A DNA stretch of 64,000 nucleotides from positions 71,639 to 135,638 of the forward strand of contig JACRLY010000062.1 of NCBI GenBank assembly GCA_016219595.1. Reading direction: 5' to 3'. How positions within the stretch are numbered: position 1 is the stretch's first letter; the number at the start of each line of letters is the position of its first letter. The DNA comes from Ignavibacteriota bacterium. GTDB lineage: Bacteria > Bacteroidota > Ignavibacteria > Kapaibacteriales > UBA2268. The translations under genes were made by a program, and so were the position numbers. The notes beneath the pieces were generated by a model. That model did no database searches and was not told the DNA's origin. It worked only from the letters and a program-made list of their open reading frames with translations. Positions 1 to 64,000 of this stretch are shown piece after piece.

Positions 1-260
1 TTTTAATTGACCAATATTATATATAAAACATCAGTCCTCGTTCCATTTTGATTTGCTCTTATATCCTTAATAGCAACAGCAGACTTTAAATCTTCACCCA
101 GAATTTTATCTTGTGATGCCTTCATCTCATTCAGTACAGAATTAGCAATAATTACTATTATTAATAATAATAGAATCATCGTACCAAAACCGAGAAGAAG
201 TTTATTCCGGATTCCCATATTCAACAGCCATTTCATAACAACTCCATAAATATTATACAA
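1..260 (-). CDS. Methyl-accepting chemotaxis protein (or HAMP sensor), N-terminal fragment; the gene runs off the left window edge
   Basis: ORF 3..260(-). MKWLLNMGIRNKLLLGFGTMILLLLIIVIIANS is a typical MCP N-terminal TM1 segment. It sits directly upstream of cheW/cheR. The start is probably the Met at 236 or the one at 260. Confidence 0.45.
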
Positions 261-356
261 TTTTAATTTTTTATTTCACTTTAATAATCTTATTTTCTTT
301 GACATTATAAAGCATCAGTTATCTATAATTATGTGTTAATTATTAATCAGAATAAA

Positions 357-962
357 TCACACGACTTCATCTTTTATTACAAAATTTTTATCCGTTAAAA
401 TTTTCTCGGTATTTAAAATAATAACTCCACCCATAGTCACTCCTTTAAGATATTCACTGTTAATTCCTTTGACCTGGGGCAATTCTGTTTGAAGTTCATC
501 AACTCTCACCGAACATACATCGGTAATTGAATCAGCAAGCACCCCAAACTGCATTTCAGTATTTTCTATCAAAATAATTTTATTAAAATCACTGATGCCC
601 TTATCAGGCAATGAGAAAAATTTTCTGATATCGACCACTGAAACAACTTTTCCCCTAACATTTACAACTCCGACTATTAATGATGGTGTGCATGGCACTT
701 GTGTATATTCCTTCAGCGGGCATACCTCCTTCACAAAATCGAGTTCAAATGCATAAGTCTCGCCAGATAATTGAAATTCTATAATATCAATTAACTCTAC
801 ATCCATTACAATCTTCGGTTCTCTTGCCAGTATTTCAGCCCTTTGCTTCAGAACCCTTTTAGTTGTCTCGCTGTTTATAAATCCCATATTGAGATTTTCG
901 GCATTCAATACAACCTCTTTTACTTTTTCCCAGTCAAACTTTTTTGAAGAAGTTTTTATCAT
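357..962 (-). CDS. cheW: Chemotaxis coupling protein CheW
   Basis: 201 aa ORF. The CheW-like fold signature IIEFQLSGETYAFELDFVKEV...VVNVRGKVVSVVDIRKFF is present. The start codon overlaps the cheR stop by 1 nt (TAATG), which suggests translational coupling. Confidence 0.8.
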   Translation of the reverse strand: MIKTSSKKFDWEKVKEVVLNAENLNMGFINSETTKRVLKQRAEILAREPKIVMDVELIDIIEFQLSGETYAFELDFVKEVCPLKEYTQVPCTPSLIVGVVNVRGKVVSVVDIRKFFSLPDKGISDFNKIILIENTEMQFGVLADSITDVCSVRVDELQTELPQVKGINSEYLKGVTMGGVIILNTEKILTDKNFVIKDEVV

Positions 963-2518
963 TAAAACACCTGCTTGTCATTGTTTTCTATTAATATATT
1001 TATTATCTCTTTAAATCTGCCTGCAGTTATACCTCCATAATCTTCGACTATATCATAATCATTATAATCTTTTAATAACCTGCTTGCGTTTCTGAAATAT
1101 TTAGATGATTCTGATAACTTTCCTTGCTTAAGCAGTAAATTCCCAAGCCCAAAATGTGCAAGAACAAATTTCGAATCGATGTAAAGTATTTTTTTGAATA
1201 AATCAATTGCTTTTCCCGGGTCACCGTTTTCCTGGAGGAGCATAGCCTGAATATAATAAGGTTCCGGATTCAGCTTATCGATGTCAATCGCTTTCTGCGA
1301 CCAGTTTTTTGCATCTTCTGTATTTCCCCTGTTGGCATATATTTTTGATAATAAAGTCATTGCAACCGAATTTTGATTTTTGGATGAAAGAACTGATTTT
1401 AATAATTTTTCTGATTCATCAAATAAACCTTTATTATACAAGTTCACAGCATCATGAATTATTTCTGATTCCGGTTTATTTTTAATTTCAATACTAATTA
1501 CTGATTTCTTTTCCGGTTCTTTTCTTAGGGTACTTATTCTATCAATTATTTTCTTCCGCTTTTTTTGGTATGGTAATAAATCATAATTAAGGAATTCTTT
1601 TTCAATATTGAAATCACTCTCTTTTTGTTTGAATGAAAACTTTTCCGGGATATAATCGGAATTTGTTTTTTTATATAAAATAACATCGGGTTCATATAGC
1701 GATTCATAAGCTCCGAACAAGACATGGGAGGCTTCGCTCGGACTGACAATTAGCAAACCGCCGATATTAAGTGCATGGAAAAATTTCTCTATTACCTGTG
1801 CAATTAAATCCTGAGTGAAATACATAAGTACATTTCTGCAGAAAATAATATCAAATCCAAAAAGATTATTTATTAAAGATGGGTATGGGTCGAGTGCAAG
1901 ATTATGATATTGAAAATTTATCATATCTTTGATTTTTTGATTGATTTGATAACTTCCTTTGCTGACTTCAGTAAAATATTCCGGTTTTAGCCAATCCGGA
2001 GAATTACGGAACGACCATTCCTTGTATAATCCAATCTTGGCTTTCTTTAAGGATTTAGAATTCAAATCGGTCCCGATTACAGTTGTACTCCAGTTTTTAA
2101 TATCCGGAATTATTTGACTCAACATAATCGATATTGAATAAGGTTCCTCGCCTGTCGAACAGCCTGCAGACCATATTCTGATTCTTTTGTCCTTTTCGAC
2201 GTGTTTTGGTATTATTTCTTCTACTAATATTTTTTCAATAGCTTTGAAATATTTTATATCACGGAAAAAATATGTTTCACCTATGGTGAAGTGAGAAGCC
2301 AGTTGTTCTATTTGCGTGGAATTCAGTTCTGTTTCAATCAGCCATTCGGCGAAATTATTAACGTCATCAAAATCAAAATCCTTCTTTGCTTTATTAAGAC
2401 CGGTCTCAAGATCCCTAAACCTGTCTTTCGGGAAATTTAAACCAAGTTTGGAAGAAATTAATCCGCTAAGTTGAACCGCAATATTTTCCTGAATATGTTT
2501 CAAATATAATTCCATCAA
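962..2518 (-). CDS. cheR: Chemotaxis protein methyltransferase CheR with C-terminal TPR repeats
   Basis: 518 aa. It carries the SAM-methyltransferase motifs IRIWSAGCSTGEEPYSISIML and FDIIFCRNVLMYF typical of CheR. The C-terminal ~150 aa are TPR-like (AVNLYNKGLFDESEKLLKSVL..., AMLLQENGDPGKAIDLFKKIL). Confidence 0.85.
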   Translation of the reverse strand: MMELYLKHIQENIAVQLSGLISSKLGLNFPKDRFRDLETGLNKAKKDFDFDDVNNFAEWLIETELNSTQIEQLASHFTIGETYFFRDIKYFKAIEKILVEEIIPKHVEKDKRIRIWSAGCSTGEEPYSISIMLSQIIPDIKNWSTTVIGTDLNSKSLKKAKIGLYKEWSFRNSPDWLKPEYFTEVSKGSYQINQKIKDMINFQYHNLALDPYPSLINNLFGFDIIFCRNVLMYFTQDLIAQVIEKFFHALNIGGLLIVSPSEASHVLFGAYESLYEPDVILYKKTNSDYIPEKFSFKQKESDFNIEKEFLNYDLLPYQKKRKKIIDRISTLRKEPEKKSVISIEIKNKPESEIIHDAVNLYNKGLFDESEKLLKSVLSSKNQNSVAMTLLSKIYANRGNTEDAKNWSQKAIDIDKLNPEPYYIQAMLLQENGDPGKAIDLFKKILYIDSKFVLAHFGLGNLLLKQGKLSESSKYFRNASRLLKDYNDYDIVEDYGGITAGRFKEIINILIENNDKQVF

Positions 2519-2569
2519 TTCTTTAAAATATCAGGGAATTCTTTTACTATACTATTCTCTTGATTTATT

Positions 2570-3031
2570 CTATTTCAAATTTTTAATAGCTTTATCTAAT
2601 ATGATTTCTTCCTCAAGTGAAAAAAAACTTTCAAGATTTGTTATAAAAATTATATCATTGTTAATTTTTGCAATACTGTTAATATGTTTGATTGCCGGCA
2701 TTATTTCATCATTAGGAGTAATATCCGACTCTGAAAAATTATTAATACCGTCAATGGTGTCTATTAGTATTCCGATTAACCTGTTGGGAGTAGCAGCAAC
2801 AATAATCTGGTCGCTTAATTGAATATTTTTTTTCGGCATCCCCATTCTTAGCCTAAGTTCTGCTACTGGAATTATTCTTCCCTCAAGATTAATAATTCCT
2901 GAAATAAAAGATGGTGCCTCAGGTAATGGTGTTATTTCAACAACAGCTATTACCTTTATGATACTATCAAGAGAAATTGCGAATCGCAGGTTGTCGATGT
3001 GGAATACAATAACTTCTAATACTTTTTCCAT
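2570..3031 (-). CDS. CheW-like domain protein
   Basis: 153 aa with a CheW-like pattern (FHIDNLRFAISLDSIIKVIAV...IINLEGRIIPVAELRLRMG). Confidence 0.7.
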   Translation of the reverse strand: MEKVLEVIVFHIDNLRFAISLDSIIKVIAVVEITPLPEAPSFISGIINLEGRIIPVAELRLRMGMPKKNIQLSDQIIVAATPNRLIGILIDTIDGINNFSESDITPNDEIMPAIKHINSIAKINNDIIFITNLESFFSLEEEIILDKAIKNLK

Positions 3032-3355
3032 TTTAATAAAGAAAATAAATAATTTATTTTTATATTATAAAATATTCACTTTATAATTATATCAGGAAAT
3101 TGAATATAAAAAAATCAGTCTGTTATTCTAAAAATAATATAATAAAAAAAATTATAAATATTCAATTTAGAGATTAATATTTCAAAAAAATAATATTTAT
3201 AAGCTTGTAAACTATAAACCAATTCTTACTAAGTGTAATAAATTCATAGCCTTATTAATTTCAGTTGTGAAATACGACCAGTTCAGGTTAATTAGAGAAA
3301 TACTGCAGGCAATATTATAATAATTGATTGAAGATTAAATAAAAATAAGAAATTG

Positions 3356-3429
3356 TGCTCCCTGTGGGACTCGAACCCACGGCCCATTGATTAAGAGTCA
3401 ATTGCTCTGGCCAGCTGAGCTAAGGGAGC
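3356..3429 (-). tRNA. tRNA-Lys (anticodon CTT)
   Basis: Minus-strand read: GCTCCCT-TA-GCTCAGCTGGCCAGAGC-A-ATTGA-CTCTTAA-TCAAT-GGGCC-GTGGGTTCGAGTCCCAC-AGGGAGC-A. The cloverleaf is complete: a 7-bp acceptor stem, D arm, anticodon stem ATTGA/TCAAT with loop CTCTTAA (anticodon CTT), and a GTTCGAGTC T-loop. CCA is not encoded. Confidence 0.9.
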
Positions 3430-3488
3430 GTCGCAAAATTACTAACTTCTCCTTAAACAGCCAAGAATATTTTGTCTTTGTAATGCTT

Positions 3489-4478
3489 TCAGTTGATGAT
3501 TTTCTTATGGTAAATATACAGCGGATTGATGCTCACTATACGGAATTTGTTATTCGAAATGCCAACTTTGGGGATGATTATTCCAATAGAATCGTTAAGT
3601 ATATCACGGTATTCAATGTACGAAGAAATCTGACTCGGATTGAATTCTGCAAGCTGTTCAACTCCACCCCTGACAGTAACATTAATTCTCTCCGGTGTAA
3701 TTAATTGGCTTTTCGGAAGATTTTCTATTCCGTGAATTCTTATATTTATATCATTAACTACTAACTCTGCCATTTGTTCTATATTGAATTTCACATTCAC
3801 ACTGTTTTGTGATAGTGTTAATATATTTTTTAATGTGTCTTTTAATGTTACAGGAACGGTCTGCATCTTATAGACATCGGAAAAAACCGTTTGATTGGTT
3901 TCCCAATAATCCAAATTCCTTAATACCCTGCTGTTGCCTGTTATAATAATGCTGTCGGGATAAGAACTGAAACCGGAAACCTGGACAAATCCGTCACGCG
4001 GATGCACTATTATATTAACTCTTACCGGAATTTTTTTTCTTTCTATTGTTCCTGTTGTAATTTCAAGAATTTCAGGAAGAACATCAATAGGCTCGACATT
4101 GGAAAAGGATTCTACTCCCTTGATTATATCATTCCTTGTTATTTGAAAATTGCCCTCTCCTATATCCTTTTCAATAAGGTTTACTGTGCAGTTTGCCGAT
4201 GTGCTGAAAAAATTCAGATAGAATATATCCCATCCTTTTCCTTTGACTTTTACGGATATTTTTTCAGGTAATGCTGTTTCAATTGCTATGTTTTTTGGTA
4301 ATAATATTTTGAAGGGTACATCTACGAAAGTTTTATATTCGTTGTTCAATGCTGTGTAAACCCATAAAGCAAATGCAAAGAAAAAAGAACCGAGAAAAGC
4401 TTTCGATAATAAAACTTTCCTGATTTTTTTCAGATTAAAAATCCTTTCGAATATTGATTCATGCCTGTGCTTTTTCAT
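3489..4478 (-). CDS. YbbR-like (CdaR-like) repeat domain protein with an N-terminal TM anchor
   Basis: 329 aa. It has an N-terminal TM segment followed by repeated beta-rich ~80-aa modules with V-x-V/NV patterns typical of YbbR domains. The domain assignment is by pattern only. Confidence 0.45.
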   Translation of the reverse strand: MKKHRHESIFERIFNLKKIRKVLLSKAFLGSFFFAFALWVYTALNNEYKTFVDVPFKILLPKNIAIETALPEKISVKVKGKGWDIFYLNFFSTSANCTVNLIEKDIGEGNFQITRNDIIKGVESFSNVEPIDVLPEILEITTGTIERKKIPVRVNIIVHPRDGFVQVSGFSSYPDSIIITGNSRVLRNLDYWETNQTVFSDVYKMQTVPVTLKDTLKNILTLSQNSVNVKFNIEQMAELVVNDINIRIHGIENLPKSQLITPERINVTVRGGVEQLAEFNPSQISSYIEYRDILNDSIGIIIPKVGISNNKFRIVSINPLYIYHKKIIN

Positions 4479-4484
4479 TGACAG

Positions 4485-6383
4485 CTACTGTATTTCATAA
4501 AACTTTTTTAATTTAATTAAATTTTCATCAAGTTCCTTGATTTTTTTCACAAGTTCCAACTGTGTTTCGACAGGAGCATTTAATTGTTGAATCCTTATTT
4601 TATCTTTTATTGTATCGATATTTATCTGCTCGAGCCTGTAGAGAAGGTCCTGAATAAGCCGTATCAGGTCATTTACAGGCATATTATTACGGAATCTTTC
4701 CCACTGAACACTCGGATGCTCTTCACTCATCGAAAGAAAAGTCAGATAATTTTTATCTGATTCTGTAATTTTATCATTGTGCAAAAGAGTGTTCAGCAGC
4801 ATTTCTGACTCTTGGGAAAGAACAAGAGCCATTAATCTTTTCCCTTCATCGCTGATGAATTTATCTTTGACAAATTCAAACCTGTCTTTGAGTAAATTAT
4901 GTGCACTGCTGTCAGTGAGTGCTATTCTCAACAAAACCATTTCTTCATTTAATAAATCAATTGATTTGTCTTTTGTATTAATTGATTTCGAATTCTGCTT
5001 AATTGATGATGAGTTTTCTGATTTACTCTCATTATTATCATTAACAATTTTTTGGGTTGACTTTTGTTGACTTTTCTTTTCCCGTATAAGTTTTTCCTTA
5101 TAAATTTCCTTTAATTGGGATTCGCTGATTTGCATTAGTGATGAAAGCTGCCTTATGTACTCATCATGCTGAAGTTTGTCCGGAATAGAAGATATTATCC
5201 TGATAATTTGCCTTACTGCATCCGATTTCCCCGATGGTGTTGCCATTGTTCCCGATTTTTCGAGCAAATCAATTTTGAATTGAAGGAAAGGCATGGCATG
5301 GTCAAGGTATGTATTCATCAGCTTATTGCCATGTTTCTGAATTATGCTGTCAGGGTCTTCTCCATCCGGGAGACATACAATCATTATCTCAAATCCCTTT
5401 TCTTTTGCAAGTTCCAAAGCTCTCTCAGCGGCTGTAATTCCTGCTGAATCACTGTCGTAAGCAATGTAAATTTTCTTACAGTAACGGTAAAGCAAATCGA
5501 GTTGTTCCTTCGTCAATGCAGTTCCGCTTGAAGCAACTGTATTTTTAAATCCCGCAGAGTGCATTGAAATCACATCGGCGTACCCTTCTACAAGAATCGC
5601 AAATTTACGGGAACGGATTTCATTTTTTGCCTGGAACAATCCATAAAGTGTCTGGCTTTTATCATAAACAATCGTTTGAGGTGAATTTATGTACTTCCCC
5701 ATCTTGTCTTCCGGATTGAGCTGACGTGCACCAAAAGCAATTACTTTCCCGAGATAATCCTGTATGGGGAACATTGCACGGTTACGGAACCGGTCATAAT
5801 AAGATGAATTAGATTCATTGCGGACTATCAGTCCGGCATCATCCAGAGCCGATTCTGTAAAACCCTGCTTTTTCAGCTCATTTATTGTAGAATCCCATGA
5901 ATCAGGTGAGTAACCGAGCATAAATTCTTTAATAAGAGAATCGTTGAATCCGCGTTTTGTATAGAATGAACGTGCTGTCGAACCAAGCGGAGTCTCAAGA
6001 ATCCGCTGGAAGAAAACTGCCGCAGCAGAAAGTACATTCAATGCCAATTCAATTTTCGAAACCTGTCCCTTATCCTTTTTTTCGTAATAATCATCGGGAA
6101 TGACAATACCTCCTCTTTTGGCAAGGAGCTGCATTGATTCCAAATAGCTAAGCCGGTGATAGTTAATCAGGAAAGAGATGACATCTCCCCCGGCACCGCA
6201 TGAAAAGCATTTGTATATCCCCAGGTCCGGATTCACATTCATCGAGGGATGGGTGTCATTGTGGAAAGGGCATAGCCCGACGAAGCTCCTGCCTTTTCTA
6301 CGAAGGTCAATCGCCTCGCCGATGATTTCCACAATGTCCGTTCGGCTCAGTATTTGTCTTTTTATATCTTCTGTAATATTCAT
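4485..6383 (-). CDS. dnaG: DNA primase DnaG
   Basis: 632 aa. It has the CHC2 zinc finger CPFHNDTHPSMNV...YKCFSCGAGGDVISFL, the TOPRIM region (AILVEGYADVISMHSAGF), and a C-terminal helicase-interaction region. Confidence 0.92.
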   Translation of the reverse strand: MNITEDIKRQILSRTDIVEIIGEAIDLRRKGRSFVGLCPFHNDTHPSMNVNPDLGIYKCFSCGAGGDVISFLINYHRLSYLESMQLLAKRGGIVIPDDYYEKKDKGQVSKIELALNVLSAAAVFFQRILETPLGSTARSFYTKRGFNDSLIKEFMLGYSPDSWDSTINELKKQGFTESALDDAGLIVRNESNSSYYDRFRNRAMFPIQDYLGKVIAFGARQLNPEDKMGKYINSPQTIVYDKSQTLYGLFQAKNEIRSRKFAILVEGYADVISMHSAGFKNTVASSGTALTKEQLDLLYRYCKKIYIAYDSDSAGITAAERALELAKEKGFEIMIVCLPDGEDPDSIIQKHGNKLMNTYLDHAMPFLQFKIDLLEKSGTMATPSGKSDAVRQIIRIISSIPDKLQHDEYIRQLSSLMQISESQLKEIYKEKLIREKKSQQKSTQKIVNDNNESKSENSSSIKQNSKSINTKDKSIDLLNEEMVLLRIALTDSSAHNLLKDRFEFVKDKFISDEGKRLMALVLSQESEMLLNTLLHNDKITESDKNYLTFLSMSEEHPSVQWERFRNNMPVNDLIRLIQDLLYRLEQINIDTIKDKIRIQQLNAPVETQLELVKKIKELDENLIKLKKFYEIQ

Positions 6384-6479
6384 TAATGAAAATTATCGAA
6401 AAATAGTATGTTAGGCAAAGGAATTGTTTTTTCGATTAACAAATAAATGTAAATTTGTATATCTTAAATATTAAGGAAA

Positions 6480-7007
6480 ATGAGTATGAAAATACCTAAT
6501 GAATTCAAACTTCAAATTGCTTCTATTATTATTATTGTTTTAACTTATGGAATTCTTTCCTGTGGTAATAGTTATACAGCATCAGCTCATTCTTCAAAAA
6601 CAGACTCAACCAAAATTAAGGATAATTCTTTTGATAAGGATTCAATTTTAAATGAAAATTCCGAAGAACCTGCTGAAATAATATCAATGATTTCAATAAT
6701 TGCTAATCCTGAAAAATATCATGGAAAAATATTACGTGTTTTGGGGTATTTAAATCTTGAATTTGAAGGCGATGCAATTTATCTGCATTTAGAAGATTAT
6801 AAATACTTTAACTTAAGAAATGGGCTTTGGGTTGATATACAAAGCAATTCCAGTTTATTTAAGAAAAAGAATTTTAAAAAAATTAATCACAAATATGTTT
6901 TCATTCAAGGGAAATTTGATATGAATATGAAAGGCCACTTTGGTATGTGGAGTGGGTCAATAAGAAATATAACATCAATAGATGTTTTAACAATGTTTAA
7001 AAAGTAG
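6480..7007 (+). CDS. Hypothetical lipoprotein
   Basis: 175 aa. It has a signal peptide with a lipobox-like ...GILSCGNS. No recognisable domain. Confidence 0.45.
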   Translation: MSMKIPNEFKLQIASIIIIVLTYGILSCGNSYTASAHSSKTDSTKIKDNSFDKDSILNENSEEPAEIISMISIIANPEKYHGKILRVLGYLNLEFEGDAIYLHLEDYKYFNLRNGLWVDIQSNSSLFKKKNFKKINHKYVFIQGKFDMNMKGHFGMWSGSIRNITSIDVLTMFKK

Positions 7008-7054
7008 AATGTTAAAATAGAATTACAATTCGAGGAATTTTCCAAAAATATTTA

Positions 7055-7255
7055 CTAGTTAATAATCAGATTTGTTATATCGTCATATTCATTATTCTTA
7101 CTCGGTGTCCCATGTTTTGATATAATATCTTTCATTTCTTCGTCATCCACTTCGGGTAATAATGATGAATAAAGGTTCATTCTTTCCTCTTTGATGGCTT
7201 CGCTGACAGCTCGTTTAATCATTATATACATGTCATTTTGAATAACTGTTTCCAT
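7055..7255 (-). CDS. Small hypothetical protein (66 aa)
   Basis: Isolated ORF on the opposite strand from its neighbours. No motif found, so coding status is uncertain. Confidence 0.2.
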   Translation of the reverse strand: METVIQNDMYIMIKRAVSEAIKEERMNLYSSLLPEVDDEEMKDIISKHGTPSKNNEYDDITNLIIN

Positions 7256-7399
7256 AAAACCTCACTGAAATAAATTGATTTATCAATATAACGCTACTAT
7301 AAATAAATGATTGTATTGATTTAGCTCAATCTAAACTTTATGATTTTTCATAATATTCCGACTTATTAATCGTTATATAGTTAAATTGTATATTGAATT

Positions 7400-7867
7400 A
7401 TGACATTATTTGTAAAATATATTGCAGCTATTTTAAGCTCATTCTCAATGTTGTTCTCGACAACGGGTGTGAGTTTGCTGCATCACCTATGCATGCACTC
7501 AGGCAACCACGAAGTTACACTTAATTATGAAAGTCCAAATGAAGATGAATGTGCCGACGGAAGTTCATGCTGTGCTATGGATGATGCAAGGGATTTATCT
7601 AAACCGGCTTTTACCTTAATTGATTGCTGCAAAGATTACACGGATTATGCAGTTATTTCAATTGCTTATATTTCACAGCATATTGAAAATTTTTCATCCA
7701 ATATCTATTCAACCGAAGAATTTATCGGTAACAACGTACAGAAATTGATTGAAAATTCAGAAAATAATATATTAGTCAAACCGCCGGGATTCCTGAAATT
7801 ACCGGTCAAAAATATTATATCTTACATTCTACATTCGACAGACATAAGTTCAGAACTGCCTGCTTAA
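7400..7867 (+). CDS. Cys/His-rich hypothetical protein (possible metal-binding periplasmic protein)
   Basis: 155 aa. Hydrophobic N-terminus, then LHHLCMHSGNHE...DECADGSSCCAMDD...IDCCKDYTDY. Lies immediately upstream of the TonB-dependent receptor and HMA protein on the same strand. Confidence 0.4.
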   Translation: MTLFVKYIAAILSSFSMLFSTTGVSLLHHLCMHSGNHEVTLNYESPNEDECADGSSCCAMDDARDLSKPAFTLIDCCKDYTDYAVISIAYISQHIENFSSNIYSTEEFIGNNVQKLIENSENNILVKPPGFLKLPVKNIISYILHSTDISSELPA

Positions 7868-7957
7868 CCTTTCGTTCGGTTTTGCTATTTATTTAGCGAA
7901 ACTCATTATCAATTTTTTTAGAATTCGGTTTTATTAAACGAAAGGAAATTTACATTA

Positions 7958-10225
7958 ATGAAAAATAGATTTATATTGTTAATCATTTTATTGATTATGA
8001 CGACATCAATTATTGGATTTGCCCAGCAATTGCACGGCTATGTTTTTGGTATCGACGCAGAGGGGAAAAAAGCTCCGTTAGTGAGTGCTACAGTGCAATG
8101 GTTAGGAACCTCCACTGGTGTACTTTCCAATAAGGAAGGTGAGTTTAAAATCAAAAAAACTGATGAATCCTCCAAGCTCGTGATAAGCTATACCGGTTAT
8201 AATAAGGATACAATTAATATAGCAAAAGACCAAAAGCATGTCGAAATAGAGCTGAAATCGAATCTGACTACCGAAGAGGTCAAAGTGTACGGTGAAAATC
8301 CCGGTACACTTATTTCAAAATCGGACATAGTGAATACTCAGCAAATTACGTTGAGCGGATTGAGAAAAGCCGCATGTTGCAACCTGTCTGAAAGTTTTTC
8401 GACAAATGCATCTGTCGATGTGGAGTACTCCGATGCTGTTTCGGGGGCAAAACAAATCCAGATGCTCGGATTAGCTGGCATATACAGTCAATTGTTGACC
8501 GAAAAGGTTCCTTCGATGAGAGGAATTGCACAGCCATTCGGAATGGTTTATATACCCGGTCCTTGGATGCAGTCAATTCAGATTTCAAAAGGAGCCGCAT
8601 CCGTAATTACCGGATATGAATCTATCACCGGGCAAATTAATGTTGAATACAAAAAAGCACAAGAAAGCGAACCGTTTTTTGCAAGTCTTTTCGGAGATTA
8701 CTTCGGCAGATTTGAAGCCGATATGAATACCAGGTATAAATTCAGCGATAAAACATCAACTGCATTGTTCTTCCATGGGAATTTGCAGAAAATGGAAATC
8801 GACGGCAATAAAGATTCGTTTCTTGACCAACCCTTGCTTAGCCAGGTGAATTTAATGAACAGGTGGTGGTACCATGATGGTGATTTGGAAATGCAATTGG
8901 TTGGCAAAGTGATTTACGAAGACCGAAAGGGTGGTCAGAAGGGATTTTTTCCATTGCAGGATTCGTCACTCTACGGAATGGATATGACAAACAGGCGTTA
9001 TGAAATCTGGGGAAAAATAGGTTATATATTCCCTACTGTTTCATATAACAGTCTTGCTGTCATATATTCATTAAACAGTCATTCGGTAAATTCATACTTT
9101 GGCAGGAGAAATTATGACGGAAAGCAGAATTCCGCTTATATCAATCTGATGTACGATGTAGCCTTAAGCGATATGTTTGGATTCAGCGGCAACGAAGATT
9201 TGCCTGATACAAAACCAATTGAACATAAACTTTCACTCGGCTTCAGCTACCAGTATGATGATATAAACGAAACTTTTGCAGCAATTCCTCTTAACAGGAT
9301 TGAATCGGTTCCGGGGATGTTTGCCGAATACACGTTGCAGAATCTGTGGGGATTTACTCTATCAGGTGGAGTCAGGCAGGATTTCCATAATTTATTTGGA
9401 AATTTTTTCACACCGCGAGTTCATCTGAAATATGAAATTTCCCCGACTGCTGTCATTCGTGCTTCAGCAGGAAAAGGATACAGGATTCCGAACATCTATG
9501 CAGAAAATGTAGGTGCTATGGCTTCCTCGAGACAGTTTATTCTCGAAGAATCCATCAAACCTGAAATTGCATGGAATTATGGATTGAACACATCATTCGA
9601 TTTCACAGCCGGAGGAACATATTTCACATTTAATATGGAGTTGTACCGAACCGATTTTGAAAACCAATTGATAGCCGATATGGATCAGGATGTACGTTCT
9701 ATTCATTTTTACAATCTGAAAGGAAAATCTTTTTCCAATTCATTCCAGGTAGATTTGACTTTCAAACCGTTTGACAAATTGGACATTGTTACTGCTTACA
9801 GGTATAACGATGTGCAAATGACAATCAATGACAAGCTGGATGATAAACCTATGGTGAGCAAGCACAAATATTTCATCAACACTGCGTATACAATAGGTGA
9901 AGGAAGCTGGCTTATCGATGCAACTGCAGTATATAACGGTAAGATGAGACTGCCTCATACGAAAATGAATCCGGTTGAATACAGGATTGCTCATGAATCG
10001 TCACCGTTCCTGATGCTCAATGCACAGATAACAAAGAAGATTGACAATCTGAGTATTTTCTTAGGAGCTGAAAACCTGACTGATTACAAGCAGACTAATC
10101 CTATAATTGCGGCAAATGACCCATTCGGAAGATTGACAGGAACTTCGTATTTCGACAGTTCAATAATATGGGCTCCTATCATCGGAAGAGTTATTTATAT
10201 TGGTGTGAGGTATGAAATCAGATGA
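7958..10225 (+). CDS. TonB-dependent receptor (N-terminal carboxypeptidase-regulatory-like domain, plug and beta-barrel)
   Basis: 755 aa. It has a signal peptide, a CarbopepD_reg-like N-terminus (ATVQWLGTSTGVLSNKEGEFKI...ISYTGY), a plug-like segment (AKQIQMLGLAGIYSQLLTEKVPSMRGIAQPFG...ITGYESITGQINVEYK), and a long beta-rich barrel. Confidence 0.75.
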   Translation: MKNRFILLIILLIMTTSIIGFAQQLHGYVFGIDAEGKKAPLVSATVQWLGTSTGVLSNKEGEFKIKKTDESSKLVISYTGYNKDTINIAKDQKHVEIELKSNLTTEEVKVYGENPGTLISKSDIVNTQQITLSGLRKAACCNLSESFSTNASVDVEYSDAVSGAKQIQMLGLAGIYSQLLTEKVPSMRGIAQPFGMVYIPGPWMQSIQISKGAASVITGYESITGQINVEYKKAQESEPFFASLFGDYFGRFEADMNTRYKFSDKTSTALFFHGNLQKMEIDGNKDSFLDQPLLSQVNLMNRWWYHDGDLEMQLVGKVIYEDRKGGQKGFFPLQDSSLYGMDMTNRRYEIWGKIGYIFPTVSYNSLAVIYSLNSHSVNSYFGRRNYDGKQNSAYINLMYDVALSDMFGFSGNEDLPDTKPIEHKLSLGFSYQYDDINETFAAIPLNRIESVPGMFAEYTLQNLWGFTLSGGVRQDFHNLFGNFFTPRVHLKYEISPTAVIRASAGKGYRIPNIYAENVGAMASSRQFILEESIKPEIAWNYGLNTSFDFTAGGTYFTFNMELYRTDFENQLIADMDQDVRSIHFYNLKGKSFSNSFQVDLTFKPFDKLDIVTAYRYNDVQMTINDKLDDKPMVSKHKYFINTAYTIGEGSWLIDATAVYNGKMRLPHTKMNPVEYRIAHESSPFLMLNAQITKKIDNLSIFLGAENLTDYKQTNPIIAANDPFGRLTGTSYFDSSIIWAPIIGRVIYIGVRYEIR

Positions 10226-10338
10226 CCTCAATGGTTATTCCACCCACTGAAAGGTGGAAATTAATTGAAGAAAATTTTTGTTATTTTTGGATAAATATTA
10301 AAAAAATGTTTTTAAAAAATTATTTAAGGAGTTTTATT

Positions 10339-10713
10339 ATGAAAAAGCAATTATTATTAAATGCAGTATTATTTTTATTAACAGCATTCTTATTCACAAC
10401 TGTCGCTTCGGCACAGGAGCAGGACACTACAATCAAGGAAGCAAAGATTAAGACTTCAGCTGTCTGTGAGCATTGCAAAGCAAGAATAGAAAAAGCTGTC
10501 AACAAGCTCGACGGAATTGAATCTGCTAACTTAGACACAGAGACCAAAGTTCTGTCCGTGAAGTATCATTCTGATATATTAACGCTTGCAAGCATCAAAA
10601 CCGCAATTAACAAATCCGGTTACAATGCCGATGACATGGCAGCTGACAAAGAAGCATTCGAAAAACTTCCGAATTGCTGTAAAACCAACAAATGCGACCA
10701 TGAACATAAGTAA
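10339..10713 (+). CDS. Heavy-metal-associated (HMA) domain protein, secreted
   Basis: The start was re-set to the MKKQLLL Met because an AGGAG sits 8 nt upstream. It has a signal peptide, an HMA-like CxxC (SAVCEHCKARIEKAVNKLDGIESANLD...) and a C-terminal Cys/His cluster NCCKTNKCDHEHK. Confidence 0.65.
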   Translation: MKKQLLLNAVLFLLTAFLFTTVASAQEQDTTIKEAKIKTSAVCEHCKARIEKAVNKLDGIESANLDTETKVLSVKYHSDILTLASIKTAINKSGYNADDMAADKEAFEKLPNCCKTNKCDHEHK

Positions 10714-10731
10714 GAAGTGAATTATTTATAT

Positions 10732-10760
10732 GCCCCGTACTTTTAGTGCGGGGCTTTTTT
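10732..10760. terminator. Rho-independent terminator between convergent genes
   Basis: GCCCCGTAC-TTTTAG-TGCGGGGC followed by TTTTTT. It lies between the HMA gene (+) and the BNR/T9SS gene (-). Confidence 0.75.
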
Positions 10761-10766
10761 AAAGCG

Positions 10767-13490
10767 TCATCTGCACACAATAATTTTACTTACTTTATTA
10801 ATTCCATTTCCGGATATTCTCAGAAAATAAATTCCGTTTTCTAAATTACTAACATCCAGTTTTTTAATATGACAGCTACTTTCGATAAATTCATTTTCTA
10901 AATAATTAACTGTATTTCCAATTATATCTGTTAATGAAACACTAACAAATGATAACTGTTTAACTGAGAAACTAACAATTACAAAATCGGTAGCAGGATT
11001 GGGAAGGGTTGAAGCGGAAAATTCATTATTTAAATCAATAATTGATGAAACGGTATCAAGAACAATAACAGAATCAATATGTGTATCTGAAAAATAGTTG
11101 TTATATACTGTCAGTGATACTTCAAAAACACCCGGTTCATCGAAAAGAATTTTCGGATCATAAGTTTCATATATACCTCCATCAAACAATAACCAACGCT
11201 TTTTATAGTCCTCCCCTACTGACTTATCAATAAATTGAACATACAGAGGAATATATCCTATGCGTGGACTCGCAATATAATTAGCAATTAATTGACTTTT
11301 CACAGTAACATAATTTTCTTTGATAACGGAATCAATCTTATTACCATCGTATGCAATTAATTTTACATTAAATTCACCGCTTTTCCTATAAGTATGTATT
11401 GGATTCTTTTCATCGCTTCCTGTTCCATCTCCGAAATCCCAAACCCACCATATCGGATTGCCATTTGAAATGTCATAAAATTGCAGTGGCTCGTTTTCTA
11501 TTACAAAAGTAGAATCCGAAGTAAAGTTTGCATTAAATTCAGAATTAAATACTCTCGGTTTCAATATTCTCAACAATCCATTGCTACCTCCCTCTGCAAT
11601 ATCATTTGAATTAGGTGAAAGTGCCATATTAACTGTGGATTCCGAAAAATGATAAGAGTAATCAACTTTCCTCGTCCCAAGATTAAAGAATTTAATATAA
11701 TAATCTTCATTTAAATCTTTAACATTGGATATAAGATATTTGCTATCATCACTTAATATTATCGAAATTGGTTGTGATTTTGAACAAATTTCTTTAGTCT
11801 TTATGGTTCCGATTTGTTCATAAGAATTCAAATCAATTTCAATTAATTCATTATTGTTAACTGATAATAACAGAGAATTTTTATTTGTATTTTTCACTGC
11901 ATCAAAATCAGTAACATCAGGTTCGTAGCTTCCTCTTTTAAATGGTTCAGAATATATTTCTTTAATTTCAGATAAATTAAAATCAGTTATCAAAATATGA
12001 AATGTATCAATATTCTGATTATTATAACCTCTAGTTACTGACTTAATAACCAACAAATCAGTCTCAATTTTTTTAATTATAAATTTATATGGTAAGTCAA
12101 TATACTTTATATTTTCACCTGAATTCAAATCCCATAAACTGATTTGATTAAATGAATCAGAATTGAATGAAGTAATTAATTTATTATTAGGTAAAAGAAA
12201 TGCATATACATTTTCAACTGAATAAATTTTTCCCAATGAAATATTAATTTGATTAACAATTGAATCTAAGTCATTCTCATAAAAATTAATCAAAAATGTT
12301 GTATCTGCATAATTAGAATTTCCATTTGACATCAAAACTTTAAACTTGTCTTCATCATATAAGTCCATAATGTTATAATATAGAAATATCTTATCTTCTA
12401 TCATTTCTCCTGTTTCTACATCCCATTTATAAATATGATAGGGATATCCACAGAAAGTATAAACATTTTTACCATCCTTAGAGTATTTTAGAAATTTTGT
12501 GTTATAAATTTTTACCTTTTGTTCAAGATAATCCCCCTTATCAATCCAGCCGGGTGTTGCCATTGTATTTTCTGGGATACTATCTACATAACAAATGAAG
12601 TAGTAATATTTAAAATAAATTTTTCCATCTTTTGTTTGAAGTAGTATTTTATACAAATCATCTGATATATCAACCCAATAATCTCCCCCTTTATTTGAAT
12701 AATTTAATGTTTCCTCAATATTTATAAGTATCTCATCTTTTTGAGTAATAAGCATTCTATCAACATATAAATAATTTAATCCCCTATTACTTTGTATCCA
12801 TTTATTGTTTGAATATTTATATATTCCACTTCCATAAGTACTGACAAATATTTCTTTCTTTGAATTGATTCCAATTCCTGTAATACTGTCAATTGTATTT
12901 AATCTATTTTTAAATAATTCCCACGAATTACCTTTATCCTCAGATATATATAGTTCATTTTTACCAACAACTGCAATGATTGTATCATTTGAAATTTGCA
13001 ACATCTTTGTGATACTTTTTGAAGTTAAAAATGGTAAGTTGAACCAATACCTACCTTCATCGGAACTAATAAATAAACCGGTTGACGTTCCGACTAATAA
13101 GCGATTAGCTGAATCAACTACTGATGAGAAAACCAAAATATCATTAAATGTTAAACTATCGGTTCTTTGCCATGTAATTCCGAAATCCGTTGATGTATAT
13201 AAACCGACACTGTCAATGAAGATATAGATTTTTCCATTATTATCAGAAATAAAATGTTGCGGTGTCCCACTCCAAACTCTGGTTGGTCTAATTCCTGTAT
13301 TAACTATCTTCCAGTATTTTCTTCCATAATAGGAACTGATGAAATTACCATAAGATATAAGCATAAATTCACCATTTTTCAATTCCTGAATATTATATTC
13401 TTTACTTATATATACATTATTCCAGAAATTAAAAGAAGCCGGGAATATTGATTCAAAGTCTTTCCCATTTTGTGAAATATATGCTCCCAT
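10767..13490 (-). CDS. Secreted BNR/Asp-box repeat protein with PKD-like domains and a T9SS C-terminal sorting domain
   Basis: 907 aa. It has Asp-box motifs (STDFGITWQRT, SEDKGNSWE, SSDEGRYW) and Ig/PKD-like segments (WVWDFGDGTGSDEKNPIHTY). The C-terminal ~80 aa match the T9SS sorting-domain pattern (...LENGIYFLRISGNGINKVSKIIVCR). Confidence 0.7.
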   Translation of the reverse strand: MGAYISQNGKDFESIFPASFNFWNNVYISKEYNIQELKNGEFMLISYGNFISSYYGRKYWKIVNTGIRPTRVWSGTPQHFISDNNGKIYIFIDSVGLYTSTDFGITWQRTDSLTFNDILVFSSVVDSANRLLVGTSTGLFISSDEGRYWFNLPFLTSKSITKMLQISNDTIIAVVGKNELYISEDKGNSWELFKNRLNTIDSITGIGINSKKEIFVSTYGSGIYKYSNNKWIQSNRGLNYLYVDRMLITQKDEILINIEETLNYSNKGGDYWVDISDDLYKILLQTKDGKIYFKYYYFICYVDSIPENTMATPGWIDKGDYLEQKVKIYNTKFLKYSKDGKNVYTFCGYPYHIYKWDVETGEMIEDKIFLYYNIMDLYDEDKFKVLMSNGNSNYADTTFLINFYENDLDSIVNQINISLGKIYSVENVYAFLLPNNKLITSFNSDSFNQISLWDLNSGENIKYIDLPYKFIIKKIETDLLVIKSVTRGYNNQNIDTFHILITDFNLSEIKEIYSEPFKRGSYEPDVTDFDAVKNTNKNSLLLSVNNNELIEIDLNSYEQIGTIKTKEICSKSQPISIILSDDSKYLISNVKDLNEDYYIKFFNLGTRKVDYSYHFSESTVNMALSPNSNDIAEGGSNGLLRILKPRVFNSEFNANFTSDSTFVIENEPLQFYDISNGNPIWWVWDFGDGTGSDEKNPIHTYRKSGEFNVKLIAYDGNKIDSVIKENYVTVKSQLIANYIASPRIGYIPLYVQFIDKSVGEDYKKRWLLFDGGIYETYDPKILFDEPGVFEVSLTVYNNYFSDTHIDSVIVLDTVSSIIDLNNEFSASTLPNPATDFVIVSFSVKQLSFVSVSLTDIIGNTVNYLENEFIESSCHIKKLDVSNLENGIYFLRISGNGINKVSKIIVCR

Positions 13491-13517
13491 TGCATGAACT
13501 GCATATATTTCATTTTT

Positions 13518-14435
13518 TTAGATTATCAATACATCTTTAATAATGCTGACATTTTCCAAACAGTCATTTAAATATGTCTTTTGAAAAATTAATTCAACAG
13601 AATTATTAATTATATCATGTTTATATAATCCCAGTCTCGTAGCATAATAGAAATTGCCAGCTGTATCTTTAGTAATATCATAAATGAAGTAATAGATGTC
13701 CTTATAAAAAATATTAACTGAATCTTTTTCTAAGTTGATTAAATATATTGAACTATAAAGATAGCCATGATCAGATTTACCGAATATTGTATCTCCGTTT
13801 AAGTATATAAATCCGCTGATTTCGTCATCATATTCATTTTTTTCATAATAGATCTCATTCCAAGTCAATCCTTTATCTTTAGAAACCATTAAATGATATT
13901 TGTAATCTAAACCATACGATACACAAAAGAAATCACCATTATCTGTTTCAATAAAATCCCAAGTTTTGTTCGGTAATGATTCTTTCTTTAAAAATAAATT
14001 CCAATTATCGCCATTGTCAGATGATAAATAAATACTGCTGTCTAATATTGAATAGAGAATATTCTTTTTATAATTGTGAAAGTAATTATTAATATTTTTT
14101 GAATTAAATACTATTTCTTTCCAGGTTAAACCAAAATCATCAGAGCGGAATAGACCCGAATCGGTTGATGCTAGAACAGAGCCGTTTTTAAGAAGTTTCA
14201 GTTTATAAATTGAAGTATCTTTTTGAGCAAATTCAAGCAAATCCCAGGTTTGTCCTTTGTCGGTTGATTTGAATAAACCGTGCTCAGCCGCTATAAGTAT
14301 TGAGCCATCGGGCAATTCGACCATACTTTGTAATGGCTCATCGCCAACTAATCCCAGAGTTTTAAACTCCAGGTTTTTCGCAAAACATAAAGCAGTACAC
14401 GAAATCAGAATAACAAACAGTAAAATATTTCTCAT
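13518..14435 (-). CDS. BNR/Asp-box repeat protein (sialidase-like / PSII-stability-factor-like propeller), secreted
   Basis: 305 aa. It has a signal peptide and four S-x-D-x-G-x-T-W motifs (STDKGQTWD, SDDFGLTWKE, SSDNGDNWN, SKDKGLTWNE). Confidence 0.65.
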   Translation of the reverse strand: MRNILLFVILISCTALCFAKNLEFKTLGLVGDEPLQSMVELPDGSILIAAEHGLFKSTDKGQTWDLLEFAQKDTSIYKLKLLKNGSVLASTDSGLFRSDDFGLTWKEIVFNSKNINNYFHNYKKNILYSILDSSIYLSSDNGDNWNLFLKKESLPNKTWDFIETDNGDFFCVSYGLDYKYHLMVSKDKGLTWNEIYYEKNEYDDEISGFIYLNGDTIFGKSDHGYLYSSIYLINLEKDSVNIFYKDIYYFIYDITKDTAGNFYYATRLGLYKHDIINNSVELIFQKTYLNDCLENVSIIKDVLII

Positions 14436-14550
14436 TTTTTACCCACAATTTATTAATTGTGTAATATTTATAATATAATGACACATGAGAGGGGAAAAGG
14501 TCTCTAAAATAATTTAAATTAGAATATTCTTTATCTAATCAATACATTAA

Positions 14551-14703
14551 CCCCATACTTTAGTATGGGGGCAGAACCCCGAACCCGGACCAAGAGCAAC
14601 CTTCGAACTACCTCATACTAAAGTATGAGGTTAGTGTATTACACCAATCCCCAAACAAACACTCTGTGTCTTCGCGATTATTAATCTATACTTAAGTATG
14701 GGG
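14551..14703. promoter_or_regulatory. Three related palindromes (CATACTTWAGTATG core) in the upstream region of the BNR gene
   Basis: The palindromes are CCCCATAC-TTTA-GTATGGGG at 14551-14570, CCTCATAC-TAAA-GTATGAGG at 14611-14630 and ATAC-TTAA-GTAT at 14688-14699. They could be operator-like sites or hairpins. Confidence 0.4.
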
Positions 14704-14721
14704 TAAAAAGTGGGGACAGGA

Positions 14722-14973
14722 CTACATCGTATTCAGCAGTTTCAATATTATGAGTATTAGTATTGTGAGCACAGCAAGCATTATTGCAAATTTGATAAAC
14801 CTTTTAATCAGCGAAATAATAATTATGACAACTACTATGAATATTCCTACAGCCACTGCTGTCGGCATGCCCGCAAAAAATGATAATACAGTCGCCATCA
14901 TTAACTCACCTTGAAAGTGAATGTAATAATTCCCTGCATCTCGACATTCGAATTCAAAGGATTGAATCGCCAC
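14722..14973 (-). CDS. Small hydrophobic membrane protein, hypothetical
   Basis: 83 aa with two predicted TM helices. It overlaps the 3' end of the tonB-like ORF in another frame, so coding status is uncertain. Confidence 0.25.
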   Translation of the reverse strand: MAIQSFEFECRDAGNYYIHFQGELMMATVLSFFAGMPTAVAVGIFIVVVIIIISLIKRFIKFAIMLAVLTILILIILKLLNTM

Positions 14974-15677
14974 TGCCGAAGTGCGTCCATTGCTGATTTT
15001 TCCAATATCGGGTCTCCTTTTTGCAATGGCACCATTCTCATTACCGTGCCGTCAGGATTTACAGTGAACATTATCCTAATTTTTGCACCTGTATTAACCC
15101 CGGGCGGATACTTAGGGATTTTCTTGTGGAGTACAATTCTGTTGCCTCCGCCGCCCCATTCTATGTCACCAAGCCCCATGCCGGAACCCGCGCCGATACC
15201 TTTATCTCCAAGCCCGAGTGCGAGGTCATCGCCGTCTTTTGCACCGATATTTTCCGAACCGGTTGCCCGGTTATTCGTCGCTCCATTTTCCTTTGAACCG
15301 AGTTCTTTTACGGTTACAAATTTTGATGCATCTTCTGCATCCCTGGGAAGTATGACTTTTGGAGTATTTGCTTTAGCGGCTATTTCTGCGTCGTTCAAAT
15401 CAGTCTGTGGATTTTTCCCCTTATGTTTCATTCCTTCTTCAGTCAGGTTGCCCTTACTAGCACCGGTACCATCGCCGTTGCCGAAGTTAAGGAATTCGAT
15501 AGGGACTTTATTAATTTCATATCTTGTCATATACAGGGTATCAACTCTGAAAACAGGAATTAGAAGCAGAATCAATGCGGCTATAACCAGGGCAATGAGA
15601 AATCCCCTTGCTGTATATTTATTCCACGGTAACTTTATATTAATCGGTCCGCTATCGTCTCTCAACGGAACGTACAT
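14901..15677 (-). CDS. TonB-family energy transducer (C-terminal TonB domain)
   Basis: 258 aa. It has an N-terminal TM anchor and a Gly-rich linker. The C-terminus IPKYPPGVNTGAKIRIMFTVNPDGTVMRMVPLQKGDPILEKSAMDALRQWRFNP matches the TonB C-terminal fold pattern. Confidence 0.7.
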   Translation of the reverse strand: MYVPLRDDSGPINIKLPWNKYTARGFLIALVIAALILLLIPVFRVDTLYMTRYEINKVPIEFLNFGNGDGTGASKGNLTEEGMKHKGKNPQTDLNDAEIAAKANTPKVILPRDAEDASKFVTVKELGSKENGATNNRATGSENIGAKDGDDLALGLGDKGIGAGSGMGLGDIEWGGGGNRIVLHKKIPKYPPGVNTGAKIRIMFTVNPDGTVMRMVPLQKGDPILEKSAMDALRQWRFNPLNSNVEMQGIITFTFKVS

Positions 15678-15692
15678 TTTATTATCTCCTGA

Positions 15693-17306
15693 TTATCTTA
15701 TCTGGTCAATCCATACCTGGTCAAATCCAAGTTTTTCCGCTGCTGCACGCGCTTCTTCCCTTGTGTCGTAGAATCCGAATCTGACCCTGTACCATACCTT
15801 ATCTCTCATCTTTTGAGTCGAAATAAACCCATTTATATTTTTTCTCTTCAATATTTTCATCCAATCCTCCGCATCATCTTTCGATGGACTGGTATAGACT
15901 TGTACAGTAAATACATTCTTTTTCTCAGGTGTTAAAACAAGAGGTTTTGTTACAGGCTCCTTCTCAGGTTTCTTTTCTATGGTAGCAACAACAGGCTTTT
16001 CTTTCGGCTTCTCAACTACCACGGGTTTTTGCTTTTCTGTAACAATAGGCTTCGGCTTTTCGGCAATAACCGGTTTCGGTTTCTCGATTATTACAGGTTT
16101 CGGTTTTTCCACTATCACCGGTTTTGGTTTTTCAGTAACCGGCTTGGCTTTTTTCATTTCTTTGGGAGCAATGTCAACCGCTGTAACTGCAACATCAGGT
16201 TCCTTCTTTGATTCTTTTATTTCGGGTTTAGCGGCGGCAGTATCGGTTTTAGGGACTACTTTCGGTTCAGCAGCTTTTTTTATTTCCTTGGTTTTTTGTT
16301 TTACTACTGCAACTGCAGTTTTCTTTTCTTTTGGTGGAAACAACTTATCCCACAGCAAAGAATAACCGCCGATGCCAACAGCAGCAAGCAGAATTACCGC
16401 TGCAGCAGCAATACCAACCCTTTTCCATGGAATTATTATCTTCTTTTTCTCTTTTTCTTCTTTCTTTTCCTCGGCTGCAGGAGGAGGTTGTGGAGCAACT
16501 TCAATCACTTCTTCGGCTTGTTTTGCGTCTTCGATTTCCGAAATTGCAGGTTCTCCTGCGCCTACCTGCATAAGGTCAATCATTTCTGTATCGCCTTTTT
16601 CTTCAACCGGCTTGAATTGGTCAAGCTTTTCCTGCAATTCCTCTTCCGGTTGAATCGCAGGCTGTTCAATCACCTTTGGTTCCTCAACTTTTTCTGCACG
16701 CTTTTTTGCTTTTTGTAAATCTTCCTGTATTAATGCTGCTAAATCATCATCGATTTTTACCGGCTCTTCAGGTATTTGTTCAGTTTCATCAATTTCAGAA
16801 TCAGTTTTTGGCGGCAATTCTTCATCTTCTATAAGACCTGCTTTAGTAGGTGATGCAACTGATTCTTCTTTTTCAATGGAAAGTTTATCGAGTGAAACAG
16901 TCTCTTCCTTTTCTTCTGATTCAGTTTCAACTATAGGCGGTAATGATTCTTCAGTGTCTGCTCTTTCAACAAAGGATTCATCGGGTTTTTCATCGGTTAC
17001 AGCTGGTACTCCAGGAATATTATCTTCATCTTCCGGTTTTTTTCCGTCGAACTGTTCCCATATTGTGCCTTCTTTGGGAACTTCTATCTGTTCGGCTTCG
17101 GTAATTTTAATACCACCGATTTTAGAATCACCAATTGATGAAATTTCTTCAGCATCTCCGGTTCCTGTAGTAGGAATTTCCGGAAGTTCACCGGGATATT
17201 CTTCTTTATCATCCAGAAGAAATGTGTCATCATCAGGAGTTCCCGGCTGGAATCCCGCCTGTTCTTCTTCACGGAGATTGTTTTCGTCTATTTCAGGCAT
17301 AGGCAC
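15693..17306 (-). CDS. SPOR-domain protein with an acidic N-terminal region, single TM, and a Pro/Lys-rich repeat linker
   Basis: 537 aa. The N-terminal ~290 aa are highly acidic. A TM helix (IAAAAVILLAAVGIGGYSLLW) follows. The linker contains EKPKPV(I/V)(V/I)EKPKPV... repeats. The C-terminal SPOR-like segment reads FTVQVYTSPSKDDAEDWMKILKRKNINGFIS...WYRVRFGFYDTREEARAAAEKL. Confidence 0.7.
   Translation of the reverse strand: MPMPEIDENNLREEEQAGFQPGTPDDDTFLLDDKEEYPGELPEIPTTGTGDAEEISSIGDSKIGGIKITEAEQIEVPKEGTIWEQFDGKKPEDEDNIPGVPAVTDEKPDESFVERADTEESLPPIVETESEEKEETVSLDKLSIEKEESVASPTKAGLIEDEELPPKTDSEIDETEQIPEEPVKIDDDLAALIQEDLQKAKKRAEKVEEPKVIEQPAIQPEEELQEKLDQFKPVEEKGDTEMIDLMQVGAGEPAISEIEDAKQAEEVIEVAPQPPPAAEEKKEEKEKKKIIIPWKRVGIAAAAVILLAAVGIGGYSLLWDKLFPPKEKKTAVAVVKQKTKEIKKAAEPKVVPKTDTAAAKPEIKESKKEPDVAVTAVDIAPKEMKKAKPVTEKPKPVIVEKPKPVIIEKPKPVIAEKPKPIVTEKQKPVVVEKPKEKPVVATIEKKPEKEPVTKPLVLTPEKKNVFTVQVYTSPSKDDAEDWMKILKRKNINGFISTQKMRDKVWYRVRFGFYDTREEARAAAEKLGFDQVWIDQIR
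15990..16145. repeat. Tandem ~30-bp coding repeats (EKPKPVIV units) inside the SPOR-protein gene
   Basis: ggtttcggtttttcc / accggttttggtttttc units repeat about 5 times. Confidence 0.7.
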
Positions 17307-17309
17307 CTT

Positions 17310-18908
17310 TTAAAATTTGAATAATACTCCACCTGTTATAAATAGCCCGCGTTCTTTATATCCATTCCAAATTATTATTCCCTGGTTTAACAGGTTTTCT
17401 AATTTTAAAAAAACATTCATTTCATCCGATAAAGAATAATCGGCTTTAAACCGTAAATCAATATACGAATTTAACTTATTCTGATTTTCCAAATCAGAAA
17501 ATCTTTCACTTATATAGAAAATACCAAATTGTGTGCCAAAATTTTTCAACCACTTGCGGTTGTAATCGAATGCAATTTTCATCGGAATAGTGTATGGAAT
17601 AACTTTTCCGTTTTCAAATTTCGATTGACTTAATGTTATGTTCGAAGAAATCAAATCACTGATGCTCAAATTATATCTTAATTCTCCAAATAACTCCAGG
17701 ATGGTGGCATCTTTATAATTAACTGCAAATGCTCCTGAGCTGGTATCGATAAAAAACGGAAACCTTTGAATCAATGCAAACGAAGACCCAAGCTCAACTG
17801 TCAATACTTCATTGGGATGAATAATCATACTTCCTCTCAAAGATGGAAGATAATATGGAAAATCCACAATTGTCGAATTATCAGTATAAGGATTCTGATT
17901 ATATAAATCTCGCAAAGTATTATTTCCCATTCCGATTAATCCATTGGCTCTGACAGTTAATAATTCATTTATACGAAATTCCATATCTCCGGATGCGATA
18001 ATTCCTAATCTTGCAATATCAGCCGATGTATTTACACTTTGCAAACCGGCTTTAACATTAAGTGAAAAATTTTCATGTATATAGGTCCCGAATATATCCG
18101 CTTGTATGAAATGAACTCCGTTGCCCCTGACAGAATGAAGGTCGATAATCACATCTCCCCCAATCTCATAATCACTCGAAAGATTTTTTACCGTGATAAA
18201 ACCGTTAATGGCATTATCGAATGCTTTCGATGAATCCTGTTTAACCTGCAGCATCCGGAAACCTGCACCTGTGCTGAAGGCAAATCCCTCATAATTCCCT
18301 TCGGTTTCTAATTTCAAATTCAAATTAATGCTGTTCCTTTTTTGAGGATTTTGAAGCGAATACAAATAATAATCCATATTTTTGAAAAACAAGTTTGTTC
18401 TTGTTTTACTCCCGCCGAAAATCCAGTATTTTTCATCTGCTATATAATCGGCATTAAGATTTATATAGGCTTTGTCATAACCGGCTTTTTCTATATGACC
18501 TGAACTGTAATTGAATCCCGCATTCCCGAAAATATCATAATCTCCGGCTTTTATTTCATATCCGGCTTCTGCATTTGCTGTCGTAAATCTTCCGAAATCT
18601 CCGGTGAAATATCCTTTACTGTAAATTGTGTGCATAATCTTGTCAGGCAGAGGCTCCGTAGGCAGAAGCAATGATTGCCTTTTTTCAAGGGAATTTATTG
18701 AATCCAATTCTGTTTTGGTTAGAAGCCCCGGTTTATCAGGAAATTGCTTAATTCCTGAACGAATATTAAGCTGTTCTTTACCTTCAATAATAAAATTCGG
18801 AAGTTCGAGAGGTTTTGTATTGCTTTCCTGTCCAAACAGTGAAAAATACTGGGATACTGCACATATCAAAATCATTATGATAATTTTTGACTTCATAATA
18901 TTATTCAT
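17310..18908 (-). CDS. Putative outer-membrane beta-barrel protein
   Basis: 532 aa. It has a signal peptide, alternating amphipathic beta-strand patterns throughout, and a C-terminal aromatic residue (...GGVLFKF). No plug domain was seen. Confidence 0.45.
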   Translation of the reverse strand: MNNIMKSKIIIMILICAVSQYFSLFGQESNTKPLELPNFIIEGKEQLNIRSGIKQFPDKPGLLTKTELDSINSLEKRQSLLLPTEPLPDKIMHTIYSKGYFTGDFGRFTTANAEAGYEIKAGDYDIFGNAGFNYSSGHIEKAGYDKAYINLNADYIADEKYWIFGGSKTRTNLFFKNMDYYLYSLQNPQKRNSINLNLKLETEGNYEGFAFSTGAGFRMLQVKQDSSKAFDNAINGFITVKNLSSDYEIGGDVIIDLHSVRGNGVHFIQADIFGTYIHENFSLNVKAGLQSVNTSADIARLGIIASGDMEFRINELLTVRANGLIGMGNNTLRDLYNQNPYTDNSTIVDFPYYLPSLRGSMIIHPNEVLTVELGSSFALIQRFPFFIDTSSGAFAVNYKDATILELFGELRYNLSISDLISSNITLSQSKFENGKVIPYTIPMKIAFDYNRKWLKNFGTQFGIFYISERFSDLENQNKLNSYIDLRFKADYSLSDEMNVFLKLENLLNQGIIIWNGYKERGLFITGGVLFKF

Positions 18909-18909
18909 T

Positions 18910-21900
18910 CTACCTCAATCTCTTCAACCTGTTTTTCGCTGTTTTGCCAAAATCATCGTCCCCGCGCAAAGAAATAATTGATTGGTAAACTTCCGCAGCA
19001 CTGTCTGTGTTGCCAAGTTGTTCGTAACATTCACCAAGATTCAGGAGTGATTTGGTAAACCAGTCCTCCTGGCCGGTAAACCTGTCTCTCACAAGAGCAA
19101 ATGCTTCGGATGCCTTCTCATAATTCTTTCTGAGCATCCAAATCTCACCAATTCTGAATTGTGCCTCGGCGGCGAGCAATGGATTATCCATGTTTGTTGC
19201 AAGTATCTCAAATTCAGCAAGTGCAGAATCCATCTGGTTCTGCTGACGTAAATACATAGCTATCTGGTAACGGCTCTGGTCGCCATATTCCTGGCCCCTG
19301 AACTTCTCGGAAATGTCCCTGAATACTTTCATAGCTTTCACAGTATCTCCGATTGCAAGCCTTATCACTGCACGTTCAAATCCCGCCTGTCCGGCTGCAT
19401 CATGCTCAGGGAATAGTTCCTGCAGTTTCCTGAATATCGAATCTGCACCTACAACCTGGTTCATCTGTTTTTTCAATAAACCATGTTCCAGCATGCTTAA
19501 AGGTGCAAATTCACTTTTCGGGTATTTAGTCAGTATTTCATCAAATGCCTGTTCAGCTTTTTCATTGTCTGATTGATTGACATAACTTTTACCCATCCAA
19601 TACATTGCCTCTGCATTACGTTCGCTTTCGGGATGACTCTTAATGAAATTCTGGTACTCGCTTATCGCATCTGCATAATTTTTCCCCGTATAAAACATCT
19701 CTGCTTTTTTGAACCGGAATTCTTCTGCAAATGGAGATGTCGGATTAGTCTCGATGAAAGTATCTGCTAATTTCATGGCTTCTTCATTCCTGCCTAATGC
19801 CGTTAGGCAATATTGCATGCTTTTCATTGCTTCAGGTGCAAGTGGACTGCTTGGGTATGATTCGATTACAACTTTATATGATGCAATTGCCGATTCGAAA
19901 TTTCCCATATTATAATATGCATCTCCTATTGCATAATGTGTCCTGGGAACAAGCCCCGCCTGCGGGTATGCCTGGAGCAGATATTTGTAATTATCAATTG
20001 CTTCCCCGTATTTCTGTTGTTGAAAACGGATCCAGCCGTTTAGATAAAGTGCATAAGGAGCATAAGATGACGACGGGTATTTTCTTACAAATCCAATCAG
20101 GTTTGTAACCGCATCCTCCATTTCCCCCTGTCTGTATAGTGCATGACACATCTGGTATGCACAGTATTGCCCGTCTTCGGTATTGGGATAAAGGCTTGCA
20201 GCCTTCTGATATGTCGCAGCTGCCTGTTTAAAATTCTTTGTTATATAATATCCGTCACCCTGCCTTGACAATACTTCCAATCCGAATTTTGTTTCGGGAT
20301 ATTCCCTTATAAGTTTATCGAAAATTGAAGAGGATTTATCGAATCGTTTCAGCCTGAAATAAGACCAGCCCTGCCCGTATAATGCCTCTTCACGTCTTGC
20401 AGTGTTTGGATATTGTTCGAGTAAATTGTCATAAGTATCCGAAGCATTCCTAAGTAAATCTGACCTGTAATATGCCTCAGCCAGCCAGAAAGTAGCTTCA
20501 TCTATCCTATTGTCTTTTTTATTTTCGGCAATAAATGCATTCAATACAGGTATTGCGGCTGAATTCCTATGACTCTTGACAAGAGCTATACCTTCTTTCA
20601 ATCTCGACTCAGCTATGTACCAGTCACGGTTCGGCATAAATATAGGAGAACTTTTTAATGCAATCTGCCTGGCATCCCTGTATTCCAATGCCGCCTTGTC
20701 CCACATGTTAAGCTCGATATAAGTTGCTCCGAGCAACAGATGAATCCTGACTGAAGCAACTGCATCCCTCGATTCACGCTCCGCATGCTCCAATGTCTTT
20801 TGTGCAGATTCATAATCACCTTCCTCATAATATATCTGTCCTAATTCCAATAACACCTGTGCAAGGTAGGGATAATTCGGCAGTACCGAAAGTCCTAACA
20901 ATCCTTTTTTTGCCCCTACCGGGTCTCCGCTTCTTTTCAGTGCTACAAGCCGGTAAAGCATCGCAGTTGATTTTAAATTGTTATCTGTCTCTTCGTGGTC
21001 ATTCAGGATATCGTCATAATATTTTATTGCTTCGATGTTCCTTCCCTGGTTCAGCAAAGCCCAGCCGGCTCCGAGCCGTACATAATTTGTAAGACGGGAT
21101 TGTGCGAATGTTTCGAGAAAGCTTTTTGCAATTACGACAGCATCATCAAAATTACCCGACAGGTTGTCTGCCTCAACTCTCAGGTATTGAATATCTTCCG
21201 ATGCGAGTTCCGAAAAACTTTGTTCTTCATATAGTAAACCTATCGAATCCTTATCCCTGATATGAGATAATTTATTCTCAACATTTTCAATGATAACAAT
21301 TGAAGAAGACGGATTTCTCAAAATCAATTTGTTGTTTGCCTCACGAATACGTGATGCGACAAAAGTATTTGAGTAAGGATATTTCTTTGCAATAGTATTA
21401 TAATAATTTGATGCAATCTCATGCCTTCCGTTTGTTTCTGCAATCAAGCCTAACGAATAGAGTGCATCGTCAGCATAATCCTCATTTGGATATTTCTGGA
21501 AACATTCTGAATAAATCGGTTCGGCATCCTGGTATTTCCCTTGCTGAGATAAAGCTGTAGCATGCCAGTACAATGCTGAATGTGCATACCTGACATAGAC
21601 GCTGTCTTTCCTCAAAGCATATTCTTTCTCTGAGATTATTTTTGCCTCATCGAAAAGTTTCTCGGCTTTATAATAATTTTTATGGTCAAATGCAAAGTAA
21701 GCCCTTAACATTGCAGCTTGGGTTTTGAGAGGTGAATTTGAACGGTCGTTTATGAATTTTTCGAGTCTTGCGTCTGCCAGTATTGTATTATTTGTCATAT
21801 ATTCCGTATATGCATAAAGCAGTTCGGCATTATCTTTAACGGGAGATGAATTTCCCTGCCTGATAATCTCAATAATGGCAGTCTCTGATTTCCTGATTAA

Positions 21901-22038
21901 ACCGATGTCACTGAATTCTTTGCTTCTGGAATAAATTGATGATGAATAATCATAGAGTGGTTCCACCGTCTGCGGGATTAGTCCGTAAAACTGTACCAGC
22001 ATCACGGCAATGAATATGAACAATTTTTTTGTCATCAA
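18910..22038 (-). CDS. Large tetratricopeptide-repeat (TPR) protein, secreted/periplasmic
   Basis: 1042 aa. It has a signal peptide and many TPR-like units (A..Y..G..Y...G.Y..A...F..........P....A.Y..G). The stop is 1 nt from the start of the beta-barrel gene, so the two are probably an operon. Confidence 0.75.
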   Translation of the reverse strand: MMTKKLFIFIAVMLVQFYGLIPQTVEPLYDYSSSIYSRSKEFSDIGLIRKSETAIIEIIRQGNSSPVKDNAELLYAYTEYMTNNTILADARLEKFINDRSNSPLKTQAAMLRAYFAFDHKNYYKAEKLFDEAKIISEKEYALRKDSVYVRYAHSALYWHATALSQQGKYQDAEPIYSECFQKYPNEDYADDALYSLGLIAETNGRHEIASNYYNTIAKKYPYSNTFVASRIREANNKLILRNPSSSIVIIENVENKLSHIRDKDSIGLLYEEQSFSELASEDIQYLRVEADNLSGNFDDAVVIAKSFLETFAQSRLTNYVRLGAGWALLNQGRNIEAIKYYDDILNDHEETDNNLKSTAMLYRLVALKRSGDPVGAKKGLLGLSVLPNYPYLAQVLLELGQIYYEEGDYESAQKTLEHAERESRDAVASVRIHLLLGATYIELNMWDKAALEYRDARQIALKSSPIFMPNRDWYIAESRLKEGIALVKSHRNSAAIPVLNAFIAENKKDNRIDEATFWLAEAYYRSDLLRNASDTYDNLLEQYPNTARREEALYGQGWSYFRLKRFDKSSSIFDKLIREYPETKFGLEVLSRQGDGYYITKNFKQAAATYQKAASLYPNTEDGQYCAYQMCHALYRQGEMEDAVTNLIGFVRKYPSSSYAPYALYLNGWIRFQQQKYGEAIDNYKYLLQAYPQAGLVPRTHYAIGDAYYNMGNFESAIASYKVVIESYPSSPLAPEAMKSMQYCLTALGRNEEAMKLADTFIETNPTSPFAEEFRFKKAEMFYTGKNYADAISEYQNFIKSHPESERNAEAMYWMGKSYVNQSDNEKAEQAFDEILTKYPKSEFAPLSMLEHGLLKKQMNQVVGADSIFRKLQELFPEHDAAGQAGFERAVIRLAIGDTVKAMKVFRDISEKFRGQEYGDQSRYQIAMYLRQQNQMDSALAEFEILATNMDNPLLAAEAQFRIGEIWMLRKNYEKASEAFALVRDRFTGQEDWFTKSLLNLGECYEQLGNTDSAAEVYQSIISLRGDDDFGKTAKNRLKRLR

Positions 22039-22351
22039 TATATTTTTTTTTACTTATTAATTTTCAAATTATGCAAAAAGTATAACAGACACAATTATTG
22101 CATCCATATTCTTATTACAAATATATCAATACGTAAAAATATCCGTTCACTTTTATTAAATAAGTTCACGAAAGTTATTTTTATGCTGCCTTTAAAATTA
22201 CGAAAATCTTATTTTAAATGCTAAAAATATTTCAAATGTAAAAAGGTGATAGAAATTCTTGAATTTGAAAATATATCTTAATAGAAGTAATCAGTAATCA
22301 GTTTAGGAATAACCAACCAAATACTTACCTATTAATTGTCAAATTCTAAAC

Positions 22352-24247
22352 TTATTTTTTCCTCTTTTTCTGAGGTTTCTGCTGCTGCGGTTTCCCGTCT
22401 TTTCTCTGTTGTGAATCTGTATATTTGCTAGGTAGTGATTTCCCTCTCGATTCGGCTATATCCTGAGCTTCTCTCATCTTCTTCTGCAACCAGCCTTCTT
22501 TCTTGGGCATTTTCCTCAGGTCGGCAAGTGTAAGTCTTTTTCTCGAATATTTATTTATATAAACTTGCTGTGCAATACTGAAAAGATTAAACATGAAGTA
22601 ATAAAGGTTCAATCCCGACGGGAAATTTGAAAACATCAACGTAAACATAATCGGCATCATGTAAACAAGTGCTTTTTGTTTCGGGTCGGTAACTGTCATC
22701 TTCTGCTGGATAAACATTGTTACACCCATTGCCAAAGCCAACCCCGACAAATGTTTGATTCCGAGAAATACAAATGGCAATGTATATACCGTATCAGGAA
22801 GCGATAAATCGTTAATCCAAAATAAAAAAGGTGCCTGTCGTAATTCAATGGCAACCCTCAAAACTGCCCATAGTGCATAAAGCACAGGCATCTGCAATAG
22901 CAATGGCAAGCATCCGCCCATCGGATTGATGCCATACTCAGAATACATTTTCATTGTTTCTTTTTGCTGTGCAGAATTGTCGTCAGGGTATTTTTCCCTT
23001 ATTTTCTGCATCTCAGGCTGAAGCAATTTCATTTTCGATGCAGAACGCAATTGCTGGATTGAAAGAGGATGGAGCAAAATCTTCATCAGCAATGAAAATA
23101 AAATCAAGGCAATCCCGAAATTTCCCACAATACCGTAAATAAACCTGAAAATCGGAAGCATGAAATATTGACCAATCGGTCTCACTAAAAATCTCCATCC
23201 GAAATTCATCATCTCGAGCAATCCGTACTCATTCAGCCTGTCATATTCGAGAGGACCTATGTATATCCTGAATGATTGTGTCTTCTGAGGCTCCTTGTAG
23301 GGAATTCTTAATGATACATTATACTTTTCAACCGTACCTGAATTTTTTGCATTGTACATAGTACCCACCATATCGACAGTTCCTTCGAACGTTGATTCAG
23401 GGTACGGGATAATAGCTGCGCCAAAGTACTTAGTTTTGACTGCAACGTAATCGACATTCCCATGCGGACTCGATATAACAGGTTCGGCACCGCTGGCATC
23501 TATTTCCTCTATACCGTCATTGATAGAAGCCATGGCAAGTGCTTCACCGGATTCGTCAACACTGTTCTTTTCCTGGTATCTTAACCCGTCAGACCAAACA
23601 AAATTAAATCCCCTGTTTGGTATTATCCAATCCATATTATTAAGAGAAACATCCACATCGAACTGGTATTTGTTGCCGTAGAACCTGAATTTTTTAACAA
23701 TCGATGTATCTCTTCCCATATCAATGCGGGCTGTGAGTGTTAGTATTTGCTCACCATGCAACCTGTAATATCCGCTTGTATTGTTTAAAGTAAAAAACAA
23801 ATCCCTCGTGTCTATCTTTTTATTCTCTTTGGAAAGAAATGTCATATAAAGTTCACCCCCGCGGTTCCATATTAATTGCGAAGGTTTACCATCCCATGTC
23901 TTGTAATTTTTAAGTGTCAAACCCTTTATTGTAGCGCCCTTTTTGCTGAACACGACTTTCACAAGGTCATTTTCGATAGTTATGAGTTCATTATTTCCCT
24001 TGCTGAAAGGTTCAAATACTCCAAATTGTTCTTTTCCTCTTAATGAGTCCGAAACCAATGATGATTCTTGAATAACAGTATCAACCGATTTAGGTTCTTC
24101 AGCCTCTTTTTGAGTGAATGTTGTACTTTCTTTACTTTTCTCTGAGTCTTTCAGAGGAGGAGGCTGCTGATTGACCGAACTAAAAATAAGCCAGATGGTC
24201 ACTACAACCATAATTAGAGCAAAACCGAGAATACTTCTTTTATCCAT
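22352..24247 (-). CDS. yidC: Membrane protein insertase YidC
   Basis: 631 aa. It has an N-terminal TM segment, a large periplasmic domain, and a C-terminal 5-TM core with conserved YidC/Oxa1 patterns (PLLLQMPVLYALW...). The C-terminal tail is Lys/Gln-rich. Confidence 0.88.
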   Translation of the reverse strand: MDKRSILGFALIMVVVTIWLIFSSVNQQPPPLKDSEKSKESTTFTQKEAEEPKSVDTVIQESSLVSDSLRGKEQFGVFEPFSKGNNELITIENDLVKVVFSKKGATIKGLTLKNYKTWDGKPSQLIWNRGGELYMTFLSKENKKIDTRDLFFTLNNTSGYYRLHGEQILTLTARIDMGRDTSIVKKFRFYGNKYQFDVDVSLNNMDWIIPNRGFNFVWSDGLRYQEKNSVDESGEALAMASINDGIEEIDASGAEPVISSPHGNVDYVAVKTKYFGAAIIPYPESTFEGTVDMVGTMYNAKNSGTVEKYNVSLRIPYKEPQKTQSFRIYIGPLEYDRLNEYGLLEMMNFGWRFLVRPIGQYFMLPIFRFIYGIVGNFGIALILFSLLMKILLHPLSIQQLRSASKMKLLQPEMQKIREKYPDDNSAQQKETMKMYSEYGINPMGGCLPLLLQMPVLYALWAVLRVAIELRQAPFLFWINDLSLPDTVYTLPFVFLGIKHLSGLALAMGVTMFIQQKMTVTDPKQKALVYMMPIMFTLMFSNFPSGLNLYYFMFNLFSIAQQVYINKYSRKRLTLADLRKMPKKEGWLQKKMREAQDIAESRGKSLPSKYTDSQQRKDGKPQQQKPQKKRKK

Positions 24248-24258
24248 TTTTATTCCGA

Positions 24259-24507
24259 TTAATCCTTCAATAAATGAAAATGTTTATGGTTAATATGTTC
24301 CGGTACCGGGTCATAACCCCCCGGATGGAATGGTTGGCATTTAGAAATTCTTTTAATTCCAAGCCAGCTTCCGCGAACAGCACCGTGCTTTTGAATAGCT
24401 TCGGAAGTATAATCGGAACATGACGGATAGAACCTGCAGGATGAAGGAAAGAAAGGGGATATTATCGCCTTGTATATTTTAATTATAAATATGAATATAT
24501 ATTTCAA
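24259..24507 (-). CDS. yidD: Membrane protein insertion efficiency factor YidD
   Basis: 82 aa with the [27 protein letters not shown]...GGYDPVP signature. Confidence 0.88.
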
Positions 24508-24914
24508 TTCCTGTTTCCTTCTGCCATTTTTATATAAGCTTTGAAAGCAATCTCCAAAAGTGATTTTACTTTTGGTAAAACGTCCTTTAAGTGAATAAGT
24601 TTCGGATGTTCAGGTGCTGTGTTCCAGCCAATCACAATATACTCAAAAGAGTTGTTAAAATTCACATCATCAGTTTCGAGGAAAATTTTCCTCAGGCTTT
24701 CCCTCAGCAACCTTTTAATCCTGTTTCTAATTACCGCTTTCTTTGCAACTTTTTTCCTGGCTATTACCGCATAATTTATTACAGGATTATCATTCACTTT
24801 CTGCCTGAAACAAATAACTGCTGAAGCTTCCGCATAATAAAATCTTTGACCATTTGCAAAGATTCGGTCAAATGTCTTTTTGCCTTTTACCGGCTGTAAC
24901 TTCGGATTTATCAT
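24504..24914 (-). CDS. rnpA: Ribonuclease P protein component RnpA
   Basis: 136 aa, basic, with an RNR-like motif ([15 protein letters not shown]). The position between rpmH and yidD is the canonical one. Confidence 0.85.
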
Positions 24915-24985
24915 AGTAATAACCGGCAGAATTTTGAACTATTCTGTTTAATCAGTCATAAGGCTGTTCAAGGCAAAAAACAAAA

Positions 24986-25141
24986 TTATGCCTTCTTGCC
25001 TTCATCGCTGACTGTAAGTTTATGTCTGCCTTTTGCCCTGCGGCTTGCCAGAACCTTACGTCCGTTTTTTGTTGCCATCCTTGCCATGAAGCCATGAGCG
25101 TTCAATCTTTTTCTTCTGCTTGGCTGAAATGTCCTTTTCAT
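24986..25141 (-). CDS. rpmH: 50S ribosomal protein L34
   Basis: This short ORF is absent from the supplied track and was translated by hand: [51 protein letters not shown] (51 aa, TAA stop). The L34 signature MKRTFQPS...RRAKGR is present. Confidence 0.9.
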
Positions 25142-25374
25142 CTTTAATCAACCTGATTTATTATTATATTATTTAAAAATTTTATCTTCTTATTTAATTC
25201 AAATTTAAGGGAACTACAAAATTAATTATTTTTCCTGAGATAGAATAATTTTTTTATACCCTTGTACTGTATTATCTATTTTTACACAATGAATGTAATT
25301 AATGAATGCGATAATTATATGAAATGAATATATTTAGCGATATAATAGCTTATATTATACTGGAATATGACTGA

Positions 25375-26028
25375 TTATTTTATTCCCGCTGCCCTGTTGA
25401 ATTGTGTTATAGCATATTCTCTTAATTGTGGAGGTGCCTTGTCAAACGAAGCATCAATTTTTCTCTCTCCTGCAATACTCAATCCCGGCACATCTACATT
25501 TGTTAAGCCCCGGATTGCATACTTAGAACCGTTTTCAAACATTAGAAGAATAATATCATCAGGAGAAACATCGCTTACACAATTTTTTTTATAAATAACA
25601 GTTACCTCTCCGTGATTGTTTTTATCTATATCAGTAACGGTAAAGTAATCGGCAAGGAATTCATGTACAAGGTCAAACTCACAATCTTTAACGAAGTCTG
25701 TAAATTCTCTGACAAGTTTGTATTCAGATTTATTATAGTTAGCAAAATGGTATCCGTGCCAGTATTTTGTACGGAAGTACATATCATTCAAAGAGTCAAA
25801 TTTTTCAGTAGCATTTTCTTCGGTGAGCAGGAAATAATTATCTCCGTTCTTATCCGACCAGTGCAAACCCTTAACCACAGCGCCTTTATACACAAGAGAT
25901 GAAGGAAATGATGATTTCTTGAATTCAAGTATTTTGAATGAAGGTTCGGTTGCAATCTTGTCCTGCTGTTTTGAGCAGGAAGTGAGAAGAAAACACCCAG
26001 CGCAAAAAATAAATAATATTAATCTCAT
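25375..26028 (-). CDS. Hypothetical lipoprotein
   Basis: 217 aa with a signal peptide and lipobox (FLLTSCSKQ). No recognisable domain. Confidence 0.5.
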   Translation of the reverse strand: MRLILFIFCAGCFLLTSCSKQQDKIATEPSFKILEFKKSSFPSSLVYKGAVVKGLHWSDKNGDNYFLLTEENATEKFDSLNDMYFRTKYWHGYHFANYNKSEYKLVREFTDFVKDCEFDLVHEFLADYFTVTDIDKNNHGEVTVIYKKNCVSDVSPDDIILLMFENGSKYAIRGLTNVDVPGLSIAGERKIDASFDKAPPQLREYAITQFNRAAGIK

Positions 26029-26090
26029 TTTGTACCTTGATATTTTATTTTGGAAATAGAAAATGATTAATTATTATATTCAAACATAAT

Positions 26091-26429
26091 TTGATTAATT
26101 TTGAAAAAAAAATACGAAATGAAAATATGAAAAATAAATCAAATATTGACATTGAAATACTAAAACAATTTTGTCAAAAGTATCATATCAGGAAGTTGTC
26201 TGTATTCGGTTCTTATCTAACTGATAAATATGATGAATCAAAAAGTGATATAGATTTGCTTGCTGAATTTGATAAAGAGCACATTCCCGATTTGTTTTCA
26301 TTCAGCGGAATGGAATTGGAATTATCGGAAAAATTGGGACATAAAATTGATTTAAGGACAGCCGGAGACCTAAGCAGGTTCTTCCGTGATGATGTTATTA
26401 AAAGAGCTAAGGTATTATATGAGGGCTGA
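26091..26429 (+). CDS. Minimal nucleotidyltransferase (MntA/Pol-beta superfamily, antitoxin-like)
   Basis: 112 aa. VFGSYLTDKYDESKSDIDLLAEF is the GS...D-x-D NTase motif. The likely start is MKNKSN, around 26127. Confidence 0.65.
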   Translation: MINFEKKIRNENMKNKSNIDIEILKQFCQKYHIRKLSVFGSYLTDKYDESKSDIDLLAEFDKEHIPDLFSFSGMELELSEKLGHKIDLRTAGDLSRFFRDDVIKRAKVLYEG

Positions 26430-26597
26430 AGAAAATAGTAAAAAAAAGTAAAAGTAAGAATTTCATATCCAAATAGCATTCAAAGAAATTACCTTCATCC
26501 CTTTATAAACCAATTATTGTTGAAAAATATATTAAATTCGATAGAGAGGAAATATATTATAATTGATGAGCGGCAAGGTGAGTGTGAAAGGTAATTA

Positions 26598-27239
26598 ATG
26601 CCATATATATTTTTAGATGAGAGCGGAGATTTGGGATTTGATTTTTCTAAGAAAAAAACTTCAAAGAATTTCGTTATAACTTTCTTGTTTTTGAAGTCGA
26701 AAAGTTCTGTTGAAAGTATTGTTAAAAAGATATTCAGGTCATTCAACAAAAAAGAATTAAAGCGTCATTCCGGAGTTTTACATGCTTTTAAAGAAACATC
26801 TGCAACAAGGAAGAAACTTCTATCAATGCTAGGTGAAAAAGATGTTTCAATTATTTCGATTTATTTGAATAAAAGGAAGGTTTATACGAAAATGAAGGAT
26901 GAAAAGCATGTTCTTTACAACTATTTTGCGAATATTCTGCTTGACAGAGTTTTTACAAAAAAATTAATACCCATTAATCAACCGATTCATTTAATTGCTT
27001 CCAGGAGAGAAACAAATAAATTTTTAAATCAGAATTTTAAGAATTATCTTGAATCTAAATTCGATAGTAAACACAGAGTGAAGTTGATTATTGAAATTAA
27101 AAATCCAAGTGAAGAAAAATGTTTACAGACAGTAGATTTCGTCTGTTGGGCTATTTTCAGGCAAAGAGAACATAATGACGATACTTATTATAACATTATT
27201 AAGTCAAAGATTGTTGAAGAAAGCGGATTATTTCCATAA
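26598..27239 (+). CDS. DUF3800-like protein
   Basis: 213 aa. The N-terminal MPYIFLDESGDLGF matches the conserved (Y/F)IDESG start of the DUF3800 family, as recalled from memory. It is on the same strand as, and 168 bp downstream of, the NTase gene. Confidence 0.5.
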   Translation: MPYIFLDESGDLGFDFSKKKTSKNFVITFLFLKSKSSVESIVKKIFRSFNKKELKRHSGVLHAFKETSATRKKLLSMLGEKDVSIISIYLNKRKVYTKMKDEKHVLYNYFANILLDRVFTKKLIPINQPIHLIASRRETNKFLNQNFKNYLESKFDSKHRVKLIIEIKNPSEEKCLQTVDFVCWAIFRQREHNDDTYYNIIKSKIVEESGLFP

Positions 27240-27423
27240 AATGACAAAACCTTGCAAGCTATTTCGAGGAACACTACGGAGCCCCACTTGCAAGGATTTA
27301 CTTGTTTTTTACAAATTTAATATATTAGACTAATAAAAACAATAAAAATTATAAAAATAATTTGATGATCGAAGACCAATTAGAACAATTTGCTCAATAC
27401 ATGAAAAGAAATCCAAATTACAT

Positions 27424-27449
27424 AAAAAAAAGCTGCCCACCGGACAGCC
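27424..27449 (-). terminator. Rho-independent terminator downstream of the nuo operon
   Basis: The minus strand reads GCTGTCCGGTGGGCAGC followed by TTTTTTTT, immediately after the nuoN stop. Confidence 0.7.
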
Positions 27450-27472
27450 TTCTCATTATCAATTATTAATTC

Positions 27473-30400
27473 TCAATTTCCTAAAAATATTCCCACCGAT
27501 TTGTTTGCCCAATATAATATTGGTTCGTACCAGATTCCGAGTACAAGTGTTGGGATTACCAAAAGCAGAAGCATTACGACGCTCATAGGTGAAAATGAAA
27601 GTGGTTCATGTTCTTTGTCGAGTCCGCGGAGGAACATGTTTCTCACGACTTTGACATAATAGAACAATGACACAACAGAGTTCAGCACACCGACTACAGC
27701 CAGCCATATATAATTTGCATTGATGACTGCAATAAAGAGATACCATTTACCGATGAATCCCGCTGTAGGAGGTAATCCCGTTAGTGAAATCAGGAATATA
27801 ACCATGCACACTGCAAGAACAGGCGACCTGTAACCGATTCCTGTGTAATCATCGAGTTCTTCACTTCCGATTTTATTCGCGAAGAGCATTACAACATAGA
27901 AAGCACCGAGGTTCATAAACATATAAACCACGAAGTAAATCAGTATGGAAGCTACCCCGGCATCAGTCATCACAACTACACCCATAAGCATATACCCTGC
28001 ATGAGCGATGCTTGAATAAGCAAGCAGACGCTTCAGGTTAGTCTGCCAAACTGCAACAAGATTACCGAATGTCATAGTCAGAACAGACAGAATTGCAATA
28101 ATAAATTTCCAGTCAATGGTGCTGAGCAGTTTCCATGTATCAGCGGCAACAGGGCTCGTATGGTCGAAGAATGCAACTTTAAGAAATCTTATTAGTATTG
28201 CGAAACCCGCCGCTTTGGATGCAACCGAAAGCAGTGCAGTGATTGTTACCGGTGCACCTTCGTAAACATCAGGTGTCCAAAAATGGAAAGGAACTGCTGA
28301 AATTTTATATCCGATTCCTGCAATTATCATTATTCCAGAAATCAGTAGTGGAAACATTTCTGCTTTGCCATGTGCGATTGCATAGTTTATATCATATAAA
28401 TTTAAAGAGCCTGTCAATCCGAATAAAATCGAAATTCCGTACAGCATAATTCCTGAAGACACTGCTCCGAAAATCACATACTTCAGCGATGCTTCGCTTG
28501 ACCTTTTTATTTCTTTTGTATATCCGGCGAGTATGTATGAACTAATTGACATTGTCTCGATTGATAAGTAAATCATAATCAGGTTCGAGGCGCCCGAAAG
28601 TAAAAACATACCGAATGTCATGCCTGCAATCAGCGAAAAATATTCTCCGAGCCGTCTGTCTTTTTCATAAAGTTCTTTTGAAAAGAAAGACATCAGTACA
28701 ACGATGAAGCTCGATATGAGAATTACCCATTTGAAGAATTTCGCAAAAGGGTCAACAGCGAGCATCTTCGAAAATACGACGCTGTTCTGGTTTCCTGCAG
28801 TACAAAGAAATATTCCGGTTACGATAAATCCAATTAGTAAAATAATACCGGATATGTTTTTCGATTTTCTGAAAATTAAGTCAACTATCAGAGCAACCAG
28901 GAAAGTTGCAACCAGAGCCGTTTCCGGCTCAAGCATTGCATTCGGCTGAATGCCGAGATAAATAACAATCAATGCTAGAGGTGTCAAAGCAACTAATTCG
29001 ACTGCATTCAAATCATCGGTTTTGTATTTCTTGTGCGTTGGGTCCCAGGGTCCTGCCCATTTTTCGGGAACCTGTCCGAAGAAAACTTTTTGCAAAGTCC
29101 ACAGCATATATCCGGCTCCCAATACGATACCGGTTGCAGCAATCATTGTTAAAGTCGGATTATATTGGAATGCTCCGAGGAAAACAAGAATTTCACTGAC
29201 AAATCCGCTCAATCCCGGCAATCCGATAGCTGCCATGAATGATATTGTCATTAGTCCTGTGTATATCGGCATCTTGTTTGCCATTCCGCCGAAGTCATCT
29301 AATCCTCTTGTATGGCTTCTGTCGTAGAGAACTCCTACAACCATGAAGAGCATAGCAGTGATTGTACCATGGTTGAACATCTGGAGAATTGCTCCTTCCA
29401 TACCGGATGTATTCAATGCCGCCATTCCGAGTACAACAAATCCCATGTGGCTGACTGATGAATAGGCAATCAGCTTTTTGAAATCACGCTTACCTACCCT
29501 GTGCTGTCCCAGGGCACACAAGGCACCATATACAATACTGACTACACCCACCAATGCAATAAACCACTGGAAATATTTGACAGCATCCGGGAACATGGGC
29601 CAGCTTATTCTCATCATTCCGTAAGTACCCATTTTCAGAAGGACTCCAGCAAGAATCACGCTGATTGGTGTCGGTGCTTCCACATGTGCGTCTGGAAGCC
29701 ATGTATGGAATGGTACAGAGGGCACTTTGATTGCAAATCCCACGAATAGAGCCATGAACGCTATATACCGCCAGGTAGTATCAACTCCGAACAAGATTGA
29801 ATTTGGGTTGTATTTTGACGGGTCCATCATGTCGAGCATATTGAATGAACCGACTGCAAAGAATAATGCAATCATAACGAGAAGCATGAATACGCTTCCG
29901 AACAATGTATATAAGAAAAACTTTATAGCTGCATATTCTTTTCTCGGACCACCCCAGATACCAATCAGGAAGTACATAGGCAGTAGCATCAATTCCCAGA
30001 AAACATAGAAGAGGAAGAAATCGAGTGCCACAAAAACACCCATCATTCCTGCATCCAACAGGAGATACATTGCGAAATAACCCTTCAATGCTTTTGAAAC
30101 GCTGAACGATGAAAATGATGCCACAAAGCAAACGATAGCAGTAAGCAATACCATTGGGGCACTGATTCCGTCAATTCCGACGTAATAATCAATCCTGACA
30201 TTGCCAAGCAAAGGCAATCCGTAAAGATAAATCCATTTGAATTTATCTACGAATTGGAAACCGGACGGGTCATTAATACCCGCTTTGTGATAATTATAAT
30301 TAATATAAATCAGTATGGCTATTACCAACTGTAAAAATGTAAATATTATGGTCACCCATCTGAAAAGCAGTTTCGAAACTTCTTTACTACGTTCATCCTT

Positions 30401-30490
30401 TCCTGAAGGGATGAGTAATATCAATACCATTCCCAACAGCGGCAAGAAGGTAATCCATGTTAGAGGTCCCATGCCGAAAATCTGAAACAT
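27473..30490 (-). CDS. nuoM/nuoN: NADH-quinone oxidoreductase subunits M and N encoded as one continuous 1005-codon ORF (NuoM-NuoN fusion or lost stop)
   Basis: The N-terminal ~515 aa are NuoM-like ([28 protein letters not shown]). The C-terminal ~485 aa are NuoN-like ([21 protein letters not shown]...). The junction, ...[23 protein letters not shown]..., has no stop. Met519 (codon 28934-28936) could act as an internal NuoN start. Confidence 0.8.
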   Translation of the reverse strand: [1005 protein letters not shown]

Positions 30491-30542
30491 TAATCCTCCG
30501 GAAAAATATATTTATTCATAATAATTTTATCAATTTTTTTTT

Positions 30543-30674
30543 GAATAGCCACTACTTTTAAGTAGTGGATTAGTTCCACTACCAGTCAGGGATTTATCCC
30601 TTTAACTAAAAAAGTGACTAAAGTCAAAATTGTATCTTAAATCTTACACCACTATCTAAAGATAGTGGCTATTC
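30543..30674. repeat. MITE-like element, family B copy 1 (132 bp, ~12-bp terminal inverted repeats GAATAGCCACTA)
   Basis: The left end is gaatagccactacttttaagtagtgg and the right end is ccactatctaaagatagtggctattc. A homologous copy lies at 48106-48230. Confidence 0.7.
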
Positions 30675-30710
30675 ATTTTATCTTTAAAAGAACAATCCTA
30701 TACTTCTATT

Positions 30711-32960
30711 TCAAACAAAAAAGTAAATCAACAGCATCACACCAATCACTACAAAAACAAGGTATGTCTGCACTCTGCCTGTCTGGACTTTACGGAACAT
30801 AGCTCCGAAAAATCCGGTTACATTTGCCGACAGGTTAACAAAACCATCTATTACTATATTATCAAAATGTCCTATAAAATATGAAAATCCTCTGGTTACA
30901 AAAGCAGTCAGGTTAACCATTCCATCAATCAGGTACAGGTCAAACCATGCAAGCACTTTCGAGAATCCCACAGTTCCTGCTACAACAGTGGCATGATAAA
31001 TCTCATCGAAATACCATTTCCTGAATGAGAATTGGTGAAGTTTTGGAAATTGTTTTGCCATGTTGTCAGCATTGAAAATTTTAAACTGGTACACCATGAA
31101 TGAGAACAATATCCCGAATCCAGCAATTAAGATTGAAAGAATCATAGCAGGATTATGCGCATGGTGCATCTGTTCTTCGAATTTATTCAAATAGTGATGT
31201 CCACCACTGTGAGTTGTTCCATGCTTTGTATTCTGCGTCATTTCCGGTGTATGTGTACCCCCTGCATTTGAGGCGGGGGTCATAACATTTTCATTCTTGT
31301 GATGTCCGCAATCTCCCTTACATTCACCCTCTTTGCAACTATGCTTCATTGCCATTATGTAAGGGCTTTCCCCTTTTTCAGTAGGAGTAAGGAAATTGAA
31401 CTGGTATTTTGCCGGTACTGCCGTTTGCGGTACAGGTAAATTCTTAACAAACCAGCCCTTATTTGCATCAGTCGGATTCGGTGAATAGAAGAACCAGAAA
31501 GATAATACTGCAAGCAATACCAAAGGAAATACTATGACAAATTTATTTTCATGTGTGTTTTTAGCTATTTCGGTTTTATGCTCTCCGTGGAAAGCAACTA
31601 TTGTCAGACGGAACATATAAAACGCAGTCATACCCGCCGCTGTAAATCCGGCTATCGGGATAAACCAATGCCCGCTCAACTGGGCAAATGCGAGTGTTCC
31701 GGCAAGGATACCGTCTTTACTCAAAAATCCCGATGTCAAAGGTACACCGGACAATGCAAACGTGGCAAACAGGAATGTCATATATGTCAGAGGCATCGTC
31801 CTTCTCAATCCGCCCATATTATTAATATCCTGCGGGTCAGTGTGATGGTCATGGAATTTGTGCATCGAATGATGCATCGCATGAATCACTGAGCCGGAAG
31901 CAAGGAATAATGCTGCTTTGAACCAGGCATGCGTTACAAGATGGAAAAAGCCGGTTGTATAGGAACATGCACCCAAAGACATAATCATAAATCCCAACTG
32001 GCTGACAGTTGAGTAAGCAAGCACTCTCTTGAAGTCAACTTGTGTAATAGCAATCGTGGCTGACATGAATGCAGTGAATGCTCCTACATAAGCAATCGTA
32101 GTAAGTGCATCAGCAGAAAACATGGGGAATACCCTTGCCACGAGATAAACACCTGCAGCGACCATTGTCGCGGCGTGAATCAATGCACTCACTGGCGTTG
32201 GACCTTCCATAGCATCCGGCAGCCAAACGTGTAGTGGAAATTGAGCCGATTTGCCGATTGCACCGCAGAAAATAAATACACCTTACAGAGTAAGCCAGAA
32301 TCCACTATTGAACGGCAAATGACCGCCTGCTATTCCTGCAAAAATTTCATCGAAGAAAACAGTGTTATATGTCAAGAATAAAATCAGTATACCTGCGAAA
32401 AATCCGAAGTCGCCAATCCTGTTGACTAAAAATGCTTTCTTCCCTGCGTCGGATGCGGATTTCTTTTCGTACCAGAAGCCGATTAATAAATAAGAACTGA
32501 CACCGACAAGCTCCCAGAATATATACATAAATAAGAAGTTATTTGCAATTACTATTCCGAGCATAGAGAAAGTAAACAATCCAAGATATGCGAAGTAACG
32601 CGAATATCTTTTATCATCAGCCATATATTCTGTCGAAAACAAATGCACCAGGAAACTGATTAATGTAACGACAATCAGCATCATTGCAGCGAGGTTATCA
32701 ATTAAAATACCGACTTTAATATTCGTATTACCCAGGTTAAGCCAATTTATTTTGGTTTGAATAACATTCATATCGGCAAAAGTTGTCAACTTGGTATATA
32801 ATATGAAAACTGAAAGGAGTACATCAATACCGATAATAGTAACTGCCAGCCAACTACTCATTCTTCCCAGCCGCTTACCGAAGAAAATGTTAATCACAAA
32901 TCCGAACAGCGGGAACACTAATACAAATGCCGCAAGATATAATAATGTGTCAGGTGTCAT
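30711..32960 (-). pseudogene. nuoL: NADH-quinone oxidoreductase subunit L interrupted by an in-frame TAA (codon at 32283-32285); ORF pieces are 32283..32960 and 30711..32282
   Basis: The two ORFs are in the same frame. Hand translation across the gap gives ...[48 protein letters not shown]..., a contiguous and conserved NuoL sequence with a single stop. The downstream part also carries a His/Cys-rich insertion. Confidence 0.75.
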
Positions 32961-33200
32961 ATTTAACTATATATTTTATTCTTTAATATTTTCCTTTTTA
33001 ATAACCGTATCAGGAGTTACTACTGATACAACAAATATTTAATCCCTACGGGATATTTATTGTAGAGTTTATACATCATCTATAAACATATAATCACTAC
33101 GTGATAATTTAATATTCAATTCAAAGTACATTTCTTGTTTCAATTCAGCATTCAGAATTCAGCATTCAGAATTTTCAATTGTGAATTGTTAATTTTTTAT
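32961..33200. repeat. Intergenic repeat element, family A copy 1 (nuoK-nuoL spacer)
   Basis: It shares these modules with the copies at 34048-34319 and 37705-38069: tcaggagttact(a/c)ctga palindrome, atttaatccctacgggata, ...atataatcactac..., caaagtaca(a/t)ttct, ttcagcattcagaattcag. Confidence 0.7.
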
Positions 33201-33509
33201 TTATTCTTTCATTCTGTCTATTTCATCAACATTCACGTGCTTGTAATTCTGATATATATTCAGCACGATTGCCAGGGCAACGGCAGCTTCAGCAGCGGCA
33301 AGTATAATCACAAAAATCGCCGCAACGTGTCCTTCTATATTCATTCCGCCATATTTGGCGAATGCAATGAAATTTATATTAGCTGAATTCAATACAAGCT
33401 CAAGCCCCATCAAAACCATAATCGCATTCTTACGGGTTATGATACCGAAGATGCCCAGTCCGAAAAGGATTACGCTTAAAATCAAGTAATGTGTAAGTCC
33501 GATGCCCAT
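33201..33509 (-). CDS. nuoK: NADH-quinone oxidoreductase subunit K
   Basis: 102 aa with three TM helices and a typical NuoK pattern (GLELVLNSANINFIAF...AAAEAAVALAIVL). Confidence 0.88.
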   Translation of the reverse strand: MGIGLTHYLILSVILFGLGIFGIITRKNAIMVLMGLELVLNSANINFIAFAKYGGMNIEGHVAAIFVIILAAAEAAVALAIVLNIYQNYKHVNVDEIDRMKE

Positions 33510-33534
33510 TTTATTTCCTAAATATTTTTCATGT

Positions 33535-34047
33535 TTAATTAATATTTTTCTTTCTTCTTGCTATCATTGCTGCACCGATAATTGCAATCAATAAGAGCAC
33601 AGATGCTGCTTCGAATGCGAGAAGGTAATCAGTCAATAACATTCTGCCGATTGGTGAAATTGTGTCTTTAAGTGGTTCTGCATCTCTTATAAACCATTTT
33701 ACATTTGAGTACATCACACCAAGTGTTATAGTGAGTATTGCTACAGCTATACCTGTAATACCTAACTGCATTTTCCCTATCAATCCTGATTTAATGTCAA
33801 CTCCGGTGATTCTTGTAGTTAACATAACACCGAAAATGATTAATACAAGAATTCCGCCTATATAAATCATTATCTGTGTCAACGCAAGAAAATCTGCATT
33901 CAGAAGAACATAAATCGCTGCCACTCCGAAAAAAGTGAACAGCAGAGAAAATGCCGAATACATTATGTTCTTGGAAAACACTACTACCATTGCCGATGCT
34001 ACAATCAGCACGGCAAAGAAATAAAATATTATTGTGATTAAATCCAT
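33535..34047 (-). CDS. nuoJ: NADH-quinone oxidoreductase subunit J
   Basis: 170 aa, hydrophobic, NuoJ-like (SAMVVVFSKNIMYSAFSLLFTFFGVAAIYVLLNADFLA). Confidence 0.85.
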   Translation of the reverse strand: MDLITIIFYFFAVLIVASAMVVVFSKNIMYSAFSLLFTFFGVAAIYVLLNADFLALTQIMIYIGGILVLIIFGVMLTTRITGVDIKSGLIGKMQLGITGIAVAILTITLGVMYSNVKWFIRDAEPLKDTISPIGRMLLTDYLLAFEAASVLLLIAIIGAAMIARRKKNIN

Positions 34048-34319
34048 ATCAAATTTTTATATGTTATTTCAATTCATTTTCTATTTTTTTCCGTGTCAGG
34101 AGTTACTCCTGACACCTGTTTTTTTTGTAGGGGTTGAAAATTTTCAACCCCTACATATATTTTTAATATTAATTCTCTGTGTTCTTTGTGAATTTCTTTG
34201 TGACCTTTGTGGTAAAAAATTCTCATCAAACACAATATTTAATCCCTACGGGATAATTTAAATTCAAATCAAAGTACAATTCTTATTAATAATTCAGCAT
34301 TCAGAATTCAGAATTTTAA
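34048..34319. repeat. Intergenic repeat element, family A copy 2 (nuoI-nuoJ spacer)
   Basis: It contains gtgtcaggagttactcctgacac, gtaggggttgaaaattttcaacccctac, ctctgtgttctttgtgaatttctttgtgacctttgtgg, atttaatccctacgggata, caaagtacaattct and ttcagcattcagaattcag. Confidence 0.7.
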
Positions 34320-34937
34320 TTATCCATTATCAATTTTCAATTCGCCCGATTCCTGCTTAGGTGCTTCCGCTGCTTTTGCCGCTTCAGCCGCTTTCTTAGC
34401 CTCTGCTTCTTTCTTTGCTTTTTCTGCCTGGAAATTAGCCAGAAGTTCTTTCTTCTGCTGAATTTCTTCGTCAGTCATAGTCGAGAATTTATAGAACAGG
34501 TTATTCCTGTCATAAGCAGAATATTCAAATTCCGTTGTCATCTTTATTGCCTCTGTCGGACATGGTTCAATGCACAGTCCACAGAAACAGCATTTTGCAA
34601 AATCAAGTGTATAACTCGGCACCCATAAGCCGCGTTTTTCACCATTCTTCAATGGAGGTGCATCTCCGGGTACAACCTTCAGAGTTTGAACCGCAATGCA
34701 ATTCACAGGACAAGCCCTGGCACATCCGTTACAGCCGTTGCATAATTCCATGTCAACAAAAATCCTATTGCGGGCATTCATTGGCATCTTATCGCCGCTT
34801 GCTTTTTCAAGTGGATGCTTGTTCGGATATTGCACTGTAACATTTTTTGCAAATAAATGCATAAAGGTGATTTTCATACCGACAAGTACGGTATAAACAC
34901 CCAACCATATATTATTAAAGTACTTTTTCATTTTCAA
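34320..34937 (-). CDS. nuoI: NADH-quinone oxidoreductase subunit I (2x[4Fe-4S]) with a Lys/Ala/Glu-rich C-terminal tail
   Basis: 205 aa with CNGCNGCARACP and CCFCGLCIEPCP ferredoxin motifs. The tail is KAKKEAEAKKAAEAAKAAEAPKQE. Confidence 0.88.
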   Translation of the reverse strand: MKMKKYFNNIWLGVYTVLVGMKITFMHLFAKNVTVQYPNKHPLEKASGDKMPMNARNRIFVDMELCNGCNGCARACPVNCIAVQTLKVVPGDAPPLKNGEKRGLWVPSYTLDFAKCCFCGLCIEPCPTEAIKMTTEFEYSAYDRNNLFYKFSTMTDEEIQQKKELLANFQAEKAKKEAEAKKAAEAAKAAEAPKQESGELKIDNG

Positions 34938-34972
34938 TTTGCCATTTCTAAATTTGACAATTTCTCACTAAT

Positions 34973-36052
34973 CTATTTCAACATTACCCAAAGCCCTACT
35001 GCAAAGAAGCAGATAAAAGCTATTGGTGTCATTACTTTCCAGCTTACTCCCATCAATTGGTCAACCCTCAATCTCGGCAGTGTCCATCTCAGCCAAATCT
35101 GAACAAATACGAATACAAATGATTTGGATATAAACCAGAACACACCCCAGATCGGACCATTCATAAAATCACCGAAGGGAGAGTTCCAGCCCCCGAAGAA
35201 AAGAATTGACAGCAGTGCCGATACAACAAACATATTAGCATATTCGGCGAAGAAAAACATAGCGAATTTCATTCCGCTGTATTCTGTGTGATAACCGGCA
35301 ACGATTTCCGATTCTCCTTCTGGTATATCGAATGGCGTTCTGTTAGTTTCCGCCAATGAAGCAACAAGGTAAAGTAAAAACATTCCAAGTGTGAACGGAA
35401 TAACTAATAATTTCCAGATTGAACCGGGACCTCCAAATACATACCAGTTCCAGAACCAGCCCCCCTGGTTAGCATTTATTACCTGCAAGTTCATACTGCT
35501 TGCAAGTATAACTATACTCAAAATCACAATTGCTGCTGGTATTTCATAACTAATTATCTGGGCAACAGAACGCAATGCACCAAGAAGTGAATATTTGTTA
35601 TTCGATGCCCATCCGCCCATTACAAGTCCTATTACTGCAAGAGAACCCATGGCGAAAATATAAAACAATCCTAAGTTAATTCCTGCAGGCACAAAATTCG
35701 AACTGAACGGAATAACTGCAAATCCTGCGTAAGCCGCTGTGAACATCAGGAAGGGAGCCATATTAAACAAAGGTTTGTTTGCCGCATCAGGAGTAATGTC
35801 TTCCTTCTGCAATAGCTTCACAACTTCAGCAACAGGTTGTATTATTCCCCATGGACCTGTCCTCATCGGACCCAGTCTCTCTTGTATAAAAGCTGATATT
35901 TTCAATTCACCAAGAATTGCAACCAATGCATAAACAATCAAAAATACGAGTGGCAATGTTACAACTAATATCAGTGCAATCAGTTCACTGCTCGAGAGTT
36001 TTGCCACCCAATCATAAAATGTAAGTATTTGATGTTCCATTTTTCCGTTCAA
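34973..36052 (-). CDS. nuoH: NADH-quinone oxidoreductase subunit H
   Basis: 359 aa polytopic protein. The NuoH/ND1 signature ...ERLGPMRTGPWGIIQPVAEVVKLLQKED...AETNRTPFDIPEGESEIVAGYHTEYSG is present. Confidence 0.9.
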   Translation of the reverse strand: MNGKMEHQILTFYDWVAKLSSSELIALILVVTLPLVFLIVYALVAILGELKISAFIQERLGPMRTGPWGIIQPVAEVVKLLQKEDITPDAANKPLFNMAPFLMFTAAYAGFAVIPFSSNFVPAGINLGLFYIFAMGSLAVIGLVMGGWASNNKYSLLGALRSVAQIISYEIPAAIVILSIVILASSMNLQVINANQGGWFWNWYVFGGPGSIWKLLVIPFTLGMFLLYLVASLAETNRTPFDIPEGESEIVAGYHTEYSGMKFAMFFFAEYANMFVVSALLSILFFGGWNSPFGDFMNGPIWGVFWFISKSFVFVFVQIWLRWTLPRLRVDQLMGVSWKVMTPIAFICFFAVGLWVMLK

Positions 36053-36065
36053 TAAAAATTAAATA

Positions 36066-37217
36066 TTACCTGTCAACTTCTCCTAAAACAATATCAACGC
36101 TTCCGAGTATCATGATTAAATCAGCGAACAAATATCCCTTAGATATTTCAGGAAGGACACTCAGATTTACAAAACTTGTTCCCCGCGATTTGATTCTTTC
36201 CGGTTTATCCGTTCCGTTGCTGACTATATAAAATCCAAGTTCACCTTTGGGATTCTCTGCTTTCGTATAAATTTCACCTTTCGGAGGTCTTACTTTTTTC
36301 GGTAGTTTCTCCCTAACGTCTCCGTCCATCGGCATTTGTTCAATTGCCTGTTCGATTATTCGGCAGCTTTGCTCCATCTCATGGAAACGGACTATGTTTC
36401 TGTCGAAGCAATCGCCGACAGTTCCCACTTCACCGCGACCTGTTACTACATCAAAATCAAACCTGTCATATATAGAATAAGGTGCGTCTTTTCTCAAATC
36501 AAAAGCTAAACCTGAACCACGCACTACCGGACCACTGCATCCAAAATTTACAGCCACATCGGCAGGAAGTATTCCCACATTTGCAACTCTTTCGATGAAT
36601 ATTTTATTATATAATAGCAGGTCAGCGATTTCCTTATTTGTTTCTCTTACTTGTTTAACTATTTTCAGAACGTCTTCTTTAAATTCCTTATGTACATCTG
36701 CCGCAAGTCCTCCAACCCAGAAATAATTGTAAAGCAATCTTCCGCCGGAAGCTTTTTCGAAAATCGAAAGAATGAATTCCCTGTCGCGGAATAAATATAG
36801 AAATGGAGTAAATGCACCTGCATCGAGACCAAAGGTGGCAACAGCAATCTGGTGATTGGCAATCCTGTTCAATTCTGCCATGATTACCCTTATGTATTCC
36901 ACCTTTTCCGGCACTTCTATTTCCATCAGTTTTTCCATACCCATTACGTAGGGCCACTCATTGTTCATCGCAGATATGTAATCCATCCTGTCAATGTAAG
37001 GAATTACCTGCGGATATGTCATTTTCTCGCAATGTTTTTCGAAACACCTGTGCAGGTACCCGATATGAGGAATAACCTCTGTTACAATTTCTCCGTCAAG
37101 CTCGACTTCGAGTCGCAGCACACCATGTGTCGAAGGGTGCTGTGGACCAACATTCAGTCGCATCCTCTCGGAATCAATCTGACTATATTCAAACTCTACT
37201 TTCTTTGTTTCACTCAC
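36066..37217 (-). CDS. nuoD: NADH-quinone oxidoreductase subunit D
   Basis: 383 aa with the NuoD signature (MRLNVGPQHPSTHGVLRLEVELDGE...; ends ...LGEVDR). Confidence 0.9.
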   Translation of the reverse strand: MSETKKVEFEYSQIDSERMRLNVGPQHPSTHGVLRLEVELDGEIVTEVIPHIGYLHRCFEKHCEKMTYPQVIPYIDRMDYISAMNNEWPYVMGMEKLMEIEVPEKVEYIRVIMAELNRIANHQIAVATFGLDAGAFTPFLYLFRDREFILSIFEKASGGRLLYNYFWVGGLAADVHKEFKEDVLKIVKQVRETNKEIADLLLYNKIFIERVANVGILPADVAVNFGCSGPVVRGSGLAFDLRKDAPYSIYDRFDFDVVTGRGEVGTVGDCFDRNIVRFHEMEQSCRIIEQAIEQMPMDGDVREKLPKKVRPPKGEIYTKAENPKGELGFYIVSNGTDKPERIKSRGTSFVNLSVLPEISKGYLFADLIMILGSVDIVLGEVDR

Positions 37218-37324
37218 TATATTATACCTTAACTTTTTTATTTCTATTTTCTTCTTCTCTAATCATTTAAAATTTGATAATAAACATTCATTTAAAATTC
37301 AAAATTTAAAATATATAATTTTTT

Positions 37325-37704
37325 TTAATACGGCACTTTCATACCGTGATATTCATCCGGCTGAACATAATCTTTTCTCAATGGAAAACCTTCCCAGTCA
37401 TAAGGACAACAGAAGATACTACAGGATTATCCTTAGACAAAGTTACTTTCAATACAAATGAATGTTTCAATTTTACTGAATAAAGATGATATACAACTCC
37501 GAGATTCTCTTTGTAATCCATACCGCCCAACAGTGAAAGGTAATCAAAATCGAGGTCGGGTGTATCTCTCAGATATAAGCATATATCGAACAATTTCTCT
37601 GGATTCACCTGAACAAAAGGGTCAAAAAAAGGTTCCTGCTTAAATTCGATTATTGCATCGCCGAATTCCGCTTTCAATTTCTCATATATTTCCTGAGCCA
37701 ACAT
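37325..37704 (-). pseudogene. nuoC: NADH-quinone oxidoreductase subunit C with an internal deletion/frameshift
   Basis: The N-terminal 100 aa are NuoC-like (…VVYHLYSVKLKHSFVLKVTLSKDNPVVSSV) and stop at 37378. The conserved C-terminus YDWEGFPLRKDYVQPDEYHGMKVPY* is present in another frame at 37325-37385. The ~30-aa core (WxERExxDxFGI…GHPxLRRIL) between the two pieces is missing. Confidence 0.65.
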
Positions 37705-38069
37705 ATTTCTTTTAAATTTTAAATTATAAATTTTGAATTAACTGTGTCAGGAGTTACTCCTGATACCTTTATTGTTATGTAGTGGTTGAAAATTTTCAAC
37801 CCCTACATTTTATTTTCTATTATCAATTCTCTGTGTTCTTTGTGAATTTCTTTGTGCTCTTTGTGGTTAAAAAATTCTTATCAAACACAATATATAATCC
37901 CAAGGGGATAATCATTGTAGTTGAGATACATCTTCTATAGACATATAATCACTACATTATAAATATTTTTATTCAAAGTACAATTCTCTTTTTAATGGAT
38001 TCTGAACAAATCCTTCGACTACGCTCAGGATGACATTGTTCAGAATGACATTTTAGCTATTAGTAATTA
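37705..38069. repeat. Intergenic repeat element, family A copy 3 (nuoB-nuoC spacer)
   Basis: It contains ctgtgtcaggagttactcctgatacc, gtagtggttgaaaattttcaacccctac, ctctgtgttctttgtgaatttctttgtgctctttgtgg, ataatcccaaggggataat, catataatcactac and caaagtacaattctct. Confidence 0.7.
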
Positions 38070-38612
38070 TTAATTAGTAATTAGTAATTCTTTTTGTTCT
38101 TCTTCAGCAATCCTTTTCCTTTTATTGAAAATCGCCTGCTTATTTATCTTTTCCTGCAATCTCATCATACCCTCTTCCAATGCTTCAGGTCTTGGAGGAC
38201 ATCCCGGAACATAAACATCCACAGGAATAATCCGGTCAACACCCTTCAGCACATGATAACCGTGCTCCCAGTAAGGACCGCCGGAATTGGCACATGATCC
38301 CATAGAAATAACATACTTAGGTTCAGCCATCTGTTCGTATAGCTTCTTGATTCTTTCCGCCATTTTGAAAGTAACAGTTCCGGAAATGATAATGAAGTCT
38401 GCCTGGCGTGGCGAGGTACGTGGAATGCATCCGAATCGCATAAAATCGAAATGCGATGCATTCACTGCCATAAATTCGATTGCACAGCAAGCCAATCCAA
38501 ACTGGAGGTACCAGTCCGATTTGCTTCTGCCCCAATTTAATATGTCTTCAACTTTTCCTAATATTATTCCGCCGCCGTAGTATGGATCGTCTAATTTATT
38601 CAATAAACCCAT
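38070..38612 (-). CDS. nuoB: NADH-quinone oxidoreductase subunit B
   Basis: 180 aa with the NuoB signatures [11 protein letters not shown]…[11 protein letters not shown]…GCPPRPEAL. Confidence 0.9.
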
Positions 38613-38633
38613 TAATTCACCGTAAAATTATTA

Positions 38634-39107
38634 TTAACTCTTTTTCGTAACCACAAGGTCTTTCAGCGATGGTATGTATGGTCTCGGTTTTTCCCAGTTC
38701 AAATCGCCTTTTGCCCAAACATACGCCAGTCCCGCAAGTAAAATCACTACGAACACAACCATCTCAATAAATGCAAACCACAAAACCGTATCACCGATTC
38801 TGCTCATATCCCTGAATACGACTGCCCAGGGGAACAGGAAAACCACTTCCACATCAAACAACAAAAACACAAGAGCAATTACATAGAACCTGATATTGAA
38901 CTTAATCCACGGATTGCCAATCGGCTCTTCGCCGCATTCGTAAGTTGATTGTTTAACGGGATTGGGATGGTGGGGTCTTATGATTGCCGCTGTGATTAAG
39001 CCGGCGGCTACGAAAACAACACCCAGTATAAAAAATAGTAATATTATTCCAAATTCACTTAACATAAACACCTTCTTATCAATCATCAAAGTCGGTAAAT
39101 AAAACAT
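38634..39107 (-). CDS. nuoA: NADH-quinone oxidoreductase subunit A
   Basis: NuoA-like (…YECGEEPIGNPWIKFNIRFYVIALVFLLFDVEVVFLFPWAVVF). The true start is probably an internal Met (MLSEFG…) downstream of 39107. Confidence 0.85.
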   Translation of the reverse strand: MFYLPTLMIDKKVFMLSEFGIILLFFILGVVFVAAGLITAAIIRPHHPNPVKQSTYECGEEPIGNPWIKFNIRFYVIALVFLLFDVEVVFLFPWAVVFRDMSRIGDTVLWFAFIEMVVFVVILLAGLAYVWAKGDLNWEKPRPYIPSLKDLVVTKKS

Positions 39108-39502
39108 GACAATAGCAATAAATTGTCATTAATAAACTACTAAATTAAAAAATCGTTCCAAGAAAAATAAATTATTTTGTATTAGGTTTATTTCGTTGAG
39201 AGTTATGAAAGCAGAATTTTGCTAAAAAATTGATACATAGAGATTTAGCTATACCTAAAAAAATAACATTGCAGGATTTTTTTCTCCCCATTCCCTTAAA
39301 CCCTGTGTTGCTCTGTGAATAACTCTGTGCTACATAGAAAACTGATTGTTCTGATAAAACAGCTTAGCTCAGTTCCTTGAAAATCAGTTGCATCTGTGTT
39401 ATCATGTGTCCTATTATTAAATTTGATAACCACCATTCAAAATTCAAAATTTTATTTAATAACAACCATCTTCCCATTTATTGCCTGCCCATCTAATTGC
39501 AA

Positions 39503-40606
39503 TCAGCAAACAACCACCTGCTCCATTCTTCCTAATTGCCTCATCATTTTACCATGATTCCATATCGCATGTAAAAAGTTCTTTTGAGTATTATAACGGA
39601 TATTAAATTCTCTTGCAGTTTCAGATGATATTTCCGATAATTTCCTGTAATGCACATGACAGATACCCGAAAAGAGATGGTGTTCCACCTGGTGGTCCAA
39701 ACCACCTATCAACCATGAAAATACCCTGCTTTTAGGACCATAATTCGTAGTGGTTCCCATTTGATGGACAAACCAATTATTATCAATATGTTTTTCTGTA
39801 TTGGGCATAGGAAATTCTGTAGTAGGCATAATATGAGCCGTTTGGAAAATCGTACTGAGAGTTAATCCTGAGGTCAAATGCATTGCAATAAATCCGGCAA
39901 TAACCAGCCATGGAGAAACAGGAATCAAAACTATCGGCAGTACAAGTATATAACCATAATATACTAATTTCCATAAAATTATCTGAAAAATGTCTTTCAC
40001 AAGTTGATTTTTACTATTAATCAGCCCCATTTTCCTGAATTTTATTACCTGGATAAAATTTCTTGAAGTCACCCAGTTTAATGTTGTTATACAATATATA
40101 AACCAAACATAGATGTGTTGAAAACGATGGAACCAGTATCTCTTCTGATAAGGCGAAAAACGCAGGATAAATGGAGGGAGGATATCCTCATCTGAACCAT
40201 CAATATTAGTAAATATATGATGAAGGACATTGTGCTGGATTTTCCATACAGAAGAATTAGCACCAATCAGGTTCATAGTATAGCTCAGGTACTTATTGAT
40301 TTTCCCGATTCTTGAATAAGCTCCGTGGTTGGCATCGTGCATGACTCCCATTCCTATGCCGCTTTTACCGAAACCCATAATAATCCACATAGGAATAATA
40401 AACCATGGATTAGTGATGAATCCTGTTAACATAAGCAAAAAAGGAGTGAGATATAATGAGAACATAAAAATTGTTTTAATTATCATATTCGCATTGCAAT
40501 ACATACCTTTATTATTCGATTTGAAATATTCATTCACTCTGCTTCTGAGTGTGCGGATAAAATCGGTATCCTTGTTATTTGAGAATTTATATTTATAGGT
40601 TTCCAT
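39503..40606 (-). CDS. Membrane fatty-acid desaturase family protein
   Basis: 367 aa with three histidine boxes (HDANHGA; HNVLHH; HQVEHHLF) and multiple TM segments. Confidence 0.75.
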   Translation of the reverse strand: METYKYKFSNNKDTDFIRTLRSRVNEYFKSNNKGMYCNANMIIKTIFMFSLYLTPFLLMLTGFITNPWFIIPMWIIMGFGKSGIGMGVMHDANHGAYSRIGKINKYLSYTMNLIGANSSVWKIQHNVLHHIFTNIDGSDEDILPPFILRFSPYQKRYWFHRFQHIYVWFIYCITTLNWVTSRNFIQVIKFRKMGLINSKNQLVKDIFQIILWKLVYYGYILVLPIVLIPVSPWLVIAGFIAMHLTSGLTLSTIFQTAHIMPTTEFPMPNTEKHIDNNWFVHQMGTTTNYGPKSRVFSWLIGGLDHQVEHHLFSGICHVHYRKLSEISSETAREFNIRYNTQKNFLHAIWNHGKMMRQLGRMEQVVVC

Positions 40607-40812
40607 TATAATTCACAATGTTGGTAAAAAAAATAATTACGAATAATAGAAACCCAAATTTGAAAACTCTTAATTTACAAATGAATTGTTTCTGTCATTT
40701 GTAAAGATTTGGACGTTTATTAAAGAAAAGTATTTATATGTATTGACTGCCAATACAATTCATGGCTGGTTTCTTTAGCAGATTACCTGATAAAATGTTT
40801 ATTAACTATTTC

Positions 40813-42843
40813 TCACTTATTAATAATCATTTTCTTAATTTCAACCGATTCATTAGTGGTTATGCGACTTAAGTAAACTCCGCTTGGTGCTTCGGTTCCC
40901 GCATCAGTCCTGCCATCCCAGGTTGCTGTATGTTTTCCAGCCTCAATCACACCCGAAAACAAATCCCTCACCAATTGTCCTTGTGTATCGTATATTTTAA
41001 TTGTAATATTCCCTGTTTTCGGCAAAGTATATTCAATGTTTGTTGTGTACTGAAACGGATTTGGATAATTCTGAGTTATTATTTTTTCTTTTAGAGGTTG
41101 TTGTGGTTCATCCTCAACATCAAGTATCACACCCCCTTCACGAAAGACAACAAGACCACCACCCAAGGTCCCTATCCATTTATTATCGCTTTCGTCTATA
41201 GCTATTGACCAAATCCAGTTAGAAAGCAAGCCGGAATTTTTTGTGTTGAAAGTAGTCCAATTAACATCATCAAATTTAGCCAATCCGCCAGAAGTCCCAA
41301 TCCATTTATTGCCTTTACTGTCTATTGTTATTGACTCAACAAGTCCAACAGGTAATCCTGAATTAAGTTTATTGTAAGTAGTCCAGTTAGTTCCGTCGAA
41401 TTTAGCAATACCACTTTCCCAAGTCCCTATCCATATATTACTACTATCATCTATTGCTATTGTCAAGACATCATTACCTGGCAAACCTGAATTTAATTTG
41501 TTGTAAGTAGTCCAGTTAGTCCCATCAAATTTTGTTAATCCACCTCCAGTTCCAATCCACTTATTGCCAGCTCTGTCTATTGTTATTGACCATACATCGT
41601 CAAAGGGTAAGTCGGAATTTGATCTGTTGTAAGTAGTCCAGTTAGTCCCATTAAATTTTGTTAATCCACCTCTAGTCCCAATCCATTTATTGCCGGAAAG
41701 GTCTATTGCCATTGACAAAACAAGGCTATCCGGTAAGCCGGAATTTGATTTGTTGTAAGTAGTCCAGTTTGTCTCGTCAAATTTTGCTAATCCATCTCCA
41801 GTCCCAATCCACATAAACCCGGTTTCTTCAATTACAATTGACCGGATACTGTTATTTGGTAAACCGGAGTTTGATTTGTTGTAAGTAGTCCAGCTAATCC
41901 CGTCAAATTTTGCCAAACCGCCAAAAGTCCCAATCCACTTTTTCCCGGATTCGTCTATTGCTATTGGCTGGACATTGTTATTAGGCAAACCGGAATTTGA
42001 TATGCTGTTAGTAGTCCAGTTAGTCCCGTCAAATTTTGCTAAGTCGCCTGAAGTCCCAATCCACATATTACCAGTTTCGTCTATTACTATTGACTGGACA
42101 ATGTTATTAGATAAGCCCGAATTTGATTTGTTGTAAGTAGTCCAGTTAGTCCCGTCAAATTTTGCTAAGCCGCTAGAAGTCCCAATCCATGTATTGCCTT
42201 TTAGGTCTGTTGTTATTGACCAAATATAGTTACCAAGCAAGCCTGAATTTGTAGTATTGTAAATAGTCCAGTTAGTCCCATCAAATTTTGCTAATCCACC
42301 TCCATAAGTCCCAATCCACGTATTGTCTGTTCCACCTATTGCTATTGAGCGGACATCGTTATCAGGCAAGCTCGAATTTGATTTGTTGTAAGTAGTCCAG
42401 TTAGTCTCGTCAAATTTTGCTAATCCATCTCCCCAAGTCCCAATCCATGTATTGTTAGTTCCATCTATTGCTATTGATCGTACATAGTTACCAGGCAAGC
42501 CCGAATTTGATTTGTTATAAGTTGTCCAGTTAGTCCCGTCAAATTTTGCAATACCACTGTCCCAAGTCCCAATCCACTTATTACCGCTTCCATCTATTGC
42601 TATTGTATGGACATTGTTATCAGGCAAGTCTGAATTTGAACTATTATAGTAAATTTTAGTTCCTGATATTTTATCTAGTTTTACAATAAACACAGTAGTT
42701 CCAACCCAGATGTAATCACCTTCTTCAGCTAAGGCTGTTATATTATCTCCATCAGTATAATTCACCCACTCTGGATTTTGCGATTTGACATTCGATATGA
42801 TTACAAAAAAAGCAAGAAATGCACTCAACAACACATGCTTCAT
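40813..42843 (-). CDS. Two-component-regulator-propeller-type repeat protein with a T9SS C-terminal sorting domain
   Basis: 676 aa. It has about 16 tandem ~25-aa units (NKWIGT.GGLAKFDGTNWTTYNKSNSGLP.N.V.SIAID). The C-terminal ~80 aa match the T9SS sorting pattern (…GVYLSRITTNESVEIKKMIINK). Confidence 0.7.
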   Translation of the reverse strand: MKHVLLSAFLAFFVIISNVKSQNPEWVNYTDGDNITALAEEGDYIWVGTTVFIVKLDKISGTKIYYNSSNSDLPDNNVHTIAIDGSGNKWIGTWDSGIAKFDGTNWTTYNKSNSGLPGNYVRSIAIDGTNNTWIGTWGDGLAKFDETNWTTYNKSNSSLPDNDVRSIAIGGTDNTWIGTYGGGLAKFDGTNWTIYNTTNSGLLGNYIWSITTDLKGNTWIGTSSGLAKFDGTNWTTYNKSNSGLSNNIVQSIVIDETGNMWIGTSGDLAKFDGTNWTTNSISNSGLPNNNVQPIAIDESGKKWIGTFGGLAKFDGISWTTYNKSNSGLPNNSIRSIVIEETGFMWIGTGDGLAKFDETNWTTYNKSNSGLPDSLVLSMAIDLSGNKWIGTRGGLTKFNGTNWTTYNRSNSDLPFDDVWSITIDRAGNKWIGTGGGLTKFDGTNWTTYNKLNSGLPGNDVLTIAIDDSSNIWIGTWESGIAKFDGTNWTTYNKLNSGLPVGLVESITIDSKGNKWIGTSGGLAKFDDVNWTTFNTKNSGLLSNWIWSIAIDESDNKWIGTLGGGLVVFREGGVILDVEDEPQQPLKEKIITQNYPNPFQYTTNIEYTLPKTGNITIKIYDTQGQLVRDLFSGVIEAGKHTATWDGRTDAGTEAPSGVYLSRITTNESVEIKKMIINK

Positions 42844-43194
42844 AGCTTCACCCTTTGAATGACAATAAATTTTTCGTAATAATTTATATTATTTAATTTC
42901 TTGCAACTTTATATAATATAATGACACATAAGATAGGAAAAAGTCTCAGAAATAATTAACAATTAGACTGTAGACTGTAAATTTTTTTAGTAATCTGTGA
43001 AATCCATTAATCCGTTTAATCTGTGGTTCAGAATTTTTTGACACATCATAATCGAAAAGGCCTCAGAAATAATTAACAATTCACAATTCATAATTAATAA
43101 TTTCAAAAATTTTTAACCGAAATTATTCATTGTTCATTATTCACTATTCATTATAAAAAATTACAAATGAAAAAGTAAATTGTATTGTGAATAT

Positions 43195-43572
43195 TTATAC
43201 TCCCACCAGTTCCTTCACTTTAGCTATCAGTAAATCCCTGTCAATCGGTTTTTCGAAATATGCAAGTGGTGGTTTCACTTGTTTGCGTGTTGAAATGAAT
43301 TTCTTGAATTCAGATGTGATCCCTGTTATTATTATTACAGGTATATTTTCAGTTAATGAGTCTTCCTGCAATTCCTTGAATGCTCTTACTCCCGATTCTT
43401 CGGGCATAGTAATGTCCAATGTAATCAGGTCAGGTTTTTCATTCCTGGCTTTGTCGAAACATTCTTTGCCATTGTTGGCAGTCATTACATCAAATCCGTT
43501 ATCTGAAAATAATGTGGTTAAATATGTCAGTACATCAGGTTCATCATCAACAACTAAAATTTTTTTTGCCAT
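43195..43572 (-). CDS. Response regulator receiver (CheY-like, stand-alone)
   Basis: 125 aa. ILVVDDEPDV…PDLITLDITMPEESG has the phospho-acceptor Asp and a conserved Lys. There is no output domain. Confidence 0.85.
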   Translation of the reverse strand: MAKKILVVDDEPDVLTYLTTLFSDNGFDVMTANNGKECFDKARNEKPDLITLDITMPEESGVRAFKELQEDSLTENIPVIIITGITSEFKKFISTRKQVKPPLAYFEKPIDRDLLIAKVKELVGV

Positions 43573-43595
43573 TGTTTGTTCTCCGATAATTATTT

Positions 43596-45413
43596 TTATT
43601 TTGATTCACTTTTAGATACAGCCGGAATGATTATTCTGAACACGGAACCTTTGCCTTCATTGCTGTCAAATTCAATTCTACCACTATGTTCACTGACAAT
43701 TTTCCTGATTGTCAGCAAGCCCAATCCAGGACCTTGTCCTCCCTTTGTCGTAAAAAAAGTTGAGAATAATTTAGCTTTCACTTCTTTATTCATACCAATA
43801 CCATTATCCGATATTTCGAAAGTGATTTCTTTTTCATCTCCCTTAACCCTTACATTCACTTTCCCGTCATTTCTGCCGCTTAACATAACAGCATCGATAG
43901 CATTCGAAATAAGATTACTTAAACAAATTTCTATCCCATCAGGGTCAAGCATGATTTTATTAATATAAGGCAATGTATCAAAAACAATCCTGATACCGTA
44001 TTTGTCTGCAATCGGTTTTTGATATTCGCAAATCTTTTCCGTTAATTCCACGGGATTTACGGGTTTCAACTCTATTTTTTTTCCTTTTGTGTAATCAACA
44101 AAACTTTTAACAAGGTTAGTAGTCCTTTTCAGATTTTTATTCAACACCCCCCAGCCCTGGTTAAGCCTTTTTGAATCGTTATTTTTTATTCCCGAATCGA
44201 GGAGGTACATTCCTCCTTCAAGGCTCATCAGTAGATTTTTGACCGAATGAGAAATTCCTGCTAATGTTTCTGAAATCACATCATCCCTTTTGGATTCAAA
44301 CATTATTTCTTCGGTTTTCTTCTGGTTTCTCAGGTCGGTAATAAATGCAATTTTATTTGTTTTCTTATCCTTATATTTTATTTCAAAAGCTTTAAACCTG
44401 ACTAAGATTTCTTCTCCACTGTGATTCCGTATAGTTGTCGATGGCAAATCGGAAATCATTCCATCTTCTTTTGCCTGTATAAAAAACTCTTCAGGAAACA
44501 TATTTTTCAAAGTATTATAATTCGGTTTTTTCTTTCCTTTCCAATTAAGAAGTAATTGTGCGGGTTTGTTCATAAATATAACTTTATTCTTTTGGTCAAG
44601 GATTAAAACTCCATCAGAAGTATGCTGCAAAAGTGAATGGAAGAATTCCTGGTCGCGTTCCAATTGAGTTTCCAGCTCATAAATCTCAGTTATATCAATC
44701 GCCATTTGCAACACAAGTGAAATACCGTCTTTCGACCTTGTCAGAGGCGTAGTTGTTACGACATAATGTGTTTCTTCCCCGTCCAGGGACAAACCGACTT
44801 CGGCTGACGAGTGTTCCATTCCATCTTCAAATGTTTCTAATGCATTACATATATTACATGGTGCTTTCTTTTTCTTATATACTTCATAGCAATGCTTTCC
44901 TTCTATACTTCCGAAAGTATCCCGGAACTTCTGATTAGCCCTTACAATTCTAAAATCGCGGTCTATCACCGTAATGTAGCAGGCAGCCTTCTCGAAAAGC
45001 AGGCTGTACTCTTTTTGCATCAGCTCTGAATATATTATGTCGGTTGACATCATGAGCTGGTATGGAATATTTCCTTTTTTATCGCGTATGGGAGAATAAT
45101 GATTTACATATTGACAGCTTCTGCCGTGCTTGTCGTAACCTGTTTCATTAGATACCAGTATTTTCCCTGAAACAAAGGATTCGTCGGATTGGCAATTGCG
45201 GCATTTTTCATCAGTTTTTTTATAAACCTGGTAGCAGTACTTTCCTTCCCAATTACCGAAATAGTTTTTAAAACTTTCATTAGCAAAAACTATCTGATGA
45301 TTTTTGTCAATTACAGCAACGTTGAAAGGGACATTCTCTATAAAGTCCGTAGAAAGAATTCCCGATAATTCTTCAGGAGTAATATTGACAGTTTTATCTG
45401 CCATAAAAAGCAA
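43596..45413 (-). CDS. PAS-domain sensor histidine kinase
   Basis: 605 aa. It has repeated PAS-like segments with Cys-rich stretches, an H-box-like segment (...ISETLAGISHSVKNLL) and HATPase_c motifs (NLISNAIDA…ISDNGIGM…GGQGPGLGLLTIRKIV). Confidence 0.8.
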   Translation of the reverse strand: MLFMADKTVNITPEELSGILSTDFIENVPFNVAVIDKNHQIVFANESFKNYFGNWEGKYCYQVYKKTDEKCRNCQSDESFVSGKILVSNETGYDKHGRSCQYVNHYSPIRDKKGNIPYQLMMSTDIIYSELMQKEYSLLFEKAACYITVIDRDFRIVRANQKFRDTFGSIEGKHCYEVYKKKKAPCNICNALETFEDGMEHSSAEVGLSLDGEETHYVVTTTPLTRSKDGISLVLQMAIDITEIYELETQLERDQEFFHSLLQHTSDGVLILDQKNKVIFMNKPAQLLLNWKGKKKPNYNTLKNMFPEEFFIQAKEDGMISDLPSTTIRNHSGEEILVRFKAFEIKYKDKKTNKIAFITDLRNQKKTEEIMFESKRDDVISETLAGISHSVKNLLMSLEGGMYLLDSGIKNNDSKRLNQGWGVLNKNLKRTTNLVKSFVDYTKGKKIELKPVNPVELTEKICEYQKPIADKYGIRIVFDTLPYINKIMLDPDGIEICLSNLISNAIDAVMLSGRNDGKVNVRVKGDEKEITFEISDNGIGMNKEVKAKLFSTFFTTKGGQGPGLGLLTIRKIVSEHSGRIEFDSNEGKGSVFRIIIPAVSKSESK

Positions 45414-45481
45414 TTAAATAATATTCACAATTAAATTAATATATTTAAATATTAAAATATAACTTCAAAGTTATACTTTAT

Positions 45482-47083
45482 TTACATCATTTCAAAATCA
45501 ATAAATCCTTCTTTCACATCAACCATCGCATTTACAATCAACTCAACCAAACCGGAATAATAAAGTCCTGATTTGGCTTTAGCTCCATAAAAATCAAATA
45601 AATCGCGGAAGGCTCCTTTGCAATTTGAGCATGGAGCACACACATATTTTGGTGTTTCAGGACCGGGATTTTCATCTGAAAATGCGTTTAATACCTGCTC
45701 AAATTTCATACGGCTTGCCACCTGAATTCTCCAGTCGCTGAAATTATATCTGCTCATGACTGCAAATCCGCTTCCTCCGCCACAGCAGTAGTTTCTGTTG
45801 CCATGAGGCTCCATTTCGCGGAATTTCGGTGCAAGGTACCTTAACACTTTTCTTTGTGGTTCTATTACACCCATAGACCTTGCGAGGTTGCATGGGTCAT
45901 GCAATGTAACTGGGAACCAGTTTCTTTCGGGCTCAAATTTTAATTTTCCGCTGAATACAATATCGTTCATTATTGTCATAGCAGTTTCCCTTGGTACCGC
46001 TCCTGCAAATATACGGTCTGCAATCACACCCATTGCCTTGCTTTCATGACCACATTCACCCATTACGATTTTCTTTACTTTAAGTTTTTTGGCAATATCG
46101 AGATGCTTCATTGCAATTCTTGCTAACTGGACATCATCATAAAACAATCCGTAGTTGACACCATCATATCCAACCAAATCACTTGACATCGTCCATTTAA
46201 TCCCGGCTGCATCCAGAATTAAGGCAAAGGCTCCGGGATTTTCGGGCCAGGATAATATTTCACCCGAATTATGTATCAATAATACATCAGCTCCTTCTAC
46301 ATCCCATTTAGTTTCAACTTTAATGCCGGTTCTTTCACTCATATCCTCATCAATAAATTCAATATTATCTTTCACTACAAGTGAATTCATACCTGTACTG
46401 GAACCGACTTCGAGCTGCTGAACAGTGCCTTTCTCATGAAGTTCCTTTGGCGATAATCCCATTTCCATGCTGAACATTTTTCTAAGTTCATGAGTTATTA
46501 ATCCATTGTCAACTCCGATAGGGCAGCTTTGGGCACATCGTCTGCACAGTGTGCATCTGTAACTGAGTTCAAATAGTCTTGCTATCAATTTCCAGTTCAG
46601 TTCGATTCCGCCATTCTGGAAAGTATTATATAATTTGCTACCTTTTTTTACATACTTAAAATATAGTTTTCTCAATATCTCAGCCCTGTAGGTAGGTCTG
46701 TATATTTCATTTTCTCCGCTTCCTATGAAAATCGGACAATCCTGGCTGCATGTCTGGCAGCGGGCGCAGTATTCCATCGAAAGAGTCAATGGCTGAAGAA
46801 ATGCCCAGTTATTTTCTTTGCTGAATAGTTTGTTTAAACCCGAAATAAAAGATTCAATCAGCCTTTTCTCTTCTTCTTCCGATTCAGGTTTTTTCAGTCC
46901 GACAGCCATCACACCATCGAGGGACGCTTCGAATTTTGCTCTTATTTCACGAGATAGAGTCTTGAATCCCGGCTGTTCTTCCAATTTATCATAAGGAGGA
47001 GGCAGAGGATATAATTCTTCTAATTTGATTTCCGCCAACTGCTCTACAGGTGAGCTAATATCTTTGATTTTAACATTTTTCAT
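45482..47083 (-). CDS. HdrD/DsrK/GlpC-family iron-sulfur protein (2x[4Fe-4S] plus two CCG domains)
   Basis: 533 aa with CARCQTCSQDCP and CTLCRRCAQSCP ferredoxin motifs. CCG-domain cysteines are present (…HDPCNLARSMG…NYCCGGGSGFA…CAPCSNCKGA). It overlaps the upstream membrane subunit gene by 4 nt. Confidence 0.75.
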   Translation of the reverse strand: MKNVKIKDISSPVEQLAEIKLEELYPLPPPYDKLEEQPGFKTLSREIRAKFEASLDGVMAVGLKKPESEEEEKRLIESFISGLNKLFSKENNWAFLQPLTLSMEYCARCQTCSQDCPIFIGSGENEIYRPTYRAEILRKLYFKYVKKGSKLYNTFQNGGIELNWKLIARLFELSYRCTLCRRCAQSCPIGVDNGLITHELRKMFSMEMGLSPKELHEKGTVQQLEVGSSTGMNSLVVKDNIEFIDEDMSERTGIKVETKWDVEGADVLLIHNSGEILSWPENPGAFALILDAAGIKWTMSSDLVGYDGVNYGLFYDDVQLARIAMKHLDIAKKLKVKKIVMGECGHESKAMGVIADRIFAGAVPRETAMTIMNDIVFSGKLKFEPERNWFPVTLHDPCNLARSMGVIEPQRKVLRYLAPKFREMEPHGNRNYCCGGGSGFAVMSRYNFSDWRIQVASRMKFEQVLNAFSDENPGPETPKYVCAPCSNCKGAFRDLFDFYGAKAKSGLYYSGLVELIVNAMVDVKEGFIDFEMM

Positions 47084-48048
47084 TTTTTCACCTCTTTCGA
47101 AGGTGCTGCACTTGCTATAGCAATCCAGTTCCTGTTGCCGTCGGCTCCAATATGAGGCGCAGCCCAGGTTACTTTTTGATTCAACTGTTCACCAACTCTT
47201 TCTGCTATCTTACTGCCTGGAGCGTTTGGAGTGTCCTCCCATCTCACACTGTGGTACGTAAAGTATTTAGCAAAGAAATGTGTCATGTGTGTGAAGGGCA
47301 GATAAATAATAAAAATTAACGAAATTATTACATGTGCGTACCCGATTTTTGGAATTTGAACAGGCAGATTAATTGCAATTTCTTTTGAGAAAGTTATCAA
47401 TCCGAGGTAGTATCCCATCAGATTTGTTACCATGCCGGAATCAGCAATTCTCCACAACAGTGCTGTGAGATAAATTGTGCCGATTAATATAATATTAAAG
47501 TAATGACTTGCTGTGCTGTAAAGTACAAGTTTTCTATTCACTATTCTTGTAAATAATAACCTTATTGCTCCCAATATTCCAAGTATAGATGCAATCCAGA
47601 TTATTGCATCTATTACAATTCTGAATATTGACCAGAATGTTGCCCAGTTGGAGCTTGCACCGAAAACAAATGGTGATATGCCCGTTATTTGAAATAAAGT
47701 ACCGACAATAAGCAATGCGATATTCCCAATAAATAAATACAAAGCAAAATGGAATGGAAATGAACCTAACCACAATTCTTTATTATGCTCCCAGACTCCT
47801 TTAAGCAATAAAATTTCGGGAACCATTACTTTTAATTCACCAAGATGGTCTTTTTCTCTTTTTTTAGTCCACCAGTCAACTTCCTCGAGGATGGAGCCGC
47901 CATAGCTTGCCCGTCCTTTTTCATGTGGAACGGGGTATAGTTCCCATCTCAGGTGAACGGGGGAAGAAGCAATTTTCACAAACTTGTATATCACAACTGC
48001 AAGGAAAATCAGGACAGATAAATACGTAAAAATGAATAGCAAATACAT
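47080..48048 (-). CDS. NarI/HdrE/DsrM-like membrane di-heme cytochrome b subunit (putative)
   Basis: 322 aa with five or six TM helices and conserved His in the helices (HFALY…, HVII…, THMTHF). It is co-operonic with the HdrD-like gene. Confidence 0.55.
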   Translation of the reverse strand: MYLLFIFTYLSVLIFLAVVIYKFVKIASSPVHLRWELYPVPHEKGRASYGGSILEEVDWWTKKREKDHLGELKVMVPEILLLKGVWEHNKELWLGSFPFHFALYLFIGNIALLIVGTLFQITGISPFVFGASSNWATFWSIFRIVIDAIIWIASILGILGAIRLLFTRIVNRKLVLYSTASHYFNIILIGTIYLTALLWRIADSGMVTNLMGYYLGLITFSKEIAINLPVQIPKIGYAHVIISLIFIIYLPFTHMTHFFAKYFTYHSVRWEDTPNAPGSKIAERVGEQLNQKVTWAAPHIGADGNRNWIAIASAAPSKEVKK

Positions 48049-48105
48049 TAATATCTCCGGTTCAAAATTATTATATCAGATATTTTCAATTAACAAGAAT
48101 CCAAT

Positions 48106-48230
48106 GAATAGCCACCACTTTTAAGTGTGGAAATGTTATTTACACAATATTGGATTTATCCACTTAAATCAATGACTAAAGCCATAATCAGATTAATAAC
48201 TTTCCCACTATCTAATGATAGCGGCTATTC
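48106..48230. repeat. MITE-like element, family B copy 2
   Basis: gaatagccaccacttttaagtgtgg … ccactatctaatgatagcggctattc. It is homologous to 30543-30674 and sits between the dsrC-like gene and the dsrM-like gene. Confidence 0.7.
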
Positions 48231-48260
48231 ACAATCAATGCAAAAGTTTTAATTCAATTA

Positions 48261-48578
48261 TTATACACAGCCTGTCGGCTTAGCCAATCCGGCTACTTTA
48301 CAGGCACCTTTTGCAGGACCTGAAGGGAACAACTCGTATATCCTTTTCAATGGATAACCTGTTTCCTTGCAAAGCTTGCGAATCATCGGAGCAATACCGT
48401 ATTGCTTGAAATAATCCCTCAAATAATTGATAACCTTCCAATGGTCTTCTGTAATATCCAATACGTCTTCGGTGCTGGCAAGTGCTTTCGCAACTTCTTC
48501 ATTCCAATCCTCGGGATTCTCTATGAATCCGTCTTCATCAACATTAATCTTTACTGTTCCATATTCAAAAATGGGCAT
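48261..48578 (-). CDS. DsrC/TusE-family protein with both C-terminal arm cysteines (DsrC-like)
   Basis: 105 aa ending …GPAKGACKVAGLAKPTGCV. This is the DsrC-type flexible arm, with a penultimate Cys and a second Cys 11 residues upstream. TusE proteins lack the upstream Cys. Confidence 0.7.
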   Translation of the reverse strand: MPIFEYGTVKINVDEDGFIENPEDWNEEVAKALASTEDVLDITEDHWKVINYLRDYFKQYGIAPMIRKLCKETGYPLKRIYELFPSGPAKGACKVAGLAKPTGCV

Positions 48579-48634
48579 CTGAACCTCCCAAGCTATTTTA
48601 TTATGTTAATACAAATATTTGATTATGCTTTTTT

Positions 48635-50389
48635 TTAAAACATTAACAATTTATTATAAAAAATCACTTTTCCTGTTTCCGGATCTCTCGGTGCAATCTG
48701 CCCGTTCATCGGATTTCTCATTTCTATATACCCGCAGGGACATGATTCAGCACATTTATTACATCCTTTACATACATCCAATTTAAAAGTATATGGCTGA
48801 AACTTAGTTACCGGCTTGTGGATTGCCTGGTCCTGGCATAAACTCCAGCAGGTACCGCAATCGAAACAATGACCGCAGCTCATGCATCTCTTCGCTTCAT
48901 CAATTACCTGCTCCTCCGTGTAAGTTAAGCTTATCTCCTTTTCAAGTTCTTTCAGTCTTTCTTCAATTCCCAGTTTCAGGTTTTCATTTCTGAATTTCTC
49001 GGCATAATATGTCAGTACCATTTTGTCTTTAGTTACGACTTGCATTTCTTCTTCAACCGGTGCTTCAATGCCTCTGAACTGGCTATGTATTGTTTCTGCC
49101 GCTTTCCTTCCCTGGTATATTGCTATTGTTACTAATCCCAGGTCGAGATTATCTCCGCCTGCATAAACATTTTCTTCTTTCGTTTTGAATTTCTCATCAA
49201 CCTTAATCCAGTCCTTGCCTTCATGCAGTTTGTCCAAACCTTTGAACTCGGGTTCCTGGCTGATTGCTGAAATAATTGTTGTGCATTCGAATGTTGTTTC
49301 AGAATCTGGGATTGGAACAGGTCTGCGTCTTCCGGATGAATCCGGCTCACCGAGTTCCATCTTTTGGCACTTCATTGCAACTACCTTGTCGCCATCTTTT
49401 ATTAATTCAAGCGGAGCTTCGAGAAATTCAAATTTCACATCTTCTTCCTCTGCACCGACAATTTCTTCTTCGATTGCAGGCATTTCTGCCCTGGTTCTGC
49501 GGTAAACAATCCATACTTCCGCTCCCAGGCGGCGCGATACTCTCGCCGCATCTATTGCTGTGTCTCCGCCACCGACTACCAGCACTTTATTGCCGACATC
49601 AACATTTTGTCCTGAATTGATTTTATTCAAAAATTCAGTTCCGGTGAAAACATTCGGTGCTTCCTCGTTAGGTAAGCCGAGCAATTTGCCTTTGTGGGCG
49701 CCTATTCCTACGAATATTGCATTATAATCACTTTGCAATTGTTCATATGATATGTCTTTACCAATGATTGTATTCGTTTTTATTTCGACACCAAGTTTCT
49801 CTATTCTTCCTATTTCTTTATCGAGAACTGCGGCAGGCAATCTGTAATCGGGAATACCATACCTCAGCATACCCCCTGCTTTGCTGAATGCTTCGAACAC
49901 TGTCGGTTTGTATCCCCTTCTTGCAAGCTGGTAAGCACAGGACAGCCCTGCAGGTCCCGCACCGATTATAGCAATCTTCTCATTGTACTTTTCTTCTGTC
50001 AGCATCTCAAACGGAAGGTCATGCTCCAGCGCATAATCACCGATGAATCTTTCGACATTATTTATACCGGCAGGTCCTTCCTTGTATTGCCTGTTGCACT
50101 CACCTTCGCATGGATGAGGACAAACCCTTCCGCAGACTGCCGGAAAGGGATTCCTGTCTGCTATGATTCTGAATGACTTTCGGAATGATTCATCGTAAGT
50201 TCTGCCTGCGTCTTCAGTCTGTGCTATTGTTGTGAGTATTTCCCTGATTTTCGTTCCATTGGGGCACCCATGCATGCAGGGAGCAAGTTTTTCCAGGTAT
50301 TCCGGTCTCAGGGGTGAAGTCTCTACCGATGAACCGCCTGAATGGCTCCTGCCTCCTAATGGTTTCTTCTGTTTAACTAATAAAGCCAC
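48635..50389 (-). CDS. GltD-like NAD(P)H-dependent oxidoreductase with a C-terminal 2x[4Fe-4S] ferredoxin domain (DsrL/NfnB/SudA-like)
   Basis: 584 aa. It has N-terminal Fe-S cysteines (CMHGCPNG…CGRVCPHPCEGEC), FAD/NAD Rossmann motifs (IAIIGAGPAGLSCA; VLVVGGGDTAIDAA), and C-terminal CMSCGHCFDCGTC…CKGCNKCAESCPCG. Confidence 0.7.
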   Translation of the reverse strand: MALLVKQKKPLGGRSHSGGSSVETSPLRPEYLEKLAPCMHGCPNGTKIREILTTIAQTEDAGRTYDESFRKSFRIIADRNPFPAVCGRVCPHPCEGECNRQYKEGPAGINNVERFIGDYALEHDLPFEMLTEEKYNEKIAIIGAGPAGLSCAYQLARRGYKPTVFEAFSKAGGMLRYGIPDYRLPAAVLDKEIGRIEKLGVEIKTNTIIGKDISYEQLQSDYNAIFVGIGAHKGKLLGLPNEEAPNVFTGTEFLNKINSGQNVDVGNKVLVVGGGDTAIDAARVSRRLGAEVWIVYRRTRAEMPAIEEEIVGAEEEDVKFEFLEAPLELIKDGDKVVAMKCQKMELGEPDSSGRRRPVPIPDSETTFECTTIISAISQEPEFKGLDKLHEGKDWIKVDEKFKTKEENVYAGGDNLDLGLVTIAIYQGRKAAETIHSQFRGIEAPVEEEMQVVTKDKMVLTYYAEKFRNENLKLGIEERLKELEKEISLTYTEEQVIDEAKRCMSCGHCFDCGTCWSLCQDQAIHKPVTKFQPYTFKLDVCKGCNKCAESCPCGYIEMRNPMNGQIAPRDPETGKVIFYNKLLMF

Positions 50390-50430
50390 TTGTTTTTCCG
50401 ATTTATATATTACACATTAATATTATTCAA

Positions 50431-50868
50431 TCATATACCGCCATAAGGGTACATTCCTTTTTTGATTTTTTCTATTTCCGACAAAAGCATATCGTGTTTC
50501 TTCTCGTCTGTCAACAGGTAATCAAGCAGGTAACGGGCAAGATTGGAAGTGGTCTCATCCATAGCTTCTTTTGCCTTTTCGATTGTCTGCTTTTCTAATT
50601 CATCGTGATGCTCGAGCATATTCCACATAGTAAGAAGTTCGTCGGGAGCTATTGTAACCGGCTGTTTCTCGTAATGGTCTATGATTAACTGCTGGACACG
50701 TTTGTGCATAGCCGAATCCTGCCGGATTATTTCCATAACAAGGTGAATCAGCGGATTCTTAGTCTGCTTGATAATCTCGGTAGAGTTTCTCACCGACTCA
50801 TCCTCGATTGCCTGCCAGTTCTTCAGTATTTTCACAAGCTTCGCTATTTGCTGCTTCTGTGTTGCCAT
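50431..50868 (-). CDS. Hypothetical protein, possibly ferritin-like (two E-x-x-H-like motifs)
   Basis: 145 aa with MLEHHDELEKQ and DEKKHDMLLSEIE. It is the first gene of the dsr-like operon. Confidence 0.3.
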   Translation of the reverse strand: MATQKQQIAKLVKILKNWQAIEDESVRNSTEIIKQTKNPLIHLVMEIIRQDSAMHKRVQQLIIDHYEKQPVTIAPDELLTMWNMLEHHDELEKQTIEKAKEAMDETTSNLARYLLDYLLTDEKKHDMLLSEIEKIKKGMYPYGGI

Positions 50869-51216
50869 AAATCTTTGCCAATTACTTCAATTCAACTATG
50901 TAAGTTCGTAATTTTTTAAATAAATCGCCAACAAAAAATAAAGAACGAAAAATGTTCCTCCAATCCATTCATTACATAACTAATTGTAAATTACGCTTTT
51001 GATGAGATTGATACCACTGAAATCATTTGTTTGTAATTGCACTGTTGCAGTGTTATTATTATTAACAAAATAATTCTTTTCAGTACCATTAATTTCTTTT
51101 ACATTGAATTAAATAAGATAAAAACTGTAATATTTCTTTGAACGAAACAAAAAATTTGATAAATTTGGCATGTTGTTCGTTAAAATTGTTTATCATTCAT
51201 TCCCCGGGTTGTCATT

Positions 51217-53424
51217 ATGAAAAACTTGTTTGTTAATGCTGTTTTTGCAATGTTGTTTTTGTCCTACGGTTTATTTTCGCAAACCGGAATCACTCAAAAA
51301 ACTGAAAATCATGATTTAATCCCTGTCGGATATGCTGAACCATACTTTCCGCCTGTTCTGAATCATGGCATTGGTTCAGAAAAAGGTAAATATAATGGAG
51401 TACTTGCCGAAACCGAATGGATTTTGCTCGATTCCATTTCTGTGGAATCCATCATTCCTCCATCAGGAAACATGGGAGTTATTCTCAATACAGGCAAGAG
51501 AACCCTTGAATTGATATACCCTCACATCCTGACACCCGAAGCTCAGAATGCCGTTCTGAAATCTCCTAAGTGGCTGCGTCAGCAGTTAGAATATACTTTT
51601 TCAAAACTTGCACCGGAAAAACAGAATATTTTTGCAGGAATTATCAATCTTGCATTTGACCCATACATTGATGAAATTGCATTCACAATTGCATACACTT
51701 CACCGGAGTTTCTTGCATCCGATTTCTGCTCGCCGGAACTTTATGAAGAAAATGCACTGTTGGTCTATTCCCATGACACTGACCTTGCCTATGTAGATAT
51801 TATAGATTACGGAAATTCAACTAATGATGAAAATTATTATTCAACCGTCAAATACTGGAAGATAGACAAAGATTCGAACCGTGTCCAGGTGGAAGTGCCT
51901 AAGGAAATTTACTATATGTATATTGTCCATCCGAAAATTACAGACGAGTTCGAAGGGTATGTCAATCCCTCAATTTATGAAGACGGCGCACATTATTCCA
52001 ATCTCGATGTACCTCCCAATGGTGTATTCTGGAGGGATTACCTGTACAATGACACTGAAGGTGAATACCCCATTCTCAAAGATGAGATGAAAGCATGCAA
52101 CGTATTGTGGGACGAAAAAAATGCCGAACCCTCTGCTGTGCGAATAGTAACCAAATGGATTAATGATGTAATGGAATTCAACTCCGGTACCGAACGTCCG
52201 CATCAACCGGTCAGGATTTATGCACTTCATTTGGGCAGGTGTGGTGAGCATGAGGACATCACAGCCGCAGCGGCACGTTCCTGTTTAATACCCACCAGAG
52301 GCATTGAGGCAATATCATCGGACCACGTATGGAATGAATTCTGGGACGAACAATGGTGGCAATGGGAACCTGTCAATAATTCTCACAAGGACAATTTTTG
52401 TTACGAAAAAGGCTGGGGAAAGAAATTCGGCTCGATATTGGCTCACAGAAGCGACGGTGCCATCGAATCTGTGGCAAAAGATTATTCGGAAAAATACTGC
52501 ACAATGAATATTTATGCACGCGACAGCCATGACAGACCAATTGACGGTGCTATAATAATTGTCAGGCAAAAGGGCAATTTAGACCAAACAAGATATTTCC
52601 TTGATACGTATGTTTCTACTGACAAGGATGGTAAAGCTACTATTTTCGTGGGTGGAGGACTTAAATATTATGGGAAATTAATATCTCCGCTTGGTAATTT
52701 CCCTTCCAAAGATGATGAAATAATAATCCTGAACGAAAATCCTGTTACAGGGCAGGAATATTCTTATGTATTACGTCCTTCGAGTTTCCGTCCGGTAAAA
52801 TATCCCTCTTCGATTCAATATCCCGAAGTGCCTGACGATGAGTATTTGCTTAGGATAAATTTTTCCAATCCGGTACAAAATATAAAGTGGCGGACTCTCT
52901 TCAATGATTTCAGCGATGGTTATACAAGTTATGAAAAACCAGGTGCCGATGTCAACTTTTATATTGCAGATGAAAATAATTTCAATGAATTTAAAAATAA
53001 TAGAGACCATACGGTTATAGAAGCAAAATATAATGCTTCGAATCTTAACTCTGAATATAAATTTCGCCGCTGGTGGCAATACTACGCATGGCTCAGTAAT
53101 AACAAAAGCTTCAATAACGGAGTTCAGGTACAGGCTTCATTTTCATTATATGTAAATAAAATAGTCGGTGTTGATGAGAACTCAATCAAGGATACAAGAC
53201 AAATAATTTGCTATCCTAATCCGATGAGTAATTCAACAACATTCAAATTCATTGTTCCTGAATATTCGAATATCAAATTGAAAATTTCTGATATACATGG
53301 CAGAATTGTTAAAAGATTAATGAACGAATCATTAGAACCGGGAACTCATTCAATTGAATGGGATGGAAAAGATGAACTGGGAAATGAATTGATTAACGGA
53401 ATGTATTTTATCAACTCGATGTGA
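51217..53424 (+). CDS. Transglutaminase-like cysteine-protease-fold protein with a T9SS C-terminal sorting domain
   Basis: 735 aa with a signal peptide. ALHLGRCGEHEDITAAAARSCLIPTRGIEAISSDHVWNEFWDEQWWQWEPVN is a transglutaminase-core Cys…His…Asp arrangement. The C-terminus is T9SS-like (…IKLKISDIHGRIVKRL…GMYFINSM). Confidence 0.65.
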   Translation: MKNLFVNAVFAMLFLSYGLFSQTGITQKTENHDLIPVGYAEPYFPPVLNHGIGSEKGKYNGVLAETEWILLDSISVESIIPPSGNMGVILNTGKRTLELIYPHILTPEAQNAVLKSPKWLRQQLEYTFSKLAPEKQNIFAGIINLAFDPYIDEIAFTIAYTSPEFLASDFCSPELYEENALLVYSHDTDLAYVDIIDYGNSTNDENYYSTVKYWKIDKDSNRVQVEVPKEIYYMYIVHPKITDEFEGYVNPSIYEDGAHYSNLDVPPNGVFWRDYLYNDTEGEYPILKDEMKACNVLWDEKNAEPSAVRIVTKWINDVMEFNSGTERPHQPVRIYALHLGRCGEHEDITAAAARSCLIPTRGIEAISSDHVWNEFWDEQWWQWEPVNNSHKDNFCYEKGWGKKFGSILAHRSDGAIESVAKDYSEKYCTMNIYARDSHDRPIDGAIIIVRQKGNLDQTRYFLDTYVSTDKDGKATIFVGGGLKYYGKLISPLGNFPSKDDEIIILNENPVTGQEYSYVLRPSSFRPVKYPSSIQYPEVPDDEYLLRINFSNPVQNIKWRTLFNDFSDGYTSYEKPGADVNFYIADENNFNEFKNNRDHTVIEAKYNASNLNSEYKFRRWWQYYAWLSNNKSFNNGVQVQASFSLYVNKIVGVDENSIKDTRQIICYPNPMSNSTTFKFIVPEYSNIKLKISDIHGRIVKRLMNESLEPGTHSIEWDGKDELGNELINGMYFINSM

Positions 53425-53742
53425 ATGGCAGGAAAGAAGTTGGGAAGGTAATGGTAGTGAGGTGACAATTAATTAAAATAAACTTATATCTAATTTTGAG
53501 ATGCATTGCAATGCGTCTCTGAAATTAACGAAAACAATACTCAAATTTAAATTTCTTAACATTTAAATACTCTGTAAATTTATATCCTATCAATAAATAA
53601 CATTATTGTACAAATATATAATAATATTTTCCACACTCAAACGACAAACGATTTTAGGGTTAGTTAAACAATAATCATATAATAATTAATATATTATTTA
53701 GTGGTTATTAAATATTGACAATAAACTATTTCATCACTTATC

Positions 53743-56700
53743 ATGGAGGGTGCTATGTATAAAAAAATACTGATTCTTATCCTTTTTGTCTTATCATCAT
53801 TTTCTGTCTTTTCACAGGATAGTGCCTGGGCAGACATGAAACTTCCGGCAAATTTAAGTTCGGATATCACATCTTTCTCTAAATCCGGTGACGATTGCTA
53901 TCTCGGCACAAACGGGCAGGGAATTTTTTTTAGCAATGACGGAGGCAATACATGGATTAATAATTCACTTGCATCAATGAACTCGGATTTATTGACCGGT
54001 ATTCTGATTGGTTTAAACCAACCAACTTATGTAATCGGAAAAAATTCTATCTATTTAACAAATGACAAAGGCTCAAGCTGGGATGAATTATCAACATTCC
54101 CGAAGGAAGACGGTTCCATACAGTGTGCGGCTATCAGTCCGACAGGCAAGCTTGCAATCGGCACACCTCTATCATTGTGGTACTATTCGGAAAACGTTGA
54201 TGGATGGTTCTGGAGTAAACTGAATATACAGTACGGACCCATGGACATCAGAGCATTAGGATTCAACTTAAACGAGCAGGTATTTTTATCTTGCATACAC
54301 AATCAGCTTCCTAAAATTTATTGGATTGATCCTAACGGGCAAATGGCATTCCTTGAAATAATAAATAACATCAGGGAATCTCCGCTTGCGAGCTTTTTTG
54401 ATAGGGATGCAAACGGGGTAATGTTTACAGGTGTTGGGAAATCAATTTATCAATTAGATTATGCAAAAAATGTTTGGAATCTATTTACGGAAAGTCCGCA
54501 AAAAAATGTCAGGAGAATTAAATTTTCGATTACAGGAAATCTTTTATCATTTGATGACATGAATCTGAGGATTTTCAATCCAAAGGACAATGAATGGCTT
54601 CCTGACAATCCTTTGTTAAATTTCGATGACCTGATAATTGATGCATCAATAGATAATAATGATGCAATCTGGCGTATTCACAAAAGAAAAATCATTTACA
54701 GCGATGTGCCTGTTGATAAAATCATCAGTTTCATTTTCAGTAAATACATTATCGTCAAAGATGCACAGGGGTCGCCAATGAGACATAAAACTTTTGTGCT
54801 TTACAAAGCAACTTGCGATAATAATCAGTCCGGATTGGGGACAATAACTACAAATAATAATGGTGGATTTTATCTTAGTTACAGTTATTACAGTCTACAT
54901 ACGGGTGACCAAATCAAGCTCGAGAAGCTAGTTTACACTGAATATGCAGTGAAAACCGGACGTTCTGCAATGGGAAATAAAATGTATGATGTTTATCTTA
55001 ATAATATGAAATATGACGGTGTCGGCAATCCTCATTACTATGCTTTGACCGATGACAATTCACAGACAATTTTTATGGACCATACATGCATACACCGTTT
55101 TCTTATTTTCTCTGTCGAATGGGAAGCAAAGCGTGCATATATGGATACCATAGCATCGTGGAGTAAACTCATGTCAAACTTTTTATGGGATGTGACAGAC
55201 GGACAGCTATTTGTAGAAAGAGTTGACATCTACGATAATTACCAGAAATGGATGCAGGCTGATATGAGGTTTTATGCTAACAACCAGGTTTGGCCCAATG
55301 CTGCAATCAATGGTGTTTACAGTGTTGACAGCAGGGGTGACCAGGTCAGAATGCCGCGGAGATGGATGGGTAATGGTGATGCCACAAGGAACTGGACAGT
55401 CAGAAACGACTGGTTCACTTATGATGACCGGGGTTTACAATTGTTTATGAGTTCAACTATGGCTCACGAGCTTGGGCATTACATGTTCAGCTTCTATGAT
55501 GAATATGTGTGGGTGGACACTAATAAGCAAAAGCTGATGCCTGCAGATTATAATCTCGGATTCATGCAGTACCAGTATCAGAATGCTCCTGACTGGTCAT
55601 CGGAAATGTCAGACCCGGACAGGTATTCCAATCCAAATTACCGTTACACTGCACAATGGGCTTATAACGGAAGCGATTGCTGGACTCAATTCAGGACCAA
55701 ATACCAGGGATATTATGCCGACCTGGACGGAGGAGATGACATTTGGGTTCCAATCGTATTTCCGAAAGACAGGACTTTGTCCGGAGGTTTGGGATTTTTG
55801 AGAGGTCCCGCAGATTATTTGTTTAGCCAAACTCAATGCAGTGTTTATCCAAATACTGAAGCAAATGTATATGACCAGTTTTTCAGTGCCGGCGATTTCA
55901 AGTTCACGGTTGTAGATGAACATGGTAATCCAATGGCTAAGGCAGATATTTATGATTACGTGCCATTTTTCACTTCATTTTTATTGAAGACGAACCAGGG
56001 GCAATCGGCTGATGACGGGAAAATGACAGTAGTAGGAGCAAATGTTAATGATATGATTTGGATATCTGCTAGAAGGGAATTAAACTTAGGCTGGCCCATC
56101 GGTACTATCCCATGGTTTTATTTCTATGCAGTTAACGTAAGTGCTGTGACAGGAGTAAAGGACAATGATGACCAGACACAGGAAGAGCTTGTTATTAAGC
56201 TGTTCCCTGTCAAGGGAGAGCACCGAATAGTAAACTCAATGAAGTATGATTTTTCGGGTAAAATTAGTCTCGATTTTTTTACCAACAAAATATTTAATTC
56301 AACACCGACAGCGGATATCTTTTTACTCGATAGTTCCGTAAAAAAATATAACTTCACATACAATGGCAATAAATCGGTTTACAATCTCGAAGTTAGTGAA
56401 GCTATACCCGACCAGGGAACCATAATTTTCAATACAACAGATTCTGTGAATGCTCCATTTTCAATTTTATTCAATTACCAGATTTCAGACATGGGGAAAA
56501 ATATATTCGCACCAGGAGGTTCTGCCGAATTAACACTTGACACAAAAAATACTGAGATAGAAAGAGTCTCAGTACTCTCAAGCAATTTCTTCCCGCTGAA
56601 AAACGGTGTTTCGTCGGTTGCAAAACAAGCAGGTGAAGTTGTATCGTTCTCATCGGCTCCATCTGAATTATCGCCGGGAACTACGAATATTTTGAATATC

Positions 56701-57162
56701 AGGTATTCGAAAACCGAACTGACTACCGACGACGAATTTTCACTCAGCATTTTCAAATGGGATGAAAATAATTTGATTTGGAATAAGCTCGGAAGTACAG
56801 TTGATACGGCAACAGCGATTGTATCAGCTCAAATTAATTCCTTAGGGACTTATGCGGCGTTCACTACGAATACTCCTGTGGGTGTTAACGACGATGAATA
56901 TGATTCATTTTCACTTGGTGCATATCCTAATCCATTTTCAAACTCTTCAAAGGTTGATTTCTTTTTGACACAACCCGGATTTGTAAGTTTGAAATTGTTT
57001 AATGCTCTCGGCAAAGAAGTCATGACATTAGCAAACTCTTATCTGAATTATGGTAAGCAGGCATTTACTGTTGACGGCACTCAGTTGCCGGGTGGCGTGT
57101 ATTACCTGACTCTCAAAGCAAACAATCATACAGTAACAAAGGAGATTGTATTGATTAAATAA
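53743..57162 (+). CDS. Secreted zinc metalloprotease (HExxH…DEY, M6/InhA-like) with N-terminal BNR repeats and a T9SS C-terminal sorting domain
   Basis: 1139 aa. The likely start is MYKKILIL at 53755. It has Asp-box motifs (SNDGGNTWI, TNDKGSSWDE). STMAHELGHYMFSFYDEY resembles the M6 HExxHxxGxxDEY motif. The C-terminus is T9SS-like (…GVYYLTLKANNHTVTKEIVLIK). Confidence 0.65.
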   Translation: MEGAMYKKILILILFVLSSFSVFSQDSAWADMKLPANLSSDITSFSKSGDDCYLGTNGQGIFFSNDGGNTWINNSLASMNSDLLTGILIGLNQPTYVIGKNSIYLTNDKGSSWDELSTFPKEDGSIQCAAISPTGKLAIGTPLSLWYYSENVDGWFWSKLNIQYGPMDIRALGFNLNEQVFLSCIHNQLPKIYWIDPNGQMAFLEIINNIRESPLASFFDRDANGVMFTGVGKSIYQLDYAKNVWNLFTESPQKNVRRIKFSITGNLLSFDDMNLRIFNPKDNEWLPDNPLLNFDDLIIDASIDNNDAIWRIHKRKIIYSDVPVDKIISFIFSKYIIVKDAQGSPMRHKTFVLYKATCDNNQSGLGTITTNNNGGFYLSYSYYSLHTGDQIKLEKLVYTEYAVKTGRSAMGNKMYDVYLNNMKYDGVGNPHYYALTDDNSQTIFMDHTCIHRFLIFSVEWEAKRAYMDTIASWSKLMSNFLWDVTDGQLFVERVDIYDNYQKWMQADMRFYANNQVWPNAAINGVYSVDSRGDQVRMPRRWMGNGDATRNWTVRNDWFTYDDRGLQLFMSSTMAHELGHYMFSFYDEYVWVDTNKQKLMPADYNLGFMQYQYQNAPDWSSEMSDPDRYSNPNYRYTAQWAYNGSDCWTQFRTKYQGYYADLDGGDDIWVPIVFPKDRTLSGGLGFLRGPADYLFSQTQCSVYPNTEANVYDQFFSAGDFKFTVVDEHGNPMAKADIYDYVPFFTSFLLKTNQGQSADDGKMTVVGANVNDMIWISARRELNLGWPIGTIPWFYFYAVNVSAVTGVKDNDDQTQEELVIKLFPVKGEHRIVNSMKYDFSGKISLDFFTNKIFNSTPTADIFLLDSSVKKYNFTYNGNKSVYNLEVSEAIPDQGTIIFNTTDSVNAPFSILFNYQISDMGKNIFAPGGSAELTLDTKNTEIERVSVLSSNFFPLKNGVSSVAKQAGEVVSFSSAPSELSPGTTNILNIRYSKTELTTDDEFSLSIFKWDENNLIWNKLGSTVDTATAIVSAQINSLGTYAAFTTNTPVGVNDDEYDSFSLGAYPNPFSNSSKVDFFLTQPGFVSLKLFNALGKEVMTLANSYLNYGKQAFTVDGTQLPGGVYYLTLKANNHTVTKEIVLIK

Positions 57163-57186
57163 TCAATTAATAGATACTTTCACATA

Positions 57187-57223
57187 CTGCGTCAGGCTTA
57201 AGTGCTTGACGCAGTTTTTTTTT
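57187..57223 (+). terminator. Rho-independent terminator
   Basis: CTGCGTCAGG-cttaagtg-CTTGACGCAG followed by TTTTTTTTT. Confidence 0.8.
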
Positions 57224-58135
57224 ATTGTCTGAACTGTGATTTAGCTGATTAATCGGATTTCACAGATTTGAATTTTGGTTGTATGAAGCCAAAAAGGTGC
57301 AGATTTGTGCATCCGGAGCAGTTTTGACATCATTTTCATTTTTTGAATTTTAAATTCAACCTCACCGGAAAAGAAATTCTGAATTATGAATTCTGAATGC
57401 TGAATTGTGGTTATATTTAATTAATAATCCCTCTTGGTCTCCTTTTAATAAAGGGAGAAATTCCGTGAAACCCGGTAACGACTGGATTCAGCCCGACATT
57501 GTTTTGCAAAGAACGAGCGGGACAAAGTATAACCTCACCCTAAATCCCTCTCCGAAGGCGAGGGACTTTCCAAAACGGTATTCAAAGATATGGATCTGGG
57601 TGTGATATGTCAAGAAAACGGTTTTAAAATGGTTTTAAAATGGTTTTTAAAATATAGGCTGTAGACTGTAGGCTGTAGGGGGGAGAAGCAAATTTTAACA
57701 CAAAGAAGCACAAAGTGAAGACACGAAGGACGTAAGTTGTCTGAACCTGGATTAAACTGATTAATCGGATTTCGTTGATTTTTTTTATGAAGAAAGGCAA
57801 GTTTTAACACAAAGGACACGGAGGAAAGACACGAAGGACGCAGAGGAATTTTTAATTTTTAATTTAGAATTTTTAATGAATTTTTAATGTTTTAATTTTT
57901 AATTTATTTGGTGCACGCAGAGACGCGGAGCAGCGAAGGACGTAGAGGCACCACCCCTCGGTCCCCTCCTTAATTAAGGAGGGGAAGTTAAAGGGAGGTT
58001 TTTTTATAATACCCTCAACCCTGCCCTTCTCCCAGTGGGAGAAGGAAAAAAGGATATATGAAAATAATAATTGGGGAAAGTCTGTGCCGCGGATTAAAGA
58101 GAGAGTGGGAATGGAATGATAAATTAGAAATTTAT

Positions 58136-58762
58136 CTATAATTGAGAAACAAAACTTTCTGATAAATAATAAAAAGCTGTTTTATTTATGGGATTATTTT
58201 TTTTGGGATTAATTAAAATTTCAATACCAGTGTGTGAAACTGAAATAAGTCCAATGTTGTTTACTTTTAACAATTCTTTATCAACTCTATGGCTGTATTT
58301 TTCAGAAATAGCTAAAAAACTTTTATGCGAATAATGCTTATATCTTAATGCTTGATAAAACCCTTTTTTCCAGTCAAACAATTTAGCTTCTATGGAAAAA
58401 ATATCTTTCAAGCAAGGTAAATAACTTTTTTTTATAATAAATTTATCATCTGCTAAACCAACAATACATTCCAATTCTTTTAAAAATTGAATTAATATAT
58501 ATAACTTATCCTTTTTTAAATTGTATTTAGTTATCAATTCAGTAATATTAATTATTTGATTTTTCTTATTTAAATAATTTATTATATAAAACATCGATTC
58601 AAAATCATCAAGTGTTTTTCTTTTCTCAAATTTTTTAGTTGTAAAAACTAAATCTGCAATACCAATACCAGAAGAAAATTCTTCGAGAAAATATTTAGTA
58701 TTATAAATATCAGATAGATGCCTTCTTAATATAGGTATCATTTCCTTTTCATATCTAAACAT
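58136..58762 (-). CDS. Hypothetical protein, possible PD-(D/E)xK-like nuclease fold (GxxD … ExK … QxxxY)
   Basis: 208 aa. It contains GIGIADLVF, then later SIEAKLFDWKKGFYQALRYKHY (E-x-K followed by Q-x-x-x-Y, as in RecB/Cas4-type nucleases). The motif spacing is atypical, so the assignment is tentative. The start is 2 nt downstream of the kinase gene stop, so they are probably an operon. Confidence 0.4.
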   Translation of the reverse strand: MFRYEKEMIPILRRHLSDIYNTKYFLEEFSSGIGIADLVFTTKKFEKRKTLDDFESMFYIINYLNKKNQIINITELITKYNLKKDKLYILIQFLKELECIVGLADDKFIIKKSYLPCLKDIFSIEAKLFDWKKGFYQALRYKHYSHKSFLAISEKYSHRVDKELLKVNNIGLISVSHTGIEILINPKKNNPINKTAFYYLSESFVSQL

Positions 58763-58763
58763 A

Positions 58764-60830
58764 TTAAAATACCTTATTTAATTCGGTAAATACATCTTTC
58801 CAATTAATTAAATGTTGAAATTCATTAGCTCTAAAAATATTATGCAACCGTTTGTAATTAAAAATTGCTTTATCAATTCTATCAATAAAATATGATAAAC
58901 GTTCATTATGTGATAATGATTTTATCGTCTCAACCTCATTATGAATATTTTCTAAGAAATGAAGTTTGTTGTTAGGAGCATCAATCATATCAATATAATT
59001 TTTACCATTGCAATAATTACAATTACATGGCCCAAGAATATCCATTATTGCTTTCAATTTAATAGGATTCTTTTTTTCTATTGCAATAGTTCCAAGTAAT
59101 TGGGGGAAATAATAACGTTCATGCATAATATAAGCTTCATTTTCCTCTTTGTAAAGATCTTCATAAAAACTTTCAAATCTAGCTGCACCTGATGTATAAG
59201 CACTCACCCCTGCACAAAGTAAGCCTAAACCTAAAGAATTGAGTCTACCAGCAATAACAGGTTTTAAAGTACTTTTTTGTAGTTCCACTAAAGTTTTTAT
59301 ATAATGATAAAGTGTAGTTTTATTTGTATTATTATCAATACAATCAACATAAATAAAATAACCATCGCAATCAAATGCAGAAAACATATTGAGTAAATCT
59401 TTTTTATCTTTTTCATCAAGTAGACAATCAACATTCAAACAAATCCCAGCAAAAAGTAGCTTATTGTTATAATCACTAATTGATAATTTATAATCTATAC
59501 TCTCTTTTAGCAATTTAATATCAAGATCAAACCATTCTGCTACAGGATTTCTTCTTTGAGTGGCTGGAACATTTGTGTTGTGTATATAATGATATGGAGA
59601 GACTAAAATATCTGCTCCCAGTCTATATTGCTCATCAATAACTTTCTTAACATAATCTTTCTTCTTATCATTATCCTGTAAATAATCAGGTGATATTATA
59701 TGAAATTTAGGAGGAGCATAGGGTAACTCTTGTAATCCTTTAATATCTTGTTGAGCAGGATATGCTAACCGCATTGTAGCAGGGTCTATGATTCTTTCAA
59801 ATTGAGAGGATTGTATCAAATTTAATAATTTTCTTTGTTGTTTCTGAAAGTTTGCAGGAAATTCTACACTTATTTTTTTATTATATTTCTCAATAAAAGT
59901 TTGTAAAACACTCTTTTCATTCCATAATCTTAATAAATATTTTGGTGTTAAATCATATGTTTTTTCAACAAATTTTATTTCTTCAGATTTAATTGCATCA
60001 ATTATTAGTGAAGCTTTTGTAAATCTTTGATATGGATTTTTCTCTAAAAGTTTCAGAATAATATTTTCAATTTTATTATTAATCAATGGTAACCATCTTC
60101 TTGGTGGAATTGGGTTTCCATTTTTTATTTTATCATAAAGTTCAGGTAAAGAATTATATTCATAAGGAAGTTTTTTTGTAAGCATTTCGTACATAATTAC
60201 CCCGATGGTATATAAATCACTCCTTTTATCAATATGCTTACTATCTGTTATTTGTTCAGGGGACATGTAAATAGGAGAACCCATTACATCTCCTGTCGAG
60301 GTTATAGAGGTGTAATCTATAACTTTGGATATTCCATAATCAACAATTTTGATTTCTCCATTGTGTGCTACAATAATATTTTCTGGTTTTAAATCTCTAT
60401 GAATTATCCCTTTATCTTCATCATCACCTCTTATATTATGCAATGCATTTAATCCTTCTAATATTTTAACACTTATAACAATTGCTTGGCTTTCAATAAT
60501 TGAATTGTCAGTTATAAGTTTTTTTAATGTTTTACCTTGAGCATATTCCATTACTAGAAAAAAAGAAGGAACACCAAGTAAAGTTTCCATAAAATCATCA
60601 ACATATCGAATAAGATATGGATGATTCACAGATTTCATGATTTCAATTTCTCTTTTTATTCTGTTCTTTTCGCCTTTTTCACGAAATTCCATTAATACAT
60701 AGTCTTCTCTGAATATTTTTATAGCATATTCATTACCCGATTTTATTGCTTTATAAACAGAACCAAAGCCACCACTATCAATAAATTCTGTTATTTGATA
60801 ACCATTAATAACTGTACCAATAATATTCAT
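58764..60830 (-). CDS. Ser/Thr protein kinase fused to a ~400-aa uncharacterised C-terminal domain with a CxCxxC…H motif
   Basis: 688 aa. The N-terminal Hanks-type kinase has GGFGSVYKA (P-loop), YAIKIF (VAIK), IHRDLKPENIIV (catalytic loop), DYGIS (DFG) and YMSPE (APE). The C-terminal region has FDCDGYFIYVDCID and LGPCNCNYCNGKN…H…H, reminiscent of the zinc subdomain of TGT/DpdA-type enzymes. That similarity is not verified. Confidence 0.75.
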   Translation of the reverse strand: MNIIGTVINGYQITEFIDSGGFGSVYKAIKSGNEYAIKIFREDYVLMEFREKGEKNRIKREIEIMKSVNHPYLIRYVDDFMETLLGVPSFFLVMEYAQGKTLKKLITDNSIIESQAIVISVKILEGLNALHNIRGDDEDKGIIHRDLKPENIIVAHNGEIKIVDYGISKVIDYTSITSTGDVMGSPIYMSPEQITDSKHIDKRSDLYTIGVIMYEMLTKKLPYEYNSLPELYDKIKNGNPIPPRRWLPLINNKIENIILKLLEKNPYQRFTKASLIIDAIKSEEIKFVEKTYDLTPKYLLRLWNEKSVLQTFIEKYNKKISVEFPANFQKQQRKLLNLIQSSQFERIIDPATMRLAYPAQQDIKGLQELPYAPPKFHIISPDYLQDNDKKKDYVKKVIDEQYRLGADILVSPYHYIHNTNVPATQRRNPVAEWFDLDIKLLKESIDYKLSISDYNNKLLFAGICLNVDCLLDEKDKKDLLNMFSAFDCDGYFIYVDCIDNNTNKTTLYHYIKTLVELQKSTLKPVIAGRLNSLGLGLLCAGVSAYTSGAARFESFYEDLYKEENEAYIMHERYYFPQLLGTIAIEKKNPIKLKAIMDILGPCNCNYCNGKNYIDMIDAPNNKLHFLENIHNEVETIKSLSHNERLSYFIDRIDKAIFNYKRLHNIFRANEFQHLINWKDVFTELNKVF

Positions 60831-61098
60831 GATAAACTCTCTTATATATTATTATGATAATTTTTCATCGAACAATCCCTCCACTTCTTTTTCTCCTTCT
60901 AATCTTTTTGTACTGGATTTGAAAGTGAGCATTTCGCCGAGACCGGGGAGGCGGACGGAGCCAACGGGGTGCTGTTTGTTCAGTTCCTTGAGTACATCGA
61001 GGCAGTCGCCGAAATAGAGAGAGTTCATTTTTTTCCGAATTGATTATAAATAACAATGTAAAATAATGAATGGGAATGTGAAAGTCAAGGGAAAAATT

Positions 61099-61375
61099 GA
61101 AAAGTCGGAAGTTGGAAGTCGATAGTCGGAAGAGGGAAGGAGGAAGATAGATAATAGAAAATAGCAAATAGCAAATAGAAAATTGAAAAGCCGGAAGTTG
61201 GAAGTCGATAGTCGTTAGTCGGAAGAGGGAAGGAGGAAGATAGATAATAGAAAATAGTAAATAGCAAATAGAAAATAGAAAAGTCGGAAGTTGGAAGTCG
61301 ATAGTCGTTAGTCGATAGTCGGAAGAGGGAAGGAGGAAGATAGATAACAGAAAATAGCAAATAGAAAATTGAAAA
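61099..61375. repeat. Tandem repeat, three units of ~86-97 bp
   Basis: gaaaagtcggaagttggaagtcgatagtcg(ttagtcg)gaagagggaaggaggaagatagataatagaaaatagcaaatagaaaatt repeated three times. The ORFs 60865..61440 and 61085..61360 are translation artefacts of this repeat. Confidence 0.8.
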
Positions 61376-61390
61376 TTACCTTTATAATAT

Positions 61391-61760
61391 TTAAGAACAA
61401 GGATTAACGATTTATGATTTGAGAAGTCTATAACGTTCAACTCCTACGGAGTTGTGTTTGTTATCGGGGATTGTGTTTGTTACTAACGTTTAACTCCTAC
61501 GGAGTTATTCAAGGTTATATTTTATATTTGATGTGGAATTGAGGCTTTGGATTCCATTTCAAGAATGTAATGACAGTCAGGATTTAAGAAGAAGGATTAA
61601 CGATTTATGATTTGTGAAGTCTATAACGTTCAACTCCTACGGAGTTGTGTTTGTTATCGGGGATTGTGTTTGTTACAAACGTTTAACTCCTACGGAGTTA
61701 TTTCAAGGTTATATTTTATATTTGATGTGGGATTGAGGCTTTGGATTCCATTTCAAGAAT
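61391..61760. repeat. Direct tandem duplication of a ~185-bp unit containing the AACTCC-tac-GGAGTT hairpin twice
   Basis: Copy 1 (61391-61575) and copy 2 (61577-61760) are over 95% identical (…aggattaacgatttatgattt…aacgttcaactcctacggagttgtgtttgtta…aacgtttaactcctacggagtt…ggattccatttcaagaatg…). Confidence 0.8.
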
Positions 61761-62085
61761 GGAATGACAGAGTAATTACGAATTAAATAACTTCGCCTTC
61801 AATATATCCCTGATTTCTGCAAAATGCATTTAAACTTAATACAGGAGAATGAATAATAATCGGAATTATGAATATTATAATTAGTTTATTTTAATAATAA
61901 TTATAAAGACAGATTATAATATTTTGTTTTTTAATTTAAAATGACTATATTAACTTATATAAAAGGTTTGAATAGTTTGACCAACTTAAATGGTAAAATA
62001 TATATTAGGTGTTGGAAGTTGAAATTAAACTCAATTCAATAATATATTTAATAATTTTTTCACCATTTATTTAACGAGGTGCTAT

Positions 62086-63690
62086 ATGAAAAACTTTTTT
62101 AGAATCTTAGTTATTCTACTTCTATTAACTGCTTATACCACAAAAGCCGAAAATTTTGACGAAACAAGATTTGGCTTGGGAGCAGGAGCAAGCGTCGGAA
62201 TCAATGAATCAAAAGACAGACCATTCAATCTTTCATTCGGTGCACTTTTCAGGCAGCCGTTCAATGAAATGTTTGCCGGCGAGTTCAGCATTGGTTATGT
62301 TCCGCTCAGCGGAGAAACTTATGTGACAAGCGGTCAGGGTAAATATGAGACAAACCTGATTCCTATTGATTTAAAATTACTGTTTTCCCCAATAAGAGCA
62401 AAAAGCTGGTATCCTTATCTCCTGGGTGGTTTTGGTGTTTTCAACTATGATGCGAAAACACCATCTCCTGTGGCAGATGCACAGGCAAAAGATAAGGGAT
62501 GGGCGCCATACTTCTGTTTGGGAGCCGGAATTGAAGCGGCACTTTCGAGTAACTTCTCACTCGATTTTCATGCATCAGGAAATCGCAGTTTTACTGATGA
62601 TATTAATGGTGAGTATGACAATCCAAGTATTTATGACGGATACTGGAATTTGACACTATCAATTATTTATACTCCATGGGGTGTCGATGGTGATTCAGAT
62701 GGTGATGGTTTACTTGATTCATTTGAAGACCAGATTGGCACTAATCCGGATAATCCCGACACAGACGGTGACGGTCTCAAAGACGGTGCAGAATATAATA
62801 AATATAAAACAAATCCCATGGTTCCCGACACAGACGGTGACGGCTTAAAAGATGGTGCAGAAGTAGATGATTACAATACCGACCCACTGAAAGCTGACAC
62901 GGACGGTGACGGTTTGAAGGACGGAGAAGAGGTAATGACCTACAAGACAGATCCCAATAAAGCAGATACAGACGGTGACGGACTTAAAGACGGAGAAGAA
63001 GTATTAACTTACAAGACAGACCCGCTGAAGGCTGACACTGACGGTGACGGACTTAATGATGGTGATGAGGTTTTGAAGCACAGGACAGACCCATTAAAGA
63101 TGGACACTGATGGCGATGACTTGAACGATGGAGCTGAAGTTACCAGGCACAAGACTGATCCGACTAAGATTGATACAGACGGAGACGGTCTGAAAGACGG
63201 CGAGGAAGTAACAAAATACAAGACAAATCCAACCATGAAGGACACTGATAAAGGTGGAGTTGACGACGGAACCGAAGTTGCCAAAAAGCAAAATCCTCTC
63301 GATGGAACAGATGATTATGGTAAGAAGACTCTCGGTCCCCAGGAAATTGGTGCAAAAATTGTTCTTGAAGGAGTTCTTTTCGAGACCGGAAAATCCAAAA
63401 TTACACCGGCATCTGATTCGATTTTAATTCAGGCTTACGAAACTTTGGTTGCTTATCCGAATATGGAAGTTTTGATTACCGGTCATACCGATAATGTAGG
63501 CAAGAGAGATAAAAATATTAAGTTATCTCAGGACAGGGCTGATGCCGTGAAAACATGGCTTGTGAACAGAGGTATTGCTTCATCAAGAATGACGACAAAA
63601 GGTTATGGTCCGGATAAACCGATAACCCTGAATGATACTCCTGAAAACAAGCAGAAGAACAGAAGAATTGAGTTTGAGAGAACCAAATAG
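62086..63690 (+). CDS. OmpA-family outer-membrane protein with an N-terminal beta-barrel, thrombospondin type-3 (TSP3) Ca-binding repeats and a C-terminal OmpA domain
   Basis: 534 aa. It has a signal peptide and about 11 DTDGDGLKDGEE repeats. The OmpA-like C-terminus has NMEVLITGHTDNVGKRDKNIKLSQDRADAVKTWL…GYGPDKPI…NRRIEF. Confidence 0.85.
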   Translation: MKNFFRILVILLLLTAYTTKAENFDETRFGLGAGASVGINESKDRPFNLSFGALFRQPFNEMFAGEFSIGYVPLSGETYVTSGQGKYETNLIPIDLKLLFSPIRAKSWYPYLLGGFGVFNYDAKTPSPVADAQAKDKGWAPYFCLGAGIEAALSSNFSLDFHASGNRSFTDDINGEYDNPSIYDGYWNLTLSIIYTPWGVDGDSDGDGLLDSFEDQIGTNPDNPDTDGDGLKDGAEYNKYKTNPMVPDTDGDGLKDGAEVDDYNTDPLKADTDGDGLKDGEEVMTYKTDPNKADTDGDGLKDGEEVLTYKTDPLKADTDGDGLNDGDEVLKHRTDPLKMDTDGDDLNDGAEVTRHKTDPTKIDTDGDGLKDGEEVTKYKTNPTMKDTDKGGVDDGTEVAKKQNPLDGTDDYGKKTLGPQEIGAKIVLEGVLFETGKSKITPASDSILIQAYETLVAYPNMEVLITGHTDNVGKRDKNIKLSQDRADAVKTWLVNRGIASSRMTTKGYGPDKPITLNDTPENKQKNRRIEFERTK

Positions 63691-63709
63691 CATTAGATTT
63701 TAATTTTTG

Positions 63710-63741
63710 AAAAGCCGCTGTAAAAAGCGGCTTTTTTAAAT
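63710..63741 (+). terminator. Rho-independent terminator
   Basis: AAAAGCCGCT-gtaaaa-AGCGGCTTTT followed by a T-run. Confidence 0.8.
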
Positions 63742-63801
63742 TAACAGTATCCTATAATAATTTTATCATTAATTAATCACATTCAATGAGGGAGATTAAA
63801 C

Positions 63802-64000
63802 ATGAAAAAATATATAGCTGAATTTATCGGTACATTTTGGTTAGTACTTGGCGGATGCGGAACAGCAATGTTAGCCGCGGCATTTCCAAATGTAGGAGTA
63901 GGTTTGGTTGGTGTAGCCCTGGCATTTGGTTTAACAGTAGTAACAATAGCATATTCATTGGGACACGTTTCGGGAGCACATTTGAATCCTGCCGTATCCT
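63802..64000 (+). CDS. Aquaporin/MIP-family channel (N-terminal fragment; runs off the right window edge)
   Basis: [66 protein letters not shown] contains the first NPA motif. A GGGAG sits 8 nt upstream. Confidence 0.8.

Follow-up and report, generated by a model that had tools for sequence, protein, structure and literature searches.

An 11-subunit NDH-1 (complex I) that lacks nuoEFG is known from the Chlorobi/Ignavibacteria. I. album (PMC3362086) and M. roseus (PMC3534657) carry two NDH-1 gene sets each, one of which is of this 11-gene type (IALB_1622-1632 and Mros2379-2369, respectively). The window, by which we mean the whole 64,000-nt stretch of an Ignavibacteriota MAG that was analyzed here, contains an operon that shares with these gene content, gene order, the absence of nuoEFG and the Ignavibacteriota lineage. 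This nuoABCDHIJKLMN operon (27473..39107, minus strand) was assigned with Pfam and NCBIfam and accounts for 18% of the window. Its gene order (A-B-C-D-H-I-J-K-L-M-N) is matched by synteny in three relatives (L001, L003 and L005). While the 11-gene operons of I. album and M. roseus are intact, that of the window has a truncated nuoC, a premature stop codon in nuoL and a fusion of nuoM with nuoN. Our preferred explanation, to which we assign a probability of about 0.7, is that the nuoL stop codon is a genuine, recent nonsense mutation in a complex I operon that has lost its function. The gene is most likely an ordinary pseudogene and not a signal of recoding.

The nuoL pseudogene (30711..32960, minus strand) consists of 750 codons, which include an internal and a terminal stop. 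Upon translation, a single internal stop is encountered, the TAA at codon 226 (32285..32283, minus strand) that had been reported in the first-pass annotation. The minus-strand context is GGC TTA CTC TG|TAA|GGT GTA TTT, with 32290..32281 reading CTCTG TAA GG, and the frame stays open for 523 codons after the TAA. The stop separates two ORFs, a 5' fragment of 225 aa that covers TM1-6 (32283..32960, minus strand) and a 3' fragment of 499 aa that begins at Met251 and is devoid of the conserved Lys237 (30711..32210, minus strand). The two had been described as NuoL-like, in the same frame and 72 nt apart, and all of this holds. Pfam assigns Proton_antipo_N and positions 1-72 of Proton_antipo_M to the 225-aa fragment, and positions 110-292 of Proton_antipo_M to the 499-aa fragment. 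The NuoL model NF005141 scores 222 bits for the first half and 335 bits for the second half, each being below the whole-protein cut-off of 556 bits only because the gene is split. The read-through protein aligns with the solved NuoL/Nqo12/NdhF chains. Both domains together with similarity over the full length, and the position between nuoK and nuoM, identify the gene as nuoL. Ahead of the C-terminal helices, the protein has a His/Cys-rich insertion of ~100 aa (…KHSCKEGECKGDCGHHKNEN…HGTTHSGGHHY…, window about 31100..31340, minus strand), which is common to the close relatives (749 aa versus 613 aa for E. coli NuoL).

The stop is located at the start of TM7, 11 codons ahead of the conserved Lys237 and 25 codons ahead of Met251. 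In established work on complex I, the TM7 lysine of NuoL is treated as part of the proton path and as essential. From the stop to Met251, there is no in-frame ATG, GTG or TTG, the only in-frame candidates being ATT, ATC and CTG. The first canonical restart is thus Met251 (ATG at 32210), past the TM7 lysine, so that Lys237 would be lost from a restarted NuoL. The truncation removes essential parts, and a plausible restart is lacking.

A search with the read-through NuoL retrieved only intact NuoL proteins, the nearest being P0001 (749 aa, 94% identity) and P0002 (748 aa, 90%); identity is 94.7% for P0244 (750 aa), a further member of the cluster. It had been proposed to compare nuoL with the closest relatives. 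Their NuoL proteins are all intact (748-750 aa, 88-95% amino acid identity) and have Ser at the site of the stop, i.e., the premature stop is found where close orthologs have a sense codon. In an alignment of 120 homologs, this column contains 98 Ala, 9 Ser, 8 Thr and 5 Met; the closest relatives have Ser, and a stop occurs in none of the 120. The aligned codon is TCA in L001/L002, L013 and L012 and TCG in L003 (TCA three times and TCG once), where L001/L002 stands for GCA_004322215.1 and an independent Logan assembly from identical reads. Because the nearest relatives have TCA and none has a stop, these codons indicate that the TAA is a lineage-specific change of one base, the ancestral TCA (Ser226) having undergone a single C>A transversion in the coding strand.

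Several sequence collections were searched for other copies of the lesions. A 35-mer that spans the nuoL stop, in which the variable base was given as N, had no match in genome_contigs or metagenome_contigs, and the junction of the nuoM-nuoN deletion (see below) had none in metagenome_contigs. Exact matching of the NuoL fragments, YidC, the nuoM-nuoN fusion product and the protein P0121 led to no contig, and a search with dispersed repeats for additional contigs of the source MAG returned those of relatives only. The "repaired" NuoL (S226) and a repaired version of the PKD protein described below are both absent from a collection of 15 billion proteins. The JGI contig L012 had been considered as independent support for the nuoL stop, as its gene call begins at the equivalent of Met251. 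It was rejected because it represents a different and noisier organism (82% nucleotide identity, 30 gaps) which has TCA at the site. A TonB split seen in the MAG of a relative is only a gene-calling difference, L007 and L008 being 100% identical.

The deposited annotation of the contig was inspected through its protein accessions. The assigned numbers include a 907-aa and a 305-aa PKD fragment (MBI5325488 and MBI5325489), YidC (MBI5325495), NuoJ (MBI5325504), the 108-aa NuoC (MBI5325508.1) and NuoB (MBI5325509). When the genes between deposited accessions are counted, no number is left for nuoL, and neither NuoL fragment (225 aa, 499 aa) is present in the protein collection. Thus, to judge from the accession numbering, nuoL was most likely deposited as a pseudogene.

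It had been claimed that nuoL is otherwise intact. This is correct for nuoL itself but not for the operon, which has deletions in nuoC and in nuoM/nuoN. The nuoC remnant (37325..37704, minus strand) is a 108-aa ORF, compared to 158 aa in relatives. A 97-nt deletion at 37410|37409 shifts the frame and deprives the 30-kDa subunit of its conserved core, so that Pfam Complex1_30kDa matches with positions 1-73 of 124 only. The conserved C-terminus (DWEGFPLRKDY...) is now in another frame. This lesion is inactivating. The second deletion, at 28930|28929, comprises 161 nt (160 nt relative to L001). It has removed the 3' end of nuoM including the stop codon, the spacer between the genes and ~19 codons at the start of nuoN, which results in an in-frame nuoM-nuoN fusion ORF of 1005 aa (27473..30490, minus strand). 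In relatives, NuoM (545 aa) and NuoN (503 aa) are encoded by separate genes. M-N-like proteins of ~1000 aa are rare and occur in other lineages (e.g., P0283, 1014 aa, 95% coverage). Since such proteins exist and the fusion is in frame, it need not inactivate on its own, and this lesion may be tolerated. In the sequences of relatives, repeats that flank the junctions do not exceed about 3 nt for either deletion, and a misassembly by graph collapse is therefore unlikely.

The spacers between nuoK and nuoL (32974..33107), nuoI and nuoJ (34060..34257) and nuoB and nuoC (37711..37962) are occupied by palindromic repeat elements of ~200 nt. Their cores are GTCAGGAGTTACTCCTGA and GGTTGAAAATTTTCAACC, and relatives carry these elements in other nuo spacers. 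The core GTCAGGAGTTACTCCTGA was found in 87 stretches in genome_contigs, chiefly from a few related Ignavibacteria MAGs. The elements look like a dispersed REP/MITE-like family.

For nine nuo genes that align in frame (this excludes nuoC, which was not aligned, and nuoN, the alignment of which is out of frame), a comparison of the window with L001 gives dN/dS of 0.012-0.061, with dS of about 0.6-2.2. Strong purifying selection has acted on the operon over almost the whole of its divergence. Given such low values versus the nearest relative, the damage, if real, is recent. With L003 as an outgroup, 85 amino acid replacements in the nuo genes are specific to the window and 66 to the sister lineage (p=0.14). 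Among the individual genes, nuoM has 19 versus 6 (p=0.015) and nuoL 15 versus 13. The ~19 extra replacements and the one nonsense change fit a short neutral period, although the excess is not significant overall. C:G>A:T changes are not in excess in the lineage of the window (68/668 versus 70/580), and a mutator or oxidative-damage spectrum was therefore rejected as a long-term feature.

Where they can be checked, the other genes of the window look full length, with one exception (see below). Other ORFs with full-length domain matches, as judged by Pfam coverage, include those for DnaG, YidC, YidD, CheW, DsrC, Pkinase and OmpA. Searches by tblastn with the ORFs of relatives, where relatives exist, revealed no stops or frameshifts in other genes of the window. 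No gene fragments are seen in the intergenic gaps, where rpmH, a response regulator and repeats are located. Same-frame ORF pairs at 17312, 15695 and 4487 were considered as split genes but are normal gene boundaries. Among the genes that can be checked by Pfam coverage or tblastn, three of the four lesions in the window fall into the nuo operon.

Some further features of the window are reported as such. A dsr-like gene set (45482..50389, minus strand) codes for a Fer4+CCG DsrK-like protein (45482..47083), a Nitrate_red_gam/DsrM-like membrane protein (47080..48048), a DsrC family protein (48261..48578) and a GltD/DsrL-like flavoprotein (48635..50389), all on the minus strand. This set suggests sulfur-linked electron transfer in the source Ignavibacteriota MAG. 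Two large noncoding gaps (57163..58135 and 61441..62085) contain internally repeated sequence, an example being a pair of similar copies (about 61494..61783) with the translation …RLYFIFDV(E/G)LRLWIPFQE….

The fourth lesion is a second in-frame TAA (13518..13520, minus strand) in the gene for a T9SS PKD/BNR protein (10767..14435, minus strand). It splits the gene into two parts with a common frame, one coding for 305 aa with a signal peptide (13518..14435) and the other for 907 aa with the PKD domains and Por_Secre_tail (10767..13490); the frame after the TAA is open for 916 codons. The related proteins P0122 (1226 aa, 62% identity, 99% coverage) and P0123 (1236 aa) are continuous across both halves, with Ser in place of the stop. 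In the gene for P0122, the closest relative, the codon is TCA. In a calculation from the codon usage and the substitution spectrum of the window, 4.5% of the possible nonsense paths are TCA>TAA. Two random nonsense hits share any path with p of about 0.06, while the value for both being specifically TCA>TAA is 0.002 if that path is pre-specified. TCA is the commonest Ser codon in the window (2.05%). The occurrence of two TCA>TAA changes is a mild coincidence and, as a post hoc observation, not significant. The pair is compatible with two independent mutations, with a C>A error class or, as the least likely option, with an ochre suppressor tRNA-Ser.

TAA is in regular use as a terminator. It ends 25 of the 48 long ORFs of the window, with TGA and TAG ending 15 and 8, respectively. 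In the nuo operon, the TAA stops of nuoA, nuoB, nuoD, nuoJ and nuoK coincide exactly with the ends of the proteins of relatives, and that of nuoI is at most a few codons away. Two further examples, rpmH (stop codon at 24986..24988) and the HMA gene (10222..10713), had already been pointed out in the first-pass annotation, and both do end in TAA. A change of the genetic code was rejected because TAA terminates so many long ORFs, and does so at C-termini homologous to those of relatives; TAA has retained its function as a stop, which is at odds with stop codon reassignment. Immediately after 5 of 22 genuine TAA stops in the window there is a second in-frame stop, and the next stop follows TAA at a median of 3 codons, versus 8.5 for TGA. 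These close second stops probably reflect AT-rich spacers.

Signals that might cause the in-frame TAA codons to be bypassed were searched for in the window. Folds of 120 nt at these codons are no more stable than those of shuffled sequences (z = +0.81 for nuoL and -1.10 for the PKD gene). A scan of the window with Rfam returned only tRNA and no recoding family, and a recoding structure at the stops was rejected on both grounds. ARAGORN detected tRNA-Lys(CTT) only, so that the window has no suppressor tRNA. Programmed read-through, which had been listed as one of the options for nuoL, is disfavored by a stop that is not conserved in relatives, by the lack of a cis-acting signal or structure and by the absence of a suppressor tRNA from the window. 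The option of a true nonsense mutation is the favored one, given the TCA in the nearest relatives, the role of TAA as main terminator and the two further lesions in the operon.

The alternatives differ in how they account for the two in-frame TAA codons. The TAA in nuoL might be a sequencing or consensus artefact, with the organism having TCA and an intact nuoL, which we consider unlikely. C>A/G>T changes are a known class of library artefact, and a position with low coverage in the MAG, or a G>T/C>A error from oxidative damage of Illumina libraries, could be the source. It fits such an origin that both in-frame TAA codons derive from TCA by C>A changes on one and the same strand, that the count of lineage-specific replacements in nuoL gives no further indication of decay, and that the base is not confirmed by any independent assembly, as the 35-mer without a match illustrates. 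However, a random substitution in these codons creates a stop in only ~4-5% of cases, so that two stops would imply roughly 40-50 errors per 64 kb, which far exceeds the consensus error rates of Illumina sequencing. The window contains no Ns, and the lineage is not enriched in C:G>A:T changes. The 97-nt and 161-nt deletions, being without flanking repeats, also speak against an artefact, as a de Bruijn assembler would have to find the junctions in the reads. Nevertheless, the finding of TCA>TAA in the PKD gene, which is unrelated to the nuo operon, hints at a cause that is shared by both sites rather than at decay specific to the operon, either the C>A artefact class or suppression.

Under suppression, an ochre suppressor tRNA-Ser (anticodon UUA) encoded elsewhere would read TAA as Ser at both sites, or the codons would be otherwise read through, and some full-length NuoL and PKD protein would continue to be produced. 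Ser suppressors arise easily, as the anticodon is not read by seryl-tRNA synthetase. The two TAA codons are exactly where relatives have Ser/TCA, for which the chance values given above apply, and long open frames follow both. Even so, we regard suppression as very improbable, since TAA is the dominant genuine stop and ends neighboring nuo genes at homologous C-termini, both in-frame stops are absent from all relatives, and the window provides neither such a tRNA nor any structure near either stop. Among the Ser codons, TCA is still the most frequent one, and nuoC is frameshifted regardless, so that a rescued NuoL would not restore the complex. One may picture a population with an ochre suppressor tRNA-Ser(UUA) in which some TCA codons have drifted to TAA while being still read as Ser at a useful level; that the TAA codons at 32283..32285 and 13518..13520 are footprints of this process has, in our view, only a slim chance of being true. 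Ser suppression would then amount to a partial recoding of TAA in a free-living bacterium whose main terminator is still TAA, and it would be of wider interest because TAA recoding is not known from bacteria. Hardly credible is the idea that NuoL works as two separately translated polypeptides, the 3' half being re-initiated past the stop. Both halves do keep long open frames and conserved sequence, but the protein is not split in any relative, the break is inside the conserved TM7 region, and with the first canonical start at Met251, the protein would lack 24 residues, among them the conserved TM7 Lys.

A genuine nonsense mutation in nuoL, the preferred reading, would have the following course. 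TCA (Ser226) would recently have been converted to TAA by one C>A transversion. Translation would end at codon 226, the 225-aa product having the first six helices only, and as the only canonical restart comes after the TM7 lysine, no functional NuoL would be expected. Because the same operon has the 97-nt deletion in nuoC and the 161-nt deletion across nuoM-nuoN, the nuoL stop would be one of several lesions that pile up under relaxed selection, beside the nuoC frameshift and the nuoM-nuoN fusion. Since a second NDH-1 set is present in cultured Ignavibacteria, the operon is probably dispensable, and a redundant complex I in the source genome is plausible by analogy to them. We infer that the lesions are present in the reads rather than being products of the assembly, that the complex is nonfunctional and that the source genome codes for a redundant enzyme.

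If the pseudogene reading is true, one Ignavibacteriota population has recently lost its 11-subunit complex I of the nuoEFG-less type. Such a loss would support the dispensability of this complex in organisms that have a second NDH-1 or other quinone reductases. It would also call for caution in metabolic reconstruction, as eleven nuo genes are present in the MAG and yet, under this reading, the complex cannot assemble.

Among known systems, recoding by suppressor tRNAs resembles the situation in the window in one respect. As with supD-type tRNA-Ser suppressors, or with the TAG and TGA recoding of uncultivated bacteria and phages, in-frame stops occur where relatives have a specific amino acid, here Ser in two cases. 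Unlike in those systems, the codon in the window is TAA, and TAA continues to be the main terminator; the window has no suppressor tRNA, the stops are not conserved and there are only two instances. From a typical decaying operon, the nuo operon of the window differs in that its decay is very recent, with dN/dS of 0.01-0.06 in the alignable genes and a nuoL that has no second lesion. The closest match is the ordinary bacterial pseudogene with an internal stop, of the type that is flagged by NCBI PGAP. It shares with nuoL a one-base nonsense change relative to intact orthologs, frameshift and deletion lesions in the neighborhood and a stop that is not conserved.

Follow-up and report, generated by a model that had tools for sequence, protein, structure and literature searches.

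Long spacers in a nuo operon of an Ignavibacteriota bacterium as probable mosaics of REP-type repeats

Shared repeat modules in the nuo spacers

Within the 64,000-nt stretch of Ignavibacteriota DNA analysed here (the window), three intergenic spacers of the nuo operon carry the same short repeats, which raises the question of whether they are insertions of a mobile element, regulatory sequence or something else. The flanking open reading frames were identified with Pfam as nuoA, B, C, D, H, I, J, K, L and M/N, all on the minus strand, and the spacers are therefore those between nuoK and nuoL (K/L), nuoI and nuoJ (I/J) and nuoB and nuoC (B/C) (Table 1). The original prediction that they contain common modules in a conserved order holds, and all the modules it listed were found where it had placed them. 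A 169-nt block of 89% identity (E about 1e-41) is common to I/J and B/C, and 73 nt of 88% identity are common to K/L and I/J. The palindrome GTCAGGAGTTACTCCTGAC is exact in I/J and has one mismatch in B/C and three in K/L, with no occurrence expected in shuffled sequences, and the palindrome GGGTTGAAAATTTTCAACCCC is restricted to I/J and B/C, as had been claimed. The ctctgtg...ctttgtg block is represented by identical 28-mers at 34175 and 37829; atttaatccctacgggata is exact in K/L and I/J with three mismatches in B/C, atataatcactac is found in K/L and B/C, ttcagcattcagaattcag in K/L and I/J, and caaagtacaWttct in all three spacers. As for the outlying fragments, the CACAAAG-type repeats are indeed present in the opposite orientation in an intergenic mosaic outside the operon (Table 1), and the match of ctctgtgaat, at 39312-39321, is weak.

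The I/J and B/C spacers fold better than shuffled sequences (RNA fold z-scores of −6.8 and −5.9, respectively). A search of Rfam 15 gave no matches at gathering thresholds in the whole 64-kb window and none at E<=1 over 30400-39600. A fourth large spacer, between nuoL and nuoM (L/M, 30491-30710), and a C/D spacer of roughly 112 nt were not part of the original prediction; the former has a different repeat inside.

Table 1. Coordinates of the spacers and repeat modules, counted from the first nucleotide of the window
Feature	Location	Coordinates	Strand	Description
Spacer	nuoK-nuoL	32961-33200	-	Sense-strand order: heptamer array, M5, M4b, x, M4, degenerate REP M1, leader
Spacer	nuoI-nuoJ	34048-34319	-	Heptamers, M5, M4, M3, M2, M1, leader
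Spacer	nuoB-nuoC	37705-38069	-	Heptamers, nested M7/M9 hairpin, M5, degenerate M4b, x, M4, M3, M2, M1, leader
M1 REP copy	K/L	33007-33029	-	Sense GTATCAGTAGTAACTCCTGATAC; 3 changes, 2 compensatory; ends 46 nt 5′ of nuoL ATG; −8.4 kcal/mol
M1 REP copy	I/J	34093-34115	-	Equals consensus of related genomes; 45 nt 5′ of nuoJ ATG; −17.1 kcal/mol
M1 REP copy	B/C	37744-37766	-	1 mismatch; 39 nt 5′ of nuoC ATG
M2 double-foot GTAG REP	I/J	34127-34154		Perfect, 28 nt; −21.3 kcal/mol
M2 double-foot REP	B/C	37779-37806		1 mismatch; −14.5 kcal/mol
M3 CACAAAG/CACAGAG short-repeat block	I/J	34175-34212	-
M3 CACAAAG repeat block	B/C	37829-37866	-	Initial 28 nt equal the I/J copy
M4 + M4b, CGTAG mini-hairpin pair	K/L	33035-33107	-	M4 ATCCCGTAGGGAT 33035-33056; M4b ATCACGTAGTGAT 33086-33107; gap about 30 nt
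M5 then M6	K/L	33119-33198	-	M5 aaatgtactttgaat 33119-33133; M6 heptamers reach nuoK stop codon
M4 + M5 + M6	I/J	34235-34317	-	M4 hairpin 34235-34256; M5 34267-34281; M6 array 34285-34317
M4 + degenerate M4b + M5	B/C	37890-37985	-	M4 37890-37911; M4b 37941-37962; M5 37971-37985
Nested hairpin	B/C	37997-38050	-	Outer M7-family arms tgtcattctgaac...gttcagaatcc around M9 gtcatcctgagcgtagtcgaaggat 38010-38034
TIR element, 134 nt	nuoL-nuoM	30542-30675		TIRs TGAATAGCCAC...GTGGCTATTCA; fills spacer; not in the original prediction
Second copy of L/M TIR element	Unrelated intergenic region	48105-48231
Intergenic mosaic, roughly 970 nt	Outside operon	57163-58135		M6 57376-57406; CACAAAG/ACGAAGG repeats about 57698-57850; M8 57963-57984; other palindromes

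The M1 palindrome and its transposase

M1 (GTGTCAGGAGTTACTCCTGACAC) is a 23-nt near-perfect palindrome. The two large palindromic modules, the folding of which had been proposed as a check, form very stable hairpins (−17 kcal/mol for M1 and −21 kcal/mol for M2), the consensus M1 hairpin having −17.1 kcal/mol and a z-score of −5.3. Compensatory changes keep the M1 stem paired: in a set of 19 variants, pairing holds for 93% of cells, five pairs are changed on both sides, and none of 500 shuffles equalled the observed score. The exact M1 pattern was found at 19 loci in GTDB genomes, 17 of them in two MAGs with nuo operons that share 82-86% identity with that of the window; the copy numbers, 11 in RIFOXYC2 and 7 in WY4, are modest and count exact matches only. 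M1 is intergenic in 30 of 31 copies, with 22 located between co-directional genes, and it alone occupies gaps of 70-100 nt at the loci L001, L002, L006 and L010. All three copies in the window lie within nuo, dispersal being seen in the genomes of relatives, and M1 occurs also at the orthologous B/C position of RIFOXYC2 and WY4.

In two related genomes M1 accompanies an open reading frame of 178 aa (L009:7237-7773 and L011:2822-3358), with one to three copies upstream and arrays of inverted variants downstream. The encoded protein scores 111-119 bits against NCBIfam REP_Tyr_transpos (NF047646), an equivalog model with a cut-off of 80 bits, matches Pfam Y1_Tnp as well, and has the motifs PNHIHV/PNHIHM, VWQDRYD and YIHNNP. 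Systems consisting of REPs and a RAYT/TnpA-REP protein, the REPtrons, are well described (Nunvar 2010, PMC2817692; Di Nocera 2013, PMC3733652; Quentin 2018, PMC6006769), and the published TnpA-REP subclass 2.6 is characterized by NH[LIV]H, WQ and YIH[QN]NP, a length of about 179 aa and, flanking the gene, atypical hairpins with further copies in the genome (PMC6006769). As judged by motifs and length, the M1-associated protein, a REP-associated tyrosine (HuH/Y1) transposase, falls within subclass 2.6, and M1 is its cognate palindrome.

The likeness of M1 to REPtrons covers both the palindrome, which is intergenic, mostly between co-directional genes, scattered over at least two related genomes and compensated in its stem, and the single Y1/HuH transposase gene with subclass-2.6 motifs, which it flanks in inverted orientation. 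Unlike classical REPs, M1 lacks a GT[AG]G or CGTC foot (the flank reads AAACC/GTGTCAGG), which fits the ‘atypical secondary structures’ described in subclass 2.6, a subclass found mostly in Bacteroidetes (PMC6006769). Further differences are the Ignavibacteria host, the modest exact-match copy numbers and the location of the transposase gene, seen in relatives; tblastn detected no RAYT/REP-associated transposase gene in the 64-kb window.

M2, the smaller modules and the L/M element

M2 (GTAGGGGTTGAAAATTTTCAACCCCTAC) has GTAG...CTAC ends, and three G-C pairs form the bottom of its stem. It was found in at least 120 metagenome contigs with GC contents of 30-64% and unrelated flanks, and 30 of the 120 listed contigs carry a RayT-like gene. 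These 30 loci hold 43 M2 palindromes, 33 within the gene span and 10 at most 300 nt away; identical copies inside the genes are in frame as VGVENFQPL, both between and around the HuH and Tyr motifs. The RayT-like proteins (NHVH, WQRNYYEH, YIINNP) score 58-64 bits on NF047646 and are thus related to that family but below the equivalog cut-off. Double-foot REPs (5′ GT[AG]G, 3′ C[TC]AC) are known to flank subclass-2.4 tnpA-REP genes and to insert in frame in them (PMC6006769). With its GTAG/CTAC ends, copies in or beside RayT genes and a family common in Bacteroidota-type genomes, M2 belongs to the double-foot GTAG REPs associated with subclass-2.4 TnpA-REP. It differs in that the window has it as a lone intergenic copy in each of two nuo spacers, and the 64 kb contained no gene of subclass 2.4. 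Roughly 180 kb of related Ignavibacteria loci contained neither M2 nor exact M3, and GTAGGGGCAGA... variants were present there instead of M2.

The CGTAG mini-hairpins, the CACAAAG repeats, the M7/M9 hairpins and the heptamer arrays are clade-specific companions of the two REPs, M3-M6 being known by description only. The smaller modules recur in a fixed order 3′ of stop codons. The heptamers, which in K/L read AATTCTG/AATGCTG/AATTGTG, resemble the M7 arms, and the M7 and M9 motifs are dispersed in relatives. The element filling the L/M spacer is of another type and shares with MITEs perfect 12-nt terminal inverted repeats (TIRs) and conserved internal hairpins; target duplications are not recognisable at its ends.

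Origin and possible effects of the spacers

The operon had been described as normally compact, and this is borne out in more distant relatives: all nuo junctions measure 15-40 nt in L145, and those of L146 are mostly short. In four related assemblies the B/C, I/J, K/L and L/M junctions are also expanded, with differing module content, the leaders alone being orthologous. The I/J spacer measures 99 nt in L140 and 560 nt in WY4, as against 272 nt in the window, with different modules in each, and orthologous junctions differ by whole modules between genomes about 15% diverged. The spacers are probably lineage-specific, BIME-like mosaics of independent short-repeat families that built up at a small number of permissive junctions in a nuo operon that was originally compact. 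Since the long gaps are filled by known REP-type repeats, which dedicated tyrosine transposases copy, they add a new case, specific to this lineage, to a familiar class of genomic parasites or passengers and are not a new kind of element.

In the classical BIMEs of E. coli, REPs alternate in orientation with fixed linkers between them. The nuo spacers resemble these, as well as mosaic intergenic regions known from Neisseria, in that palindromes and short motifs recur in a given order between operon genes and vary among relatives. Unlike BIMEs, each spacer has one M1, in constant orientation, together with unrelated palindromes, mini-hairpins and heptamer arrays; clusters of REPs in alternating orientation with conserved linkers are not present, and the spacers are therefore similar to BIMEs without being members of that class.

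According to the mechanism known from the literature, a transposase acting in trans would cut and rejoin the palindromes as single-stranded DNA hairpins, so that REPs would multiply with neither TIRs nor target duplications. The original prediction of MITE-like insertions stands in so far as dispersed repeats of the mobile-element type invaded the operon, but the spacers are not copies of one MITE: they lack TIRs as well as recognisable target duplications, and their modules are independent. It had also taken the absence of such features as a sign of ordinary regulatory sequence, a test that is inapplicable to REPs since their single-strand movement leaves neither.

The spacers share with MITEs a small size, a non-autonomous nature, dispersal and an intergenic position, and a single composite non-autonomous MITE of about 170-300 nt, inserted whole in each spacer and later decayed to give the differences between copies, would account for the contiguous 169-nt block and for the order M6-M5-M4b-x-M4-M3, which is repeated at several junctions and at the non-nuo loci L015, L019 and L010; the adjoining L/M spacer, moreover, is indeed occupied by a true TIR-bounded element, of which the window has another copy. 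Such an origin is nevertheless unlikely, as K/L, I/J and B/C have no TIRs, common defined ends or target duplications, the limits of homology coincide with module boundaries, modules occur singly (M1 at the four loci named above, M2 in many unrelated genomes) and orthologous junctions differ by whole modules. The 169-nt M1-M2-M3-M4 block could be due to recombination between I/J and B/C and not to transposition. A purely local process, in which ectopic recombination or gene conversion within the operon distributed one ancestral spacer over the remaining junctions without any mobility, is very improbable. It would agree with the limitation of M2 and exact M3, among the Ignavibacteria sequences compared, to I/J and B/C of the window and with a local 101-nt duplication in K/L of RIFOXYC2 that takes in the nuoL 5′ end, but M1, M4, M7, M8 and M9 are found at many non-nuo loci, M2 is found widely in unrelated genomes, with a link to RayT genes, and M1 has a cognate transposase.

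It is also doubtful that the spacers are selected cis-regulatory sequence of nuo (internal promoters, attenuators or structured RNA) with a secondary resemblance to repeats. The expansion of the same four junctions in all close relatives, the constant orientation of M1 at 35-46 nt 5′ of the next start codon, folding far better than that of shuffles and the nuo junctions packed with palindromes in L144, which belongs to another lineage, all point in this direction. However, the content is unconserved among close relatives, as the I/J lengths illustrate, unrelated loci carry the same modules, Rfam has no match even at E<=1, and the spacers are absent in relatives at about 70% NuoJ identity. Sigma-70-like promoter matches are not conserved either, the best of them (CTGACA-16-TATAAT, 37750-37723) being lost in RIFOXYC2 and WY4.

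The spacers would form part of the polycistronic nuo transcript. Past M1 and M2 the sense (minus) strand is A-rich, and T-runs after them are confined to the plus strand, where a T8 run follows the I/J copy of M1; neither palindrome thus provides the GC-rich hairpin with a U-tract on the transcribed strand that defines an intrinsic terminator, and the hairpins should therefore not terminate transcription. They could serve as exonuclease barriers or as processing or stabilising points on the nuo mRNA. The spacers would also uncouple translation, so that every downstream gene would depend on a conserved A-rich leader of its own, about 35 nt long. REPs within E. coli operons (malE-malF; yjdM-yjdN REP325, bioRxiv 10.64898/2026.03.23.713779) have been shown to stabilise the upstream mRNA and partly attenuate read-through. 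The nuo spacers are similar to them in placing hairpins predicted to be stable between presumably co-transcribed genes, and differ in being much longer and composite, with M1 located near the downstream start and not just past the upstream stop.

Modular spacers of the nuo operon

The minus strand of the AT-rich window (GC ~36%) carries an 11-gene nuo operon, and the seven modules listed by the original prediction for three of its spacers (nuoK-nuoL, nuoI-nuoJ and nuoB-nuoC) were all found where it had placed them. Chance alone would not be expected to produce any of the long modules. A contiguous stretch of 169 nt (89% identity) is common to the nuoI-nuoJ and nuoB-nuoC spacers, and nuoK-nuoL shares 73 nt with nuoI-nuoJ at 88% identity. 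On the nuo sense strand the stop codon is followed by heptamer arrays (M6), an optional nested hairpin (M7/M9), the short motif M5 (aaatgtactttgaat), the mini-hairpin M4b, ~30 nt, a second mini-hairpin (M4), the CACAAAG repeats (M3), a 28-nt palindrome (M2), a 23-nt palindrome (M1), a leader of ~35 nt and the ATG, the three copies differing by the presence or absence of whole modules.

Coordinates of the nuo genes and of a further mosaic in the window
Feature	Positions	Strand
nuoA	38634-39107	-
nuoB	38070-38612	-
nuoC	37378-37704	-
nuoD	36066-37217	-
nuoH	34973-36052	-
nuoI	34320-34937	-
nuoJ	33535-34047	-
nuoK	33201-33509	-
nuoL	30711-32960	-
nuoM/N	27473-30490	-
Further intergenic mosaic, ~970 nt	57163-58135	

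The modules had been read as MITE-like insertions or as structured RNA/regulatory elements, and in related and unrelated genomes they are indeed dispersed repeats of a mobile type; their kind, however, is that of REP/BIME elements and not of MITEs, the three spacers being a lineage-specific example of such known repeats. An assembly artefact was ruled out as the source of this architecture because five independent assemblies have it. Rfam gave no match to the window at gathering thresholds, nor to the nuo region at E<=1. The mosaics account for the unusual length of gaps within operons of Ignavibacteria; operon prediction and MAG assembly can both be misled by them.

Two REP palindromes and their transposases

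Tests in related genomes, taken with published definitions, identify M1 as a REP served by a transposase of its own. Scanning one genome per species with GTRTCAGGAGTTACTMCTGAYAC returned 19 loci, 17 of them in two related MAGs. When copies with up to 3 mismatches were counted (n=31), 30 were intergenic and 22 lay between co-directional genes; the next start was 26-75 nt away, and in short spacers M1 often lay just 3-11 nt beyond the upstream stop. Its 10-bp stem is kept among variants through compensatory changes, and the consensus hairpin has a folding energy of -17.1 kcal/mol. At two loci (L009 and L011) a 178-aa ORF is directly preceded by 1-3 copies of M1 and directly followed by arrays of inverted M1 variants, a gene between inverted REPs being the defining REPtron arrangement. 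This ORF matches Pfam Y1_Tnp and scores 111 and 119 bits against the NCBIfam equivalog 'REP-associated tyrosine transposase' (cut-off 80), and its length and motifs (NHIH, WQ, YIHNNP) are those of TnpA-REP subclass 2.6 (Quentin et al. 2018). [quoted passage not shown]

On tests in unrelated genomes and published definitions, M2 is a known 'double-foot' GTAG REP. At least 120 metagenome contigs, with a GC content of 30-64% and unrelated flanks, contain the palindrome GGTTGAAAATTTTCAACCCCTAC. Among the matches listed, a RayT-like Y1 transposase is encoded at 30 of 120 loci, and all 43 palindromes of these 30 loci are located in the gene itself or no more than 300 nt from it; the internal ones keep the reading frame and translate as VGVENFQPL. 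The proteins have the motifs NHVH, WQRNYYEH and YIINNP and are akin to REP_Tyr_transpos, with scores under its cut-off, and JGI names their relatives 'REP element-mobilizing transposase RayT'. The arrangement is exactly that described for subclass 2.4, which is common in Cyanobacteria and Bacteroidetes and has GT[AG]G...C[TC]AC double-foot REPs with in-frame insertions within tnpA-REP (Quentin et al. 2018, PMC6006769).

Neither M2 nor exact M3 was present in the 19 genome loci or in the further loci L140-L146, and in relatives GTAGGGGCAGA... and CGCAAAG variants take their place; in the nuo spacers of Ignavibacteria RIFOXYC2_FULL_35_21 (RIFOXYC2), canonical GTAG REPs (GTAGGGGCAGA...TCTGCCC) stand at the corresponding positions. 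No RAYT gene was detected in the 64-kb window by tblastn with both the M1- and the M2-associated type, the sole 'hit' of the subclass-2.4 protein being the M2 palindrome itself.

REP elements and their transposases, studied mostly in Proteobacteria, are thus documented in Ignavibacteria, and two REP types (subclass 2.6- and 2.4-associated) crowd one essential respiratory operon together with several companion repeats.

In the RayT-like genes of the metagenome loci (L032-L138; e.g. L051:363-728, L115:5248, L073:162-773), whole or half copies of M2 or of GTAGGGGCAGAAAATTTTCTGCCCCTAC palindromes stand in frame, numbering from one to many per gene, and encode VGVENFQPL or VGAENFLPL at several loop positions. 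Some have tandem VGVEN repeats, and protein length ranges from 178 to ~320 aa. In-frame palindromes within subclass 2.4 genes have already been reported (Quentin et al. 2018, PMC6006769).

Companion repeats and turnover of the junctions

The mini-hairpins M4 and M4b have 5 bp and a CGTAG core, and three pair types (C-G, A-T, G-C) are found at one stem position, an indication that palindromy is maintained. In relatives, M4, the CACAAAG/CGCAAAG repeats, M7 (tgtcattctgaacttggttcagaatcc), M8 and M9 are each found outside nuo, and the order of heptamers, M4-type pair, CACAAAG repeats and hairpins is found again downstream of unrelated genes (L015, L019, L010). The heptamers AATTCTG and AATGCTG are identical to the arms of the two M7 variants, which suggests that the arrays may be stutter copies of hairpin arms.

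Unlike the three spacers, the 134-nt element (30542-30675) of the nuoL-nuoM spacer (30491-30710) is MITE-like; a MITE and a structured RNA are both possible identities for it. It has perfect 12-nt terminal inverted repeats (TGAATAGCCAC...GTGGCTATTCA), conserved internal hairpins, a conserved core GGGATTTATCCC and, at its ends, two conserved hairpins whose stems show compensatory changes (CCACTAC/GTAGTGG versus CCACGAC/GTCGTGG); it had no match in Rfam. A second copy lies at 48105-48231 of the window, and further copies outside it (L018:3569-3707, L015:3052-3185, L011:5021-5151, L007:1510-1643) often adjoin M1.

The NuoJ of the window is 100% identical to a protein from an NCBI MAG labelled 'Ignavibacteriae bacterium', and RIFOXYC2 and 'Bacteroidetes' WY4.bin46 (WY4) are two GTDB MAGs whose nuo DNA is 82-86% identical to the window. 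In both of these GTDB MAGs, in L142 (a near-twin of WY4) and in L140 (SCSM01000045, NuoJ 95% identical), the junctions B-C, C-D, I-J, K-L and L-M measure 99-560 nt and A-B, D-H, H-I, J-K and M-N measure 13-43 nt. The nuoI-nuoJ spacer has 99 nt in L140, where it holds just heptamers and M7; its length is 272 nt in the window, whereas RIFOXYC2 has 337 nt without M1 and WY4 has 560 nt with an internal duplication. M1 at nuoB-nuoC is common to the window, RIFOXYC2 and WY4 and missing in L140; this comparison of filled and empty orthologous sites defined no target duplications, and orthology is confined to the leaders that precede the ATGs. Among more distant relatives, every junction has 15-40 nt in L145 (NuoJ 71% identity) and most have 3-54 nt in L146 (67%), and therefore the ancestral operon was compact. 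The expanded spacers are a clade feature whose modules turn over rapidly.

L144 (ERZ27249449 k141_1676600; NuoJ 73% identity), a more distant Ignavibacteria-like genome, has other palindromes at I-J, J-K, L-M and M-N, including several copies of ttaccaagcgggagcttggtaa and, at M-N, four M7-like copies; REP-like elements therefore seem to land repeatedly at the junctions between nuo cistrons. In the nuoK-nuoL spacer of RIFOXYC2 (L004:4262-4580), a 101-nt direct duplication takes in the first 14 nt of nuoL (ATGACACCTGACAC), which correspond to the 3' arm of GGTGTCAGGTGTAACACCTGACACGG, the M1 variant of that spacer, and this suggests recombination between the nuoL start and the REP.

Possible effects on expression and lesions of the operon

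Spacer contents thus differ at the same junctions in close relatives and are lacking in more distant genomes, a natural experiment that could reveal the effects of intra-operon REPs on polarity, mRNA stability and translational coupling. In E. coli such REPs make the mRNA upstream more stable and cause partial attenuation of read-through. The nuoI-nuoJ (z -6.8) and nuoB-nuoC (z -5.9) spacers fold much better than shuffled sequences; nuoK-nuoL, with its degenerate M1, does not (z -1.6). A-rich sequence follows M1 and M2 on the sense strand, the scan found no sense-strand terminators linked to either, and terminator-like hairpin-plus-T configurations occur on the antisense strand only. By analogy with the E. 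coli REPs, the hairpins would probably serve as barriers to decay or as points of processing, and the spacers would probably uncouple translation of adjacent cistrons.

Internal promoters were rejected, the sigma-70 excess being modest (53 sites, 31 expected) and the best sense-strand site not being kept in relatives. The Bacteroidetes -7 promoter consensus is TAnnTTTG; the M5 motif TACTTTG has one base fewer and was discounted as promoter evidence. It is conceivable, though we consider it unlikely, that the mosaics are kept for function, stable hairpins that lack U-tracts, together with long gaps free of translation, splitting the polycistron at module boundaries (nuoAB, CDHI, JK, L and M) into separately stabilised and translated segments and so setting subunit stoichiometry. 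Segmentation that persists while the elements turn over would account for the expansion of the same junctions in every member of the clade and for the different palindromes that occupy nuo junctions of another Ignavibacteria lineage.

Relative to L140, the closest relative, 97 nt are deleted in nuoC (37330-37420), with loss of the conserved ...IWRSADWHEREAYDMFGI... and a frame shift; the ORF is shortened to 108 aa with the C-terminal PYDWEGFPLRKDY remnant out of frame. Either nuoC is a pseudogene here or the assembly is in error. An in-frame TAA at 32283-32285, where L140 has TCA (Ser), divides nuoL into ORFs of 225 and 499 aa. A 160-nt deletion, again relative to L140, removes the nuoM end, the M-N spacer and the nuoN start, giving a single fused ORF of 1005 aa. 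One operon thus has three lesions, which may reflect decay of this copy of complex I in the source genome or else faults of the assembly.

Elsewhere in the window, dense 7-nt and 14-nt repeat arrays (AAGTCGG/AAGTTGG, AATAGCA/AATAGAA) occupy 61088-61400 and 61389-61770, a region with a 121-nt + 69-nt direct duplication (98% identity) that in part overlaps a called 191-aa ORF (60865-61440). The tandem 126-129-nt repeats at 41166-42686, within a 676-aa ORF (40813-42843), correspond to Reg_prop (two-component regulator propeller) repeats; the protein also has a T9SS sorting domain.

What the first reader, a model, noticed from the sequence alone, without database searches (positions are those of the whole stretch)
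45482..50868. DsrL-like / DsrC-like / DsrM-like / DsrK-like operon without visible DsrAB
The operon runs in the minus direction and encodes:
- a small hypothetical protein
- a GltD-like NAD(P)H oxidoreductase with a C-terminal di-cluster ferredoxin (DsrL/NfnB-like architecture)
- a DsrC/TusE-family protein that retains both arm cysteines (…CKVAGLAKPTGCV)
- a NarI-like membrane cytochrome b
- an HdrD/DsrK-type CCG-domain Fe-S protein

This looks like a self-contained NAD(P)H -> DsrC-like (disulfide/trisulfide) -> DsrMK-like -> quinone module. It is immediately upstream of a PAS histidine kinase and response regulator. No dsrAB is present in the window.
Basis: partly seen in the sequence, partly recalled or inferred. 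Interest (0 to 1): 0.6.

Follow-up and report, generated by a model that had tools for sequence, protein, structure and literature searches.

The report
Detached dsrL-dsrC-dsrM2K2 sulfite-reduction operon
This is the accessory half (DsrL, DsrC and a second DsrMK-type membrane complex) of an ordinary dissimilatory sulfite/sulfate-reduction pathway in a Kapabacteria/Ignavibacteria-like bacterium; the "missing" sulfite reductase gene dsrA lies on the same contig about 18 genes beyond the left edge of the window, so this is not a DsrAB-free system.

Summary
Five co-directional minus-strand genes at 45482-50868 encode a 145-aa unknown protein, a GltD/NfnB-like flavoprotein with a C-terminal ferredoxin, a two-cysteine DsrC, a NarI-like cytochrome b and a CCG-domain Fe-S protein. 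A PAS histidine kinase and a CheY-like regulator follow. No dsrAB lies in the 64 kb.

The interpretation (a self-contained module without DsrAB) does not hold. The window proteins are 100% identical to GenBank proteins MBI5325478-MBI5325525 of one 146,303-bp contig of an "Ignavibacteriae bacterium" MAG. That MAG's DsrA (MBI5325460.1) sits on a contig of the same length, 18 protein accessions before the first window gene.

In other Kapabacteria the same five genes directly follow sat-aprBA-qmoC-dsrABDN. The closest relatives, the GWB2_35_12 clade, show the same detachment and also carry dsrTMKJOP and dsrABD. Their orthologue of the flavoprotein (89% identical) is the published DsrL-2 OGU41173. 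The order hyp-dsrL-dsrC-dsrM2-dsrK2 was described by Thiel et al. 2019.

Verdict: a known Dsr accessory module whose apparent lack of DsrAB is a window-edge artefact.

Three points remain open:
- the role of DsrM2K2 relative to DsrMKJOP;
- its frequent pairing with a CheY-like regulator across phyla;
- the conserved, possibly di-iron, 145-aa protein.

The parts
50431..50868 (-). Conserved 145-aa 'hyp' protein, the first gene of the operon. Predicted four-helix protein with ferritin-like/di-iron-like residues; function unknown.
   Evidence: No Pfam or NCBIfam hit. 441 homologues, 54-100% identical in the 120 listed. Lies between dsrN and dsrL in Kapabacteria loci and directly beside M2K2 in some loci that lack dsrL (L016, L023, L029, L044). 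AF2 model has pLDDT 90 and four long helices. Invariant E22 D23 E46 D51 H55 H88 E92 D121 E122 H125. Weak profile match to designed di-iron proteins (E 0.004). Foldseek best hits are mini-bacterioferritin, CopM and Dps (E 0.06-0.1, TM 0.35).
48635..50389 (-). dsrL (type DsrL-2): NADP(H)-dependent iron-sulfur flavoprotein with a GltD/NfnB-like core and a C-terminal 2x[4Fe-4S] ferredoxin.
   Evidence: Fer4_20 + Pyr_redox_2 + Fer4_21; PRK12771 570 bits, above the 516 cut-off. 89% identical to the L006 protein, which is identical to OGU41173.1 (A2X61_13720), listed as DsrL of GWB2_35_12 in the DsrL tree of PMC7596348. YRR motif at 296-298, conserved Ser25-x-x-Arg28, and Cys502-552 ferredoxin motifs.
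48261..48578 (-). dsrC: sulfur-carrier and co-substrate of DsrAB, with both redox-active C-terminal cysteines.
   Evidence: PF04358 131 bits; TIGR03342 119 bits; TusE equivalog 69 bits, below the 191 cut-off. Cys93 and Cys104 are conserved in all 23 locus homologues. Best solved relatives are DsrC/DsvC subunits of sulfite reducers (E 1e-36 to 1e-32), against A. vinosum DsrC 3e-26 and a TusE-like sulfurtransferase 7e-9.
47080..48048 (-). dsrM2: NarI-like membrane cytochrome b and presumed quinol-interacting subunit. A paralogue, not the canonical DsrM.
   Evidence: PF02665 26.8 bits; DsrM equivalog NF038037 only 33.5 bits against a 300 cut-off. About five hydrophobic segments; His32, His100, His257, His266 and His299 are conserved in 78 homologues. 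Adjacent to K2 in 78 of 80 species loci. Overlaps dsrK2 by 4 nt.
45482..47083 (-). dsrK2: HdrD/DsrK-type CCG-domain Fe-S protein and presumed catalytic subunit acting on the DsrC trisulfide/disulfide.
   Evidence: Best NCBIfam family is DsrK at 323 bits (cut-off 400); HmcF 177, TmcB 174, GlcF 18. Cys106/109/112/116 and Cys177/180/183/187 form the 4Fe-4S motifs; Cys398, Cys433-434 and Cys482/485/488 form the CCG-type motif. 29% identical to the canonical DsrK of GWB2_35_12. 100% identical to MBI5325515.1. Relatives confirmed at 581 matched stretches in genome contigs; the best 80, each from a different genome, are 60-91% identical.
43596..45413 (-). PAS-domain sensor histidine kinase, a probable regulator of the operon.
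   Evidence: PAS_4/PAS_9/PAS_8 + HATPase_c. A homologous HK lies within 5 kb of M2K2 in 21 of 80 loci.
43195..43572 (-). Single-domain (CheY-like) response regulator close to the DVU0259 family.
   Evidence: Response_reg 79.8 bits; NF045717 DVU0259_DivK 118 bits, below the 160 cut-off. D9, D10, D53, T83 and K108 are conserved. A homologue of at least 43% identity lies within 2.5 kb of M2K2 in 34 of 80 loci across phyla.

Best explanation
The operon is the hyp-dsrL-dsrC-dsrM2-dsrK2 block of a complete, reductive-type Dsr pathway in an uncultured OPB56/Kapabacteria-related bacterium (GenBank MAG 'Ignavibacteriae bacterium', locus tags HZB41_). In this lineage the block has been separated from dsrAB by genome rearrangement and sits next to its own PAS kinase and CheY-like regulator.

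The likely mechanism is inferred from homology with characterised systems. Nothing was measured here.
1. DsrAB, encoded about 18 genes left of the window, reduces sulfite together with DsrC. This forms a trisulfide across Cys93 and Cys104 of DsrC.
2. DsrK2 reduces the DsrC trisulfide to sulfide plus reduced DsrC at its CCG-type cluster. The electrons come from menaquinol through the cytochrome b DsrM2. DsrM2K2 would act in parallel with, or under different conditions from, the canonical DsrMKJOP that relatives also carry.
3. DsrL-2 feeds NADPH electrons to DsrAB.
4. The PAS-HK/RR pair adjusts expression or activity to redox state.
5. The 145-aa four-helix protein is an unassigned accessory, possibly di-iron.
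For: Source and dsrA:
- Window K2 is 533/533 identical to MBI5325515.1.
- Nine window proteins map to MBI5325478-MBI5325525 on one 146,303-bp contig, with numbers rising with window coordinate.
- DsrA MBI5325460.1 of the same organism name is on a single contig of the same length.

Orthology with dsr clusters:
- L014 carries QmoC 386 bits, DsrA 559, DsrB 497 and DsrN 448, followed by hyp-L-C-M-K that are 60/75/85/57/72% identical to the window.
- The same layout with sat-aprBA occurs in L086-L092. In L090-L092, however, the M2K2 pair is not adjacent.
- dsrA, dsrB, dsrN or sat lie within 10 kb of M2K2 in about 22 of 80 species loci.

Closest clade:
- L006 (RIFOXYC2_FULL_35_21) has the identical detached operon.
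- GWB2_35_12 contig MGZV01000064.1 carries DsrM 493 bits, DsrK 727 bits, JOP and dsrABD.
- PMC6338057 lists a full sat/apr/qmo/dsr set for GWB2_35_12 and gives the order dsrAB-dsrD-dsrN-hyp-dsrL-dsrC-dsrM-2-dsrK-2.

Protein features:
- DsrL-2 features and identity with OGU41173.
- DsrC cysteines and affinity to reductive DsrC.
Against: - The contig itself could not be fetched. That dsrA is on the same contig rests on contig length, organism name and accession order, not on sequence.
- dsrB, dsrD, sat, apr, qmo and dsrMKJOP were not verified for this MAG, only for relatives.
- M2 and K2 fall below the NCBIfam equivalog cut-offs for DsrM and DsrK. No biochemical study of a DsrM2K2 complex was found, so its substrate is inferred.
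- About 58 of 80 M2K2 loci show no dsr gene within 10 kb. Independence from DsrAB in some lineages is therefore not excluded.
- The direction of operation (reduction, oxidation or disproportionation) cannot be read from sequence.
Confidence: 0.85

Rival explanations
1. One reading: a self-contained NAD(P)H -> DsrL -> DsrC -> DsrM2K2 -> quinone (or the reverse) electron-transfer module. It would work independently of DsrAB, for example as an NADPH:menaquinone link with DsrC as a redox shuttle.
For: L, C, M2 and K2 are co-directional and tightly spaced, with their own HK/RR. The M2K2 pair occurs widely: relatives at 581 matched stretches in the genome collection. About 58 of the 80 best loci have no dsr gene within 10 kb.
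Against: dsrA is on the same contig. hyp-L-C is glued to dsrABDN in other Kapabacteria even where M2K2 lies elsewhere: L090 against L004/L009 in one 5.46-Mb chromosome. DsrL is described as a partner of DsrAB, and DiSCo found DsrL almost only in DsrAB genomes (PMC7596348, PMC8477390).
Confidence: 0.05
2. The same Dsr gene set runs in the oxidative or disproportionating direction. DsrC persulfide would be oxidised by DsrM2K2, passing electrons to menaquinone. DsrAB would release sulfite and DsrL would pass electrons to NADP+.
For: DsrL was first tied to sulfur oxidisers. Some organisms with DsrL-2 are sulfur oxidisers (PMC7596348). An SQR-like gene (Pyr_redox_2/FCSD_central) lies just upstream of the operon in the GWB2 clade. 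Hausmann et al. and Thiel et al. leave the direction open.
Against: Relatives have dsrD, and the literature places their DsrA in the reductive bacterial type. DsrC is closest to reductive DsrCs. No dsrEFH was seen in any fetched locus, though it was not searched for systematically. The SQR-like gene is absent from the window.
Confidence: 0.1
3. The DsrC-like protein is a TusE for tRNA 2-thiouridine synthesis, and the CCG protein is a glycolate/lactate-oxidase-type subunit. On this view the resemblance to Dsr is superficial.
For: GenBank annotates the GWB2 orthologue as 'sulfurtransferase TusE'.
Against: The TusE equivalog scores 69 bits against 191. The protein keeps the second cysteine (Cys93), which per PMC8477390 marks DsrC proteins. 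No TusB/C/D-type domain appeared in the ORFs of 150 aa or more that were scanned; smaller ORFs were not scanned. GlcF scores 18 bits against 333 and LutB 25 against 445. The genes are syntenic with dsrABDN in relatives.
Confidence: 0.01

Closest known systems
dsrAB-dsrD-dsrN-hyp-dsrL-dsrC-dsrM-2-dsrK-2 cluster of 'Ca. Thermonerobacter thiotrophicus' and Ignavibacteria bacterium GWB2_35_12 (Thiel et al. 2019, PMC6338057)
   Same: Same five genes in the same order. The GWB2-clade orthologues are 77/89/90/84/91% identical, with the same HK/RR downstream and the same flanking transglutaminase-like, desaturase and nuo genes.
   Different: In the hot-spring MAGs and other Kapabacteria the block directly follows dsrABDN. 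Here, as in the GWB2 clade, it is detached. In this MAG dsrA is about 55 genes from dsrK2 on the same contig. The window also lacks six genes (ArsR, AhpC/Trx, SQR-like and others) that precede hyp in the GWB2 clade.
DsrL-2 (Loffler et al. 2020, PMC7596348), biochemically characterised from Desulfurella amilsii
   Same: GltD/NfnB-like core, C-terminal two-cluster ferredoxin, YRR motif and a Ser...Arg pattern at the first cluster. 89% identical to OGU41173, which is in the published DsrL tree.
   Different: No enzymology exists for this clade. The equivalence of Ser25/Arg28 to NfnB Cys39/Cys42 is inferred from the motif, because HMMER alignments to NfnB start at residues 35-37.
Canonical DsrMK(JOP) complex (NCBIfam NF038037 / NF045796)
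   Same: NarI-like cytochrome b plus a CCG-domain Fe-S protein, translationally coupled and dsr-linked. Presumed menaquinol:DsrC-trisulfide oxidoreductase.
   Different: M2 scores 33.5 bits against 300 and K2 323 against 400. K2 is only 29% identical to the canonical DsrK of the nearest relative. There is no dsrJOP or dsrT alongside. These are the 'dsrM2K2' paralogues noted by Hausmann et al. 2018 (PMC6018796).
Tmc complex operon of Desulfovibrio vulgaris with its DVU0259 response regulator (named from NCBIfam NF045717/NF045724 and my own recollection of the D. vulgaris operon)
   Same: A CCG protein and a cytochrome b encoded next to a single-domain DVU0259-like response regulator and a sensor kinase.
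   Different: TmcB scores only 174 bits against 735. No cytochrome c (TmcA) or TmcD is present. The RR is below the family cut-off (118 against 160).

Membership tests
DsrC (bona fide, as opposed to TusE/RspA) | Member of PF04358 / TIGR03342 | tested here: met
   131 bits (cut-off 24.9) and 119 bits (cut-off 53.5).
DsrC (bona fide, as opposed to TusE/RspA) | Two conserved C-terminal cysteines (CysB-x10-CysA) and the motif AGLPKPTG(not N)C with at most one mismatch (DiSCo, PMC8477390) | tested here: met
   Cys93 and Cys104; the window reads AGLAKPTGC, one mismatch. Both Cys are conserved in all 23 locus homologues.
DsrC (bona fide, as opposed to TusE/RspA) | Co-occurrence with dsrAB in the same genome | tested here: met
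   DsrA MBI5325460.1 is on a 146,303-bp contig of the same MAG name, 18 accessions before the first window protein. This is indirect, because the contig sequence was not read.
TusE (tRNA thiolation) | Reaches the TusE equivalog score; tusBCD nearby | tested here: not met
   NF008562 scores 69 bits against 191. No TusB/C/D-type domain appeared in the ORFs of 150 aa or more that were scanned; smaller ORFs were not scanned.
DsrL, type 2 | NfnB/GltD-like N-terminal Fe-S domain, FAD and NAD(P)H domains, and a C-terminal two-[4Fe-4S] ferredoxin | tested here: met
   Fer4_20, Pyr_redox_2 and Fer4_21. GxGxxG/A motifs at 143 and 273; Cys502-518 and Cys540-552.
DsrL, type 2 | YRR motif (NADP(H) preference) in the substrate-binding domain | tested here: met
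   YRR at 296-298, conserved in 13 of 14 aligned homologues; the fourteenth, L075, is a truncated ORF.
DsrL, type 2 | NfnB Cys39 replaced by Ser/Thr and Cys42 replaced by Arg (DsrL-2 of organisms with reductive DsrA) | tested here: inconclusive
   A conserved S25-P-x-R28 lies ahead of Cys38/Cys42 in all full-length homologues. The spacing to Cys38 is 9 rather than 4 residues, and no direct alignment to NfnB covers it.
DsrL, type 2 | Falls within the published DsrL clade | tested here: met
   89% identical to the L006 protein, which equals OGU41173.1/A2X61_13720. That accession is listed as DsrL of GWB2_35_12 and appears in the DsrL tree of PMC7596348.
DsrL, type 2 | NADPH-dependent electron transfer to DsrAB | not testable with these tools
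   Requires enzyme assays.
Canonical DsrK (NF045796, DsrMKJOP subunit) | Equivalog score of at least 400 bits; encoded with dsrJOP | tested here: not met
   323 bits, and no JOP in the window. The canonical DsrK of GWB2_35_12 scores 727 bits and is 29% identical to K2.
Canonical DsrM (NF038037) | Equivalog score of at least 300 bits | tested here: not met
   33.5 bits, against 493 bits for the canonical DsrM of GWB2_35_12.
DsrM2K2 paralogue pair (Hausmann 2018; Thiel 2019) | NarI-like cytochrome b plus a CCG protein most similar to DsrK, recurrently linked to dsr genes and distinct from DsrMKJOP | tested here: met
   DsrK is the best family hit. M-K adjacency in 78 of 80 loci. dsrA/B/N/sat within 10 kb in about 22 of 80 loci. 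The pair is named dsrM-2/dsrK-2 in the orthologous Thermonerobacter/GWB2 clusters.
GlcF/LutA-type glycolate/lactate oxidase Fe-S subunit | Reaches the GlcF or LutB family score | tested here: not met
   GlcF 18 bits against 333; LutB 25 bits against 445.

The most novel reading that the evidence does not exclude
DsrL-2, DsrC and DsrM2K2, together with the conserved di-iron-like 145-aa protein and a dedicated PAS-kinase/CheY-like regulator, form a separately regulated branch of DsrC redox cycling. This branch would be mechanistically distinct from DsrMKJOP. One possibility is an NADPH- or quinone-linked route that recycles or pre-loads DsrC under particular redox or oxygen conditions. Another is that the CheY-like protein acts directly on the membrane complex. 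In lineages where M2K2 occurs with no dsr gene nearby, the branch may serve a DsrAB-independent function.
Probability: 0.1. Interest if true: 0.5.

Novelty: already known. Interest (0 to 1): 0.15.

Why it matters
It matters mainly as a caution. A fixed window can make an ordinary split dsr system look like a DsrAB-free one. Generic annotations in GenBank ('TusE', '(Fe-S)-binding protein', 'hypothetical protein') hide Dsr components.

Three modest open questions remain:
- What DsrM2K2 does that DsrMKJOP does not.
- Why the pair is so often encoded with a CheY-like regulator across many phyla.
- What the conserved 145-aa four-helix protein between dsrN and dsrL does.

Tried and rejected
- Exact look-ups of the window DsrK2 and of the MAG's DsrA (P0371) in the gene-position index found nothing. 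The 146-kb contig could therefore not be read, and linkage rests on accession order.
- A look-up of the exact hyp sequence gave only a 932-bp Logan contig.
- P0125 and P0157 were guessed to be the GWB2-clade DsrA but came from other Kapabacteria. The right cluster was found through the listing of cluster members.
- A literature search for 'dsrM2K2' as one word found nothing.
- The terminator and promoter scan was uninformative: 4 terminator-like sites against 5.8 expected, and none between the genes.
- TusE and GlcF/LutA readings were rejected on family scores and synteny.
- The metagenome scan, the representative-library search and the second structure job were not used, because the question was settled without them.
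Full report
OBSERVATION

| Window coordinates | Length | Product |
|---|---|---|
| 50431-50868 | 145 aa | unknown protein ('hyp') |
| 48635-50389 | 584 aa | DsrL-like flavoprotein |
| 48261-48578 | 105 aa | DsrC |
| 47080-48048 | 322 aa | NarI-like cytochrome b (M2) |
| 45482-47083 | 533 aa | CCG-domain Fe-S protein (K2) |

A PAS histidine kinase (43596-45413) and a single-domain response regulator (43195-43572) follow. Intergenic distances are 41, 56, 212, -4, 68 and 23 nt.

Profile scans confirm the domain assignments:
- The 584-aa protein has Fer4_20 + Pyr_redox_2 + a C-terminal di-cluster ferredoxin. NCBIfam PRK12771 scores 570 bits against a cut-off of 516.
- The 105-aa protein is PF04358 DsrC (131 bits) and ends CKVAGLAKPTGCV.
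- The 322-aa protein is NarI-like (26.8 bits).
- The 533-aa protein has two 4Fe-4S motifs and a CCG domain. DsrK is its best family (323 bits). HmcF scores 177, TmcB 174 and GlcF 18.
- The 145-aa protein matches nothing.

The rest of the window encodes chemotaxis proteins, DnaG, TonB-related proteins, YidC, a nuo operon, a fatty-acid desaturase and several T9SS-sorted secreted proteins. tblastn with QmoC, DsrA, DsrB, DsrN and Sat from a related locus finds nothing in the window (best E 0.24). The observation, including 'no dsrAB in the window', is confirmed.

WHERE THE WINDOW COMES FROM, AND WHERE dsrA IS

- The DsrK-like protein is 533/533 identical to MBI5325515.1, '(Fe-S)-binding protein [Ignavibacteriae bacterium]'.
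- The 145-aa protein is HZB41_09675, accession MBI5325519.1.
- Nine window proteins were found by exact look-up, all on one 146,303-bp contig. Their accession numbers rise with window coordinate: CheW at 360-962 is MBI5325478, DnaG 5482, YidC 5495, the desaturase 5511, the RR 5513, DsrC 5517, hyp 5519, the Ser/Thr kinase 5523, and OmpA at 62086-63687 is 5525.
- The 90%-identity cluster that holds the DsrA of Ignavibacteria bacterium GWB2_35_12 (OGU39476.1) and of RIFOXYC2_FULL_35_21 (OGV21912.1) also holds MBI5325460.1. That protein is 'dissimilatory-type sulfite reductase subunit alpha [Ignavibacteriae bacterium]', seen on a single contig of 146,303 bp.

dsrA therefore lies on the same contig, 18 protein accessions before the first gene of the window and 55 before dsrK2. 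The contig could not be fetched. This linkage is strong but indirect.

WHAT THE OPERON IS

The best 80 loci, each from a different genome, are 60-91% identical. They come from Kapabacteria/Ignavibacteria, Zixibacteria, Calditrichaeota, Gemmatimonadota, Acidobacteriota, Planctomycetota, Spirochaetota, Myxococcota and others.

Local BLAST of the window proteins against all ORFs of these loci gives the following:

| Feature near the K2 homologue | Loci (of 80) |
|---|---|
| NarI-like M partner adjacent | 78 |
| CheY-like RR (at least 43% identical) within 2.5 kb | 34 |
| Homologous HK within 5 kb | 21 |
| DsrC anywhere in the locus | 18 |
| hyp within 5 kb | 12 |
| DsrL anywhere in the locus | 10 |

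In Kapabacteria loci (L013-L015, L017, L019, L020) the full order hyp-L-C-M-K occurs. It is immediately preceded by genes that NCBIfam identifies as QmoC (386 bits), DsrA (559), DsrB (497) and DsrN/CobB (448). A DsrD-like ORF lies between DsrB and DsrN.

Further loci reached through DsrA show sat-aprB-aprA-x-x-qmoC-dsrA-dsrB-dsrD-dsrN-hyp-dsrL-dsrC (L086-L092). In one complete 5.46-Mb Kapabacteria chromosome, that block ends with dsrC and is followed by a second M/K pair, not classified here, at 3.20-3.22 Mb. The M2K2-HK-RR-RR unit lies separately at 3.57 Mb.

The pathway is thus built from three movable blocks:
- sat-apr-qmoC-dsrABDN
- hyp-dsrL-dsrC
- dsrM2K2 (+HK/RR)

In the window the last two are joined and the first lies elsewhere on the contig.

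The nearest relatives (91% DsrK2 identity) are the Rifle-aquifer genomes GWB2_35_12, GWA2_35_8, RIFOXYA2_FULL_35_10 and RIFOXYC2_FULL_35_21. They have the same detached operon and the same neighbours: a transglutaminase-like T9SS protein, the desaturase and nuo. GWB2_35_12 contig MGZV01000064.1 carries a canonical DsrM (493 bits), DsrK (727 bits), J, O, P, a response regulator, and dsrA-dsrB-dsrD.

COMPARISON WITH THE LITERATURE

- Thiel et al. [quoted passage not shown] They list a complete sat/apr/qmo/dsr set for GWB2_35_12.
- Loffler et al. 2020 (PMC7596348) list OGU41173 (A2X61_13720) as the DsrL of GWB2_35_12. That protein is identical to the L006 orthologue, which is 89% identical to the window protein.
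- Hausmann et al. 2018 (PMC6018796) note that dsrM2/dsrK2 paralogues next to dsrAB are 'not uncommon' and that dsrC-dsrL form a gene duo.

PROTEIN FEATURES

- DsrC keeps Cys93 and Cys104, as do all 23 locus homologues. It is closest to the DsrC/DsvC subunits of sulfite reducers (E 1e-36 to 1e-32). A. vinosum DsrC scores 3e-26 and a TusE-like protein 7e-9.
- DsrL has the YRR motif (296-298), a conserved S25-P-x-R28 ahead of Cys38/Cys42, and a cysteine-rich C-terminal ferredoxin. These fit the DsrL-2 definition. The Ser/Arg equivalence to NfnB Cys39/Cys42 is inferred rather than aligned.
- DsrK2 has Cys106/109/112/116, Cys177/180/183/187 and a CCG-type set (Cys398, 433, 434, 482, 485, 488). It is only 29% identical to the canonical DsrK of GWB2_35_12.
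- DsrM2 has about five hydrophobic segments and conserved His32, 100, 257, 266 and 299.
- K2 (323 against 400) and M2 (33.5 against 300) fail the NCBIfam equivalog cut-offs. I file them as the DsrM2K2 paralogue pair, not as DsrMK proper.
- The RR has the full receiver active site (D9, D10, D53, T83, K108) and no output domain.
- The 145-aa protein is predicted with high confidence (pLDDT 90) as four long helices. Its invariant acidic and His residues include an E122-x-x-H125 motif. There are weak matches to designed di-iron bundles (E 0.004) and to ferritin-like folds (Foldseek E 0.06-0.1, TM about 0.35). A di-metal four-helix protein is plausible but not established.

MECHANISM (inferred from homology; nothing measured here)

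1. DsrAB reduces sulfite with DsrC to a DsrC trisulfide.
2. DsrK2 reduces the trisulfide with electrons from menaquinol via DsrM2. DsrM2K2 acts alongside DsrMKJOP.
3. DsrL-2 supplies NADPH electrons to DsrAB.
4. The PAS-HK/RR pair tunes the system.

An oxidative or disproportionating direction cannot be excluded from sequence. I give it about 0.1. The TusE and GlcF readings are refuted.

VERDICT

The gene identifications are correct. The headline ('without DsrAB') is a window-edge artefact. The arrangement is already published for the nearest relatives, so interest is low.

The residual curiosities are the unknown role of DsrM2K2, its recurrent pairing with a CheY-like regulator across phyla, and the uncharacterised 145-aa protein.

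Noticed in passing
window 43195-47083; loci L006-L085: The DsrM2K2 pair is encoded next to a single-domain CheY-like response regulator (DVU0259-like, full receiver active site) in 34 of 80 species loci across several phyla, often with a PAS kinase (21 of 80). From my own recollection, DVU0259 is the regulator encoded beside the tmc operon in D. vulgaris. A recurrent link between an output-less RR and a CCG/cytochrome b complex may indicate direct regulation.
   Followed up: partly
window 50431-50868: A conserved 145-aa protein lies between dsrN and dsrL in Kapabacteria dsr clusters and beside M2K2 in some Spirochaetota and Leptospirales MAGs. The confident four-helix model has invariant E/D/H residues, including an ExxH motif. 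Matches to di-iron and ferritin-like proteins are weak. It has no family assignment.
   Followed up: partly
window 30711-32960: nuoL appears split into two ORFs. 32283-32960 (225 aa) carries Proton_antipo_N plus the start of Proton_antipo_M. 30711-32210 (499 aa) carries the rest of Proton_antipo_M. This may be a frameshift, a pseudogene or an assembly error.
   Followed up: no
window 27473-30490: A 1005-aa ORF has two Proton_antipo_M matches at the end of the nuo operon. It may be a fused NuoM/NuoN-like antiporter subunit.
   Followed up: no
window 50869-51216 versus L001/L002/L006 1695-5803: The GWB2_35_12 clade has six extra genes between the transglutaminase-like gene and hyp: an ArsR-type HTH, two unknowns, an AhpC/thioredoxin, an SQR-like Pyr_redox_2/FCSD_central protein and a 201-aa protein. 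The window has only a 348-nt intergenic region there.
   Followed up: no
L028, L066, L071, L073, L078, L081, L083, L084 (about 4-9 kb): In Gemmatimonadota, Acidobacteriota, Syntrophaceae and Phycisphaeraceae MAG loci the order is K'(about 585 aa, 27-30% identical to K2)-HK-RR-M2-K2. A third CCG-protein paralogue is therefore linked to the same regulators.
   Followed up: no
L006 8428-8742 (OGU41174.1) and window 48261-48578 (MBI5325517.1): GenBank names the two-cysteine DsrC of the GWB2 clade 'sulfurtransferase TusE', and names DsrL, DsrK2 and hyp generically. Annotation alone would hide that these are Dsr components.
   Followed up: yes

Follow-up and report, generated by a model that had tools for sequence, protein, structure and literature searches.

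A Hanks-type serine/threonine kinase fused to a domain with the fold of tRNA-guanine transglycosylase (TGT), together with a PD-(D/E)xK nuclease-fold protein, makes up a cassette that is real and horizontally mobile, and whose two genes are strictly linked. The folds, the motifs, the gene linkage, the patchy spread and the insertion of the pair into restriction-modification (R-M) operons and mobile elements are shown by the analysis. With somewhat better than even confidence, and without experimental evidence, we favor the view that the pair is a self-contained, mobile anti-phage or anti-plasmid conflict cassette that has not been described. The defence role is inferred, as are the status of the barrel as sensor or enzyme, the substrate of the nuclease and the role of the kinase.

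The cassette was found in a stretch of 64,000 nucleotides from an Ignavibacteriota bacterium, referred to here as the window (Table 1). The stop codon of gene 1 and the ATG of gene 2 are 1 base apart. Gene 1 is a 100% match to a protein from an NCBI MAG of Ignavibacteriae, where it is labeled 'serine/threonine protein kinase', and its length fits the family range of 679-691 aa. Both genes are strongly AT-rich, with a GC content of 27.4% for gene 1 and 22.2% for gene 2 versus 36% for the whole window, which agrees with a possible foreign origin.

An earlier note, written without database searches, had described two minus-strand reading frames with a set of quoted motifs, a complete Hanks-type kinase, and a candidate undescribed, defence-like system. 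Both reading frames lie where the note placed them, every quoted motif is present in its place in genes 1 and 2, and the kinase is confirmed by its Pfam match and full set of motifs. The candidate system is supported by context in other genomes, with the defence role itself an inference. The note had also named three outcomes that would refute it, and none came about: the pair is syntenic elsewhere wherever this can be checked, the C-terminal domain of gene 1 does not fall in a housekeeping family lacking a link to TGT or defence, and the 208-aa protein does have a nuclease fold.

Table 1. Features of the cassette and its flanks (window positions)
Feature	Position	Strand	Description
Gene 1	58764..60830	-	688 aa; Hanks Ser/Thr kinase fused to TGT-fold domain
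Gene 2	58136..58762	-	208 aa; PD-(D/E)xK nuclease-fold protein, winged-helix insert at about residues 54-110
Kinase domain, gene 1	60009..60800	-	residues 11-274; Pfam PF00069, E 9e-51
TGT-like (β/α)8 barrel with C-terminal zinc-binding and helical subdomain, gene 1	58767..59948	-	residues ~295-688
Putative Zn site, gene 1	58959..59027	-	C602-x-C604-x-x-C607 … H624
IIDPAT motif, gene 1	59775..59792	-	D349 (domain D65); at the C-terminus of predicted strand β3
Repeat-rich non-coding spacer downstream of gene 2	57163..58135		context only, outside the system
Non-coding spacer upstream of gene 1	60831..62085		93-nt tandem array and 193-nt duplication; context only, outside the system

The two genes are strictly linked. 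Searching with the partner (the gene 2 homologue) alone found 39 genome loci, and in all 36 that have upstream DNA the fusion lies directly upstream of the partner on the same strand. Their distribution is patchy, covering many lineages of bacteria and a single archaeal MAG, at 40-76% identity. Kinase-less TGT-like relatives (20-41% identity) kept a partner homologue in 5 of 5 cases examined, where it lies upstream, downstream or convergent. A Priestia megaterium plasmid carries the fusion with a convergent partner, and a decayed copy of the cassette occurs at locus L046. The fused kinase is found in one large branch of the TGT-like family, to which the window copy belongs. No third gene is conserved beside the pair among the 129 neighboring proteins scanned in 25 loci. 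A description of the fusion was not found in Pfam, NCBIfam, the PADLOC models or the literature searched, and within that scope the earlier statement that it is not a described family held. PADLOC has no models for the TGT-like domain or the nuclease partner.

It is very unlikely that gene 1 encodes an ordinary signaling kinase with a sensor domain that happens to neighbor an unrelated gene and has no role in conflict. Databases do label the protein plainly as a serine/threonine kinase, and some loci are situated amid metabolic genes. This explanation, however, is opposed by the strict linkage to a nuclease-fold gene across many lineages and gene orders, as well as by the sporadic spread, the foreign GC content, and the siting on mobile elements and in R-M operons.

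The N-terminal domain of gene 1 is a Hanks-type Ser/Thr kinase, whose activity is inferred from sequence alone. It matches PF00069 with 173.2 bits against a cut-off of 31.7, and its motifs, GGFGSVYKA (residues 20-28), AIK (36-38, with Lys38), HRDLKPEN (144-151), DYG (164-166) and SPE (190-192), are nearly invariant across 56 homologues. The PADLOC models that the kinase domain matches best are those of the defence kinases PD-T4-6 and mad6 (217-221 bits), though these matches, which are confined to that domain, may reflect nothing more than generic Hanks-kinase similarity. Gene 1 does not reach the NCBIfam cut-offs for MAD6 (126 versus 460) or PglW (50 versus 990).

Two structure-comparison methods and profile-profile alignment agree on a TGT fold for the C-terminal domain of gene 1, which combines a (β/α)8 barrel of the TGT type with an insertion subdomain at its C-terminus. 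There is no PF01702 match, Pfam and NCBIfam are blank for residues 285-688 and for 9 stand-alone relatives, and ArcTGT is the sole match of the family profile in the PDB (E 0.052). A putative structural zinc site, CxCxxC…H, is conserved in the family. Its four residues are invariant in 56 fusions and are retained in 49, 40, 49 and 51 of 52 sequences of the wider family, and the segment, with CNCNYC at residues 602-607, aligns with CSCPVC…LH of ArcTGT (E 0.052) and CDCYTC of the E. coli enzyme. This conservation and alignment uphold the earlier reading of CNCNYC…H as a TGT-like zinc-binding subdomain; metal binding itself is inferred from sequence alone. The companion proposal, that FDCDG (residues 486-490) corresponds to the 'MFDC' catalytic segment of TGT, failed, and FDCDG was rejected as the nucleophile segment since the alignment places it at the β6 "FDGYAV" motif.

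Assignment of catalytic residues relied on strand register in an AlphaFold model and an hhalign alignment at 51% probability, without coordinate superposition. An aspartate is not at the expected place at the end of β8, the position of the canonical nucleophile (Zm D280, Ec D264, DpdA D256). In the model, β8 is AYTS and the next residue G (domain residues 260-264); across the family, position 262 is S, I, A, T or D and position 263 is S or A, and the hhalign register sets Y272 opposite TGT D264. Confidence in this absence is moderate, again in the lack of a superposition. A conserved acidic position, E269 of the domain, where 46 of 52 sequences have E or D, falls in a loop modeled with low confidence beyond β8 and might still take part in catalysis. 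For the aspartate at the end of β4, the canonical base-recognizing residue (Zm D156, Ec D143, DpdA D130), no acidic residue follows the strand in GADILVSPYHY. Two hhalign runs aligned this segment with GSDIVMIFDECTPY, the FDE segment being deleted or opposite H-Y-I; in stand-alone relatives, E or D is often found two to three residues past the β4 position. The canonical general acid/base is the aspartate at the end of β3 (Zm D102, Ec D89, DpdA D95). D349 of gene 1 ends a strand predicted at domain residues 60-65, and the IIDPAT motif is well kept (of 52 sequences, 46 have the D, 49 the P and 44 the T). On the model's prediction, D349 may be the sole conserved candidate counterpart of a TGT catalytic aspartate. 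Its pairing with D89/D102 is inferred from strand register, and a low-confidence hhalign alignment gives a different register.

These observations bear on a DpdA-like modification-restriction pair, in which the barrel would swap a base of host DNA (for instance, putting in a 7-deazaguanine from the queuosine pathway), the PD-(D/E)xK partner would restrict unmodified DNA, and the kinase would set the balance. Such chemistry is doubtful for the gene 1 barrel because the β4 and β8 positions lack aspartate: the former falls within ILVSPYHY, and the latter is occupied by T/S-S-G, or by Y272 if the hhalign register is followed. The missing PF01702 match counts against this alternative as well, as does the absence of a ParB-like DpdB, preQ0-synthesis genes or any other conserved third gene beside the pair. 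The same 129 proteins from 25 loci included no dpdB, dpdC or preQ0 synthesis genes, and the sole ParB near the pair, on one ICE-like element, serves plasmid partition. We consider a DpdA-like pair unlikely.

The gene 2 protein has a PD-(D/E)xK nuclease fold, with the restriction-endonuclease-like αβββαβ core and a conserved catalytic signature. All 54 homologues share D37, at the end of GIAD (residues 34-37), E125-A-K127, E28, and Q137/Y141, both within QALRY (137-141). These residues are kept in relatives at 28-29% identity. Nuclease activity is inferred. The suggested PD-(D/E)xK resemblance was borne out by the fold and the invariant D…ExK, whereas the more specific RecB/Cas4-type assignment was not, the closest matches being SPO1766, PaqCI and NucS, and also SdaI.

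Support for a defence role comes from R-M operons and mobile elements in other genomes. The pair is inserted in type I R-M operons as hsdM–pair–ORF161–hsdS–hsdR (L033, L034, L039, L041-43) and in type III operons as mod–pair–res (L030, L049, L050); the genes are 1-11 nt apart or overlap by 4 nt. One ICE-like element with the pair also carries a serine recombinase, MobA, ParAB and PemK, and one copy lies in a prophage-like region beside lysis genes and a recombinase. Neighbors elsewhere include HEPN, a BrxC/D-like ATPase, Lhr helicase, JetA (DUF3375), PRTase-CE/NADAR, Abi_C, RelA_SpoT, AbiEi and mREase_IV, and distant relatives are linked to genes for PIN and ASCH domains. The pair was not found in phage genomes. 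Most copies, that of the window included, do not adjoin R-M genes, and enrichment in defence islands is not statistically established because the neighbors at several loci are ordinary metabolic genes.

In type I and type III operons the pair lies between the methylase gene and the specificity or restriction gene, a placement compatible with a tRNA-directed abortive-infection guard of R-M akin to PrrC/RloC. The barrel would bind tRNA anticodon loops as TGT does, inactivation of R-M by a phage would lead to cleavage or disabling of tRNA, and the kinase would stop host functions. PrrC has such a placement within R-M in EcoprrI, and the ties of relatives to PIN and ASCH, which are RNA-associated domains, point the same way. 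The guard remains unlikely, however, given the many copies away from R-M genes and given that winged-helix PD-(D/E)xK nucleases are usually DNases, the closest here being PaqCI, NucS and SdaI.

A toxin-antitoxin or addiction module is likewise improbable. Here the nuclease would be a toxin restrained by the large TGT-like protein, the module would mainly stabilize the mobile elements and R-M operons in which it is carried, and phage defence would arise only via abortive infection. In its favor are the tightly coupled or overlapping genes, carriage on a plasmid and on the ICE-like element beside PemK, the addition of PIN-domain genes (typical toxins) in distant relatives, and the existence of decayed copies such as L046. 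Against it, an 'antitoxin' of 400-690 aa that has a conserved zinc site as well as a kinase that looks active would be atypical, the variable and sometimes convergent gene order is unusual for autoregulated type II operons, and the partner has its own winged helix.

The inference of defence does not rest on the flanking repeats. The earlier note had regarded the repeats on either side as bracketing the operon as an island, and the repeats are real. On the gene 1 side (downstream of the operon start as the window is numbered) are a 93-nt tandem repeat of 2.9 copies (61102-61377) and two direct 193-nt copies of 97-98% identity (61389-61770), while 57224-58135 has dispersed repeats of 15-45 nt and a perfect 22-nt palindrome (57963-57984). 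Repeat motifs searched for gave 4 copies versus 0.04 expected and 2 versus 0.05 expected in shuffled sequence. The bracketing failed: the left and right flanks have no terminal direct or inverted repeat in common that would mark the ends of an element, and the only matches between them are AT-rich and of low complexity. No reading frame in the flanks has any family match, and heptamer arrays of the same type recur in the window at 33142, 38059 and 43122. Since homologous cassettes in other genomes directly adjoin unrelated genes, the spacer downstream of gene 2 is placed outside the system, and the flanking repeats are not part of it. The link to defence that the note drew from a repeat-flanked island has its support in R-M operons and mobile elements of other genomes rather than in repeats.

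In the conflict cassette that we favor, the core would be the zinc-binding TGT-fold protein and the winged-helix PD-(D/E)xK nuclease. The barrel keeps the fold and zinc subdomain by which TGT, DpdA and Cap10 hold a flipped guanine or 7-deazaguanine-type base, and the loss of the canonical β4 and β8 aspartates is the reason for viewing it as probably a nucleic-acid or base sensor, or a divergent enzyme, and not a standard transglycosylase. On meeting an invader-specific feature the barrel would license the partner nuclease, which would cut DNA. The fused kinase would add a signaling or regulatory layer, through autophosphorylation or phosphorylation of the partner, host proteins or phage proteins. 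A bolder reading, which we regard as unlikely, is that a TGT-fold tRNA-modification enzyme has been turned into an immune receptor. Its altered barrel would read a flipped invader-specific base, such as the 7-deazaguanine derivatives that phages use against restriction, and would switch on the dedicated nuclease and a phosphorylation response via the fused kinase, serving inside R-M operons as a back-up layer that catches phages evading by base modification.

The cassette differs from each known system with which it was compared. PD-T4-6, Stk2, MADS MAD6 and PglW lack a TGT-like domain and a nuclease partner of the cassette type. Relative to TGT (PF01702) and its non-catalytic paralogue QTRT2, the gene 1 domain has only 13% identity, a disordered loop of 20 residues following β8, and a Cys-to-His spacing of 17 residues versus 26 in TGT, besides lacking the β4 and β8 aspartates; it is kinase-fused, nuclease-linked and sporadic, whereas TGT is universal. 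DpdA, the DNA-guanine transglycosylase of the Dpd R-M system, retains all three catalytic aspartates; its partners are the ParB-like ATPase DpdB, DpdC and a large dpdD-K restriction cluster, and the cassette has none of these beside it. Cap10 of type IV CBASS keeps a catalytic D248/H226 pair and requires the QueC-like Cap9 and a CD-NTase, neither of which is among the cassette neighbors examined. The PrrC anticodon nuclease sits in the type Ic EcoprrI locus, and the shared logic is that of an extra module co-transcribed between R-M subunit genes, although the proteins are unrelated and most cassettes are not beside R-M genes. The family, often joined to a eukaryote-like kinase, occurs widely in Bacteroidota and in many further lineages but goes unrecognized by Pfam, NCBIfam and PADLOC. 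It offers a compact two-gene system for asking how a base-flipping barrel without its canonical nucleophile is used, what Hanks kinases add to bacterial immunity, and why R-M operons of types I and III have extra modules nested in them. If the barrel does recognize modified bases, it could become a tool for detecting them. DpdA and Cap10 are recent examples of TGT-fold proteins in immunity, and the cassette family would, if our reading is correct, be a third and architecturally distinct recruitment of this fold.

Both open reading frames that the earlier note had called from sequence alone were confirmed in position, together with all of the motifs it had quoted in them. The two genes are separated by a single base and have GC contents of 27.4% (gene 1, the kinase fusion) and 22.2% (gene 2, its partner), compared with 36% across the whole window. 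Gene 1 of this Ignavibacteriae MAG window is identical to an NCBI entry labelled "serine/threonine protein kinase", and gene 2 is identical to one labelled "hypothetical protein". Within the window the cassette lies next to a gene for a large secreted protein and one for an OmpA-like protein, the latter recognized by eye. The 534-aa ORF contains 69-nt repeats encoding DTDGDGLKDGEE-type (thrombospondin type 3-like) units, and its C-terminal stretch appears OmpA-like, a likeness judged by eye only without a family search. A 676-aa ORF elsewhere in the window also carries a coding tandem repeat.

Coordinates of the cassette and of repeats and ORFs in the window
Feature	Coordinates	Strand	Description
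Gene 1	58764..60830	-	ORF, 688 aa
Gene 2	58136..58762	-	ORF, 208 aa
Dispersed repeats	57224-58135		15-45 nt, plus perfect 22-nt palindrome
93-nt tandem repeat	61102-61377		2.9 copies, made of heptamers AAGTCGG and GAAAATA
Two 193-nt direct copies	61389-61770		97-98% identity
Short heptamer tandem arrays	33142-33173, 38059-38089, 43122-43154, 57375-57406
58-aa ORF	60852-61028	-
534-aa ORF	62086-63690
676-aa ORF	40813-42843	-
Coding tandem repeat in 676-aa ORF	41159-42639		period 126/252/378 nt, ~11.7 copies, 75% identity

Residues 11-274 of gene 1 form a Hanks-type kinase domain (Pfam PF00069, E 9e-51, 173 bits; cut-off 31.7). The domain is likely to be catalytically competent because the G-loop, the AIK lysine, HRDLKPEN, DYG and SPE are nearly invariant in 56 homologues, with activity itself being inferred from these motifs. 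In PADLOC the protein scores best against two defence kinases, mad6 and PD-T4-6 (217-221 bits), with matches that extend over the kinase domain only, and gene 1 falls far below the curated NCBIfam cut-offs for both MAD6 and PglW.

The C-terminal domain of gene 1 (residues ~285-688) and nine stand-alone relatives returned nothing meaningful in Pfam, NCBIfam, PADLOC or PDB-sequence searches, and the same was true of the partner. A confident AlphaFold2 model of the domain built from 56 sequences (pLDDT 88, pTM 0.88) predicts eight β/α units, after which come a β-hairpin and a helical subdomain, and an independent comparison with Foldseek placed ~50 tRNA-guanine transglycosylase (TGT) entries on top (E ~3e-6, TM 0.5-0.65). 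Alignment of 52 diverse family members with a 7-sequence TGT alignment by hhalign covered 317 columns (E 1.5e-4, probability 51%), within which the motifs TPxF, GxDI(V/L), LFG/A-I, DGY, KP and CxCxxC are colinear. Against PDB sequences, the 52-member profile matched best to the zinc region of ArcTGT (E 0.052). The fusions show no variation in the zinc signature, C602-x-C604-x-x-C607…H624, which is present in 40-51 of the 52 members of the wide family. The TGT-like CxCxxC…H cluster proposed in the earlier note thus held, being both conserved and aligned with TGT.

The canonical catalytic machinery of TGT has probably not been kept in this domain, a conclusion that rests on residue assignments of moderate confidence made without model coordinates. 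The β4 segment reads GADILVSPYHY and has no acidic residue, and β8 ends in AYTS-G in the model, with hhalign pairing Y272 with D264, the nucleophile of the E. coli enzyme. Only D349 (IIDPAT, end of β3) is conserved among the canonical aspartate positions (46/52), and it could be the counterpart of the general acid/base aspartate, as inferred from a strand register of moderate confidence. E553, which is glutamate or aspartate in 46/52 members and is located past β8 in a loop modelled with low confidence, might substitute for the missing catalytic aspartate. FDCDG, which had been likened earlier to the 'MFDC' nucleophile segment, aligns instead with the β6 "FDGYAV" motif of TGT, and the earlier comparison failed (again with moderate confidence and without coordinates). 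The missing aspartates count against a rival explanation, that the genes form a DpdA-like modify-and-restrict pair, as does the lack of DpdB and of preQ0 genes, and this rival is considered unlikely.

In gene 2, E28, D37 (GIAD), E125-A-K127, Q137, R140 and Y141 are invariant in 54 partner homologues and constitute the classic PD-(D/E)xK constellation, which upholds the PD-(D/E)xK side of the weak resemblance pointed out previously; nuclease activity itself is inferred. The partner has 198 homologues, and the C-terminal domain has 374 in a 90%-clustered database, nearly all of which are kinase fusions of 679-691 aa. A HMMER scan of 1.84 billion representatives yielded 140 clusters. Of these, 53 are fragments; the full-length ones divide into 33 kinase fusions and 54 stand-alone barrels (370-460 aa). 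A search of a large protein database with the profile of alignment A3 returned only close fusions again. Genome contigs were scanned with the partner alignment (A2), since A3 was too divergent. Linkage was surveyed in one genome per species, searched with the partner alone, and 39 loci were found in Bacteroidota, Chlorobiota, Patescibacteria, Planctomycetota, Bacillota, Pseudomonadota, Calditrichota, Nitrospirota, Aminicenantes, Desulfuromonadaceae, Aerophobetes and one archaeal MAG. The kinase-TGT-like gene lies immediately upstream of the partner on the same strand in 36/36 loci with upstream DNA, and the co-occurrence that the earlier note had left to be checked is therefore complete in these loci. 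The fusion gene is split by frameshifts in 3 of the 36 loci and is decayed in Paraflavitalea. In the decayed cassette (Paraflavitalea speifideaquila chromosome, L046, 6950-9631) all three components, kinase, barrel and partner, are in fragments.

Architecture varies among the relatives. The kinase-less protein P0407, which is 41% identical to the window domain, keeps a vestige of the kinase C-lobe and has its partner downstream, and the partner of kinase-less P0283 is upstream and overlapping. Convergent partners accompany kinase-less P0298, which has a barrel–PIN arrangement, and a kinase fusion on a Priestia megaterium plasmid. Two further proteins are distant stand-alone barrels: P0270 (L052:2455-4967) belongs to a partner–barrel–DUF3800 operon, and P0353 (L064:1682-4250) has a 132-aa partner without the winged helix, with PIN upstream and ASCH downstream. 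These PIN/ASCH and DUF3800 neighbours hint at modular accessory effectors or readers. Since linkage to the partner outlasts divergence to 20-25% sequence identity as well as changes in order and orientation, the barrel and partner likely form a functional two-protein core to which the kinase is an accessory domain. Set beside this linkage, the rival reading of gene 1 as a plain signalling kinase is very unlikely. An apparent 'split' kinase gene in L063 (4166-4984, 17 nt upstream of barrel P0304) has an ORF that ends in a scaffold N run; it is likely a fusion broken by the scaffold gap rather than a true split, and L063/P0304 was left out of the counts.

Both flanks of the cassette are rich in repeats and lack credible genes, as had been noted earlier, but the accompanying view of the repeats as brackets of an island failed. 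The flanking repeats are local intergenic clutter outside the system, because comparison of the left and right flanks revealed no terminal repeats in common, similar heptamer arrays turn up in other parts of the window, and homologous cassettes in other genomes directly abut unrelated genes. The 1-kb bin holding the 93-nt tandem repeat (61001-62000) has a GC skew of +0.40, and a spurious 191-aa ORF crosses the repeat. Each 193-nt copy has two CAACTCCTACGGAGTTG hairpins and then T-rich tails resembling terminators, and the copies are possibly a small mobile or terminator element that has been duplicated; the flanks, these copies included, matched no Rfam family. The heptamer AATTCAG (33142) is the in-register reverse complement of AATTCTG (57375), and the scattered arrays might represent a genome-wide intergenic heptamer repeat family. 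A sigma-70 promoter scan gave no usable signal in the AT-rich DNA here. The 58-aa ORF directly upstream of the kinase gene has a start, MNSLYFGDCLDVLKEL, that recalls the N-termini of N4/N6 DNA methyltransferases. Its interpretation as a methyltransferase stump from a decayed mod–pair–res operon was supported neither by Pfam or PADLOC nor by tblastn with Mod/HsdM proteins of related loci or against plasmids.

In other genomes the cassette is nested inside R-M operons, where it is separated from adjoining genes by 1-11 nt or overlaps them by 4 nt, in the order hsdM–pair–ORF161–hsdS–hsdR in type I systems (L033, L034, L039, L041-43) and mod–pair–res in type III systems (L030, L049, L050). A rival explanation bearing on this nesting, though an unlikely one, is that the cassette guards R-M systems in the manner of PrrC and is directed at tRNA. 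The 161-aa ORF between the partner gene and hsdS is conserved in L033, L039 and L041-L043 (e.g. L039:6699-7184), overlaps both neighbours by 4 nt and has no Pfam match. Elsewhere the cassette directly follows a serine recombinase, on an ICE-like element that also carries MobA, ParAB, WYL and PemK, is flanked by a lysis cassette on one side and a recombinase on the other, or adjoins an integrase and a Mod/Res pair. Copies also have as neighbours HEPN, a BrxC/D-like ATPase, an Lhr-type helicase and JetA; PRTase-CE/NADAR with an MNT-HEPN pair; or RelA_SpoT and Abi_C. When 129 neighbouring proteins from 25 loci were pooled and scanned, no conserved third gene emerged; housekeeping genes were mixed with scattered defence/TA families (RhuM, HEPN/Polβ, AbiEi, mREase_IV and others). 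Alternatively, the cassette could itself be a toxin-antitoxin or addiction module, which is unlikely. No relatives were found in IMG/VR and the GenBank phage collection at the sensitivity used.

What is shown comprises the folds (as predicted by model), motifs, linkage, mobility and nesting in R-M operons. The explanation favoured here, with moderate confidence and by inference, is that the cassette is a defence or conflict system. The TGT-derived barrel would respond to some feature of nucleic acids, either as a sensor or as a divergent enzyme, the PD-(D/E)xK-winged-helix protein would be a DNA-cutting effector, and the kinase would add regulation or a second output. The TGT relatives of the barrel hold a flipped guanine or 7-deazaguanine.

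Neither a kinase-TGT-like fusion nor a TGT-like/REase-fold pair is described in the literature searched, and DefensePredictor makes no mention of such a system; the earlier statement that the fusion is not a described family stands to that extent, with absence unproven and existence elsewhere not excluded. Three candidates were set aside: CapK/CapS (PMC13373217) is an unrelated anti-sigma-type kinase system, the GNAT/TGT modules of BREX-related 'BRC' systems (PMC12839542) differ in context, and the HhH glycosylases acting against deazaguanine phages (bioRxiv 2025.10.29.685425) differ in fold. The C-terminal domain has its fold in common with TGT, DpdA and Cap10, but unlike PF01702-type enzymes it fails both the sequence-profile and the catalytic-Asp tests of membership, and the companion genes of Dpd and of type IV CBASS are absent around the pair. 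The pair is rated a candidate new defence system, its defence role being inferred, that draws on a branch of the TGT fold both new and without annotation, and in its way of working it would resemble other nuclease-effector defence cassettes.
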